This document shows, piece by piece, positions 1 through 29,318 of a stretch of DNA of 29,318 nucleotides. Each line of letters begins with the position of its first letter. Within the stretch, counting starts at the first letter, position 1. The notes under the pieces are model-generated. The model made no database searches. It saw nothing but the letters and a program-made list of their open reading frames with translations, and was not told where the DNA came from. The DNA is taken from positions 1 through 29,318 of the forward strand of contig JAGVFW010000005.1 of the NCBI GenBank assembly GCA_020057405.1, given 5' to 3'. Source of the stretch: an archaeon (GTDB lineage Archaea; Micrarchaeota; Micrarchaeia; Norongarragalinales; UBA97). Made by a program: the position numbers and the translations under genes.

Positions 1-1
1 G

Positions 2-1078
2 AACGAATTCGCTTACTGGTACCCCAATGACTTGCGCCACACGGGCATCGCGCACATCACCAACCACCTGTCTTTCTTCATCTTTGCGCACACCGCGATT
101 TTCGAAAAGAAGCACTGGCCGAAAGGAATTTCGCTAAACGAGCTTGTCGTCAGCGAAGGGAGCAAGATGAGCAAGAGCAAGGGCAACGTAGTGCTTCTGC
201 ACGACATTGCAGGCAAGGTAGGCCCCGACGTCTTCCGCCTCTACGCAATCAGCGCCGCCGATTTCGCTAGCTTGCTTGACTACCGCGCAAAGGAAGTCGA
301 GCAGGTCCGCCGGTCGCTAAACAAGTTCGCTACAGTCATCCGGGTCATGGAGGCTGCAGGCGCAGGCAGCGAGGCCGGCGCGTCAAGATGGTTTTTGAGC
401 AAGTTCGAGGCCGGCGTGCGCGACTGCACTGCGGCGCTAGAGGGCCTGCGCTTGCGCGACTATGTCCAGACCGCGTTCTATGGCCTGCTTGGCGACTACG
501 AGTATTTCCTTCGCCGCGCAACGCCGGGGGAAAAGGCGTTTGTTGCATCGAAAATCCGCAAGCGCTGGATTGCGCTTCTCGCGCCCGTCGTTCCGCACGC
601 TTGCGAAGAGCTTTGGGCGGAGGCCGAAGGCCAGGGTCTCGTGTCTCTTGCGCAATGGCCGGTTGCCGACGAGGCTCGCATCTCGCCTGCCGCAGAGGCC
701 GAGGAGGATTTAGTGCGCCAAGTGGTCGAGGATGGCCGCAAAATCCAAGCTGTAACTAAAAAGAATTTCGCGAAAATGAGTGTAGTTGTTGCAAAACCTG
801 AGAAACGAAAGCAGCTGGAGTTGCTTTTGCAGCATGATTCGCTTGAGTCCGCGGCGGGTGCAGCGGATGAGCAGTTCAAGCCGTTTGTCGAAAAGAACTT
901 CTATGCCTTGAAGGCACGTGGCCTTCCAGCAATCGACGAGTTTGCAGTCATCAGCGGGGCGAAGGACTTTATTTCCCGCGAGCTTGGCCTGGCCGCCGAG
1001 GTGCAGCGCGAAGAATCAAGCGCAAGCCCGCGCGCGGCAAAGGCAATGCCCCTAAAGCCCGCAATCGAGCTCGCCTAG
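2..1078 (+). CDS. leuS: Leucine--tRNA ligase, archaeal type (C-terminal part, 5' truncated by window)
   Basis: Frame is open from position 2 (NEFAYWYPNDLRHTGIAHITNHLSFFIFAH, matching the archaeal LeuRS 'EF.YWYP.D.R....NHL.F' block). Class I KMSKS motif (GSKMSKSKGNVV), anticodon-binding region with 'LAPVVPHACEELW', C-terminal 'KAMPLKPAI'. Confidence 0.93.
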   Translation, partial: NEFAYWYPNDLRHTGIAHITNHLSFFIFAHTAIFEKKHWPKGISLNELVVSEGSKMSKSKGNVVLLHDIAGKVGPDVFRLYAISAADFASLLDYRAKEVEQVRRSLNKFATVIRVMEAAGAGSEAGASRWFLSKFEAGVRDCTAALEGLRLRDYVQTAFYGLLGDYEYFLRRATPGEKAFVASKIRKRWIALLAPVVPHACEELWAEAEGQGLVSLAQWPVADEARISPAAEAEEDLVRQVVEDGRKIQAVTKKNFAKMSVVVAKPEKRKQLELLLQHDSLESAAGAADEQFKPFVEKNFYALKARGLPAIDEFAVISGAKDFISRELGLAAEVQREESSASPRAAKAMPLKPAIELA

Positions 1079-1102
1079 TTTTGTTTCCGTCCTCCCCGCA
1101 CG

Positions 1103-1110
1103 CTTTTTAT
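1103..1110 (+). promoter_or_regulatory. TATA-like box for the pilus ATPase operon (probably leaderless mRNA)
   Basis: CTTTTTAT ends 22 nt before ATG 1133 in the short intergenic region. Confidence 0.55.
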
Positions 1111-1132
1111 TGCCTGCCGGAGTAAGCCTTGC

Positions 1133-3397
1133 ATGGTGGGGGAAGCGGTCGTCAGGATGGAGGGCGGCAAGCGCAGGCTGATAATCAACTACAAGGGCAG
1201 CCCCTACGGGGCCGACGTGGCCCAGTACCCGCAAGTGATGAAGGACGTCATCGACCGGCTCCAGTCGATTGACGCCGACGAACTCGTGCTCTCCGAGTAC
1301 TACGAACGCATTTACAGCGAGGAGCAGACGCGGTGGCTAAAACAAGTCGCAGACTTAATCACGCGCCTTGAGTCCGACGTCGTCTGGGGCCCGAGTCACC
1401 TGGGCTCAATCCAAGACAGCAAGTCCCTCGCCCCAAGGCACGACACGGTCGTAACAATACTCAATGCCCTCCATGCCGACCCCTTCAAGGCCTACTTGTC
1501 GCTTGCTTCAGAGCTAAAGACCCAGCAGGCAAAGCTGAACACTTCCTCCGGCTCTGGCCAAGATGACTTAGGCGTCTACGTCAAGACGCTTTCCTTCATG
1601 CTCGCCGAGATGGAGAAGCTTGAGCTCATCAAGAAGATGAAGGTCTATGTCACGCAGTTAGGCAAGCTGCCTGCAGACCGGGGCATCTACCACTCGCTTT
1701 TTGAAGTCGCGATAAAGCCGTCCTTCATCGGTTCGCGCATTTTCTTCACCGGCGTTGAGAACCTCGAGCTTGTCGACCAGTACGTCGTGACGGGCACGCG
1801 CATCTACATCTACAAGCACCCCGACAAGGTGGAATTGCTTTACTTCATCAACCCGCCCGAGTATTCCCTTCCTCCCGAAAAATATTTCCTGCTTGAAAAG
1901 ACGAAGGAAGTCGTCGCCGGCCACCGGCCCGACGGCGGCATAGGGTTCATGGACGTCTCGCAGGCGCGCCAGTACTTCCACAAGATTTACGTAGGCACAA
2001 TCGCCGACCTGGCTGCAAAGAACAACATCAAGCTATCTATTGAGGAAAAAGAGGAGCTTGCCAACATCGTCACGCGCTACACCGTCGGCTACGGCATCAT
2101 GGAAATCCTGCTCTCCGACAAGCAGGTGACTGACGTTTACGTCGACTCCCCGCTGGGCATGAGGCCGATTTACCTCGTGCACTCAAAGTACGGCCAGTGC
2201 CAGACGAACGTCGTCTTTTCCGAAGACGAGGCGTCGTCGCTTGTCTCGCGCTTCCGCGCCCTCTCAGGCCGGCCGTTTGACGAAGCTCACCCCATCCTTG
2301 ACTTTGACCTAGAGGACCTGCAGACGCGCATTGCCGTCATCGGCAGGCCGCTTTCCCTTGACGGCATCGCGTTTGCCTTCCGCCTCCACAAGCCGACTCC
2401 CTGGACGCTAGCGCAATTCCTTGACAACAAGATGTTCACCCCGTTTGCGGCAGGGCTCTTCAGCTACTTCGTCGACGCGCAGGCAAGCATGCTCATCGTC
2501 GGCTCCCGCGGCAGCGGCAAGACGAGCCTGCTGCAGGCCATGATGCAGGAAATCCCGCAAAACCTGCGTATCATCGTCCAGGAGGACACCCAAGAAATCC
2601 CAGTGCCGCAGCTTAAGAAACTCGGCTTCAACATCCAGCGGCTAAAGACGCGGCCACCGCTTGGCAAGCAAAGCGAGGCCGAAGTTAGCGCCGAGGACGC
2701 CCTTCGCACCGCCCTTCGTCTAGGCGATTCCGTTCTCATCGTCGGTGAAGTGCGCAGCGGCGAGGCAAAAGCGCTTTACGAGGCCATGCGCGTAGGCGCG
2801 GTCGGCAACGTCGTCATGGGCACAATCCACGGCGAAAGCGCGTACTCTATTTGGGACAGGGTCGTAAACGACCTTGGCGTGCCAACGACTAGCTTCAAGG
2901 CAACTGACTTTTCAATAGTAGGGGCGCCAATCCGCTTCGGCGGGTCGCTCAAGCGCGCGCGGCGCATCGTCGAAGTAACTGAAGTGAAGAAAGAGTGGAA
3001 CGAGGACCCGCTTGCCGAGAACGGCTTTCTTGACTGGATGAAGTTTGACGCGGGCCGCGACGAGCTTGAATTCTTTGACAAAGCCATTGGCCAAAGCGAG
3101 TGGATAAAGCGCGTGCAGAAGATTCGCGGCCTCACCGTCGAGCAAATAATGTCCGAGATTAACGCTCGCGCCGAGACGAAGAACTTCCTAGTCGAGCTAA
3201 GGCGCAAGCACGACCTGCCGCGCCTCCTTGAGGCCGACTTTACCGTCCGCGCGCACAACAAGTACCTCCTCATGGCAGAAGCCCAGCGCGAGGAGTTCGG
3301 CAGCGTGGAGTACGACAGCCTGCTTTCCGAATACAAGGCGTGGGTGCAGTCGACGCTGCTTAAGGAAGCGATGGCGCAGCAGCAGGCGGGGGTCTAG
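1133..3397 (+). CDS. Type II/IV secretion (pilus assembly) ATPase, VirB11/CpaF/ArlI family, with long N-terminal extension
   Basis: Walker A GSRGSGKT, Asp box VQEDTQEI, 'ALRTALRLGD', Walker B LIVGEVR, His box MGTIH. Confidence 0.93.
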   Translation: MVGEAVVRMEGGKRRLIINYKGSPYGADVAQYPQVMKDVIDRLQSIDADELVLSEYYERIYSEEQTRWLKQVADLITRLESDVVWGPSHLGSIQDSKSLAPRHDTVVTILNALHADPFKAYLSLASELKTQQAKLNTSSGSGQDDLGVYVKTLSFMLAEMEKLELIKKMKVYVTQLGKLPADRGIYHSLFEVAIKPSFIGSRIFFTGVENLELVDQYVVTGTRIYIYKHPDKVELLYFINPPEYSLPPEKYFLLEKTKEVVAGHRPDGGIGFMDVSQARQYFHKIYVGTIADLAAKNNIKLSIEEKEELANIVTRYTVGYGIMEILLSDKQVTDVYVDSPLGMRPIYLVHSKYGQCQTNVVFSEDEASSLVSRFRALSGRPFDEAHPILDFDLEDLQTRIAVIGRPLSLDGIAFAFRLHKPTPWTLAQFLDNKMFTPFAAGLFSYFVDAQASMLIVGSRGSGKTSLLQAMMQEIPQNLRIIVQEDTQEIPVPQLKKLGFNIQRLKTRPPLGKQSEAEVSAEDALRTALRLGDSVLIVGEVRSGEAKALYEAMRVGAVGNVVMGTIHGESAYSIWDRVVNDLGVPTTSFKATDFSIVGAPIRFGGSLKRARRIVEVTEVKKEWNEDPLAENGFLDWMKFDAGRDELEFFDKAIGQSEWIKRVQKIRGLTVEQIMSEINARAETKNFLVELRRKHDLPRLLEADFTVRAHNKYLLMAEAQREEFGSVEYDSLLSEYKAWVQSTLLKEAMAQQQAGV

Positions 3398-3403
3398 AGT
3401 CAA

Positions 3404-5557
3404 ATGGCGCGAAAGTCCCCAGAGCCGCAGTCGCTTTATTCCGGCATCGAGCTGCCAAAGCGAAAGCCCGATAAGCCGGTTGTCCAGACTGAGCCGCCGT
3501 GGGTTCTTCTTACCAACCGCCTGTCACGGAACTTCCGCTCGCTTGGCAAGAAGGCCAGTTTTTCCGAAGGCCAGCAGCAGGCCATTGATTTTCTCCAATG
3601 GCGCGTGTCGCCCGAGGACGTCTACGGCATTTACAAGGGCGTGATTTTCACCGCAGTCGGTGCGGGTGTTGTCTTCGCCCTCATGCTCTACCTGTTCTCC
3701 GGCCCCCTTTTCTCCAACCTCATTTCCTACGGCGAGTACATCATCCCGCTTGTCTGCGGCACCTTCATCGCCCTCGCCGGCTTTGGGCTCGCCTACTTCT
3801 ACATTTCCTACCCTGGCCAAGTTGCCGACGCAGAGCGCAAGCAGGCGATTGCCTACATTCCGGAAATAGTCAACTACTTAGTCATGAACATGCGCCTCAC
3901 GCCGAATCTTGAGCGCGCGGTTGAGTTTGCAGCAAGCCACGGCCGCGGAAAAATCGCCGAAGACTTGCGAAAGCTCGTTTGGGACACTCAAATCGGCGTC
4001 TACAATTCCATCGAGGAAGGCCTTGACGACCTGGCCTACCGATGGGGCAACTACAACGACGACTTCAAGCACGCCCTCATGCTCATCCGCGCCAGCGTGC
4101 TTGAGGGGGACGAGCAGAAGCGCTCGGACTTGCTTGAAAAAGCCAGCAACGACGTCATCGAGGGGAGCAAGGAGAAGATGGACGTCTACGCCCGCCAGCT
4201 TCACCAGCCGACGGTTTACCTCTATTATTTCGGCATCCTCCTGCCGCTCATGCTGGCAATCGTCCTTCCAATCGCCAGCGGCATCGTCAAGGGCCTGCCG
4301 CTGACGGGCCTGCTGCCGTTCGTGCTCATTTACAACGTCTTTCTTCCCGCCGTGCTCCTCATCATGTCCCAAGGCATCATCAACGGCCGGCCGCCGACCT
4401 ACGTCCCGCCCGACATTCCCGAAGACTTTCCCGACCTGCCCAAAAAAGGCACGTTTATGGTCGGCCGCATGCGCGTGCCCTACGTTCCCCTCGCGCTCCT
4501 AGTGTTCTTTTCCTGCATCGCAGCCGGCTTTTTCCTTGACGGCCTGCAGCTTGACGCAGTCAGGGCCAACCTCGTTTACTCGAATCCCGAGGAATCGATT
4601 TCGGCCTTGCCCCACGTCACTATCGCCCTCCCGTTTCTAGGCTCGTTCCGCGTCTTTCTTTTCATGGTCTTCGGCCTCCTAATCGGCTTTTCCCTTGCCC
4701 TGTCAATCTACCTCTACGGAAAGTATTCCGCTCGAAAGAAAGTGCAGGATGAAATCCGGGAGATGGAGAACGAGTTTAAGGACGCCCTCTATGTCCTCGC
4801 ATCCCGGCTTGGCGAGAACCGGCCAATGGAGGACGCGTTGCGCTCGTCAATAGAGTTTTTGCCCAAAAGCGCGGTGGCCCACAAGATTTTCCGCCGCGTG
4901 CTTGACAACATCACCCAGCTTGGAATGACAATCGACGCCGCGATTTTCGACTCCAACTACGGCGCCGTCCGTGACGTGCCAAGCGAGACCATCCGCGGTG
5001 GCATGCGCATCCTCGTCGACAGCGTGCAGCTCGGCGTCAACGTCGCGGCCATCTCGCTAATCAACCTCGCAATGCAAATCCGCAACGCGCAGAAAATCGA
5101 CACCATGCTGAGGCGGCTGCTTGAAGACGTCACGACAATGCTTAAGACGATGGGCACCTTCATCGCGCCAATCGTCCTTGCCGTCGTAACCAGCCTCCAG
5201 CGCGTCATCCTCACTTCGCTAACGAGCAACTGCGGCGACCAAAGCGCGGGTGCGGTTGCCAATGGGGCGACAAGCGTTCCCGGAGTCAGCGGCTCGCTAG
5301 GCGGTTCCGGCATCTCGTCCGTCTTCTGCAACATCGACCCCAAGTCTGCAGTCTCGCCAGGCGAGTTTACCCTCGTGATGGGCATTTACGTCATCCAGGT
5401 CGTCATCCTCCTCACTTACTTCAACGCGCAAATCGAGGACTCCAACAACAAGCTTCACACGATGATGAGCGTGGCCATGGCCGTTCCCGTCGCGGCCATT
5501 CTCTTTAGCATTGTCGCCTACTTCGCCTCCACTTTCCTCTCCGGCGCCTCCGGCTAA
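3404..5557 (+). CDS. Pilus assembly membrane platform protein (TadB/TadC/ArlJ-like, two T2SSF-type halves)
   Basis: 717 aa with multiple TM segments separated by two soluble helical domains ('IPEIVNYLVMNMRLTPNLERAV', 'FKDALYVLASRLGENRPMEDAL'). Starts 6 nt after the ATPase stop. Confidence 0.85.
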   Translation: MARKSPEPQSLYSGIELPKRKPDKPVVQTEPPWVLLTNRLSRNFRSLGKKASFSEGQQQAIDFLQWRVSPEDVYGIYKGVIFTAVGAGVVFALMLYLFSGPLFSNLISYGEYIIPLVCGTFIALAGFGLAYFYISYPGQVADAERKQAIAYIPEIVNYLVMNMRLTPNLERAVEFAASHGRGKIAEDLRKLVWDTQIGVYNSIEEGLDDLAYRWGNYNDDFKHALMLIRASVLEGDEQKRSDLLEKASNDVIEGSKEKMDVYARQLHQPTVYLYYFGILLPLMLAIVLPIASGIVKGLPLTGLLPFVLIYNVFLPAVLLIMSQGIINGRPPTYVPPDIPEDFPDLPKKGTFMVGRMRVPYVPLALLVFFSCIAAGFFLDGLQLDAVRANLVYSNPEESISALPHVTIALPFLGSFRVFLFMVFGLLIGFSLALSIYLYGKYSARKKVQDEIREMENEFKDALYVLASRLGENRPMEDALRSSIEFLPKSAVAHKIFRRVLDNITQLGMTIDAAIFDSNYGAVRDVPSETIRGGMRILVDSVQLGVNVAAISLINLAMQIRNAQKIDTMLRRLLEDVTTMLKTMGTFIAPIVLAVVTSLQRVILTSLTSNCGDQSAGAVANGATSVPGVSGSLGGSGISSVFCNIDPKSAVSPGEFTLVMGIYVIQVVILLTYFNAQIEDSNNKLHTMMSVAMAVPVAAILFSIVAYFASTFLSGASG

Positions 5558-5562
5558 AAAGC

Positions 5563-5604
5563 TTTAAAAACAGCCTCTCTGTAATGGTTGCACCAACAAG
5601 GTGA
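5563..5604 (+). promoter_or_regulatory. TATA box plus Shine-Dalgarno for the probable major pilin
   Basis: TTTAAAAA at 5563-5570 and AAGGTGA at 5598-5604, 7 nt before ATG 5612. Confidence 0.65.
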
Positions 5605-5611
5605 TTTCCCA

Positions 5612-6079
5612 ATGCGTCGTGGCCAAGCCTTTGAGACAATGATGCTCGTAATCAGCGTAATCGTAGCGCTCGCCATCTTGGCGGTGCTCATGAACATCAT
5701 CGGCGGCATTACCGGCATTGGCCAGGGCCAGCCTGACAAGATTATGCACGATGCCCTCAAAGAAATGGTTCAGAAGGGATACGGCTACTCGCAGCCCCAA
5801 GAAGCAGTCATAAAGAAGGCGACAATCATCGACTCAAAGCAAGTGGTAGGCACGGACAACCCCGGATTGAACCCCTTAGAAGTCCAGTTCTTGATTACCG
5901 GCATCACTGCCCTTGAATTGCCTCGCACGCCGAATAAGATAGGCCCGGCATCCACCGACATCAAGCTTTTCATAGTCGTTTGCGGAGACGCAACCAAGGG
6001 CGAACAAGGCAAGTACCGCATCTCAATCGCCAAATCAGCAATCGCTGCGAGCAACGGCTGCGTAATTCCGACCACTTGA
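5612..6079 (+). CDS. Class III signal peptide protein, candidate major pilin (155 aa)
   Basis: MRRG|QAFETMMLVISVIVALAILAVLMNII: basic leader, RG cleavage site, hydrophobic helix. Start moved from the track's 5588 to ATG 5612 because of the SD. One C-terminal Cys pair. Confidence 0.85.
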   Translation: MRRGQAFETMMLVISVIVALAILAVLMNIIGGITGIGQGQPDKIMHDALKEMVQKGYGYSQPQEAVIKKATIIDSKQVVGTDNPGLNPLEVQFLITGITALELPRTPNKIGPASTDIKLFIVVCGDATKGEQGKYRISIAKSAIAASNGCVIPTT

Positions 6080-6119
6080 GTCGGCACGCTTTTATTCCTC
6101 CTTTTCCCACCTAGTGGTC

Positions 6120-6284
6120 ATGAAGCGCGGCGACTGGACTCCCATTTACATGCTGCTAGTCGTCATCATCGCGGCAATCATCATCATCGCGCTGATTAAG
6201 CCCGTCTTTAGCGGCGCGGCCCAGACTGCCGGCTCGAACTTGGGTGCCGCGCGCGGCCTCGCCGGCGGAATGCTTTTCCGCTAG
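6120..6284 (+). CDS. 54-aa Flp-like mini-pilin with class III signal peptide (absent from ORF track)
   Basis: Hand translation MKRG|DWTPIYMLLVVIIAAIIIIALIKPVFSGAAQTAGSNLGAARGLAGGMLFR*. Fills the gap between pilin genes; CTTTTAT lies 24 nt upstream. Confidence 0.85.
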   Translation: MKRGDWTPIYMLLVVIIAAIIIIALIKPVFSGAAQTAGSNLGAARGLAGGMLFR

Positions 6285-6319
6285 CCGACTGTTTTTAATC
6301 CCGTTGCGCTAAGCGTTGC

Positions 6320-7018
6320 ATGCAACGCGGGCAGGCTTCGTGGGGTGTGATGGAAATCCTAATCGCCACCATCATCCTCGGTATGAGTCTGGGTGTCGTC
6401 TTTTATTCTCTTAAGAATGTCGAGGAAATTCGCTGCGTTATAACGCTGAAAGCGAGTATGACCCATTTGCAGAATTCCTTTTGGAAGGTGGCTATGCACG
6501 GTTCTCCCTCCACTGACCGTGTAACCTTAACAATGCCTTCGTGCGGTGACAAGTCGGTTGAGGCCGTGCGTTTCGTCTACTACAAGCAGAAAGAGCTCTG
6601 CCGGTCGTGTCCCGGCCAATACGCCGGGTGCTGGGTAATCGAACCGACTGTTTACGATTATTCTCTCAAGAAATTCTATCGCCTTAACGATGCGTCAGTG
6701 TGCGTGCAAAACAACATGCCATACATTTCACTCACTACCGTCACTACCGGCAAGTGCCTTGGCAATCAGATTTCTAACGAGCCCTGCCCGAACACGGTTC
6801 CCGGCTGCAGAAATGATGTGGAAGGCGGCGTGCCGGAGAACGTTTTCAAGGGGAACGCCAACGGCGACGGGGCGGCAAGCGATTCTAATTCCATTTGGAG
6901 CACTTTTGGCCGCAAGCCGGGCGACCCGCGCACTTTCGTCTTCGAGTTGTCAAAGTCAGTCGAACCGAGCCTTTCAAGCAGCGTACAGATTTGCCCGTTG
7001 ATAGAGTCGGATGATTGA
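6320..7018 (+). CDS. Cys-rich minor pilin-like protein, paralog A
   Basis: MQRG|QASWGVMEILIATIILGMSLGVVFYSL, followed by a Cys-rich extracellular domain. Confidence 0.85.
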   Translation: MQRGQASWGVMEILIATIILGMSLGVVFYSLKNVEEIRCVITLKASMTHLQNSFWKVAMHGSPSTDRVTLTMPSCGDKSVEAVRFVYYKQKELCRSCPGQYAGCWVIEPTVYDYSLKKFYRLNDASVCVQNNMPYISLTTVTTGKCLGNQISNEPCPNTVPGCRNDVEGGVPENVFKGNANGDGAASDSNSIWSTFGRKPGDPRTFVFELSKSVEPSLSSSVQICPLIESDD

Positions 7019-7020
7019 AC

Positions 7021-7043
7021 GGGTTCTTTCGGTGGGAGAACTC
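7021..7043 (+). terminator. Small stem-loop after pilin paralog A
   Basis: GGGTTCTTTC-GGT-GGGAGAACTC pairs over 10 bp using three G-U pairs and is followed by a pyrimidine-rich tract. Confidence 0.3.
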
Positions 7044-7094
7044 CATTTTCCACTTCCATCTGCTTTTATTTACCGCAGCGCTTAAGGTAACACC

Positions 7095-7772
7095 GTGAAT
7101 CGTGCTCAAGCTTCGTGGGGTGTGATGGAAATCCTAATCGCCACCATAATCCTTGGCATGAGCATGGGCGTAGTTTTCTTCTCCCTAAAGAACATCGAGG
7201 AGACGCGCTGCATTGCAGACTTGAAGGGCAGCACTGTCGCACTTCAGAACGCCATGCTCGTCGTCGCCTTTGGAAGCCCTCCGACGACTAAGCGCGTGGC
7301 ATTTAAGATGCCCACCTGCGGGGACAAGTCGGTTGAGGCAGTGCGTTTCGTCTACTACAAGCAGCGCGAGCTCTGCAGGTTGTGTCCGGGCCAGTACGAG
7401 GGATGCTGGGTAATCGAGCCGACAGTCTATGACTTCGTGCAAAAGAAGCTCTACCGGCTTGAGGACGCCGCGGTGTGCGTGCAGATGCCTGCGGACATTT
7501 CAATCGAGGCGGTCATAAGTCCCGAGTGCCTGGGCAGCCAGATGACTGACACGCCGTGCCCCCAGAACTTGCCTGACGGGACCACTTGCAAAATCAAGGA
7601 GACCGCGGGTTTCGCGTCCCCCATTTATGACCCTATCTCCACCCGGTCCGCTTCCGTTTGGCAGACTTTTGGCCGCAAGCAGGGCGACCCCCGCACTTTC
7701 ATTTTCGAACTGTCAAAGGCGGTGACGCCTGGCCTTAGCGGCAGCATCCGGGTCTGCCCAATGGTGAAGTAG
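7095..7772 (+). CDS. Cys-rich minor pilin-like protein, paralog B
   Basis: GTG start; MNRA|QASWGVMEILIATIILGMSMGVVFFSL. Colinear with 6320..7018 (shared CGDKSVEAVRFVYYKQ, CPGQY.GCWVIEPTVYD, TFGRK.GDPRTF.FELSK). Confidence 0.85.
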   Translation: MNRAQASWGVMEILIATIILGMSMGVVFFSLKNIEETRCIADLKGSTVALQNAMLVVAFGSPPTTKRVAFKMPTCGDKSVEAVRFVYYKQRELCRLCPGQYEGCWVIEPTVYDFVQKKLYRLEDAAVCVQMPADISIEAVISPECLGSQMTDTPCPQNLPDGTTCKIKETAGFASPIYDPISTRSASVWQTFGRKQGDPRTFIFELSKAVTPGLSGSIRVCPMVK

Positions 7773-7786
7773 GGGATGAGTGGGCA

Positions 7787-8479
7787 GTGAGGCGCGGCGA
7801 CACTGCAATGTGGGTGCTCACCAAGATGGCGATGCTTTTCTTCATCGCATCGCTTGCGGGCGTGCTCTTGATTTTCGGCGGCTACCAGCAGACGGGCTTG
7901 TGCAACGAGGAGGCCCGCGCAATTAGCGACCGGGTCTCAAGCGGCCTTTCCCAAGTGATTAACTCCCCCGTTGAGGACGAGCGGCGCATCATACAACTAG
8001 AGCCCGCGCTTTCCGTGGGTGACGGCAAGAGCGCCCGCTACACTCTAAACATCACCCGCCGCATCACCGACCGGCCGGAGTTCAACACTCTTTTAATCAG
8101 CGCCTACTCGGATGCCAACCGGGGCTGCAACTCGGGCGTTCAAGTAACCTACAACAAGCGCTGGGACGATGCTAACGACAAGCGCCTGTTTTTCATGCCC
8201 GCAACATCCTCGCCGCCTCGTTATTACCGCGGCGCGTTTGAGACAATGGCACTGCGGCCGTCGGTGCTCAACCCGGCAGTTCAGGGCCCGCGCTCGACTT
8301 TCGTGGCCTTAGTCAAGTGCACGCAAAAGAATGTCGGCAGGAAAGTCTACGTCTTCATCCAGGACTGCACGCAGCAGGACGCGAAGCTCTGCATCGGCTT
8401 CTCTTCCAACAAGCAAGGCGAAAACGCTCCCGGCAGCATCGAGTCGCTTTGCGGTTTTGAGGTGACTCCAACGCCATGA
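7787..8479 (+). CDS. Minor pilin-like protein (class III signal peptide)
   Basis: MRRG|DTAMWVLTKMAMLFFIASLAGVLLIFG; six Cys in the extracellular domain; ATGA overlap with the next gene. Confidence 0.8.
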   Translation: MRRGDTAMWVLTKMAMLFFIASLAGVLLIFGGYQQTGLCNEEARAISDRVSSGLSQVINSPVEDERRIIQLEPALSVGDGKSARYTLNITRRITDRPEFNTLLISAYSDANRGCNSGVQVTYNKRWDDANDKRLFFMPATSSPPRYYRGAFETMALRPSVLNPAVQGPRSTFVALVKCTQKNVGRKVYVFIQDCTQQDAKLCIGFSSNKQGENAPGSIESLCGFEVTPTP

Positions 8480-9066
8480 GGGGAGCAATTGGCCCGATTG
8501 GCGATGACATTCCAAGCATCTTCCCAATCGTCGCGGGAGTGCTCTTGTTCATGTCAACGGCGCTTTACGCAAGCAACCAGCTTTCCGAGCGCAACAGTTA
8601 TCTCGAGCTTTCAAAGGCGGGAATTGGCTTAAGCTACGTCGTCCTTAGCTCGCCTTACATGCGGGACGATTTTTTCAAGGGAGAGTGCACGCAGACTTAC
8701 CGCGATTACGCCGCCCGCAGGCGCGTTGACTTTCTAATCACGGTGAAGAAGTTCTGCCACTACACGGACTTAAACGGCGACATTTTTTCTGTCAAGAACC
8801 CCTACCCGCCGCATCTTTCGCTTGACACTGGAGTGTATGCCGGCGATGGCGGCTACCATCACCTGGGCCTTGCTTGCGGCAGTGACTCTACCAACTGGAA
8901 CGCCGCCCAGGCCCCGTGCGCGGGCGGGGTTTGCAATCTTCTCTTGACTGGCAAGCAGCCCAAAAACTTCCAGTCGTTTAACTTCCCGATTGCGGTTGAC
9001 TGCGGCAAGCAAGAGCCGTTTGTGGGCGTTGGCACGCTTAACATCATCGTTTGGAGGGGCGGATGA
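8476..9066 (+). CDS. Minor pilin-like protein (atypical class III signal peptide)
   Basis: MRG|AIGPIGDDIPSIFPIVAGVLLFMSTALYA; Cys pairs; C-terminal beta-strand 'GTLNIIVWR'; translationally coupled on both sides. Confidence 0.75.
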   Translation: MRGAIGPIGDDIPSIFPIVAGVLLFMSTALYASNQLSERNSYLELSKAGIGLSYVVLSSPYMRDDFFKGECTQTYRDYAARRRVDFLITVKKFCHYTDLNGDIFSVKNPYPPHLSLDTGVYAGDGGYHHLGLACGSDSTNWNAAQAPCAGGVCNLLLTGKQPKNFQSFNFPIAVDCGKQEPFVGVGTLNIIVWRGG

Positions 9067-10004
9067 TGGAAAAAGCGGTCAGGACGGGACGGGAAATGAC
9101 TCGAGGCCAAGCGGCGCTCTTTGACGGCATCATGTTTCTCTTGTTCGCCAGCTTTTCAGTCGCGATGATTTACGTTTTCGTCAACGACTACGGGAAAGCG
9201 CAGGACGAGGCCCTTCGAAGCGGCTACATCCTCGCCTACGTCCAGCAGGCGGGCAAAGTTATTTTCTTCACGCAGGTAAAGACGCTAAAGGACGTGGCAA
9301 ACCCTGTTGGCCTGCCTAACGCGGGGCTTGAAGGGTGCTGGAAGGACCCCGAGTTTCCCTACGCCGCAGCCAGTTGTATTCCCGGGACTGTCGCACGCGG
9401 ATATCCGTACAGTGACTTGGCCGACCCGCTCAAGGGCTGCGCTTCGCTATCAAAATTCGACTTATCGACAGTTTCCGACTTGCTCAAGAAGGACTTGGGC
9501 GACGGGACTGACGAGTCGTTCTCGTGCCTTGACGACCAGTTCGGCAATCCCTCCAGCCAGTCTCCCGGGACTACGCAATTCTGCACAGTGCACGACAATG
9601 CCGGCTGGCGTGACATCCCGCGCGTTCCGGGCAAGATGGCCCTTCGGTGTGTGATGAAGGAGCTCATGAAGCCACTGCAGACCGCCGGGTTCAAGTATTT
9701 CGCCGACTTCGAGCGCGAACAGTCTGCCGGCTCAAGCATTCCGCAAAAAATCTTCAACATCAACGACCCCGACAGCTTCCGCATCACCAACCACTGGGAG
9801 GCGGACGAGGGTAACTGGTATTCGTGCGACAACGTCACTTCAAAGACCCCGCCAAGCCTCGAATATCCTTTCGGTGGCGGTGGCATCGACAACGTGCTCT
9901 CGACGAGCCTGCCGTTTCGCGTGAACAAGGGCAACACTCTAGACGAGACGATGAACTTCGTGCTCCGCGTGTGCATCTGGTCAACTAAAGTCAGCAACAG
10001 GTAA
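9063..10004 (+). CDS. Cys-rich minor pilin-like protein (class III signal peptide)
   Basis: TRG|QAALFDGIMFLLFASFSVAMIYVFV. Start is ATG 9063 (ATGA overlap with upstream stop) or ATG 9096. Ends with beta-strand 'FVLRVCIWS'. Confidence 0.8.
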   Translation: MMEKAVRTGREMTRGQAALFDGIMFLLFASFSVAMIYVFVNDYGKAQDEALRSGYILAYVQQAGKVIFFTQVKTLKDVANPVGLPNAGLEGCWKDPEFPYAAASCIPGTVARGYPYSDLADPLKGCASLSKFDLSTVSDLLKKDLGDGTDESFSCLDDQFGNPSSQSPGTTQFCTVHDNAGWRDIPRVPGKMALRCVMKELMKPLQTAGFKYFADFEREQSAGSSIPQKIFNINDPDSFRITNHWEADEGNWYSCDNVTSKTPPSLEYPFGGGGIDNVLSTSLPFRVNKGNTLDETMNFVLRVCIWSTKVSNR

Positions 10005-10030
10005 GGCGGCGTTTTGCCTTTTTGAGGTGA

Positions 10031-11437
10031 CTAGCCCTGCTGGGCTTTCTTTGCCACGTTGACTTCTTCGCTGCACTTGGGGCAGGTGAAGATGAACAAG
10101 TCGCCTTCGGTGCGGATGTTGGGCGAGCAGTTGGCGCACATTCCGGTCCCGCAGTAGGGGCAGAAGACCACGCGCGTGTTTTGAGCTTTGCACGTGGGGC
10201 AGGAGAGCGGTTGTTCTTTCTTGACTTCGACGTTAACGACGCCTGGTTTTTTCACTGCCGTTCCGCCCGCGACTGACTCGAGTTCCCCAAAGAGCGAGCT
10301 TGAGCCGGCGGCGCTTTCTCCTGCGGCTGCTGTTGCGGCCTCGAGCCCGCCAAAGAGCGACGAGGGCTTTTCTTCAGTCCCTCCGGCCGGTCCGATGATG
10401 TCCTCCAGCGTGAGTTCGGGTTTTGGTTCGTTGGCTTTCGCCGCGCCCTCGGCAGTTGGCGCCTTCTTCTCATCTTCTTCGAGCCTGCGTTTTTCGCGCC
10501 TGCTTAATTGCTGCGATTGGTCCGAGAGCTGTGAGTGCGCAGCAGCGAGGGTTTCGGGCGTTTCATCGCGCTTTGCCGCGCTGGGGGGCGCGAATGCCGT
10601 GACTTTCTTCACTTGCGGCATCAGATCTTTCGCCATTTCCTCCTCTTCAGCCTTTTCAGGCGAGAGGGCCGCGGGCTCTGTTGTGTGCAAGTATTGCCTG
10701 TGAGCGTGGCCGCGGCTTTCCTCAAGTGTTTTCGCGCTTGCTTCTTCCTTGACTAAGTCTTGGGCGAACTGCTCTTCCTCTATTTTCTCTGACTCTGGCG
10801 AGAGGGTAACTGGCTCTTGCTGTTTTTCGGGTTGTGGCTCCTCTTTTTGGACAATCGGCGCGGGCTTTTCCGGCCCGGGTTCGTGTGCAAAAACTTCCGC
10901 TTCTTGTTTCTTTGCTTGGACCGGCGGCTTTTGTTCCTTGTCGAGCACTTCATCAAAGAAGCTCTTGCGTTCCCTCCCGTAAGGCGGCCGGGGGGGTCTT
11001 GGCAATGGCGCGAGCTTTTTCTTGTCGGGCTTTTGTTCGCCGACGATTCCGCGGGCGATGTTGACGCTGGCTTGCACTTCGGGTTTTGGCTCTTTTGGCG
11101 CCGGGGCGGGTTCGGCTTGCGGCTTGTTTGCGTCGGGTTTCGGCGCCGCAGGTTCCGCTCGGCCTTGTTCTTGCGGTGCCCTTGGTTCGATAGTTCTGGC
11201 TGCAAATGCCTTTGTCTTAAGGGAACGTTCTTCCATGATGGCCGCCACGTCGGGCTCCCCGCTTGCAGCGGGCTTTTCCTGCGCTTTTGTCGCGAGTTGC
11301 GTTCCCGGCTGTCCGGTTTTTGCAGCCGGTTCGATGATGCCGCGCGCTATGTTTGCGCGAACGGGCCGGTCGTCGGTTAGCACGATGCGGTTTTTGCGCA
11401 TTTCGTCGAGCTTGCGTTTTATTTCTTCTTCATCCAT
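10031..11437 (-). CDS. Hypothetical protein: long Pro/Glu/Lys/Ala-rich disordered region plus C-terminal four-CxxC zinc-binding domain
   Basis: CPTC, CPYC, CANC and CPKC in the last ~60 aa; low-complexity composition elsewhere. Confidence 0.8.
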   Translation of the reverse strand: MDEEEIKRKLDEMRKNRIVLTDDRPVRANIARGIIEPAAKTGQPGTQLATKAQEKPAASGEPDVAAIMEERSLKTKAFAARTIEPRAPQEQGRAEPAAPKPDANKPQAEPAPAPKEPKPEVQASVNIARGIVGEQKPDKKKLAPLPRPPRPPYGRERKSFFDEVLDKEQKPPVQAKKQEAEVFAHEPGPEKPAPIVQKEEPQPEKQQEPVTLSPESEKIEEEQFAQDLVKEEASAKTLEESRGHAHRQYLHTTEPAALSPEKAEEEEMAKDLMPQVKKVTAFAPPSAAKRDETPETLAAAHSQLSDQSQQLSRREKRRLEEDEKKAPTAEGAAKANEPKPELTLEDIIGPAGGTEEKPSSLFGGLEAATAAAGESAAGSSSLFGELESVAGGTAVKKPGVVNVEVKKEQPLSCPTCKAQNTRVVFCPYCGTGMCANCSPNIRTEGDLFIFTCPKCSEEVNVAKKAQQG

Positions 11438-11440
11438 TTT

Positions 11441-11989
11441 TCAGGCACCGGTTCCTAAAAGTTTCTCCATCGATTTCCGCCTTTTCTCGGCTTTCTCCGC
11501 TTCGCTTAAGCCGACGTAAAGGTCTTCAAACGAGACGTCCTTAACTGCCCTTCCTTTTTGCGGCAGCGTGACTTCCACTTCAACGCGCTCTAGGTTGAGT
11601 TCGAGCGCGTCGTCGAGGATGTTTTGCGAGGGTGTGCTTTGGAATTCGGGGTGCATCGGGAGGCTGACCATGGTGGTTTCAGACGGCGTTAGCGCAAACC
11701 AGATGCGCAGGCCGACGAATGATGCCGCTGAAGTAAGCACAAAAGCGAAGGGAAACGCGCCCCGCGCCAAAAGCACGCTCTCCCAGCTCGTGATTAGGGC
11801 ATCTAGGAGCACTGCGATGACGACGATTGCAAGGCCTGCGATAGCCCCGTAGCCCAGCTTGTGCTCCTCGTCTAGTAGCCTTGAATCGGGAGCAGCGAGG
11901 CGCAAAAGAAGGTACCCGACGCTTACTGACCCGACTGCGGTTATGGCGTAGTACGCTATGGCCGCGGCGGACGCGGCGAGTTCCGGCAT
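11441..11989 (-). CDS. Hypothetical membrane protein (about 3 TM) with charged C-terminal tail
   Basis: Three hydrophobic segments, then an acidic/basic tail. Ends 3 nt before the next ATG. Confidence 0.75.
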   Translation of the reverse strand: MPELAASAAAIAYYAITAVGSVSVGYLLLRLAAPDSRLLDEEHKLGYGAIAGLAIVVIAVLLDALITSWESVLLARGAFPFAFVLTSAASFVGLRIWFALTPSETTMVSLPMHPEFQSTPSQNILDDALELNLERVEVEVTLPQKGRAVKDVSFEDLYVGLSEAEKAEKRRKSMEKLLGTGA

Positions 11990-12049
11990 AAACGGGGTTA
12001 CGCAGGGCCGCCTAATAATATTATAAGCCGCGGCCGCCTACCCCATCAC

Positions 12050-12307
12050 ATGGTAGACTTGGCCGCCTTGGCAAGCGAAGCGTGGCTCGTGTTCCTGCTT
12101 TCCCTAGTCTTAAGCGCCCTCGCCCTTCCCTTTGTCTTCGTCTTTTCCTTCATCTACGAAATGCTTCAAAAGCGCTTTGCCCGCACGCCGGCAGTGGTGC
12201 TCATGGCGGTTACGACTTTCCTTGCAGTGCTCACTGCCGTCATCCTCCTTGAGCTTTACCTGGGCTACACGATAGGCCAGGTGGCGGGTGCGTTCTCGCC
12301 TTCTTAA
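12050..12307 (+). CDS. Small membrane protein (2 TM)
   Basis: 85 aa, two hydrophobic helices around a basic loop; AT-rich TATA-like element just upstream. Confidence 0.75.
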   Translation: MVDLAALASEAWLVFLLSLVLSALALPFVFVFSFIYEMLQKRFARTPAVVLMAVTTFLAVLTAVILLELYLGYTIGQVAGAFSPS

Positions 12308-12346
12308 GCAACTTCTTTTAAACCTCGTTTCCGCTATCTAGTTACC

Positions 12347-15300
12347 ATGCGCAAGGCCTTCCTTAGCTCCGACAAGCCGTTTGCAGCACTAGTATTCGCC
12401 GTCCTTGCCCTCCAGCTCTTCTCGCCATTCGCTTTCGCCCAGTCAACGCCGGGCCCCGAGCTTAACCCGACCGTCGGGCCGGAAGCGACGCCGACCCCGA
12501 ATCCCGCAACTGTTTCACCTTCAGCAACCCCGTCAGGGGCTGCCTCTTCGGCAACGCCTGTCCCCGAGCCCTCAAACATCGGCATCTGCACGATAAGCGA
12601 GTTTACGCTCGAAGAATGGAACAAGTTCAGGCAGGCGACGTTTAACTTCAACGGAAAGGAAGTCACCGACAAGAGCGACGCGAAGCTTCGCAGCCAGACG
12701 CCCGGCCAGAATGTCATCGTCAACAACTACAATTTCCCGGCCGAGGACAGCGTGGCTTACATACCTGTTGTCGATGTCGCAAAGTTCTTTCCGGGCCGCA
12801 GCGTCGAGGACGTCGCTGGTGACTTGGGCGTTGCGCCAAACGAGAGCGTGACTATTGCGCAGGTCGCATCAGTCACAGCATCCGACCCCAAGGGTGCTAA
12901 CATCATCGCGCAACTTCGCCAGGCCGTGAAGGGCAAGGGTTCGGCAAACCTCGCGCCGGGCTTTGAGTCGCTTAAGGTGACTCTGCCAAACGGCAGGACT
13001 GTTGCAATGTCGGAACTCTACAAGCTTCAGCAAATCCGCGCGGGCGAAGGGCAGCCCAACGCGTGCCTCATCGACAACGCCGCTTTCAGAGGCCGCCTTG
13101 AATACACTGCGCTTATGAAACAGGACTTGCTAATCGGCGCCGACAGCTCGGGCGCGACGCTTAATCATTCGGCTTGCGAGAGCCGCGAGTGCTCTCACAT
13201 TACCACCGACAGCGTGCGCGCGGCGGTCAACAACTTCGAGGGCAACTTCGTCATCCAGAGCTTCTACGAAAAGGCGATATCTGAAATCGGCGGTTGGTTC
13301 GCGTGGGACTTCCTTTCCTCGGGCGTCCTCGCAATCTATTCCGCAAGCGACCTGAACCTCGCGACGAAGAACATCAAGAGCACCGAAAAATACGTTGACG
13401 ACATCAACAAGATGGGCTTTGAGAAGACGATTTCGCAGGAACTCGTGAACAAGGGAGAGACGAGTGTCGAGGCAAGCGCACTCCGCCGCGAGTTTTCCTC
13501 AAAATTCGGTTCATCCATAGTAGGTAAGGAGCAAAACCTCGACATGCCGCAGGTTGTTGGCAACAAGCTCAAGAGCATTCTTGGAAAAGTGCCTGCCGGG
13601 ACTGGGGATGAGGCGAAACTTGCGATGGAGAAGGCACTAGCGCAATATGATTCGGAAATAGCCGCGCTAAACATCCCTGCACTAGAGTCTGCCTTGAAAG
13701 CAGCCGCAACCGATGGCGATTCCGAGACCAAGCTGAAAATCATTTCAAAGCAACTGGACTTGGCTAACGCGCAACGGGCCGAGATTTTGGGTGAAAAAAA
13801 CGGAATGGTATCGATGGACGCCGCCCTTGGAAAGTATTCCGACATTCTTGTTGCTGACGGCGCCGGCAAGCTCGACGTTGACGCGTCCTACGAGGGCCTT
13901 TTCCAGAAGTACAAGGCAATGGGAAAGCGCGAGGACCAGGTGAACTTTCTCGCTGAGCTTGGCGTCATCAGCGACGACCAGGCGCGCTTGGCAATCTATC
14001 GCGGCAAGCTCGACGGCATTGACCAGCGTTCGTCTTACTGGAATAGCGAGGCTGCGAAAGCCGAGCGGTTCGCCAACTTCGGCGCCCGCCGCGCTTGGCA
14101 GAACGTTCTCATCGGCCTGACTTGGCTCGGTCCCGGCAGGCTTGGCCTCGAACTAGCCGGCCAGATTGTGATGACTTCGGCGACAAAGCCGGACGCCACC
14201 CGCGGCGACTACTTACTCGTCTACATCAACAACGGCGATTTCCTAAACACCTTCCGCCACAGCACGGACTTTTTTGGAATGGGCCGCTTCCTTGAGACGC
14301 TAAGCGAAGTGACGCCGTTCACCGCTCCCTACAAAGCTTACGTCACGAGTCCCATGTACGCCTTCCAGACAATGGGCACCACGACGCAGGAAACAGGTTC
14401 CCTAACTTCGCTAACTCAGACCGACGGCGGCTGGCAGATGCTGACTCAATGGAAGGGCGATTCCGACCTCACACTAGTCGAGGACGTGCGCGACGGCAAG
14501 ACCTGGACGAGCACGGCGTTTAAGACAAACTACCTGCGCTTCAGCGCCGCACTGCAGAAAAAGCCCGCGCTTAGGCAATACCACAACATCCTCCTAAGCA
14601 TCGGTCCCATCCTCAGCTGGACTGTCCTTAAGGTAAGCAACATGCCCCAAGGAATTGTCACCCTCGTTCAACTGCAGCTTTTGGAGTTCTACATTGACAA
14701 CATCGTAGACCCCAACTCTTTTAGCCCCGACGAAGTCTGCTCGCAGGACAAGCTTGACGGCTACCTAAGGATGTACAAGTGGATGGTGGTGTTGAGCAAC
14801 GTCGAGCAGGTCGCGCTCTATTCCGACATCGGCACGTGGGCGGGCCGCGGGCTAACTGCAATGATAGCCGCGCGCGACTGGACTTCAATCTCGAAAGGAA
14901 GCAAATTTATTTCCAAGGGCCTAGGGATTTACCGCAAAGTCCAGGTTGCCGACCCGATAGAGTGGGCCAAGGCCTCCTACGGCCACTTGGCGCTTGAGTA
15001 TTCGCTTTCCTGCAAGGACCCGAGCTACAAAGTAGTTGCCTACCAGAAGATTCCCGAGGCGAGCCAGAAGGCAAGCGCCGTTACCGCAATCAAGAAGAAA
15101 GTTTCCGACCCGCTTGGGATTGACAAGATTACAAACGGCCTTAACGTCGGCGAGGCTTTCAAGGGCATCGGCCAGACTGCAACTCAAGCAGACTTGAAGG
15201 AGATTCTAAACCTCAAGTCGCTTGAGAAGAACCAGAATGGCTTGCTAAAGCCCGCTGACATCAACTACATCCACCTCTACCCCGAGGGTGCCGACATGCA

Positions 15301-17362
15301 GTGGTGGGGCGTTTTCGAGAACCAGTGCTTCAGAAACTGCATGCAGCAATCCGATGGCACTTTCGTGTGCGCTGACGGCAACGGCGTTTACCTAGAGCGC
15401 AATGGAACCCGCATTGACTTGGCCGACCGCGAGCGCGCACTCATGAGCGACTTTCTCCCGTCTCTTGGCTTAGTAGTGCCTAACAAGATTATCACCGCGC
15501 CGCTTGACTGCAGCCCCGACTCGGCGGTTCTCGAGGCGCGAAGCGACGCGACGCTTAACGTGATTGACGGCGGCTGCCCTGCAACCGACTGCGCAATGAA
15601 GTCGCTCGTGCGCGTGAGCGGCAAGAACGTGGGCAATGACTTGAGTGAAGTCATGGGGCCCGTCGAAGTCATCTACACGACCCAAGGCATTGCCTCCCGC
15701 TACAACAACGAGTACCGCTTCATGCGCACAAAGGGCGTAAGGACGCAGGAGTTAAGCACGATACTCAAAGTTCCCATTCCCTTCACCAACCGCACTGAAG
15801 TTGACTTGAACAAGAATGGCGCTACCGGCAGCAACCAAAAGAGCCTCGCCGGCACCGAAGAGCGCTACCGCACGGTGCAAATCATGGGCGACGGCCGCGT
15901 GCGTTCCGACAGCGAACTGGGCGAGCTTCTCACAATCCAGATGCAGAATGGCGTGATTCACTTTGACCGCGCGACGCGCAAGCTCTACGTGCTGATAAAA
16001 ATCCTTGCCATGGCCCCCGGCCGAGACATCACCGGCATCTCGGCCGCACCCGCCACAGTCGCCGGCCCCAAGGCCGACCTTGACAAATTAGCCCGCGACC
16101 TAGACTCGCTAAAGGCGGCCCTCGCCTCGGGCCAACAATTAAACGCCGCCCAACTTGAGCTGCTAAAGTCGATTCTTGAGAAGGGCGCGCCGACGGGCCA
16201 GCTTCTAAACAAGGAAGAGCGCGACAAGCTTGCCGCCATTCTAGACAAGCAGTCAAAGGGCATTTCCCTAAACCAAGCCGAATCGGACTTGCTTAAGAAG
16301 GCACAGTCGGAAGACAAGTTCCCCGGCGTAATCGTGCTTCCGCCCGAAAAGACGCAGACGATTGAAAAGACGCTCAAGGAGCAGGGTGTCGACCCGACTC
16401 TAGTAAAGCAAATCATCGACAAGCTCACCGCAGGCACTCCTCTCTCCGCTGCGGACAAGGCTGCCGCCCAGGACGCCCTAGACAAGTCAGCGGCCGCGGG
16501 CAAGCTCTCCGCCGACCAGGCTTCGACGCTAAAGGCCGACCTTGAGAAGACCATATCGGCTGCCAGCCGCGCTAACGAGATTGCCAACGCTGCCGCTCTC
16601 GACAAGCTTACTGCCGAACAGAAGGCGCTTGCGATAAAGGTTGCCCAAGACGAGGCTGACGCCGCGCGAGCCAGGGCAAAAACCGCTTCAGACAACCCGA
16701 CTCCGGCAATCAAGCTTGGTGGCGTCACCGCAAAAGTGGGCGCAGAGCAGTCCGCGCAAGACTTAAACCGCGCGCTTGAGAAGGTCGGTGGCTTTACGGA
16801 CCTCTCGACTGAGAAAACTGCGCTCCAGTTCGCCACCAACGCCAATGGCGAGTCTGTGCTGCGCACTGCAGACAAGGCAACTGGCGCAACCCAGGAGCTT
16901 AAAATCACTGGCGCGCCCACCCGGGATGGCAATGCCGTTGTCATCCCGACTGACAAGGGGCTGGTGAAGATTGACGTTAATGTGAACAAGGACAACGGCG
17001 CCCCCGTTGTCAACATCAATGGTGCGGGCTTGCGCGATTCCTCGGCACTCATTTTAGCCCAAGGCCCCGGCGGCATGCTGTTCTTTGACCCCAAGACGGG
17101 CACTTGGCAAGTGCGAAACGGCGCTGCAATCGGCGCCGACGGTGCGTTTGGCACCAATGGCATTAGTTACTATGGCAGTCCCGACGGCACGCGCGGCCTG
17201 CCCCAGCAAGGCGCTCTTGGCTATAACCAAATCCTTGGCTCCTCAAGCGGCAACAACCCGCTTTTGGCCCTCCCAAGCTGGCCGGAGCAACCGCCCTTGG
17301 CTGCCGCAATGCTTGCGCTAGTATTGCTTGGAGTGCTTGCGGTTCGATTCAGGCGCAATTAG
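12347..17362 (+). CDS. Very large secreted, C-terminally membrane-anchored protein of unknown function (1671 aa)
   Basis: Sec-type signal peptide ending AFA|Q, Pro/Thr linker, Cys pairs, helical repeats, C-terminal TM helix plus RFRRN. CTTTTAAA lies 24 nt upstream. Confidence 0.9.
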   Translation: MRKAFLSSDKPFAALVFAVLALQLFSPFAFAQSTPGPELNPTVGPEATPTPNPATVSPSATPSGAASSATPVPEPSNIGICTISEFTLEEWNKFRQATFNFNGKEVTDKSDAKLRSQTPGQNVIVNNYNFPAEDSVAYIPVVDVAKFFPGRSVEDVAGDLGVAPNESVTIAQVASVTASDPKGANIIAQLRQAVKGKGSANLAPGFESLKVTLPNGRTVAMSELYKLQQIRAGEGQPNACLIDNAAFRGRLEYTALMKQDLLIGADSSGATLNHSACESRECSHITTDSVRAAVNNFEGNFVIQSFYEKAISEIGGWFAWDFLSSGVLAIYSASDLNLATKNIKSTEKYVDDINKMGFEKTISQELVNKGETSVEASALRREFSSKFGSSIVGKEQNLDMPQVVGNKLKSILGKVPAGTGDEAKLAMEKALAQYDSEIAALNIPALESALKAAATDGDSETKLKIISKQLDLANAQRAEILGEKNGMVSMDAALGKYSDILVADGAGKLDVDASYEGLFQKYKAMGKREDQVNFLAELGVISDDQARLAIYRGKLDGIDQRSSYWNSEAAKAERFANFGARRAWQNVLIGLTWLGPGRLGLELAGQIVMTSATKPDATRGDYLLVYINNGDFLNTFRHSTDFFGMGRFLETLSEVTPFTAPYKAYVTSPMYAFQTMGTTTQETGSLTSLTQTDGGWQMLTQWKGDSDLTLVEDVRDGKTWTSTAFKTNYLRFSAALQKKPALRQYHNILLSIGPILSWTVLKVSNMPQGIVTLVQLQLLEFYIDNIVDPNSFSPDEVCSQDKLDGYLRMYKWMVVLSNVEQVALYSDIGTWAGRGLTAMIAARDWTSISKGSKFISKGLGIYRKVQVADPIEWAKASYGHLALEYSLSCKDPSYKVVAYQKIPEASQKASAVTAIKKKVSDPLGIDKITNGLNVGEAFKGIGQTATQADLKEILNLKSLEKNQNGLLKPADINYIHLYPEGADMQWWGVFENQCFRNCMQQSDGTFVCADGNGVYLERNGTRIDLADRERALMSDFLPSLGLVVPNKIITAPLDCSPDSAVLEARSDATLNVIDGGCPATDCAMKSLVRVSGKNVGNDLSEVMGPVEVIYTTQGIASRYNNEYRFMRTKGVRTQELSTILKVPIPFTNRTEVDLNKNGATGSNQKSLAGTEERYRTVQIMGDGRVRSDSELGELLTIQMQNGVIHFDRATRKLYVLIKILAMAPGRDITGISAAPATVAGPKADLDKLARDLDSLKAALASGQQLNAAQLELLKSILEKGAPTGQLLNKEERDKLAAILDKQSKGISLNQAESDLLKKAQSEDKFPGVIVLPPEKTQTIEKTLKEQGVDPTLVKQIIDKLTAGTPLSAADKAAAQDALDKSAAAGKLSADQASTLKADLEKTISAASRANEIANAAALDKLTAEQKALAIKVAQDEADAARARAKTASDNPTPAIKLGGVTAKVGAEQSAQDLNRALEKVGGFTDLSTEKTALQFATNANGESVLRTADKATGATQELKITGAPTRDGNAVVIPTDKGLVKIDVNVNKDNGAPVVNINGAGLRDSSALILAQGPGGMLFFDPKTGTWQVRNGAAIGADGAFGTNGISYYGSPDGTRGLPQQGALGYNQILGSSSGNNPLLALPSWPEQPPLAAAMLALVLLGVLAVRFRRN
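16121..16640 (+). repeat. About six degenerate helical peptide repeats in the giant protein
   Basis: GQQLNAAQLELLKSILEK / GQLLNKEERDKLAAILDK / GISLNQAESDLLKK / GTPLSAADKAAAQDALDK / GKLSADQASTLKADLEK / DKLTAEQKALAIK. Confidence 0.7.
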
Positions 17363-18426
17363 TAGGCGAACTCTAGTTTTCTGCCCGCTGGCATCTTGAG
17401 CTTGGCGTTAATCTGGTTCACTGCAGTCTGAAGTCGCGCTGCTGATTCAGTTGCCCTTTGCTTGTAGCGGCGTACCAGTGAATCTTGCGCGCGCGAGCGC
17501 TGGACTTTTCCGTGCGCTTTTGCGGCCTTGTCTAGTGCCGCTTGAAGCGCGCTTAGTTCCGTCGCGTTGATTGCGCGGCCCTGTCTAGAAAGCCCGGTTA
17601 CTAGTGTGCTCATCGCGGCGTGGGAAGTCGCTTCGATGTCGTTAGTGGCGGTGAAAAGCGGCAAGTAGCTGGTTGGCGCAGGTTCGTAAGAGCTTGAGGA
17701 CCGCGGCCGGTAAGTGAGCGTGCGTCCGCCCTTCTCTGGTTCGGTTTCCTCGGCTTTCTCTTTTTCAGCCTGTTTTTTTTGCTCTTCCATGAATGCCGTG
17801 TGCTTTTCTTCAGCGAGGAGCCTTGCGGCGTTGACGTCGCGAGCGCCCTTCTGGAGGTTCAGGTTGGTTTCCTCGTCGATTTCAAGCGGGGCGGCTGCCT
17901 TTTCCAGTAGAGCCTGGATTCGCTCGACGTGTTTTTGTGCTTGCGTAATCCTTTGGCTTGAGCCGGTGAGGGGAGCAGCGGCGCTTAAGGAGAACGTCAT
18001 TTCCTGCAGGGTCGGGAGCGCGTTTCCGAAGGCAGCCGCGCGGTTGCGTAGTTCAAGCATTTTTTGGTAGGCGGCTAGCCATTCCTGGTGCTTGTCGCTC
18101 AATTTTTCAGCAATAGTCTCGACTTCCTGCGTGCTTGCCCGCGGGTTAAACCTGATGCCTGAGAAAACCGAGCGTTCCCTGCCGAACTCGGACTCCAGTT
18201 CTGCCGCCCGCCTTGACGCTTCTAAGAGCTTGTCATGGATTTTGGTAGCTTCGTTTAGCTGCTTTTCGACTTGCGGGTGATTTTCCTTGAAGTATTCTTC
18301 CGCGTGCTTTTGCGCCCAGTTCTTAGGCGCGTCCCACTTGAAGAGCGAGCCTACGCGGTGGGCAAAGCGGACTGAAAACGGCAGGCCAACCTGCCTTTCG
18401 GCAGCCCCGCCCCGTGCTTCAACCAT
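17359..18426 (-). CDS. Hypothetical coiled-coil-rich protein starting MVEARGG (355 aa)
   Basis: Long ORF. Start reassigned from 18522 to ATG 18426, supported by ATTTAAG 24 nt upstream on the minus strand, and this removes the overlap with the divergent gene. Stop overlaps the stop of the giant gene. Confidence 0.75.
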   Translation of the reverse strand: MVEARGGAAERQVGLPFSVRFAHRVGSLFKWDAPKNWAQKHAEEYFKENHPQVEKQLNEATKIHDKLLEASRRAAELESEFGRERSVFSGIRFNPRASTQEVETIAEKLSDKHQEWLAAYQKMLELRNRAAAFGNALPTLQEMTFSLSAAAPLTGSSQRITQAQKHVERIQALLEKAAAPLEIDEETNLNLQKGARDVNAARLLAEEKHTAFMEEQKKQAEKEKAEETEPEKGGRTLTYRPRSSSSYEPAPTSYLPLFTATNDIEATSHAAMSTLVTGLSRQGRAINATELSALQAALDKAAKAHGKVQRSRAQDSLVRRYKQRATESAARLQTAVNQINAKLKMPAGRKLEFAY

Positions 18427-18522
18427 AATGGCATTCTTTTGCCGGGCCCGCTTAAATGGCTTTCCTCGCCGGTTGCCAGGGTAATTAATAAAAGGCGGCA
18501 GGGGAACAATTCTTCGAGTCAA
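18427..18522. promoter_or_regulatory. Divergent promoter region between the two MVEARGG genes
   Basis: Minus-strand GGAAAGCC-ATTTAAG (TATA-like at 18451-18457) and plus-strand TTAATAAAA (18485-18493). Confidence 0.6.
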
Positions 18523-20754
18523 ATGGTTGAAGCTCGCGGTGGCGGACTAACTTCGGTTAGGGGAGCTGGCGGCATTTTCAAGCGCTCAATCATAGGCAAT
18601 GCAATTACGCTTCAGTGGCGCCGGCGCATTGTCGAGCCATACGCTAATTTTATCGAGCGCGCCAGCGGTTCCATTCTGGCCGCCGCCGGCAAGTGGGACG
18701 CCGGCGAGATGGTGAACATCGGCGGCAAGTACTACACTTATCACGTGAGCCAAAAAGTGGTTAAGCGCGCGTATGATGGCGCTCCCCGCCCCGGCATGGC
18801 AGGCAAGTACCCGAGCAGCGGTGGCGTCATGCCGCTTGGTACTGCGCCTGACGGTAAGGACCACCGGATGGTGTTGGTTCCGGCAGACCGTCCCAATTTC
18901 TTCAAGTGGATGTGGTGGGGCTTAACCGGCCGCAACCGCGCTCCGGGCGGCACGCTTGCCCAGATGGGCATTGACGGGCCAAAGGGGTTCCGTGACTGGT
19001 CGCGCTATTGGCGCGAGTGGCGCTACTATAGTTACTCGCCTTCAACCGACATGCCTTCCTCGCTCTCAGGGTTTTACTTTGACGGTGTTGGCTCAACCCG
19101 CGGCATGAGCAAAGAGGAAGCAGGCAACGTGCTGGGCAAGGCGCTTACTGATGCAGGCGGGGAGACCGCGTCGCTGCAGCTGATTAAGGAAATGATTACC
19201 AAGCGCTTCCGCTCAAACGGCGTGATGGCCATTACGGGTGAAATGCTTGACGAGGCCCTGCGCATGCACACGATGTACGATGACGACTTGGGCGGCAAGG
19301 GCGAATGGGAGGGCCTTGGCGACTACGCCGAGCCCTACGTCAAGGGAAAAGGAACGCCGGGCGCGAGCTTGACCGAAAGCTGGCCAACGCGCTTAAAACC
19401 AATTGAGACGCCCCAGAAGAACATCGGCGAGCAGCTAAGGAATTTCCGGACCGACTACGACAAGAAGAAACTGGAGTTTGACAAGCTAGCTGACTACATT
19501 TCTGGTCGTGAGGCCGTGCTTAAGCGCCGTGGAGTTAGCGATGTGGATATGAAGACCGAGCTAAGCGCGGAGTATTCGAAGTTGAGCAAGTCAGCCGACG
19601 AACTGAAGGCCTCGACTGAAAAGACAAACAAGTCTGTAAAGGAAAAGACGGCGCGTGTTTACTGGCTTGAGGAGCTTAGCCCGGTGCAGATCATCCGCCT
19701 CTACAATTACCTCTACGTCAAGACTTCGCTTTCTGGCAGTTCGTTCGGCCACCAGGACCGCCAAGTTTACGACAAGGGAGAGTACGTCGACCAGTATGTC
19801 AATGACAAGTGGGTCGGCGGCCAGCGCGACAAGCACGGCGTTTCCGAAGTGGACAAGTACGGCTTGCCGGGTTCTGGCACGCTTGACGCGCACGGCATGC
19901 CAATGCACTACCGCGGCCGTTCGCAGATTTTCCTCAACCAGGGCGGCGTCGCTGGCTTTGGCTGGCAGTCCTTGGGCCAGGAGGTTGGCGGCGACCCGCA
20001 CATGGAATTCGCTTTCGGCCGCGACTTCTGGCCGACTTTCGCGCCCATCTACTTAAGCAAGGCTCGAAGGCTATTGTCGAACCTAAACAGCAAGAACGGC
20101 AAGATTCTCAACTGGTGCATAAATGACAAGCGGGACTTGAGGTCAACCATCAGCAAGTACCGCCAGACGCTCAAAAACGATGCTTACTTGTGGATGAGAA
20201 AAGGAATTCTCGACCACTATGACGACATTGCCTACACTGCAGCCAATACCATGGGCGCGCCCGAGGAGGTAATGCACATGCAGCTCAACCTCCACAATTA
20301 CTCCGACCACGACGCCGGGGAAGACTGGGATGCAATGAGGCGCTCGCTCCACGCCTTCCTCCTTGACCTCGAGCAGTCGGTGCCGCAGTACGTAATCGAG
20401 GGCTACCCCGGCGCGGGCGCTTACTTTGTCAGCAAGCGGCTGAAAAAGCGCTACGCGCTAATCCAGAAGGCAGCTTCAATAGTCTCGCAGCTGCGCGTTG
20501 AGGCGGACGAGAAGAAGCGCGAGGAAATCAAGAAGAACCTCGAGATGCAGTTCAAGCGCCACTGGCTCTCGAAGGAAGAAACCGGCGTTGACCCCGATAG
20601 CCTGACGACCGAGCTTATCACGCTTCTTGAGCGCTATCCGGACCTGCTTAAGCTTTGGACAATGCCCTCAGCGCACAGCGGCTCGCCAACCAAGATTGGT
20701 TCAATACCGGTTACGACCGCTGCAGACCGAACGGGCTCGATGCCGTTTAGATGA
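18523..20754 (+). CDS. Hypothetical protein starting MVEARGG (743 aa)
   Basis: Long ORF with genome-typical codon usage; start reassigned from 18439 to ATG 18523. No recognised domain; Trp-rich patches and a central coiled coil. Confidence 0.8.
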   Translation: MVEARGGGLTSVRGAGGIFKRSIIGNAITLQWRRRIVEPYANFIERASGSILAAAGKWDAGEMVNIGGKYYTYHVSQKVVKRAYDGAPRPGMAGKYPSSGGVMPLGTAPDGKDHRMVLVPADRPNFFKWMWWGLTGRNRAPGGTLAQMGIDGPKGFRDWSRYWREWRYYSYSPSTDMPSSLSGFYFDGVGSTRGMSKEEAGNVLGKALTDAGGETASLQLIKEMITKRFRSNGVMAITGEMLDEALRMHTMYDDDLGGKGEWEGLGDYAEPYVKGKGTPGASLTESWPTRLKPIETPQKNIGEQLRNFRTDYDKKKLEFDKLADYISGREAVLKRRGVSDVDMKTELSAEYSKLSKSADELKASTEKTNKSVKEKTARVYWLEELSPVQIIRLYNYLYVKTSLSGSSFGHQDRQVYDKGEYVDQYVNDKWVGGQRDKHGVSEVDKYGLPGSGTLDAHGMPMHYRGRSQIFLNQGGVAGFGWQSLGQEVGGDPHMEFAFGRDFWPTFAPIYLSKARRLLSNLNSKNGKILNWCINDKRDLRSTISKYRQTLKNDAYLWMRKGILDHYDDIAYTAANTMGAPEEVMHMQLNLHNYSDHDAGEDWDAMRRSLHAFLLDLEQSVPQYVIEGYPGAGAYFVSKRLKKRYALIQKAASIVSQLRVEADEKKREEIKKNLEMQFKRHWLSKEETGVDPDSLTTELITLLERYPDLLKLWTMPSAHSGSPTKIGSIPVTTAADRTGSMPFR

Positions 20755-20771
20755 TATGAGGAAAAACTAAG

Positions 20772-21551
20772 ATGGAACCGGGATTTGAAGCAATAATCAA
20801 GGCCGCAATCAGCGAGGCCGCCCCAGAGGCAATAAAGGCGATAGGCAATGCCTTCAAGGATAAAGTCAAGGCCGACCTGCGCGTGAGGCACGGCAACGAC
20901 AAGATTGACGAGAAGACCCTTGACACTCAAAAGGAGGCATTTTTAGCGCAGTATGGGGCTCTGCTTCACGCCGCTGCCCCCTTCAGCAAGATTGAGCACC
21001 ACTACCTCTACCGCTCAAAGGGCTTTGGTGACATGACGACCAACCTAGCCCGGAGGCTTGCCGACCTGAAGGTGGAAGAAACCGGCTTCACCGACGAGCA
21101 CCCCAAGTACGTCCAGCTTTTCACAAACGCGCTTCACCAAATGCTGATGACTTACCAGACGACGGACCCGCAGCACCCGATGGACTACTGGGCCGAGCGC
21201 ATGGAGAAATTTGTGAGGCCCGAGGACATTGACAAATTGATTGCACCGGGAAAAACGTATGACGCTTACACTAAGCCTTACCTAAACCTCATGGCCCAGG
21301 GCCCGGGCTTCTTCGAACTGACCATGAGACTTGACAATTTCGAGGGAGAAGCACGCCACGCGCCTTTTGAGGACGACATGGGCAAGAAAGGGAAGCACTT
21401 GCGCGACGAGCTAAGGTGGACTGGCGAGCTAACTCCTGAAGGCCGCGTCAAGTTCACGGGCCACGGCTTTGGCATTGGCACTGAAACCATAAATGCAGTC
21501 AAGCAAGCCGCAAAGGTTCACGCGACAAGGATTGCCAAAGAATACCGCTAG
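20772..21551 (+). CDS. Hypothetical protein (259 aa)
   Basis: ATG preceded by GAGG, 17 nt after the upstream stop; probably co-transcribed. Confidence 0.75.
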   Translation: MEPGFEAIIKAAISEAAPEAIKAIGNAFKDKVKADLRVRHGNDKIDEKTLDTQKEAFLAQYGALLHAAAPFSKIEHHYLYRSKGFGDMTTNLARRLADLKVEETGFTDEHPKYVQLFTNALHQMLMTYQTTDPQHPMDYWAERMEKFVRPEDIDKLIAPGKTYDAYTKPYLNLMAQGPGFFELTMRLDNFEGEARHAPFEDDMGKKGKHLRDELRWTGELTPEGRVKFTGHGFGIGTETINAVKQAAKVHATRIAKEYR

Positions 21552-21600
21552 GGCTAATAACTTAAGGCAAAAAATCAAGACTAGACAATTAGCTTGCGCG

Positions 21601-22164
21601 TTAGTTTAGGTTTGCGCCCCTGCGCAATGTCTTTCCGAGCTCGACTGCTCTAAGCTTTAGCAGCCTGTTGACTTCAGCGGCCAAGCGCTTGGCTCCTTCT
21701 TCGTCAAGAGGCGCATCCTCAAGCAACATTTGGTCAACTGGATAAAGGTACTTTACCTTGTTGACGCTGCGAATGTCAAGCGACTGGGGTTTTACGAGCG
21801 GGTCAATGTCCGCCTGAAGCCCCTGCTCAACGTGCGCGCTAGTAATTGTGAAGGGTTTTTTGTTGCCCCCGAAAAGTCCCGCAAGAAACCCGCCGTTGCT
21901 TGGCGACTCCTTTGCGACCTTGTTGTGCGCCTCTGCAATGACCGCAGTGAGGGTCTGCCTGAAAAGCTTCGCCTGCTTTTCACTCCTGCCGTCCTGCCAA
22001 GTCGTAACTTCGACAGCGTGCCTTGGAATCTCTATTGAAATAGTGCGGTTAAGCGGCTTTACCGACGCAGTAGATAATGCTTCAACAGCGTCAAAGCGGG
22101 GGGCCCAGTTGGGAAGCAATGGCCGTTCTGCCGTCAGCGCAAGGGGCTTGGGAATTCTTTTCAT
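21601..22164 (-). CDS. Hypothetical protein (about 187 aa)
   Basis: Likely start ATG 22164 (MKRIPKPL) with a G-rich upstream sequence. The track's 22248 start runs into the divergent promoter region. Confidence 0.6.
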   Translation of the reverse strand: MKRIPKPLALTAERPLLPNWAPRFDAVEALSTASVKPLNRTISIEIPRHAVEVTTWQDGRSEKQAKLFRQTLTAVIAEAHNKVAKESPSNGGFLAGLFGGNKKPFTITSAHVEQGLQADIDPLVKPQSLDIRSVNKVKYLYPVDQMLLEDAPLDEEGAKRLAAEVNRLLKLRAVELGKTLRRGANLN

Positions 22165-22317
22165 GATGTACCCTTTTCCCCTACAGGGCTTCTTAATTGT
22201 TTCTAAGGCCGTTGGCCTTCGTGAGTGCGCTCGACTTTTTTTTGCCAAGAGGCTAAAGCAAAGGCCGAAGCTTTAAAAGCTCCCGCAGCTACTTTCATCA
22301 GTTGTCGGTGTTTGACT

Positions 22318-22779
22318 ATGGGTTTGTTTGGCAAGGGTGCTCCTCGAGAAAAGCGCGTTTCCAAAGAGGCTGCGCTAAAGGAACTTGGAGGCATCTTTCA
22401 GACGCAGTTTTCACCAAAACTACGCTCAGCGTTGCGCAATTACTCCAAGCAGCCCGAAGCGTCCAAAGCCGCGATTGGTTCTGCATTGGCTTACGCTTAT
22501 CGGCTGGGTTACTACCGCGTCCACAATGGCTTTATCGGTCGCACGCTGCAAACCACTCCCAAGGTGGAAAAAAGCCAGTTCTACACGCCCTTGGAGAAGC
22601 CGGGCGTCGATGACCCGAAGCTCGTGGCAAACCGCTCTTTTGACCCGCTCGTTGAGCAGATTGTTGCCCTAAAGGGCAAGGGGCACTCTGAAGACGTGAT
22701 TATCGAGTCCCACCTGCTGCCACTCTTCGAGCGCGTTTTCGTCCAGGGCGCTGAAGGCGGCCTAAAAAGAATTCGCTGA
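22318..22779 (+). CDS. Hypothetical protein (153 aa)
   Basis: Likely start ATG 22318 (MGLFGK) preceded by GGTG; CTTTAAAAG at 22271-22279. Confidence 0.7.
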   Translation: MGLFGKGAPREKRVSKEAALKELGGIFQTQFSPKLRSALRNYSKQPEASKAAIGSALAYAYRLGYYRVHNGFIGRTLQTTPKVEKSQFYTPLEKPGVDDPKLVANRSFDPLVEQIVALKGKGHSEDVIIESHLLPLFERVFVQGAEGGLKRIR

Positions 22780-22787
22780 TTGTAGAA

Positions 22788-22859
22788 AGCCTCGAAAGGG
22801 AATCGAACCCTCAACCTCGTGCTTACCATGCACGCGCTCTGCCATTGAGCTACCGAGGC
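22788..22859 (-). tRNA. tRNA-Thr(GGT)
   Basis: Reverse complement GCCTCGG-TA-GCTC AATGGCA GAGC-G-CGTGC AT GGT AA GCACG-AGGTT-GAGGG TTCGATT CCCTT-TCGAGGC-T; full cloverleaf, no encoded CCA. Confidence 0.95.
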
Positions 22860-22925
22860 GCTGTCACCCAAATCGCAGGGTTTAATTACATATTGCCTGC
22901 ATAAGAGATTTAAACGGTAGTTCTA

Positions 22926-23078
22926 ATGGGTAAATTTCCAATCGCCGACAAGGCCATATTCAAGGTTCGCATCTGCAAGCGCTGCAAGGCCAGAAATTCC
23001 TTACGGGCACTGCGGTGCCGCAAGTGCGACTATCCAAACCTACGGCCCAAGAAGGCACGCAAGAAAGAGACTAAGTAG
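22926..23078 (+). CDS. rpl40e: 50S ribosomal protein L40e (absent from ORF track)
   Basis: Hand translation MGKFPIADKAIFKVRICKRCKARNSLRALRCRKCDYPNLRPKKARKKETK*, matching the L40e pattern IC..C.ARN......CRKC....LRPK. Confidence 0.95.
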   Translation: MGKFPIADKAIFKVRICKRCKARNSLRALRCRKCDYPNLRPKKARKKETK

Positions 23079-23135
23079 GCTTCAGGTAGTCTTTGCAGCA
23101 ATACTTAAACTGCCTAGTGTCCTCCATATTCATTT

Positions 23136-23212
23136 GCAGGAGTGGCGAACCTTTTCTTCGGGCTGCGAGGCTCCCGCGTCAGGCGGCTCGCTTCTCGCCC
23201 TCGAAAAGGTTC
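23136..23212 (+). ncRNA. Candidate structured small RNA (long hairpin) whose 5' end copies tRNA-Leu
   Basis: Perfect 10-bp stem GAACCTTTTC/GAAAAGGTTC enclosing nested helices GGGC/GCCC, GCGAG/CTCGC and CCGC/GCGG. TATA-like CTTAAA about 26 nt upstream. Confidence 0.45.
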
Positions 23213-23253
23213 ATCAAAAGGGCGTTAAAGCGCGTTAGGCTTCAATTTACGTT

Positions 23254-23338
23254 GCAGGAGTGGCCGAGCTTGGTCAAAGGCGCGGGACTTAAGATCCCGT
23301 CCCCCAGGGGTTCGAGAGTTCAAATCTCTCCTCCTGCA
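23254..23338 (+). tRNA. tRNA-Leu(TAA)
   Basis: Acceptor GCAGGAG/CTCCTGC+A, anticodon arm CGGGA CT TAA GA TCCCG, long variable arm, T arm GAGAG TTCAAAT CTCTC; no CCA. Confidence 0.95.
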
Positions 23339-23383
23339 TTCTTTACCGCAAGCGCTTTATCCTGCGGTTGAGTTACTTGCCTG

Positions 23384-24028
23384 ATGCTAGAGTTTGCCGC
23401 GCTGGCTTTTGGCCTTGGGGTCAAGCACAGTTTTGACGCCGACCACCTAATCGCCGTCTCCAACCTGCTTACCCGCTCGAAATCCCTTTTTCATTCAGTC
23501 CAAAACGCGGTTTACTGGGCCGGCGGGCACATGCTCGCCGCTTCCGTAATCACTTTACTGCTCCTGACTTTCCGCGACTCGCTGTTACCTGTCATTCTAG
23601 ACAAATTCGAGATTGCAGTCGCCGCAATGCTGATTTTCCTCGGCCTCGCAAGCATAAGTCAAGCCCTGTCGTTTCACTCCCACCGCCACGAGCACGGCGG
23701 CGAGTCGCACGAGCACCACCACTTCCACATTCGCGCAAACGACGGCCACGAGCACGGCCACATGTTCGGAATCGGTATCGTCCACGGGCTTGCAAGCAAC
23801 GACGAGCTGCTCTTGCTCCTCACAGTTTCCCTCGGCCTGGCGACAGCGGCGGAAATGGTCGCCGGAGTCGCAATCTTTTCCTTTGGTGTCGCACTTGGCA
23901 TGGTCGCGTTCAGCGCATTATTCACTTTGCCCATAGTGAAGGCAAAAAGCGTGCAGTTTTTGCGCGCCATTAACCTTTTTGTCGGCCTGCTAAGCGTCGG
24001 TTACGGGCTTGTGATGGTGCTTGGATGA
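23384..24028 (+). CDS. Nickel/cobalt transporter-like membrane protein (HoxN/NixA-UreH family)
   Basis: GVKHSFDADH signature, 'WAGGH', His-rich loop HSHRHEH...HEHHHFH, 'GIGIVHGLA', about 6 TM helices. Confidence 0.85.
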   Translation: MLEFAALAFGLGVKHSFDADHLIAVSNLLTRSKSLFHSVQNAVYWAGGHMLAASVITLLLLTFRDSLLPVILDKFEIAVAAMLIFLGLASISQALSFHSHRHEHGGESHEHHHFHIRANDGHEHGHMFGIGIVHGLASNDELLLLLTVSLGLATAAEMVAGVAIFSFGVALGMVAFSALFTLPIVKAKSVQFLRAINLFVGLLSVGYGLVMVLG

Positions 24029-24240
24029 AAGTAAAGCCCGGCCGCTACCGGCATTACAAGGGAAAAGAGTATGCCGTCATTGCAACTGCCAAGCACAGCG
24101 AGACGCTTGAGGAGATGGTAGTCTACCGCGCCCTCTACGGCAAGCGCACCCTGTGGGTGCGGCCTGCGAAAATGTTTTGCGAAAAAGTAGTTGTCAACGG
24201 AAAGAAGGTGCCGCGGTTCGCTTTCATCGGAGTTAAATAA
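24025..24240 (+). CDS. DUF1653 family protein
   Basis: GRYRHYKGKEY.V...AKHSETLEEMVVYRALYG...LWVRP..MF...PRF signature. Confidence 0.92.
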   Translation: MKVKPGRYRHYKGKEYAVIATAKHSETLEEMVVYRALYGKRTLWVRPAKMFCEKVVVNGKKVPRFAFIGVK

Positions 24241-24263
24241 ATCCCGCTGCCCTAAATGTTTTC

Positions 24264-25067
24264 GTGACAAAAGTTCCTTCGCTCAAGCTCAACAACGGCG
24301 TTTCCATCCCAGCCCTCGGCCTTGGTACTTGGAAGCTCGCCGACGGCCCCGAAGCGGCTAGCGCTGTGAAGTGGGCGCTTGAGGCGGGCTACCGCCACAT
24401 CGACACTGCCGCAATCTACGGCAACGAAGAGAGCGTGGGAAAGGCGATTGCCGCAAGCGGCGTGCCACGCGAGGAGATTTTCGTCACAACCAAGCTCTGG
24501 AACTCCGACCAGCCGCGGCCAAGGGAAGCATTCAACGCCAGCCTCAAGCGACTGGGCCTCGACTACATCGACCTCTACCTCATCCACTGGCCGAGCCCGG
24601 AATCGCACTTTGGCGCCTGGAAGGAACTTGAGAAAATTTACGGCGAAGGAAAGTGCCGTGCAATAGGGGTTAGCAACTTCAGCATCGGGCACTTGGACGG
24701 GCTTTTGGCGCAGTGCAAAGTCGTCCCTGCAGTCAACCAAGTCGAGTTCTCGCCTTTCCTCTACCAAAAAGAGTTGCTTGAATTCTGTCGCGGCAAGGGA
24801 ATGCAACTCGAGGCTTACAGCCCGCTTACGCGGGGAAAACGCCTTGGTGACAACCGCGTTGAAGCAATTGCTAAAAAGCACGGCAAGTCGAATGCGCAAG
24901 TGCTCATCCGCTGGTCACTTCAGCACGGAAACGTCGTCATCCCCAAGTCCGCCAATAAAGAGCGCATTGCCGAAAACTTCGCAGTATTCGACTTCGAGCT
25001 ATTGCCCTCCGAGATGGCTGCCCTCGATGCTCTCGACGAGGGCTACCGGATAGTGCCCGTGCCTTAA
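24264..25067 (+). CDS. Aldo/keto reductase (AKR5/2,5-diketogluconate reductase-like)
   Basis: GLGTW, GYRHIDTAAIYGNE, FVTTKLWN, LDYIDLYLIHWP, AIGVSNF, NQVE, IPKS; catalytic D-Y-K-H present. Confidence 0.95.
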   Translation: MTKVPSLKLNNGVSIPALGLGTWKLADGPEAASAVKWALEAGYRHIDTAAIYGNEESVGKAIAASGVPREEIFVTTKLWNSDQPRPREAFNASLKRLGLDYIDLYLIHWPSPESHFGAWKELEKIYGEGKCRAIGVSNFSIGHLDGLLAQCKVVPAVNQVEFSPFLYQKELLEFCRGKGMQLEAYSPLTRGKRLGDNRVEAIAKKHGKSNAQVLIRWSLQHGNVVIPKSANKERIAENFAVFDFELLPSEMAALDALDEGYRIVPVP

Positions 25068-25113
25068 CCCCGCCAGCAAAAGCTTTAATGCAGGGGGGAG
25101 GCAAACGCATATC

Positions 25114-25785
25114 GTGAGACTTGCTTTCGCCCTCGGGCTGTTTGCATTGCTTTTCTTTTCATTTGCTAGCGCCGCCTCTTTACCCGGCAGCTATCTTGTT
25201 CTTGTGTCCGGAGATTGCTCTTCTGACCCTGCAAAGTGCGTTGGGTTGACCGGCACGGGTTCCAGCCCGCAATTATCTAGTCATATTGCGTCAAACACGC
25301 CTTTGGGCAGCACTGACTTGCGGGGCCCGCCAAGCATTTCACCAGCGACAATCCAGCGCGTTCTGGCGCAGGGTGGTTCTCCCGCGGCCTCCGAACCCGG
25401 TTTTGCCCAGTGCCTTTACGACGCAGGGAAACAATCCGGTATCGACCCGGCGTTTCCGCTCGCTTTCTTCAAGCGCGAGTCTAGTTTCGGCAGAGCGGGT
25501 ATAGCAAAATCGACTAAGGGCATTGGAAACGTCAAAGGTTCTGGTTCCGCAGGAAGCTACAAGGGCTTTCGTGCCTACTCTACTTGGTGTCAGGGTGCGA
25601 AGGATTGGTTCGGGCTTATTTCCGGCAGCAAGTATTACTTCGGGGGCAGTCACTTTACGCTAGAGCAAATACTTCCGATTTACGCCCCGACGAGCGACAA
25701 TAACGTCTTGTACGGAAACGGCGGCTACATTAACGGCGTGGCGGGACTTGTCTCGTCATGGCGCAACAGCGAGAGATATGCCTAA
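25114..25785 (+). CDS. Secreted lysozyme-fold glucosaminidase (GH73-like), putative peptidoglycan hydrolase
   Basis: Signal peptide ending ASA; 'LYDAGKQSGIDPAFPLAFFKRESSFG' with putative catalytic Glu in ES; 'FRAYSTWCQG'; 'TLEQILPIYAPTSD' equivalent to the YATD motif. Confidence 0.8.
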   Translation: MRLAFALGLFALLFFSFASAASLPGSYLVLVSGDCSSDPAKCVGLTGTGSSPQLSSHIASNTPLGSTDLRGPPSISPATIQRVLAQGGSPAASEPGFAQCLYDAGKQSGIDPAFPLAFFKRESSFGRAGIAKSTKGIGNVKGSGSAGSYKGFRAYSTWCQGAKDWFGLISGSKYYFGGSHFTLEQILPIYAPTSDNNVLYGNGGYINGVAGLVSSWRNSERYA

Positions 25786-25821
25786 GCCCGCGGGTGTTGA
25801 CTAATTAGCGCTTTTGATTTT

Positions 25822-26454
25822 TTACGCATAGGTGGGCGCCGCAGTTCTTCGCACGCGCCTGTAGCCCGAAAAGTGTCCGCCTGCAACGCCTAACGAGCCG
25901 TCGCAGTTGTTGCTTTGCTTGACTATTCCCGCGCTGCTGCTTGCTGCAATGAATTTGCCGCAGGGAATGCCGTTGACCGAGCGAGTGGCCTGCAGGAATA
26001 TTCCGACGTGGGTAACGGTTCCAGGCGGCTTGGCGGGATTGGTGCCTTTCCAACAGAGCAGGTCGCCGGGCTGCGGAATTTCAACTTTATCTGAGAATCT
26101 TGAATCGCATTGTTCTGCCGCAGTTCTCGGAAGTGCCACGCCGTAAGCTTGTTTTACGAGCGCCTTGGTGAAACCCGAGCAGTCGGTCAACCCGGAAATT
26201 CCTCCCTCCGGAAGGAATGTAACATCGTTTGAGCCGTAGCCGTAGCGCACCTGGCCGCCCAGTGATTTGATTGCGTTTTGCGCAAGCAGGTTGTTTGAGT
26301 CGTAGTTGCCGTTGGTAATGTAACTGTCGATTCCGGCCGCCCTTACGCACGCGTTAGGGTCGGGGCACGCGCCTTCGAGCATAGTAACGTAGCTTTCGGC
26401 GTACGCTAGGCTGGAGAGAACGAGCACTGCGGCGACGATGGCGAATGCCTTCAC
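25822..26454 (-). CDS. Secreted NlpC/P60 (C40) cysteine peptidase, putative peptidoglycan endopeptidase
   Basis: Signal peptide ending AYA; Y.YG, DCSGF, 'YGVALPRTAAEQ', 'QPGDLL', 'HVGIF', 'FIAASSSAGI', 'GYRRV'. Confidence 0.92.
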   Translation of the reverse strand: MKAFAIVAAVLVLSSLAYAESYVTMLEGACPDPNACVRAAGIDSYITNGNYDSNNLLAQNAIKSLGGQVRYGYGSNDVTFLPEGGISGLTDCSGFTKALVKQAYGVALPRTAAEQCDSRFSDKVEIPQPGDLLCWKGTNPAKPPGTVTHVGIFLQATRSVNGIPCGKFIAASSSAGIVKQSNNCDGSLGVAGGHFSGYRRVRRTAAPTYA

Positions 26455-26492
26455 GCAAACACTTTACCCTCGGCGGGATAAAAGACTTGGCT

Positions 26493-27077
26493 TCAGGGTT
26501 TTCTTAGGAAGCTCAAAAACAACGTGTGCATCAGGCCCTTGGTCTCCGGCCGCGTGCCTTGCGGGCGCACGAGCCACTCGCGGGGCATGACGTCAATCGT
26601 GCGCTCGTGGACAAAGCCGAGTTCCTCGCCCTTTAGCACGAAAGTCTTGACTTGCTCGACGTTTGGCAGAAACGCGACGCAGGCGCCCTTCTTCTTTAGC
26701 GCATTTAGGGCGTGCGGCAAGGCGTTTTCTGCATTCGCCAGGTCAAGAAAGACTGCGTCGAGCTCGGTCTCGTCAATGCCGTCGAAGATGCTTTTTTGCT
26801 TGAATTCGATTATCGAGTCAAGGCCGGCCTTCACGCCGTTCTTCTTTGAAAGCAAATGAAAGTCCTCGCGCCACTCGTAAGAATAGACTTTCCCTGCCGG
26901 GCCGACGATGGTTGCGAGGTAGATTGCAAGCCAGCCGCTTCCGCTGCCTGCGTCAAGCACCCTGTCGCCATTGGCAACTCCCGCAAACGCCGAGGCGTAG
27001 GCCGCGTCCTTTAGGAGGACGACCTGCGGGCCGCGGGATAGTTTCTTGAAAAAGTCCGGTGTTCGCATGCTAATCAC
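26493..27077 (-). CDS. trmI: tRNA (adenine-N1)-methyltransferase TrmI-like, short form
   Basis: 'RGPQVVLLKD', SAM motif VLDAGSGSG, 'GKVYSYE', 'DAVFLDL', 'PNVEQV', 'TRP....MHT.FL'. Start GTG 27077 or ATG 27068. Confidence 0.85.
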   Translation of the reverse strand: MISMRTPDFFKKLSRGPQVVLLKDAAYASAFAGVANGDRVLDAGSGSGWLAIYLATIVGPAGKVYSYEWREDFHLLSKKNGVKAGLDSIIEFKQKSIFDGIDETELDAVFLDLANAENALPHALNALKKKGACVAFLPNVEQVKTFVLKGEELGFVHERTIDVMPREWLVRPQGTRPETKGLMHTLFLSFLRKP

Positions 27078-27107
27078 TAGGTGTCTAAAAGGAAATAAAC
27101 GGACTGC

Positions 27108-27824
27108 TTAGTGCGTCGACCAGAATGCGTAGTAGACGCTAGGCGAGCTGCCTTGGCTATAGCCGTACGAGTAGTACGTGTAGGGCGAGTAGCCGTAGCT
27201 TCCGCACCCGTAGGAGCAGCCGCTTCCGTATCCGCTGCCATAGTTGTAGCCGCTTGAGCCGTAGCCCGAGTAGCCGTTGCCATAGCCGCTTCCGTAGCTG
27301 TTGTACGAGTTAGAGTTGTAGTCGCCGTAGTAGTTGGTGTTGTACGAGTCGCGGATGTAGGTGTTGCCGCCGGACCCGCTGCCGCTTGAGGACGAGATTG
27401 CGCCATAGCTGTAACCCGAGCTGCCGTAAGCGCCGTAGCCCGAGTTGGCTGAACCAGACCCGTAAGTGCCGTAGCCGCGTGAGCCGTAGACGCTCTCGTA
27501 GGCTGCATAGCCGTTGTAGTACTGGTTGTTGTAAGTATAGCCCGTGTCGCGGGGTGCGGTGTCGTAAGCGTGGTAGTTGCCGTTGGAGTCATACCAATTG
27601 GTGTACTTGCTATACGGGTTTGAGTACTGCGAGGCGTAGGGGTTAGTGTTACGCCACTGGAGCGCCTGCTGGTTGTAGTAACTATTAATGTAAACGCAGT
27701 CGCCGGCAGACTGGCTGTAGGTTGCGTATCCGCTGCACGCGCGGCTGTCGACCGCGTTGGCAAAGCCCGCTGCGGCTGCAAGAACGATGACGAGGATCAA
27801 TCCATAAGTCAGGTAACGCAACAT
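27108..27824 (-). CDS. Secreted Tyr/Gly/Ser/Asn-rich low-complexity protein
   Basis: Signal peptide ending ANA; AAGGTGG SD before ATG; about 50 Tyr in 238 aa by hand count. Confidence 0.8.
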   Translation of the reverse strand: MLRYLTYGLILVIVLAAAAGFANAVDSRACSGYATYSQSAGDCVYINSYYNQQALQWRNTNPYASQYSNPYSKYTNWYDSNGNYHAYDTAPRDTGYTYNNQYYNGYAAYESVYGSRGYGTYGSGSANSGYGAYGSSGYSYGAISSSSGSGSGGNTYIRDSYNTNYYGDYNSNSYNSYGSGYGNGYSGYGSSGYNYGSGYGSGCSYGCGSYGYSPYTYYSYGYSQGSSPSVYYAFWSTH

Positions 27825-27944
27825 TCGAACACCACCTTTGTTACTACTATAGGGTAATTATTAATATAAAAGCGTTGTGGTTTGGGTGTCGGTGGGGGCT
27901 AGGGTTAGCGGTTTATTGGGTTTGCGCGGCAATTCTTTCTTGTC

Positions 27945-28016
27945 GCCCCGGTGGCGCAGTGGTAGCGCGATTGCCTTGTAAGCAATAGGTCGAGGGTTCA
28001 ACTCCCTCCCGGGGCT
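27945..28016 (+). tRNA. tRNA-Thr(TGT)
   Basis: Acceptor GCCCCGG/CCGGGGC+T, D arm GCGC/GCGC, anticodon arm ATTGC CT TGT AA GCAAT, T arm GAGGG TTCAACT CCCTC. Confidence 0.95.
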
Positions 28017-28699
28017 CTTGATGTAATCTGACGGTACGCATCAATTTTCTTCAAATGCTTCTGGTTCGAGAATCCGATGAGGCTCATCCATTTGTCCAGC
28101 TGGTCTTCGTTGTAGATTACTATTTCGTAGATTTGATGTATTCCGTTCTTTTTCTTCGCAGCATAGATTGAGAAGTATTTTTCTAGGATTTCTTTCAATT
28201 GGAGAAAAAGCGGCTCGCTTGCTATCCTGAGCGTTATTCGTGGATATGGTTTTCGGTAAATCTTGCGATTATCGACGAAAAAATTTCCATCCGTGTCAAA
28301 AATGCCTCGGATTGAGGCAAAAACGAGTTTTTCTCCTCCATTAATGATTTCCGGAGGAATTGAAACGGTGTAAGTTTTGTTTCCCGGAATAAACCCGAGC
28401 CTTTCGGTCAAAAACCCGAAGATTCGCTTTGAACAGATGTTTAAAATCATTGTTCGAGAATCACGCAGCAATATCGTCGGCTTCTTTTGGAATGTTGTTT
28501 CGAGTATCTTGACTAGATATTCTGTAAGATAGTCGTCGTCCAGTTCAGCGTTACCGGTAATGAAAACATGATATTTGGAGTTTCCGCGAACGTCAAGATA
28601 TCCATCAATGGAGCCGTCTCCGATAACTGCCCCTACGAATTCGCATAAGTCTTCCGTTAAGGGCATATCTTCCGTAAGTTCGGCCGTCTGCTTGAGCAT
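27998..28699 (-). CDS. Free-standing double-motif LAGLIDADG homing endonuclease-like protein
   Basis: Motifs FVGAVIGDG and IRGIFDTDG; C-terminal 'IGFSN.KH'; visibly more AT-rich than the flanks; no intein or intron host gene. Confidence 0.88.
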   Translation of the reverse strand: MLKQTAELTEDMPLTEDLCEFVGAVIGDGSIDGYLDVRGNSKYHVFITGNAELDDDYLTEYLVKILETTFQKKPTILLRDSRTMILNICSKRIFGFLTERLGFIPGNKTYTVSIPPEIINGGEKLVFASIRGIFDTDGNFFVDNRKIYRKPYPRITLRIASEPLFLQLKEILEKYFSIYAAKKKNGIHQIYEIVIYNEDQLDKWMSLIGFSNQKHLKKIDAYRQITSRAPGGS

Positions 28700-28790
28700 A
28701 ACAAAATAGGTGTTTTGTAGGGGATCGCTCGTTTCGGGAGGGTGGCTTGCCGGGATGCTATAATATAATTATGGCCAGCGTGACTCTTGT

Positions 28791-29207
28791 ATGCCAGATT
28801 TGAGTGAGAAGATTTCAAAGGAGCTTGCCACCAAGTACGGTTACGTGCCAGGCGAGGCAAAGCAGGTCCTGACGTTTGTCAAAGGCATCCACAACTTCTC
28901 GCACTACTTGGGCAACAACAAGTACTTCAGCGACACTTTGAACAAGCGCGTTGCTGTTCTCTCGCTTGACTGCGACATCCTGTCCCTTAAGGCAGAGCGC
29001 GTGCGCCTCCTTGCTGAAGGCTTCTACACTCAGGTGGAACTTTCGATTGTTGCCAAATCCAAGCCTGCGATTGACAAGGCCAAGGTTGTTGCCTTCAAAA
29101 AAGAGATGCAGGCGGTTCTTGACGAGGCGATGTCAATCAACGACCGCGCCCTAAAGCTCATGGCTGACATCAAGGAAGAGTACGGCGAAAAGGACGGGGC
29201 AAAGTAG
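28791..29207 (+). CDS. Hypothetical alpha-helical protein (138 aa)
   Basis: ORF with genome-typical codon usage; TATAATATAA element upstream at about 28758-28767. Confidence 0.7.
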   Translation: MPDLSEKISKELATKYGYVPGEAKQVLTFVKGIHNFSHYLGNNKYFSDTLNKRVAVLSLDCDILSLKAERVRLLAEGFYTQVELSIVAKSKPAIDKAKVVAFKKEMQAVLDEAMSINDRALKLMADIKEEYGEKDGAK

Positions 29208-29242
29208 TTTGCCGCAAGCTGTCTTTCACGATAACTATGGCA

Positions 29243-29277
29243 CACTTTCCACCTAATGTTCTGGGTGGTGGAAAGTG
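29243..29277. repeat. Perfect 11-bp inverted repeat with 13-nt spacer
   Basis: CACTTTCCACC (29243-29253) and GGTGGAAAGTG (29267-29277). Confidence 0.75.
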
Positions 29278-29318
29278 GGTGTTTTGGAGAAGAAGCGTTT
29301 CTTCGTAAATCATTTGAA

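Follow-up and report, generated by a model that had tools for sequence, protein, structure and literature searches.

The window, a 29,318-nt stretch of DNA, derives from the genome of a tiny symbiotic archaeon of the Micrarchaeota (G000; 1.22 Mb, 90.6% complete) and contains two genes in a head-to-head layout, with the ATG of one at 18523 on the plus strand and that of the other at 18426 on the minus strand (Table 1). Both ATGs are also the starts in public gene calls, whose products of 743 and 355 aa are 100% identical to these proteins. Both genes are orphans that neighbor the gene for a giant surface protein, both of their products are fast-evolving, and a pilus-like locus lies 8 kb from the pair. 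There is, to our knowledge, very little understanding of how the Micrarchaeota and other DPANN archaea build contacts with host cells. The genes surrounding the giant surface proteins of DPANN archaea are mostly orphans, and across all three genomes that we examined orphan genes come after the gene for the giant surface protein.

Scans of the two proteins, their neighbors and their distant homologues (P0006-P0012 in our analysis) against Pfam, PHROGs and NCBIfam assigned neither protein to a family. PHROGs gave 0 hits, indicating that the locus is not viral, and a search of viral contigs with the distant clade of the 743-aa family recovered no relative. The ESM Atlas offered no usable match for the 743-aa protein, and Foldseek searches of the PDB with both structural models, that of the 743-aa protein being poor (mean pLDDT 55.8), returned no match at E <= 0.001. 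No membrane helix is predicted in either protein, and no 19-residue Kyte-Doolittle window of either one scores at least 1.6.

Table 1. Features of the divergent gene pair, in window coordinates
Feature	Position	Strand	Remarks
743-aa orphan gene	18523..20754	+	N-terminal 16 residues modelled disordered, then long helix
355-aa all-helical orphan gene	17359..18426	-	N-terminal 13 residues modelled disordered
Codons 1-7 of the 743-aa gene, MVEARGG	18523..18543	+	reads ATGGTTGAAGCTCGCGGTGGC
Codons 1-7 of the 355-aa gene, MVEARGG	18406..18426	-	reverse complement reads ATGGTTGAAGCACGGGGCGGG
Intergenic region, 96 nt, two diverging promoters	18427..18522	.	window sequence and L007 alignments
TATA-like box of the 743-aa gene, TTAATAAAA	18485..18493	+	conserved in L007; position fits the genome-wide peak
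TATA-like box of the 355-aa gene, ATTTAAGC	18450..18457	-	conserved in L007
Second shared word, K57-W-D-A60	18691..18702	+	inside the invariant GKWDAGE of the 743-aa family
Second shared word, K30-W-D-A33	18328..18339	-	L007 has RWDA here

The shared heptapeptide and the two promoters

An earlier sequence-only reading of this DNA had claimed that the two divergent genes encode the same N-terminal heptapeptide, MVEARGG, and direct reading of both strands confirms it, along with the 96-bp spacing that separates the two ATGs. The start regions also agree with its description at the nucleotide level: the first 11 nt of ATGGTTGAAGCTCGCGGTGGC and ATGGTTGAAGCACGGGGCGGG are identical and are followed by four differences (GCT/GCA, CGC/CGG, GGT/GGC and GGC/GGG), all of them synonymous. 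In a repeat search the heptapeptide-coding pair is detected as a 20-nt inverted repeat with 85% complementarity and arms 96 nt apart. A six-frame scan of the whole genome found M-VEARGG at these two places alone, and a one-mismatch search of the same genome produced no other convincing MVEARG-like start.

The TATA-like box that had been noticed ahead of each gene is present in both cases, TTAATAAAA being located 38-30 nt before the plus-strand ATG and ATTTAAGC 31-24 nt before the minus-strand ATG. A crude survey that covered 615 gene starts of this genome showed 107 of the 252 TATA-like words within 70 nt upstream to begin at -35 to -26. As the positions of the two words match this genome-wide peak, both genes look like the leaderless type that is common in this genome.

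Conservation in a second genome and selection on the peptide

A second genome, represented by contig L007, encodes orthologues of both genes (L007:4001-6508 for the 743-aa gene and L007:2083-3129, on the minus strand, for the 355-aa gene), with overall protein identities to the window of 45.8% and 44.5%, respectively. The former begins with ATGGTCGAAGCTCGTGGTGGA, encoding MVEARGG, and the latter with ATGGTAGAAGCGCGGGGCGCC, encoding MVEARGA and preceded by an in-frame TAG four codons upstream. Related genomes thus offer a case in which MVEARG is kept on both orthologues. Within the pair of 355-aa proteins there are just three identical runs of at least six residues, two of which are residues 1-6 and 14-24. 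A scan of 68 genomes from the order with the pattern ATGGTNGARGCNMGNGGN gave three matches outside this genome, none of them where a gene credibly begins (its reversed-pattern control gave 0), and no further credible MVEARG start emerged in the 67 other genomes of the order. A search with residues 1-60 of the 355-aa protein recovered the query alone among 7 candidates, and has little power since it missed the L007 orthologue too. A text search of the literature for 'MVEARG' and such a motif found nothing.

A six-residue match after the initiator methionine has a probability of 6.6e-8 per pair of starts, and yet about 12 such matches would still arise by chance among the genome's full set of 18,776 candidate starts. 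The identity nonetheless carries weight as more than chance because each start is a genuine first ATG, the two genes lie next to each other and the L007 orthologues both have the motif; hence, we give a coincidence between two unrelated starts next to no credence. The seven groups of other shared 7-mers that we inspected represent true paralogues or motifs inside paralogous families, except for MEKGVAI, which is probably a chance pair.

Across the four gene copies, four of the five third positions in codons 2-6 vary as opposed to none of the ten first or second positions (5/1365 = 0.004, calculated by hand). The codon choices cluster by orthologue; therefore, the motif is older than the split of the two genomes and is not the product of recent gene conversion. 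The earlier proposal of selection on the peptide is accordingly upheld, with every change within MVEARG confined to third codon positions. Together with the 871 bp that separate the two starts in L007 and the separate promoters there, this pattern argues for purifying selection maintaining the tail at the amino-acid level, not as DNA or RNA, and against an invertible promoter or an operator. The upstream DNA is itself strongly conserved relative to L007, with 41 of 45 nt identical for the 743-aa gene and 34 of 42 for the 355-aa gene (counted by eye on the alignment), whereas the encoded proteins are only about 45% identical.

Two explanations at the level of nucleic acid bear on the same region. 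Invertible promoter switches, such as fimS and hin, have inverted repeats on either side of a promoter segment, and as both promoters of the window are similarly flanked, the sequence-only reading had offered an invertible segment bounded by the 11-bp repeat as an alternative. However, the repeat of the window is coding and varies at synonymous sites, while its spacing is unconserved. L007 lacks the exact repeat (GTC vs GTA), which is reduced there to 5+5 nt; an extra 177-aa ORF lies between the arms, and each gene has its own conserved promoter in both assemblies. Moreover, no recombinase family was found among the 25 window ORFs that we scanned. The alternative is thus not supported, and we accord it barely any probability. 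The other explanation is a DNA or RNA element that lies over both starts and co-regulates the pair, either as the operator of a common repressor or as a 5′ RNA structure. The 20-nt inverted repeat and the highly conserved promoters are in keeping with such an element, but variation is confined precisely to third codon positions, the 74 nt at the 5′ ends of the four mRNAs show no better folding than shuffled sequences (z = 0.16, -0.71, -1.10 and 0.21), and the local hairpins of the window are absent from L007, leaving it with little probability.

Comparison with known leaders and terminal tags

A further reading is a class III-like cleavage tag. In archaea, signal peptides of class III (type IV prepilin) are cut by the A24 peptidases named PibD/FlaK, and the genome has one A24 prepilin peptidase gene (PF01478; G000:C3:12434-12745, 46.5 bits, above the cut-off) in addition to pilins with M-x-R-G leaders, some of them encoded in the window. 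M-V-E-A-R-G is likewise a short leader ending in R-G, with R5-G6 matching the -2/-1 positions of the pilin leaders, after which the A24 peptidase might cut as it does in the neighboring pilins. The leaders of the genome's pilins take the form M-x(0-3)-[RK]-[GA]/Q-x-[SAG]-x-E-[FY] and lead into a hydrophobic helix, a consensus that represents 11 QxSxEF-type leaders chosen by eye from the genome list. All 11 have Q at +1, whereas this position is G in both window genes and in the L007 orthologue of the 743-aa gene, and A in that of the 355-aa gene. The tag also lacks the QxSxEF element and is not followed by a hydrophobic helix, as no 19-residue window of either protein reaches the hydrophobicity cut-off. 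By contrast, five of the six neighboring pilin-like ORFs have a hydrophobic window starting at residues 6-12; in the sixth it starts at residue 20 when counted from the upstream TTG and at residue 5 from the ATG at 9096. The analogy to prepilin cleavage that had been drawn from the R-G pair is therefore not supported, and we regard such a tag as scarcely probable. The suggestion in the same reading that the pair could be cargo of the pilus or giant-protein locus is speculative.

The comparison to double-glycine leaders made in the same earlier reading fares no better. These are leaders of 15-30 residues on small peptides such as bacteriocins, which are handled by ABC exporters with a C39 peptidase. 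MVEARGG resembles them in having a Gly-Gly pair close to the N-terminus, but the pair is at residues 6-7, the carriers are 355 and 743 aa long, and Peptidase_C39 (PF03412) has 0 matches in the 90.6%-complete G000.

Closer parallels are found among short linear motifs. The same terminal peptide on two proteins that cannot be aligned elsewhere, its conservation as amino acids across genomes and a disordered tail are all observed here, as expected of a shared N-terminal short linear motif. The models give a pLDDT below 50 for residues 1-16 of the 743-aa protein and 1-13 of the 355-aa protein, values that may merely reflect alignments of 3-8 sequences. Short terminal peptides that a single receptor recognizes on unrelated proteins include the cargo-loading peptides of encapsulins, the encapsulation peptides of bacterial microcompartments and the IAP-binding tetrapeptides of Smac, HtrA2 and Reaper. 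By analogy to these, reading by one receptor is the way in which the tag would most likely work, although these peptides have no sequence likeness to MVEARGG, and the encapsulin shell gene (PF04454) has 0 matches in G000.

A precedent comes from the Prp system, in which one protease, Prp, reads an N-terminal motif that the ribosomal protein L27 has in common with two proteins of Staphylococcus phage 80alpha, those of the capsid and the scaffold (PMC5744158). There, non-homologous proteins have one short conserved N-terminal sequence and a single reading factor, and one carrier is a helical, scaffold-like protein encoded beside a large structural partner, which are features comparable to those of our pair. 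The system differs in that MVEARGG is unrelated in sequence and has no F/A site, and in that our locus is archaeal and not viral. A Prp-type leader as such was rejected, given the missing F/A site and 0 matches to the Prp protease (PF04327) in G000.

Origin and possible function of the shared tail

The two proteins have a second word in common, (K/R)WDA. In the genome's long ORF segments, which total 721,514 aa, KWDA occurs only twice, once in each of these genes, and the corresponding DNA (18328..18339 and 18690-18701) forms a perfect 12-nt inverted repeat. GKWDAGE is present in all three members of the 743-aa family and [KR]WDAP in two of the three members of the 355-aa family, and the two shared words are colinear in both proteins. 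Alignment of the N-terminal regions with hhalign gave P = 0.003, but a probability of 10%. Shuffling gave p of 0.002-0.03 for six of nine pairings, namely those using the 355-aa protein or its L007 orthologue, and 0.15-0.45 for the three using the distant G001 homologue, and a genome-wide hmmsearch with the N-terminal profile of the 743-aa family did not recover the 355-aa gene at E <= 100. Thus, the N-terminal regions of the two proteins may share an origin, with weak support. The genes had been described as otherwise unrelated, a description that the second common word softens; we do not take homology of the N-terminal regions as proven.

Such an origin would be accounted for if the pair were the relic of a partial inverted duplication of a 5′ end, the peptide having been kept without a dedicated reader for generic reasons such as efficient initiation of translation on a leaderless mRNA or stability of the N-terminus. 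Copying a gene start in inverted orientation would leave just such a head-to-head arrangement behind, and the two colinear words, the leaderless-type promoters of both genes and the restriction of the motif to two proteins agree with such a relic. However, generic needs would not keep six specific residues fixed in both proteins when identity elsewhere drops to 45%; no other gene of the genome uses an MVEARGG start, and the G002 orthologue works with a different one. We therefore consider a relic kept for generic reasons unlikely, though deserving of serious weight.

Instead, we posit, at about an even chance of being correct, that MVEARG(G) is a short, free motif at the N-terminus that serves in docking or processing and has one putative partner as its reader. 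The two head-to-head genes, with their separate leaderless-type promoters, would furnish two orphan cytoplasmic proteins with the same flexible tail, and this tail would act as a short linear N-terminal motif providing a common handle for a single putative partner that docks, processes or assembles both. An assembly factor, a peptidase or a site on the surface apparatus whose genes lie nearby could serve as this partner, and the two proteins would then be either handled together or in competition for the same site. We infer more weakly that the handle and (K/R)WDA might have reached the younger 355-aa gene by inverted copying of the 5′ end of its older 743-aa neighbor. The handle is not an export signal of the Sec, Tat, class III or double-glycine type.

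A bolder version would see MVEARG(G) as a new N-terminal sorting or processing signal of DPANN archaea that marks fast-evolving cytoplasmic proteins for hand-over to a surface apparatus. The giant surface protein and the pilus-like machine would constitute this apparatus, and the marked proteins might, for example, be cargo or effectors in host-cell contact; we view this as a long shot. A constant peptide on two otherwise fast-diverging proteins is in any case a concrete experimental handle that can be used as a seven-residue bait for the reader, and the pair gives a first functional link between the orphan genes after the giant surface protein gene. Should the reader be a peptidase or a transport component, it would define a new archaeal sorting signal; if not, the locus would show clearly, on a small scale, how a gene start can be copied onto a neighboring gene and then kept by selection.

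Against docking or processing by one partner, we count that no candidate for a reader of MVEARG(G) was found, and that just two proteins per genome are tagged in the two genomes known to have the tag, whereas tags usually mark more clients than two. A predicted complex of residues 1-260 of the 743-aa protein with the whole 355-aa protein scored 0.00, which weighs neither way. In its favor, we count the retention of the motif in L007, the third-position bias, the disordered tails, KWDA and the Prp precedent. We also count G002 in its favor, where the 355-aa gene was not found with the query used and the orthologue of the 743-aa gene begins with MAEGTFSR instead of MVEARG.

Two adjacent gene starts and their promoters

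The source genome (1.22 Mb, 17 contigs, 56% G+C; the window is its contig C8) encodes two head-to-head orphan genes, for proteins of 743 aa and 355 aa, whose ATGs are separated by 96 nt and which open with the same peptide, MVEARGG. Read directly, the sequence bears out every detail of this likeness described in the sequence-only reading, namely the heptapeptide at both starts, 11 identical bases and four synonymous differences; a repeat search returns the two tag-coding starts as a 20-nt inverted repeat that is 85% complementary. Upstream TTG codons at 18439 and 18522 would permit longer versions of both ORFs, which would overlap each other and cross the promoter of the opposite gene. The same two ATGs are used in public gene calls, and in L007, a metagenome contig of 18,880 bp with orthologues of both genes, no possible start lies between the preceding stop and the corresponding ATG; the 355-aa homologue has an in-frame TAG four codons upstream of its ATG. 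The shared tag is a real observation.

The TATA-like box reported for each gene is likewise present, about 24–38 nt ahead of the ATG and within a conserved upstream stretch. Immediately upstream of both genes, conservation between the window and L007 far exceeds that of the proteins, with 41 of 45 nt (743-aa gene) and 34 of 42 nt (355-aa gene) identical before the ATG on a count by eye; farther upstream, the likeness ends. Across 615 gene starts of the genome, surveyed crudely, TATA-like words peak at −35 to −26 (107/252) and Shine-Dalgarno-like words at −15 to −6. Given the box positions and the former peak, the two genes seem to be of the leaderless type that is common here, each driven by its own promoter from transcription starts that we infer. 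Small perfect tetraloop hairpins lie 25–35 nt past each ATG (18547–18560, plus strand, CUAAC-UUCG-GUUAG; 18391–18404, minus strand, CUGCC-GAAA-GGCAG); neither is significant when compared with shuffles, and L007 keeps neither.

Features of the window and of contig L007
Feature	Position	Strand	Detail
T2SSE-like ATPase	1133-3397	+	pilus-like locus
T2SSF-like platform gene	3404-5557	+	weak match
Six pilin-like genes	5588-10004	+	after ATPase and platform gene
Giant 1671-aa surface protein	12347-17362	+	signal peptide, C-terminal membrane anchor
355-aa ORF	18426-17359	-	355 aa
Start of 355-aa gene	18426	-	ATG GTT GAA GCA CGG GGC GGG = MVEARGG
TATA-like box of 355-aa gene	18450-18457	-	ATTTAAGC
TATA-like box of 743-aa gene	18485-18493	+	TTAATAAAA
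Start of 743-aa gene	18523	+	ATG GTT GAA GCT CGC GGT GGC = MVEARGG
743-aa ORF	18523-20754	+	743 aa
238-aa secreted protein	27108-27824	-	signal peptide, then almost wholly Y, G, S, N repeats
tRNA-Thr(TGT)	27945-28017	+	3' end under LAGLIDADG gene
LAGLIDADG endonuclease gene	27998-28699	-	overlaps tRNA-Thr(TGT) 3' end
Extra 177-aa ORF between tagged genes	L007:3223-3756	-	no family match

Selection on the peptide and its distribution

L007 preserves the gene order of the window: the C-terminal part of the giant surface protein, the 355-aa homologue on the minus strand, and the 743-aa and 259-aa homologues. Identity between L007 and the window is 77.7% for the giant C-terminal part and 80.9% for a flanking NicO-like gene, as against 44.5% (355-aa), 45.8% (743-aa) and 31.3% (259-aa) for the three orphan genes, whose evolution is therefore much faster than that of their flanks. 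This fast-evolving block occupies 17359–21551 in the window and L007:2083–7295. Both L007 orthologues keep MVEARG, with starts reading ATG GTC GAA GCT CGT GGT GGA (MVEARGG) in the 743-aa homologue and ATG GTA GAA GCG CGG GGC GCC (MVEARGA) in the 355-aa homologue. Across codons 2–6 of the four copies, four of five third positions vary and none of the ten first or second positions does; were four variable sites distributed at random, all would fall at third positions with a probability of 5/1365 = 0.004 (hand calculation). This pattern indicates that the tag peptide is under selection, as previously suggested. The three-base periodicity also argues against an operator or RNA element, and folding of the 5'-most 74 nt is no better for the four mRNAs than for shuffled sequences (z = 0.16, −0.71, −1.10, 0.21), leaving a DNA or RNA element at both starts an unlikely explanation. 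The Arg and Gly codons sort by orthologue (CGC/CGT and GGT in the 743-aa genes, CGG and GGC in the 355-aa genes); hence, the tag predates the split of the genomes, and recent gene conversion is not what keeps the copies alike.

The alternative that the 11-bp repeat bounds an invertible promoter does not fit L007 and is very improbable: there, the exact inverted repeat is down to 5+5 nt, and 871 bp with an intervening 177-aa ORF separate the two starts, each gene still lying behind its own promoter. At E < 1, tblastn matches that ORF to nothing in the genome of the window.

Chance agreement has in its favor that about 12 chance 7-mer matches are expected among 18,776 candidate starts in long ORFs. 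The 35 shared 7-mers observed include seven groups that we inspected, which are true paralogues or internal motifs of paralogous families (the class I tRNA ligase KMSKS loop and the GGGTGTG loop of FtsZ), with one pair probably due to chance. For any one pair of starts, the six residues after M agree with a probability of 6.6e-8. A shared 7-mer is by itself unremarkable, but sharing between neighboring genes, each at its real first ATG, is remarkable; with the tag recurring on both L007 orthologues, chance is a next to negligible explanation. A six-frame scan of the genome locates M-VEARGG at these two starts and nowhere else, and allowing one mismatch gave nothing else convincing there.

Both protein families are very rare. 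A search of 1.84 billion representatives assigns 10 proteins to the 743-aa family at E ≤ 0.001, three of them close (from the window, L007 and G002, a genome of the same taxonomic family); of 401 genomes sampled across the phylum, 2 were found to have a member. In G002, the giant gene is followed by a 61-nt gap, the 743-aa orthologue and a 280-aa gene, with no room for a 355-aa gene between the first two; nor was one found with this query elsewhere in that genome (85% complete). Its 743-aa orthologue begins MAEGTFSR, retaining only M, E and G of the tag. A distant homologue of the 355-aa protein (E = 2e-5, 23% identity) lies in a different context in a genome of the same genus (G001, 73% complete), with the likely start MAVRETPV. 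In the distant 743-aa family members P0007, P0009 and P0010 (826–866 aa), MP[YRT]F takes the place of the tag; the three share a conserved helix, I-[IG]-G-x-x-V-T-x-x-[FW]-R-E. Scanning 68 genomes of the order for the tag pattern gave three matches outside this genome, none a credible gene start: one is an ORF of just 6 aa, another falls within a longer ORF, and the third is a 75-aa frame that extends far upstream in frame. The proposed search for further tagged proteins thus yielded no credible case in this genome or the 68-genome scan, and the tag is known from two genomes, with two proteins in each.

Possible origin and role of the tag

The two proteins had been described as otherwise unrelated. 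This holds insofar as BLASTP of one against the other finds nothing past the first 30 residues (E = 0.24); it is qualified by a second shared word, KWDA, beginning at K57 of the 743-aa and K30 of the 355-aa protein and coded by a perfect 12-nt inverted repeat (18329–18340/18690–18701). KWDA occurs only twice in the 721,514 aa of the genome's long ORF segments, both times in the tagged genes; some shared 4-mer within residues 8–70 arises in 594 of 20,000 shuffles. The word lies within an invariant GKWDAGE in the three close 743-aa proteins, is replaced by RWDAP in the L007 355-aa homologue and is missing from that of G001. In local alignments of residues 8–60, six of nine mutually dependent pairings, those with the window or L007 355-aa proteins, beat shuffles (p 0.002–0.03), whereas the three with the G001 homologue stay at shuffle level (p 0.15–0.45). 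Speaking against shared descent, comparison of the two N-terminal alignments by hhalign gave P = 0.003 with a probability of only 10% and a different register, and a genome-wide hmmsearch with the 743-aa N-terminal profile did not recover the 355-aa gene at E ≤ 100. These results are a hint, not proof, that the first ~35 residues of the 355-aa protein descend from the first ~60 of the 743-aa protein, a reading consistent with inverted, partial copying of the gene start into the 355-aa family, whose distribution is narrow.

Neither protein matches Pfam, PHROGs or NCBIfam, contains a hydrophobic window or has a model matching a solved fold in Foldseek. The 355-aa model is all-helical (mean pLDDT 69.8; residues 1–13 below 50); the 743-aa model is poor (mean pLDDT 55.8; residues 1–16 below 50), with a helix at 16–54 and then a hairpin beginning at KWDA.

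Upstream of the tagged pair lie the giant gene and a locus resembling a type IV pilus (genes for an ATPase and a platform protein and six pilin-like genes), and the genome has one A24 peptidase gene. A prepilin-like cleavage tag, as once suggested, would have R-G in common with class III signals, and nothing more. Eleven QxSxEF-type pilin leaders, selected by eye from a crude genome list, share the pattern M-x(0-3)-[RK]-[GA]/Q-x-[SAG]-x-E-[FY] followed by a hydrophobic helix. In the tag, +1 is G or A and no helix follows, so that two defining features are missing; prepilin-type cleavage is accordingly quite improbable. The double-glycine leader also proposed fails on length and cargo size, and neither a C39 domain nor Prp or encapsulin was found in the genome (90.6% complete). 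Microcompartment and encapsulin targeting peptides and IAP-binding N-terminal tetrapeptides may offer analogies. The closest working one is the motif common to L27 and the capsid and scaffolding proteins of 80alpha, which a single protease reads; a shared chaperone is also discussed as its purpose (PMC5744158).

Our best explanation, an even call on a thin evidence base of two genomes, is that the tag is a free N-terminal docking or processing motif, probably inherited via a copied gene start. One partner would read the free tag on both proteins, docking or processing them. The main rival, a copied start with no dedicated reader, is possible, if clearly less probable; DNA or RNA elements, prepilin-type cleavage, an invertible promoter and chance are all unlikely, and we leave a small share to explanations outside these.

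The 743-aa and 259-aa genes come after the giant gene in 3/3 genomes. The giant protein has a three-part C-terminal end (an LPSWPE-like motif, a membrane helix and a basic tail, RFRRN), kept in L007 (L007:81–2009) and more loosely in G002 (L002:1–1404), an arrangement reminiscent of sortase- or archaeosortase-type sorting signals, with no family matched. The leaders of the pilin-like genes are 3–5 residues long (MRRG/QA, MQRG/QA, MNRA/QA, MRRG/DT, MRG/AI and MTRG/QA), and the genes at 6320–7018 and 7095–7772 are tandem paralogues. G+C dips to 0.45 in 28001–29000.

Follow-up and report, generated by a model that had tools for sequence, protein, structure and literature searches.

A convergent gene pair for putative exported murein hydrolases in a Micrarchaeota archaeon

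A Micrarchaeota genome carries, as convergent neighbours, genes for two small proteins with export-type N-termini: one is GH73-like and the other belongs to the NlpC/P60 peptidases. In our judgement the explanation that best accounts for them, at somewhat better than even probability, is a native exported pair that cleaves bacterial peptidoglycan at a contact site. The family and fold of both proteins, their catalytic residues, their export-type N-termini, their native composition, and their conservation and fusion in relatives are directly established; secretion, activity, bond specificity, a murein substrate and a bacterial target are what we infer from them. Because archaeal peptidoglycan hydrolases have already been published (Strock et al. 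2025, and the Woesearchaeota transglycosylases discussed below), the pair is a further case of a known kind. A conserved export-type murein-cleaving kit within one Micrarchaeota order is a testable hint that some of its members deal with bacteria rather than with archaea.

Gene layout and export-type N-termini

The window, meaning the whole 29,318-nucleotide stretch of DNA that was analysed, contains the pair and the following associated features. The window's genome is labelled G000, and the genomes of relatives are G002, G003, G005, G006, G020, G258 and G292.

12347..17362, plus strand: gene for a giant 1671-residue protein that has a signal-like segment at its N-terminus and a membrane anchor at its C-terminus
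25085..25090, plus strand: TATA-like hexamer TTTAAT, 23 nt before the ORF1 start codon, hexamer start at -29
25114..25785, plus strand: ORF1, 223 residues, GTG start; putative Sec-like signal peptide (residues 1-20), Cys35-Cys42 loop, low-complexity linker and divergent GH73-type domain
25315..25782, plus strand: GH73-like catalytic domain of ORF1 (residues 68-223), from alignment A1, the profile comparison with FlgJ, and the AF2 model with Foldseek
25786..25821, no strand: 36 bp separating the two stop codons of the convergent genes; the plus strand is T-rich over part of it
25822..26454, minus strand: ORF2, 210 residues, GTG start; putative Sec-like signal peptide (residues 1-19), Cys30-Cys36 loop and NlpC/P60 domain
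26478..26483, minus strand: TATA-like hexamer TTTTAT (minus-strand reading), 23 nt before the ORF2 start codon, start at -29
26493..27077, minus strand: GCD14/TrmI-type tRNA methyltransferase gene (Pfam GCD14, 1e-23), the synteny anchor
27108..27824, minus strand: gene for a Ser/Tyr/Gly-rich 238-residue protein, hydrophobic at the N-terminus and matching no family, found in the same place beside GCD14 in G006

The sequence-only reading had proposed a convergent GH73-like and NlpC/P60 pair with an archaeal-style TATA box upstream of each gene, and both points hold: the two frames were recovered at exactly the coordinates given, and each hexamer occupies the position that this genome prefers. 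Specifically, TATA-like hexamers peak genome-wide between -32 and -27 (133 hits in 1271 long ORFs, compared with about 5 per position between -60 and -40), so ORF1 and ORF2 show the spacing that is usual for leaderless genes in this genome rather than a coincidental match. The N-termini, read by eye, likewise agree with the signal peptides that had been claimed for both proteins, each having a charged n-region and a hydrophobic core of about 15 residues: ORF1 begins with MR, a 15-residue hydrophobic core and ASA↓A, and ORF2 with MK, a hydrophobic core and AYA↓E. Similar N-termini can be read in the homologues from G006, G003, G005, G020, G258 and G292. The public gene call of ORF1 (P0001) has only 160 residues and lacks the putative signal peptide because its start was placed at an internal TTG.

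Family assignment and catalytic residues

By Pfam and by predicted fold, ORF2 is a clear NlpC/P60 peptidase. It matches Pfam NlpC/P60 (PF00877) with an E-value of 5.8e-11 and 42.8 bits (43.9 bits in the genome scan), well over the cut-off of 23, and its AF2 model (pLDDT 77) has a papain-like NlpC/P60 fold with 49 PDB matches at E <= 1e-3 in Foldseek, led by the DL-endopeptidase Acd24020 (7cfl; E 4.8e-9, TMt 0.81) and followed by MepS, LytE and CwlO. Cys92, within DCSGF, and His149, within HVG, are invariant in all 11 aligned homologues, consistent with the assignment made earlier. The third triad position, for which we looked for His, Glu, Asn or Asp some 12-20 residues after the His, is occupied in ORF2 by Ala170 and in the ten other aligned sequences by His (8), Glu (1) or Asn (1); the activity of ORF2 may be reduced. 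Among solved structures its best sequence match is 4fdy, with 4hpe eighth, both of the CwlT / Tn916 Orf14 type. We take these to be bifunctional wall hydrolases of conjugation elements that join a glycosidase to an NlpC/P60 domain, the same logic as in the fusion found in G005 (below); in the window, by contrast, there are no conjugation genes and the two activities would reside on separate polypeptides.

The assignment of ORF1 is less direct. Of the two Pfam matches by which the earlier reading was to be checked, that to NlpC/P60 was obtained, whereas ORF1 itself reaches only 15.1 bits (E 0.038) on Glucosaminidase (PF01832), under the curated cut-off of 30.2, and phmmer returned no hits for it in the PDB. 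The G006 orthologue scores 29.6 bits on the same model and cut-off, and a profile of seven ORF1-family sequences matches the GH73 structures of FlgJ with an E-value of 6.4e-4. Moreover, among the 127 closest family representatives, 102 have a Pfam Glucosaminidase match with an E-value of 1e-3 or lower, 3.4e-14 being the lowest. The AF2 model of ORF1 (pLDDT 83.7) has a lysozyme-like GH73 fold, its top Foldseek hits being mostly LytB, Auto, FlgJ, AtlA and AtlE (LytB: E 8e-4, TMq 0.71). The GH73-like character that had been read from the sequence is in this way confirmed indirectly, through the profile, the predicted fold and the relatives, and on the same three lines ORF1 is a member of a divergent GH73 subfamily.

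Comparison with the bacterial enzymes shows both what has been kept and what has changed. As in LytB (7pj3), Auto (3fi7), FlgJ (2zyc, 5dn4), AtlA (7qfu) and AtlE (4pi7), the predicted fold of ORF1 carries a Glu in the same motif: Glu122 lies in the E-S/T-x-x-G pattern of the general acid, is invariant in all seven sequences of alignment A1, and aligns in the profile comparison with the Glu of the FlgJ motif ALE(T/S)GWG. We presume that its equivalent is the catalytic Glu of GH73, an assumption partly backed by the title of PDB entry 3k3t ('E185A mutant'). ORF1 further has Tyr205 and a conserved IYAP motif at residues 189-192. In contrast to this agreement, identity to the bacterial N-acetylglucosaminidases is only 12-18%, and in the profile alignment the ORF1 family is about 20 residues shorter at the place where GH73 enzymes such as FlgJ have a beta-hairpin; ORF1 belongs to a distinct subfamily. 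The GH73 beta-hairpin carries a second catalytic carboxylate in some members, and we identified no candidate for this residue in the ORF1 family. Complementary bond types, the glycan backbone for one protein and the stem peptide for the other, are what homology would lead one to expect, as had been suggested. A Pfam search at E <= 0.1 gave no wall-binding domain in either protein.

Genomic context and the probable substrate

The hydrolase genes have a conserved chromosomal setting. The gene or genes adjoin GCD14 in G006, G020, G258 and G292, which with the window makes five genomes of two families that share the GCD14-hydrolase synteny, and in G006 and G292 the GH73-like and NlpC/P60 genes stand in tandem. 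In other relatives the domains are fused: G005 has a single 5'-open frame of 935 residues with the order M23, GH73-like, NlpC/P60, Amidase_3, and G002 combines M23 with a GH73-like domain in a membrane-anchored protein of 928 residues. The tandem and fused arrangements favour a functional link between the two domains. Across the wider ORF1 family of 127 representatives, every domain that occurs alongside is murein-related (Amidase_2 in 6, M23 in 5, and PG_binding_1, Amidase_3 and CHAP in 2 each). The occurrence of the GH73-like domain is patchy: it turned up in 5 of 41 relatives and, in a sample of 301 genomes from across the phylum, in 5. In the related-locus search with the closer alignment A2, and again in the tree, the bacterial sequences nearest to ORF1 all come from Chloroflexota. 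In the unrooted tree, 76 bacterial rows fall on one side of a branch (SH-aLRT 92) and 8 archaeal rows on the other. None of the archaeal rows nests among the bacterial ones, and several are on long branches.

The murein-related fusions bear on the substrate, as does the rest of the genome. G000 has one Mur_ligase_M match and no matches to FtsW/RodA, on which basis the archaeon's own murein was rejected as the substrate; since the archaeon shows no sign of making murein, a bacterial wall is the most likely one. These observations, together with the M23 and Amidase_3 fusions in relatives, support the suggestion of the sequence-only reading that murein is the likely target. As further candidate murein peptidases, G000 has two M23 matches, one of them within an anchored protein of 891 residues on contig C6. 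The C-terminal 172 residues of that protein were considered as an SLT-like domain and rejected, with no Pfam SLT match and only chance-level hits in the PDB; Pfam gave no SLT match elsewhere in G000 either.

Taken together, the preferred reading would run as follows. Both genes would be native and chromosomal, each transcribed from its own archaeal promoter into a leaderless mRNA, with products exported by the Sec pathway. ORF1 would act as a trimmed GH73-type glycosidase that hydrolyses the GlcNAc-MurNAc backbone of murein with Glu122 as general acid, and ORF2 as an NlpC/P60 cysteine peptidase with a Cys92/His149 dyad that cuts the stem peptide, typically between gamma-D-Glu and the diamino acid. 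Their purpose would be the local opening of the wall at the site of contact with a bacterial partner or prey, rather than feeding on muropeptides. Several observations count against this reading: the sub-cut-off Pfam score and missing hairpin region of ORF1, Ala170 in ORF2, the lack of wall-binding domains in both proteins and of muropeptide uptake or catabolism genes in the genome, the patchy occurrence of the genes, and the archaeal hosts of the Micrarchaeota and other DPANN in culture (PMC8975820; PMC11291902).

The most serious alternative, although we think it unlikely, is a substrate other than murein, such as the archaeon's own envelope glycans or peptides (for example around the giant surface protein), the envelope of an archaeal host, or methanogen pseudomurein. 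The gene neighbourhood lends this some weight: in G020 and G292 the GCD14-hydrolase cluster has the gene for a homologue of the giant protein as its direct neighbour, in G006 such a gene is about 3.6 kb away, and in the window the cluster is within 8 kb of the giant gene. This neighbourhood is the part of a proposed link to the giant protein that stands; nothing beyond it was found, the protein having no Pfam, NCBIfam or Atlas match, and the arrangement may be mere conserved gene order. A link to the pilus locus, proposed at the same time, found no support. The absence of Pfam wall-binding domains and of muropeptide uptake genes points the same way, the loss of the hairpin region could have shifted the specificity of ORF1, and the known hosts of Micrarchaeota are archaea (PMC8975820). 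However, every fusion partner is murein-specific (M23, Amidase_3, Amidase_2, PG_binding, CHAP), the closest relatives are in the murein-making Chloroflexota, and the patchy occurrence within the order is unlike that of a housekeeping envelope enzyme.

We consider it improbable that the proteins are exported for salvage, digesting free wall debris for amino sugars and amino acids instead of acting on living cells. Small soluble enzymes without binding domains would diffuse, and Strock et al. leave scavenging open, reporting that Opp/MppA uptake genes are more frequent in genomes that encode peptidoglycan hydrolases (PMC12352652). Yet the 90.6% complete G000 has no match to SBP_bac_5 (OppA/MppA) and none to NagB, which leaves the scavenging of bacterial walls suggested by the sequence-only reading unsupported, and the membrane-anchored, roughly 930-residue proteins that carry the same domains in relatives suggest that these act at the cell surface. 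A comparably low probability attaches to the idea that one protein or both are relics with weakened catalysis, used now as adhesins that bind murein rather than hydrolyse it, in the manner of the non-catalytic NlpC/P60 protein RipD. Ala170 at the third triad position and the missing hairpin region of ORF1 would fit this, and RipD is among the fold matches of ORF2 (ranks 47 and 50); nonetheless Cys92, His149 and Glu122 are all kept and are invariant across the archaeal homologues, whereas RipD-type proteins have, according to a PDB entry title, lost their catalytic residues.

Finally, the pair might not be the archaeon's own but a piece of bacterial DNA brought in by mis-binning or a chimeric assembly, or else a module with which a mobile element lyses or enters cells, which we regard as very improbable. 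The domain family is bacterial in origin, PHROG matches include endolysin and tail lysin families, and a low-GC stretch with a LAGLIDADG gene lies beside tRNA-Thr 1.5 kb from the pair. Against this, the archaeal gene setting that had been noted is borne out: a LeuRS fragment in the window reaches 231.8 bits with the archaeal model and 58.9 with its bacterial counterpart, the window's secretion ATPase best fits FlaI, and for the 16S gene of contig C11 the archaeal model gives 1417.9 bits and the bacterial model 1089.8. Composition is native, both for the contig (tetranucleotide r of 0.985 with the rest of the genome) and for the pair (r of 0.794, compared with 0.780 +/- 0.143 for random segments; GC 0.558 against 0.557). 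The promoter spacing is archaeal, the chromosomal synteny with GCD14 is kept in five genomes of two families, and the stretch bounded by the flanking housekeeping genes is free of phage and plasmid genes. On these grounds we rejected contamination, chimerism and an origin in a mobile element, and the concern over chimerism that accompanied the earlier reading found no sign in composition or in the synteny of relatives.

Relation to known systems

It is informative to set the pair beside the enzymes of Strock et al. (PMC12352652), who report archaeal peptidoglycan hydrolases that kill bacteria, define them with Pfam HMMs as a catalytic plus a binding domain, and describe Woldo (M23 with PG_binding_1), Danwoldo (Glucosaminidase PF01832 with two PG_binding_1) and the case of Halogranum salarium. 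As in that account, these are exported-type archaeal proteins with bacterial-type murein-cleaving domains in an organism without murein, and the set shows patchy distribution, shuffled domains and one PF01832-type member. In contrast, ORF1 and ORF2 have no wall-binding domain and fall outside that definition; a survey of the kind described would miss both, since neither has a binding domain and ORF1 lies under the Pfam cut-off. Furthermore, their N-termini look Sec-type and not Tat-type, the lineage is Micrarchaeota and not Halobacteria, and the window's genes are chromosomal and syntenic across two families. As this pair shows, archaeal wall hydrolases are undercounted by domain-based surveys, given a sub-cut-off ORF1, a public call without the putative signal peptide, and a binding domain in neither protein.

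A second comparison is with the giant murein lytic-transglycosylase proteins of Woesearchaeota and Pacearchaeota, which have been interpreted as pointing to hosts or prey among bacteria (10.1101/2021.01.12.426361; PMC9723730). Those too are extracellular murein-cleaving domains in DPANN archaea, and relatives of G000 also have large anchored versions. The differences are in phylum and in chemistry, with GH23 transglycosylases there and GH73-like, NlpC/P60 and M23 domains here, and in architecture, the window's enzymes being small and stand-alone.

These comparisons invite a broader reading, which is speculative and, we think, more likely wrong than right by a wide measure. An order-level Micrarchaeota lineage may have kept a bacterial-type murein-cutting kit (GH73-like, NlpC/P60, M23 and sometimes Amidase_3) since before two of its families split, in some members joined into 'multi-lysins' of about 930 residues with a membrane anchor, and with the genes near that for the giant surface protein, and may live or prey on bacteria. 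Chloroflexota would be the likeliest partner, as the only bacterial phylum among the closest homologues. The cultured Micrarchaeota have archaeal Thermoplasmatales hosts (PMC8975820), and all cultivated DPANN are described as having archaeal hosts (PMC11291902). If true, this would be an association between DPANN archaea and bacteria for which the molecular tool can be identified, and it would occur in a phylum whose cultured representatives live with archaeal hosts that lack a wall. Both enzymes are small and should be easy to express, which makes the claim directly testable.

The convergent gene pair and its archaeal setting

The two genes lie next to each other on opposite strands of the window, with 36 bp separating their stop codons:

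25114–25785, + strand: ORF1, GH73-like protein gene, 223 aa, GTG start
26454–25822, − strand: ORF2, NlpC/P60 protein gene, 210 aa, GTG start

The coordinates and orientation bear out the convergent adjacent pair described in the sequence-only reading. At the N-terminus of both predicted proteins, a short charged part leads into a hydrophobic core some 15 residues long and then a motif of small residues, and candidate cleavage motifs can be picked out by eye from the sequence (ASA↓A in ORF1, AYA↓E in ORF2). A TATA-like hexamer begins at −29 upstream of each gene and leaves 23 nt to the start codon, in agreement with the box that had been placed 23–24 nt upstream of both. Among the source genome's 1271 ORFs with 150 codons or more, such hexamers number 16, 23, 29, 24, 24 and 17 at positions −32 to −27 (133 in total), against a background of about 5 per position at −60 to −40. 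Because the hexamers of both genes fall where the genome prefers them, the pair carries the archaeon's own leaderless-transcription signal, and the upstream GTG is likely to be the true start in each case. The public call for ORF1 (P0001, 160 aa) opens instead at an internal TTG and so loses the signal peptide; the database homologues P0002 and P0003 (154 aa) open at the same point. Such shortened gene calls hide the signal peptide.

Each predicted mature N-terminus contains a Cys-x6/7-Cys loop (C35/C42 in ORF1, C30/C36 in ORF2) directly after the signal peptide (window 25216–25239 and 26347–26367, respectively). In a relative, G006 (locus L004, 875–2142), the GH73-like and NlpC/P60 enzymes, although different, have almost the same loop stretch of about 17 residues (C-F-S-D-S-Y-N-G-V-C-I...), and motifs resembling C-x-D-S-S-[FY]-x-G-V-C occur in NlpC/P60 proteins of the relatives G003 and G005 and in the database protein P0020; the motif is absent from the proteins of family f11. 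The loop may be a common sorting or anchoring module.

The setting is archaeal, as had been supposed when the pair was placed among clearly archaeal genes, and the contig is sound. The window is the whole of a 29,318-bp contig in a genome of 1.22 Mb and 17 contigs, with an estimated completeness of 90.6% and contamination of 0.27%. With the archaeal equivalog the LeuRS fragment at the contig start reaches 231.8 bits, and with the bacterial one 58.9. FlaI is the best fit for the secretion ATPase of the window (754 aa), and the 16S gene, which lies on a different contig, gives 1417.9 bits with the archaeal model versus 1089.8 with the bacterial. Composition is likewise native: the tetranucleotide profile of the contig correlates with the rest of the genome at r 0.985 (range over all contigs 0.912–0.996), and the 1341-bp gene pair (r 0.794, GC 0.558) is typical of 300 equally long segments drawn at random (0.780 ± 0.143 and 0.557 ± 0.030). 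In named genomes, ORF1 has its closest relatives in two Candidatus Micrarchaeota archaeon records, with 55% (L029) and 44% (L030) identity, which puts the lineage in Micrarchaeota, a phylum of the DPANN group.

At 27945–29000, a LAGLIDADG-type ORF (27998–28699, − strand) overlaps the 3′ end of tRNA-Thr(TGT) (27945–28017); it falls in the only low-GC stretch on the contig (0.448 versus about 0.56) and may be an inserted element or homing endonuclease. Next to the tRNA methyltransferase gene GCD14, both here (27108–27824) and in G006 (L004, 2901–3620), lies a conserved gene whose product of about 238 aa is rich in Ser, Tyr, Gly and Asn, starts with a hydrophobic segment and matches no family.

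Assignment of the two domains

The NlpC/P60 assignment of ORF2 passed its HMM check comfortably, at 42.8 bits with a Pfam cut-off of 23, and the fold agrees. By sequence the closest solved relatives are 4fdy and 7cfl. For the AlphaFold2 (AF2) model (pLDDT 77), 49 chains in the PDB match at E ≤ 1e-3, led by the Clostridioides difficile autolysin Acd24020 (E 4.8e-9, TMt 0.81), with MepS, LytE, CwlO and SagA among the further matches. Cys92 and His149 are conserved in all 11 aligned sequences; at the third triad position ORF2 has Ala170, and the others have His (8), Glu (1) or Asn (1). Judged from this alignment, ORF2 retains the Cys/His dyad without the customary third residue, which counts against full activity.

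The GH73-like assignment of ORF1 is less direct. The protein itself scores only 15.1 bits against Pfam Glucosaminidase (cut-off 30.2), a phmmer search of the PDB returned no match, and a PHROG endolysin family matches at 4.5e-5. A profile built from seven archaeal homologues, however, picks up FlgJ GH73 structures in five entries, at E values from 6.4e-4 to 8.8e-3, and in the profile alignment an invariant Glu (Glu122 of ORF1) falls on the Glu of the FlgJ 'LE(S/T)GWG' motif; the hairpin region of the ORF1 subfamily is some 20 residues shorter than that of FlgJ. For the AF2 model of residues 68–223 (pLDDT 83.7, pTM 0.83), Foldseek ranks LytB, Auto, FlgJ, AtlA and AtlE highest, with TMq of at most 0.71 and only one match at E ≤ 1e-3. 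Among 1.84 billion representative proteins, the family profile collects 2609 members at E ≤ 1e-3, of which 1303 remain at ≤ 1e-10 and 249 at ≤ 1e-30, and Pfam Glucosaminidase is found at E ≤ 1e-3 in 102 of the 127 family representatives scanned (from the best 149, with 22 omitted for residue total only). Profile, predicted fold and family matches together therefore place ORF1 in a GH73 subfamily, as a far-flung member, although the direct Pfam match stays below cut-off. Some family members are multi-copy, with two GH73-like stretches in P0010 (395 aa) and four in P0011 (935 aa).

Association in relatives and proposed action

The GH73-like domain occurs in 5 and ORF2-like proteins in 6 of 41 genomes (40 relatives and the source genome). 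The arrangements seen vary from genome to genome, as follows.

Hydrolase genes and fusions in relatives
G006: GCD14, GH73-like (218 aa, signal peptide), NlpC/P60 (196 aa, signal peptide); one strand
G292 (another family): giant protein, GCD14, NlpC/P60 (248 aa), GH73-like (294 aa); one strand, gaps of 136, 32 and 24 nt
G020: GCD14, then GH73-like gene
G258: GCD14, then GH73-like gene
G005: 5′-open 935-aa frame with M23, GH73-like, NlpC/P60 and Amidase_3, and a weak C-terminal DPBB_1 (E 0.026)
G002: 928-aa membrane-anchored protein with M23 and C-terminal GH73-like domain, adjoining PheRS genes

Tandem and fused genes in relatives indicate that the two enzymes belong together, and all partner domains seen are murein-acting or murein-binding. 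M23 is found in 18 of the 41 genomes, often in frames of 2000–2900 residues, and in none of four control archaea. In the source genome, which has a second, weak M23 match, an 891-aa M23 protein holds the same PheRS-linked position as the G002 protein. This anchored protein (contig C6, L110 2129–4804) ends in a domain of about 170 residues that differs from its G002 counterpart, has no Pfam or PDB match and recurs in an NlpC/P60 protein of G006 (contig C33); the lytic end domain looks to have been swapped.

Murein is the likely substrate of both enzymes. The source genome shows no sign of murein synthesis of its own: Mur_ligase_M gave a single match there, as in two of the four controls, and FtsW/RodA, Amidase_3 and SLT gave none at 90.6% completeness. 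Each protein would be Sec-exported. In the wall of a bacterium, ORF1 would cut the glycan strand and ORF2 would cleave the stem peptide, and the two would work side by side at or near the archaeal surface. The pair had been proposed as a toolkit to breach or scavenge bacterial walls. Breaching at a contact site fits better than feeding, because relatives anchor the same domains and neither an OppA/MppA-type binding protein nor NagB was found in the source genome (90.6% complete).

Two partners had also been suggested. No link between the hydrolases and the pilus locus was found in relatives. That locus (1133–10004), probably archaeal type IV pilus-like, encodes the FlaI-like ATPase of 754 aa and a 717-aa protein that matches T2SSF weakly. 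Five further ORFs (163–317 aa) match no family at E ≤ 0.01, with one weak, sub-threshold hit to DUF3821. For the 1671-aa giant protein the link extends to gene neighbourhood and no further: a homologue abuts the hydrolase cluster in G020 (E 2e-42 to that of the window, same C-terminal anchor) and G292, and lies about 3.6 kb off in G006. Members of this family (window 12347–17362; L018 7667–11806; L112 1–1503) start with a signal-like segment and end in a conserved 'LPSWP', transmembrane segment and Arg-rich tail, with no known domain; the giant protein may serve the order as its main surface (S-layer-like) protein.

Significance, distribution and origin

The observation of the pair is thus confirmed and its interpretation supported in part. 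Modular peptidoglycan hydrolases have been reported in 175 of 3706 archaeal genomes, prominently in Nanoarchaeota, Thermoplasmatota and Halobacteriota, and two archaeal enzymes were shown to kill a bacterium (Strock et al. 2025, PMC12352652). Woesearchaeota and Pacearchaeota (10.1101/2021.01.12.426361; PMC9723730) and a few other DPANN MAGs (PMC10634959) are described as having large transglycosylase proteins that act on murein. In the literature covered on Micrarchaeota and cell-wall enzymes, largely at title and abstract level, we found no description of GH73-like or NlpC/P60 genes in this phylum. The interest lies in the phylum, in the conserved cluster and fusions, and in the invisibility of the pair to standard domain surveys, which would miss it.

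Across 301 genomes sampled from the phylum, the GH73-like domain appears in 5, all in the order of the window, and NlpC/P60 (PF00877) in at least 22; the large-scan counts are lower bounds, as the PF00877 scan missed the window's own domain (25972–26247; E 1.7e-11 in the scan of its own genome). Chloroflexota account for 75 of the best 80 loci in species-representative genomes (42 Chloroflexia, 21 Ktedonobacteria, 12 unclassed); of the remaining five, one comes from an unclassified bacterium and four are labelled as archaeal (two Micrarchaeota, one 'Diapherotrites', one 'Methanosarcinales'). In a quick, unrooted maximum-likelihood tree (84 rows, 145 columns), one branch splits 76 bacterial from 8 archaeal rows (SH-aLRT 92, not starred); the archaeal rows, several on long branches, are not nested among the bacterial, and the branching gives no direction of transfer. 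Since the domain is seldom found in the archaeal phylum and is common in Chloroflexota, a bacterial origin of the GH73-like gene is the economical reading, and native composition together with synteny across two families argues for an old acquisition that has since been kept.

What the first reader, a model, noticed from the sequence alone, without database searches (positions are those of the whole stretch)
25189..26394. Both hydrolases carry the same uncharacterised two-Cys motif just after the signal peptide
Seen: SYLVLVSGDCSSDPAKCV (25189-25242, +) and SYVTMLEGAC-PDPNACV (26344-26394, -), consensus S-Y-x5-G-x-C-x1-2-D-P-x2-C-V, each followed by a Gly/Ser/Asn linker and an unrelated catalytic fold. 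Neither has a LysM, SH3b or TM anchor that I can recognise. Inference: a modular adaptor tag (beta-strand plus disulfide loop) docking interchangeable enzymes onto a common surface scaffold. This is the strongest candidate for an undescribed system here.
Basis: partly seen in the sequence, partly recalled or inferred. Interest (0 to 1): 0.85.

Follow-up and report, generated by a model that had tools for sequence, protein, structure and literature searches.

The report
Shared N-terminal tag on wall hydrolases
Two neighbouring secreted enzymes that cut bacterial cell wall, in a tiny Micrarchaeota-type archaeon, begin with the same short two-cysteine tag; sister genomes put a similar tag on other such enzymes, so it is probably a common address label, but its target is unknown.

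Summary
ORF A (25114-25785 +, GH73-like glucosaminidase) and ORF B (25822-26454 -, NlpC/P60) both carry S-Y-x5-G-x-C-x1-2-D-P-x2-C-V just after a Sec-type signal peptide. They are each other's best match among 398 signal-peptide-like ORFs of the genome.

The genome resembles Micrarchaeota (DPANN). In four sister genera, a two-Cys head (C-x8-C-[VI]) sits at the same position on NlpC/P60, GH73-like, M23 and one unassigned domain, mostly beside the same tRNA methyltransferase gene. The same-genus genome has C-x5-C-V on an M23 enzyme.

Copies within a genome are 13-16/19 identical despite diverged synonymous sites and unrelated signal peptides. Copies between genomes are 3-9/19 identical.

The head was found only in this family: 0 of 397 other genomes of the phylum sample, and 7 true hits among 1.84 billion representatives. 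AlphaFold2 places it outside both catalytic folds.

Caveat: a profile built without the window's copies does not find them. Their link to the C-x8-C head rests on position, pattern, cargo and synteny.

Best reading (about 0.4): a modular address or docking tag for enzymes that lack any other anchor. Partner, disulfide and binding are untested. It is a new variant of a known kind (modular wall hydrolases sharing a non-catalytic module).

The parts
25114..25785 (+). ORF A, 223 aa, GTG start: signal peptide, two-Cys head, linker, GH73-like glucosaminidase domain
   Evidence: ORF list; weak PF01832 hit; AlphaFold2 model; Foldseek to LytB, Auto and FlgJ; phrog_3513 endolysin, E 4.5e-5
25114..25173 (+). 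ORF A signal peptide (residues 1-20, ...SFASA|A)
   Evidence: read from the sequence; no predictor was run
25189..25242 (+). ORF A head motif SYLVLVSGDCSSDPAKCV (hydrophobic stretch plus C-x6-C-V)
   Evidence: pLDDT below 50
25243..25308 (+). ORF A Gly/Thr/Ser/Pro-rich linker (residues 44-65)
   Evidence: low pLDDT; not alignable among homologues
25309..25782 (+). ORF A catalytic domain (residues 66-223), with Glu122 invariant among 8 homologues
25822..26454 (-). ORF B, 210 aa, GTG start: signal peptide, two-Cys head, NlpC/P60 domain
26398..26454 (-). ORF B signal peptide (residues 1-19, ...SLAYA|E)
   Evidence: read from the sequence
26344..26394 (-). ORF B head motif SYVTMLEGACPDPNACV (hydrophobic stretch plus C-x5-C-V)
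   Evidence: block-mean pLDDT 47 (residues 21-30) and 60 (31-40); residues 18-27 below 50
25843..26307 (-). ORF B NlpC/P60 catalytic domain (residues 50-204). Cys92 and His149 are present; Ala stands where relatives have the His of 'IHA'
26493..27077 (-). GCD14/TrmI-like tRNA methyltransferase, the conserved anchor of the locus in relatives
   Evidence: PF08704, E 1e-23; found next to hydrolase genes in G001, G002, G003, G005, G006, G020 and G051
27108..27824 (-). Secreted Tyr/Asn/Ser/Gly-rich low-complexity protein with no Pfam family. It is a conserved neighbour in every genome where the tag was found, and a candidate partner (not tested)

Best explanation
ORF A and ORF B are small Sec-exported peptidoglycan hydrolases of a Micrarchaeota-type (DPANN) archaeon: a GH73-like glucosaminidase and an NlpC/P60 endopeptidase. 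After leader cleavage, each mature protein begins with a non-catalytic head of about 18 residues. The head is a short hydrophobic stretch plus a two-Cys loop, probably closed by a disulfide, and a linker or helix joins it to the enzyme.

This head is the local, divergent version of a tag restricted to one archaeal family. In that family it sits on the small secreted wall hydrolases found, whatever their catalytic fold. It is kept nearly identical among the enzymes of one genome and differs between genomes.

I read it as a common address or docking tag. It holds enzymes that have neither a membrane anchor nor a lipobox at one shared, lineage-specific binding site, most likely on the producer's own envelope at the contact with a bacterial wall. 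This makes separate enzymes act together, as the giant fused multi-hydrolases of sister genomes do.

Shown: presence, position, modularity, restricted distribution, purifying selection, independence from the catalytic folds. Inferred: the disulfide, any binding at all, and the partner.
For: (1) Modularity. A two-Cys head directly after the leader occurs on 13 proteins with four cargo types. GH73-like: ORF A, P0013. NlpC/P60: ORF B, P0012, P0015, P0017. M23: P0014, P0016, P0018, P0019, and G001 L172:2117-2701. Unassigned domain: P0010, P0011.

(2) Independent detection. A profile lacking the G002 proteins and the third G005 protein still found them: E 6e-7, 0.008 and 0.03 per genome.

(3) Genome-specific identity. 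The 5 within-genome pairs are 13-16/19 identical, with pN 0.07-0.17 and pS 0.37-0.74. The 23 between-genome pairs are 3-9/19 identical, with pN 0.33-0.62. The 15 leader residues upstream share only 2-5/15 within a genome. Orthologous catalytic domains are 32-62% identical where the heads are 26-47%.

(4) Restriction. The head was found in 0 of 397 non-family genomes of a 401-genome phylum sample. Among 1.84e9 representatives there were 8 hits at E<=1e-3, of which 7 are these hydrolases and 1 is a spurious repeat protein. All 10 hits in the 5.8e9-protein search are these hydrolases. It is absent from all ORFs in the 80 loci that hold homologues of the GH73-like domain, 75 of them with Chloroflexota-lineage names; most of those homologues have a hydrophobic, TM-like stretch upstream instead.

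(5) Not part of the folds: low pLDDT over the head in both models.

(6) Anchoring logic. My queries found four wall hydrolases in this genome. One has an N-terminal TM segment (C6, about 870-900 aa, M23). One has a canonical lipobox (C1, FFVTGC, M23-like). The two without either anchor are the two with the head.

(7) Fusion precedent. The same catalytic types are fused in one open frame of at least 935 aa in G005, and partly so in G002.

(8) Published analogue. Two archaeal wall hydrolases with different catalytic domains share closely related wall-binding domains (Woldo and Danwoldo; PMC12352652, passages read).
Against: No result shows binding, a partner or a disulfide.

A profile built from the eight C-x8-C heads without the window's copies does not find ORF A or ORF B in the genome; the top hits have E>1 and are other ORFs. 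The same-genus M23 head is not significantly similar to the window's heads (ranks 18 and 51 of 398). The equivalence therefore rests on position, the Cys pattern (base rate 3/398), cargo type and synteny.

The two alignments disagree on which Cys of the window's motif matches which Cys of relatives.

Loop length differs between A (x6) and B (x5).

Within-genome likeness could come from old intragenomic copying rather than a shared partner. The sample is small (6 genomes, 13 proteins, 19 codons), and related genomes are not independent.

About 18 residues is very short for a docking domain.

ORF B lacks the usual third catalytic His, so its activity is uncertain.
Confidence: 0.4

Rival explanations
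1. The head is a minimal, disulfide-stapled substrate-targeting element. It binds the bacterial wall or another prey-surface structure, playing the part that LysM, SH3b or PG_binding_1 domains play in ordinary modular wall hydrolases.
For: All cargo domains are wall-hydrolase types and none carries a known wall-binding domain. Sharing one targeting module between different catalytic domains within a genome is the documented pattern for archaeal Woldo and Danwoldo and for phage lysins (PMC12352652, passages).
Against: Peptidoglycan chemistry is conserved, yet the head diverges as fast as or faster than the catalytic domains between genera. The head is short and acidic, unlike the known wall-binding domains as I recall them. 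The bacterial homologues of the GH73-like domain do not use it. No binding test was possible.
Confidence: 0.17
2. The head has no binding role. It is a structural N-terminal cap, or a context for export and processing (protection from aminopeptidases, efficient leader cleavage, a folding nucleus). Occasional recombination between co-resident genes keeps it alike within a genome.
For: AlphaFold2 gives it no confident structure. Within-genome pS (0.37-0.74) is lower than most between-genome values (0.59-1.21), as expected if copies were exchanged within lineages after the genera split. The Cys positions are not fixed across the order: one G001 SLT enzyme and the f11-family enzymes have a similar hydrophobic stretch without the Cys pair.
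Against: The identity starts just after the leaders, which are themselves unrelated (2-5/15 identical). pN/pS of about 0.1-0.26 shows the peptide itself is under selection in each copy. A generic cap would not need to be genome-specific, nor confined to wall hydrolases: it is found in 0 other secreted ORFs of this genome.
Confidence: 0.18
3. The heads bind each other, by strand pairing and possibly inter-chain disulfides. They would assemble the separate enzymes into one complex, the non-covalent equivalent of the giant fused hydrolases.
For: A self-complementary interface would explain why all heads of a genome must stay alike. The same domains are fused in G005 and G002.
Against: Loop lengths differ between ORF A (C-x6-C) and ORF B (C-x5-C), which fits a symmetric interface poorly. 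G003 shows only one tagged enzyme, though that genome is only 70% complete. Fusion does not require the domains to touch.
Confidence: 0.08
4. The window's motif is a local coincidence or a private duplication, unrelated to the C-x8-C head of the other genera and without function.
For: The leave-out profile fails to find ORF A or ORF B. The pairwise BLASTP E-value is only 0.002. No close orthologue with the same string was found.
Against: A and B are reciprocal best matches among 398 ORFs and are adjacent genes. The Cys pattern has a base rate of 3/398. The same locus in the same-genus genome G001 has C-x5-C-V on a different enzyme. The orthologous enzymes of G006, at the syntenic place, carry a two-Cys head at the same position.
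Confidence: 0.07
5. The first Cys is a lipid-attachment site, so these are lipoproteins with an unusual lipobox, or the head is another covalent sorting signal.
For: A Cys lies 3-5 residues after the predicted cleavage site in G002, G003 and G005.
Against: The residues before that Cys are T, S, D or N in the relatives and D or A in the window, not the [LVI][ASTVI][GAS]C box. In G000 and G006 some 10-15 polar residues separate the hydrophobic core from the Cys. Good A-x-A sites precede it. The same genome has 39 lipobox-like ORFs by my filter, most of the LAGC, LFGC or VTGC kind placed right after the hydrophobic core, so its lipoproteins look canonical. The second Cys is invariant too.
Confidence: 0.03

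Closest known systems
Modular archaeal peptidoglycan hydrolases that share one wall-binding module (Woldo: M23 + 2x PG_binding_1; Danwoldo: glucosaminidase + 2x PG_binding_1, Halogranum salarium). PMC12352652, passages read.
   Same: One archaeal genome holds secreted enzymes with different catalytic folds (M23, glucosaminidase) but closely related non-catalytic modules. The catalytic domains are of bacterial type.
   Different: [quoted passage not shown] Here it is an unrecognised N-terminal peptide of about 18-20 residues with two Cys and a Sec-type leader, and wall binding is not shown. That survey required a known binding domain, so proteins like these fell outside it.
Dockerin-cohesin attachment of interchangeable enzymes to a scaffold (cellulosome). 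Recalled, not from a call.
   Same: A short non-catalytic tag is shared by enzymes with unrelated catalytic folds, and it is alike within an organism and divergent between organisms.
   Different: No Dockerin family hit at E<=1. Dockerins are duplicated Ca-binding segments of about 70 residues, usually C-terminal. No cohesin-like partner is known here.
Membrane-anchored giant murein hydrolases of DPANN archaea (a large lytic murein transglycosylase in Woesearchaeota is discussed in PMC9723730, passages read).
   Same: DPANN archaea without murein of their own encode bacterial-type wall hydrolases displayed outside the cell. This genome and its relatives have such large proteins.
   Different: ORF A and ORF B are small single-domain enzymes with a cleavable leader and the tag, instead of a TM segment and a long stalk.
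Lipobox lipoproteins
   Same: A Cys lies shortly after a signal peptide on a surface enzyme.
   Different: The lipobox consensus and its position are not met, whereas 39 other ORFs of the genome pass my lipobox filter.

Membership tests
NlpC/P60 (PF00877), ORF B | Profile match above the curated cut-off | tested here: met
   42.8 bits against 23, E 5.8e-11; also found by the genome-wide family search
NlpC/P60 (PF00877), ORF B | Catalytic Cys (D-C-S-G-F) and His (H-V-G) | tested here: met
   C92 and H149 are invariant columns in the alignment of 9 sequences
NlpC/P60 (PF00877), ORF B | Third polar catalytic residue (the His of 'IHA' in relatives) | tested here: not met
   ORF B has FIAAS where 6 of the other 8 sequences have [FV]IH[AS]. 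That the family tolerates other third residues is recalled, so activity remains open.
GH73 / Glucosaminidase (PF01832), ORF A | Profile match above the curated cut-off | tested here: not met
   15.1 bits against 30.2. The orthologue P0013 reaches 29.8 against 30.2.
GH73 / Glucosaminidase (PF01832), ORF A | Fold like solved GH73 enzymes | tested here: met
   Foldseek top hits are LytB 7pj3, Auto 3fi7, Ecd09610 8yxk and FlgJ 5dn4, with probability 0.99-1.00, TM about 0.4-0.6 and E 1e-3 to 5e-2. The model's catalytic domain has pLDDT mostly above 85.
GH73 / Glucosaminidase (PF01832), ORF A | Conserved catalytic Glu | tested here: inconclusive
   Glu122 is invariant in 8 homologues. I infer that it matches the catalytic Glu of GH73; it was not superposed.
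Family-restricted two-Cys head (C-x8-C-[VI] of G002, G003, G005, G006): is the window's motif a member? | Lies directly after a Sec-type leader on a wall-hydrolase cargo | tested here: met
Family-restricted two-Cys head (C-x8-C-[VI] of G002, G003, G005, G006): is the window's motif a member? | Two Cys 5-8 residues apart, followed by Val or Ile | tested here: met
   ORF A has C-x6-C-V and ORF B has C-x5-C-V. The base rate of this pattern is 3 of 398 leader-bearing ORFs.
Family-restricted two-Cys head (C-x8-C-[VI] of G002, G003, G005, G006): is the window's motif a member? | Recognised by a sequence profile built without it | tested here: not met
   The leave-out profile ranks neither ORF among its top 15 hits, and all hits have E>1.
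Family-restricted two-Cys head (C-x8-C-[VI] of G002, G003, G005, G006): is the window's motif a member? | Same genomic place (next to the trmI-like gene and the Tyr-rich protein gene) | tested here: met
   The neighbourhood is shared by G000, G001, G002, G003, G005 and G006.
Lipoprotein (lipobox) | [LVI][ASTVI][GAS]C directly after the hydrophobic core | tested here: not met
   The contexts are VSGD-C and LEGA-C, 15 and 11 residues after an A-x-A site. By contrast, 39 other ORFs of the genome pass my lipobox filter.
Dockerin | Dockerin profile match or duplicated Ca-binding segments | tested here: not met
   No such family at E<=1 in Pfam.
Known wall-binding domains (LysM, SH3b, PG_binding_1 and the like) | Profile match | tested here: not met
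   Pfam at E<=1 lists only Glucosaminidase, NLPC_P60 and CHAP. NCBIfam adds none.
Type IV pilin-like (class III) signal | Cleavage motif before, not after, the hydrophobic stretch | tested here: not met
   Read from the sequence: a charged n-region, then the hydrophobic core, then A-x-A.
Class IIa bacteriocin 'pediocin box' (recalled motif YGNGV-x-C-x4-C-x-V) | The box itself, with both Cys after YGNGV | not tested
   This is only a resemblance I recalled, to 'SYNGVC' in G006. No model was run, and the Cys order differs, so I do not file it here.

The most novel reading that the evidence does not exclude
The head is a miniature dockerin-like system. A disulfide-stapled N-terminal tag of about 20 residues plugs interchangeable wall hydrolases onto a co-evolving, genome-specific receptor on the Micrarchaeota envelope. 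Candidate receptors are the always-adjacent secreted Tyr/Asn/Ser-rich protein or the stalk of the membrane-anchored giant hydrolase. The result would be a cell-bound multi-enzyme wall-degrading complex with which the archaeon opens bacterial walls on contact.
Probability: 0.18. Interest if true: 0.8.

Novelty: new variant of a known kind. Interest (0 to 1): 0.55.

Why it matters
DPANN archaea carry bacterial-type wall hydrolases, and recent work shows that archaeal hydrolases can kill bacteria. How tiny cells keep small secreted enzymes at the right place is not known.

A family-specific tag is shared by every anchorless hydrolase of a genome and swapped between at least four catalytic types. 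That gives a concrete handle: fuse it to a reporter and ask what it binds.

If it docks enzymes to the cell surface, it would be a very small natural docking module and a clue to contact-dependent attack on bacteria. If it binds the wall, it would be an unusually small targeting peptide.

The finding also corrects a public gene call that cuts off the leader and the tag of ORF A.

Tried and rejected
Complex prediction of the two heads (ORF A residues 21-62 with ORF B residues 20-58, each given with a 10-row alignment): no answer. I use it neither for nor against binding.

Sequencing runs for 24900-26700: none was listed and no RNA holder was listed.

Feature search in the ESM Atlas with the head of P0012: no usable hit.

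Metagenome scan for the contigs of P0008 and P0009, the closest relatives of ORF A (154 aa as called, possibly truncated like P0007). It returned only three distant loci at 28% identity, so their N-termini stay unseen.

Fold of the fourth cargo domain (P0010, P0011). There was no Pfam, NCBIfam or PHROG family for the domain (the only row, MgrB at 14 bits, covers the leader). Against solved structures there was only a weak match to expansin EXLX1 (E 0.41). My first label for it, 'DPBB/RlpA-like', is therefore recalled and unproven.

My first label 'SLT-like' for the C-terminus of the 898-aa C6 protein: PF01464 finds nothing in the genome, so I dropped it.

Tyr-rich neighbour as partner. A single N-domain query found it only in G000 and G006. 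A five-sequence profile found it in G000, G002, G003, G005 and G006, plus one likely compositional hit in G054. It missed the G001 protein that I judge alike by eye and position only. Because it is physically linked to the tag locus, this co-occurrence is a lead and not evidence. The G002 protein has no Cys, which rules out a general disulfide exchange with it.

Lipoprotein reading: rejected.

Propeptide that blocks the active site: set aside, because one sequence would have to fit four unrelated active sites.

Gene conversion alone: set aside, because synonymous sites have diverged.

Order-wide search hits outside the family (G054:C74, E 2e-5, a 90-aa ORF without a leader that overlaps longer ORFs; G065, a 23-aa ORF): judged spurious.

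Not in print, as far as these searches go: (terms Micrarchaeota + peptidoglycan; DPANN / peptidoglycan hydrolase / M23; Micrarchaeota / signal peptide / cysteine / hydrolase) listed no paper on such a tag. I read passages of PMC9723730 and PMC12352652 only. Supplementary tables were closed and may list related proteins.
Full report
WHAT IS THERE. The window is contig C8 of a 1.22-Mb, 17-contig genome with 55.8% G+C, estimated 90.6% complete. Its nearest named relatives are 'Candidatus Micrarchaeota archaeon' records.

ORF A (25114-25785, +, 223 aa) and ORF B (25822-26454, -, 210 aa) lie tail to tail, 36 bases apart. Both start with GTG, preceded by an SD-like sequence 11-12 bases upstream. Both open with a Sec-type leader ending in A-x-A, as I read the sequence.

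ORF B is an NlpC/P60 protein (42.8 bits against a cut-off of 23). Its catalytic Cys92 and His149 are present, but Ala stands where relatives have the third His.

ORF A scores below the Pfam cut-off for Glucosaminidase. Its AlphaFold2 model has a confident helical domain from residue 66 on, and this domain matches the GH73 enzymes LytB, Auto, FlgJ and AtlA. Glu122 is invariant among 8 homologues. Neither protein has a known wall-binding or dockerin domain.

IS IT MORE THAN CHANCE? BLASTP aligns only the N-termini of the two proteins (E 0.002). I selected 398 leader-bearing ORFs of the genome with a hydrophobicity filter of my own and compared the 30 residues after each leader.
- The A-B pair scores 42. 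Only 58 of 79,003 pairs score as high, mostly obvious paralogues or Thr/Pro-rich linkers.
- A and B are each other's best match, and they are adjacent genes.
- C-x5-8-C-[VI] occurs in that stretch in 3 of 398 ORFs, two of them A and B.
- No other ORF of the genome has the motif.

RELATIVES. Searching 61 related genomes with each protein and reading the loci gave the key result.
- G006 has the same neighbourhood: Tyr-rich protein, trmI-like methyltransferase, GH73-like enzyme, NlpC/P60. Both enzymes there begin, after their leaders, with NCFSDSYNGVCI[VI]SQNG.
- In G005, an NlpC/P60 and the adjacent M23 peptidase begin with APGTCDDSSFKGVCVVASDPG and APGTCDDASFNGVCVVASDAG.
- In G003, an NlpC/P60 next to trmI begins with DCLDSSYSGVCVLSEA.
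- A profile of these heads (A3) then found three proteins that were not in it. One is a third G005 protein (E 6e-7), next to trmI and carrying an unassigned Cys-rich domain. The other two are adjacent G002 genes next to trmI (E 0.008 and 0.03): the same unassigned domain and an M23.
- The unassigned domain is also the last domain of a G005 open frame of at least 935 aa. That frame holds M23, GH73-like, NlpC/P60 and Amidase_3 domains.
- Two further M23 proteins from metagenomes (P0018, P0019) carry the head.

DISTRIBUTION.
- In the 5.8e9-protein search restricted by shared words, all 10 hits are these hydrolases.
- In the exhaustive scan of 1.84e9 representatives, 8 proteins reach E<=1e-3. Seven are these hydrolases and one (P0020) is a repeat protein I judge spurious.
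- In a 401-genome sample of the phylum, only the four sampled genomes of family f1 match, and 0 of 397 others do.
- In the 68 genomes of the order, the matches outside f1 are spurious short ORFs.
- The 80 best loci holding homologues of the GH73-like domain include 75 with Chloroflexota-lineage names. None has the head in any ORF, and most homologues there have a hydrophobic, TM-like stretch upstream.
- So the catalytic domains look bacterial in type, and the head is an addition made in this archaeal family.

THE SAME-GENUS GENOME. The profiles found nothing in G001 (73% complete). But its trmI locus is assembled, and it holds:
- a Tyr/Gly/Ser-rich secreted protein;
- trmI;
- an M23 peptidase (E 1.4e-24) whose mature end reads QVQISASCMPKDICVTTG, that is C-x5-C-V as in ORF B;
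- a convergent SLT transglycosylase (E 4.7e-25), whose mature end (QAGFNGISVFHGE) looks to my eye like the G005 head without the cysteines.

The G001 M23 head is not significantly similar to the window's heads (ranks 18 and 51 of 398). Only the pattern and the place agree. In G004 the contig ends inside trmI, so that locus is unseen. Cargo at this locus thus differs even within a genus: NlpC/P60 plus GH73-like in G000, M23 plus SLT in G001.

CONCERTED PATTERN. I compared 19 codons, from three residues before the first Cys to six after the second.
- The 5 within-genome pairs, between non-homologous enzymes, share 13-16 residues. Their pN is 0.07-0.17 and pS 0.37-0.74.
- The 23 between-genome pairs share 3-9 residues, with pN 0.33-0.62.
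- The 15 leader residues just upstream share only 2-5 within a genome.
- Orthologous enzymes are 32-62% identical in the rest of the protein but 26-47% in the head.

The head of the G005 M23 is far closer to the head of the G005 NlpC/P60 (16/19) than to the head of the G002 M23 (7/19). Synonymous divergence argues against recent gene conversion as the only cause, so the peptide itself is under selection in each copy. The samples are tiny and the genomes are related, so I treat this as a pattern and not as a statistic.

WHERE THE WINDOW'S MOTIF FITS, AND THE MAIN WEAKNESS. A profile of the eight C-x8-C heads without the window's copies does not find ORF A or ORF B in the genome. Two MAFFT runs also disagree. 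One aligns the window's first Cys with the relatives' second, the other aligns both Cys pairs and treats SY-LVLVSG as an insertion.

The link therefore rests on four things: the same position, the same rare Cys pattern, the same kind of cargo (including direct orthologues in G006) and the same locus.

In family f11, the trmI-adjacent GH73-like enzymes and an adjacent NlpC/P60 share a Cys-less stretch after the leader (PSDSAVLFFGESL and PSDSALLLIGKSV in G054; PPDAVGIFLGFKV in G020; CPANQVCFFYGASL in G058). This resembles the window's SYLVLVSGD. It suggests, but does not show, that the old core is a hydrophobic strand and that the cysteines are lineage-specific staples.

NOT PART OF THE CATALYTIC FOLDS. 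AlphaFold2 block means for ORF B are pLDDT 47 for residues 21-30 and 60 for residues 31-40, against 81-96 from residue 51 onwards. For ORF A, residues 5-65 are almost all below 50 and residues 71-140 are at 84-97. The alignments were shallow (9 and 8 rows), so the absence of a confident structure says little about the head itself.

HOW IT MOST LIKELY WORKS. My queries found four wall-hydrolase genes in this genome.
- The large M23 protein on C6 has an N-terminal membrane segment.
- The M23-like protein on C1 has a canonical lipobox (FFVTGC). So do most of the 39 lipobox-like ORFs that my filter found in the genome.
- ORF A and ORF B have neither anchor, and they are the two with the head.

Four observations point the same way: modularity, genome-specific identity, restriction to wall hydrolases, and the existence of fused versions of the same enzymes. 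Together they fit a shared address tag that keeps otherwise free enzymes at one site. I favour the producer's own envelope over the prey wall, because the tag changes between genera about as fast as or faster than the enzymes, which suits a co-evolving protein partner better than a conserved polymer. This step is inference.

One neighbourhood lead exists. A secreted Tyr/Asn/Ser/Gly-rich protein with a conserved aromatic C-terminus is encoded just upstream of trmI in all six genomes where the tag was seen. With a five-sequence profile it was found in no other family of the order, apart from one likely compositional hit. Because it is linked to the same locus, this is a lead only.

COMPARISON WITH WHAT IS KNOWN. 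The closest published parallel is the pair Woldo and Danwoldo of Halogranum. These are an M23 and a glucosaminidase that share PG_binding_1 domains and kill a bacterium (PMC12352652, passages). DPANN wall hydrolases, including large membrane-bound ones, have been noted before (PMC9723730, passages).

What is new here is the module: an N-terminal, two-Cys peptide of about 18-20 residues with no match in Pfam, NCBIfam or PHROGs. Three literature searches found no mention of it. It is not a lipobox, a dockerin, a known wall-binding domain or a pilin-type signal.

VERDICT. The 'docking onto a common surface scaffold' part is untested.

Noticed in passing
window 27108-27824 (-): A secreted, 238-aa Tyr/Asn/Ser/Gly-rich low-complexity protein with no Pfam or NCBIfam family. 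It has a conserved mid motif (DS[YF]N..[DN]S[YF]N.N[ST]Y) and an aromatic C-terminus (PS.Y..[YF][WFY][RSG][ST]). One copy lies upstream of trmI in G000, G002, G003, G005 and G006, and a compositionally similar protein sits at that place in G001. It may be a surface matrix or adhesive protein.
   Followed up: partly
L002 = G005:C65:1-2862 and L003 = G002:C7:10902-14411: Giant open frames fuse several wall-hydrolase domains. G005 has at least 935 aa with M23, GH73-like, NlpC/P60, Amidase_3 and the unassigned Cys-rich domain. G002 has at least 675 aa with M23 and GH73-like. They share a conserved ...A[IL]..A..CNP[LF] stretch before the first enzyme domain, also seen in G000 C6:8107-10800.
   Followed up: partly
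window 25114-25302 (+): A public gene call (P0007, 160 aa) starts ORF A at Leu64 and drops the signal peptide and head. The closest relatives, P0008 and P0009 (154 aa), may be truncated in the same way.
   Followed up: partly
window 25822-26454 (-), residues about 165-170: ORF B has Ala where NlpC/P60 relatives have the third catalytic His (FIAAS against FIHAP), plus an insertion (ATRSVNGIPCGK) just before it. Its activity or specificity may be altered.
   Followed up: no
window 1133-9066 (+): A type IV pilus-like gene set: a T2SSE-type ATPase (1133-3397), a weak T2SSF-like membrane protein (3404-5557), then five small ORFs without a family. Of these, 6320-7018 and 7095-7772 are clear paralogues (score 95 over the 30 residues after the hydrophobic stretch).
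   Followed up: no
window 12347-17362 (+): A 1671-aa ORF with no Pfam family at E<=0.01. The flanking ORFs 17359-18522 (-), 18439-20754 (+) and 20772-21551 (+) also have no family.
   Followed up: no
window 23384-24028 (+): A membrane protein with a His-rich loop (HSHRHEHGGESHEHHHFH...HEHGH) and a weak NicO-type nickel/cobalt transporter match (26.2 bits against a cut-off of 27.7).
   Followed up: no
window 27998-28699 (-): A free-standing LAGLIDADG-type homing endonuclease gene (PF14528, E 6e-8).
   Followed up: no
G000 genome-wide (e.g. C1:35625, C14:79187, C16:50212): My filter found 39 ORFs with a lipobox-like L[AF]GC / VTGC box right after the hydrophobic core, many followed by Thr/Pro-rich linkers. 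Lipoprotein-type anchoring therefore appears common in this small archaeal genome.
   Followed up: partly
L005 = G054:C5:7420-10884 (ORFs 305-1072 and 1117-1980): In another family of the order, an adjacent NlpC/P60 and GH73-like pair share a Cys-less stretch after their leaders (APSDSALLLIGKSV and IPSDSAVLFFGESL). G020, G051 and G058 have similar stretches. This may be the ancestral form of the tag.
   Followed up: partly
L172 = G001:C12:11487-15059: In the same-genus genome, the trmI-adjacent cassette holds different enzymes (M23 at 2117-2701 +, SLT at 2706-3356 -) from G000 (NlpC/P60 and GH73-like). The cargo has turned over within a genus.
   Followed up: partly
P0014, P0016, P0018, P0019 and L172:2117-2701: The tagged M23 peptidases all end with a second small Cys loop, C-x5-C-[RS]RGS (for example ACNVFGCRRGSRVA).
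   Followed up: no
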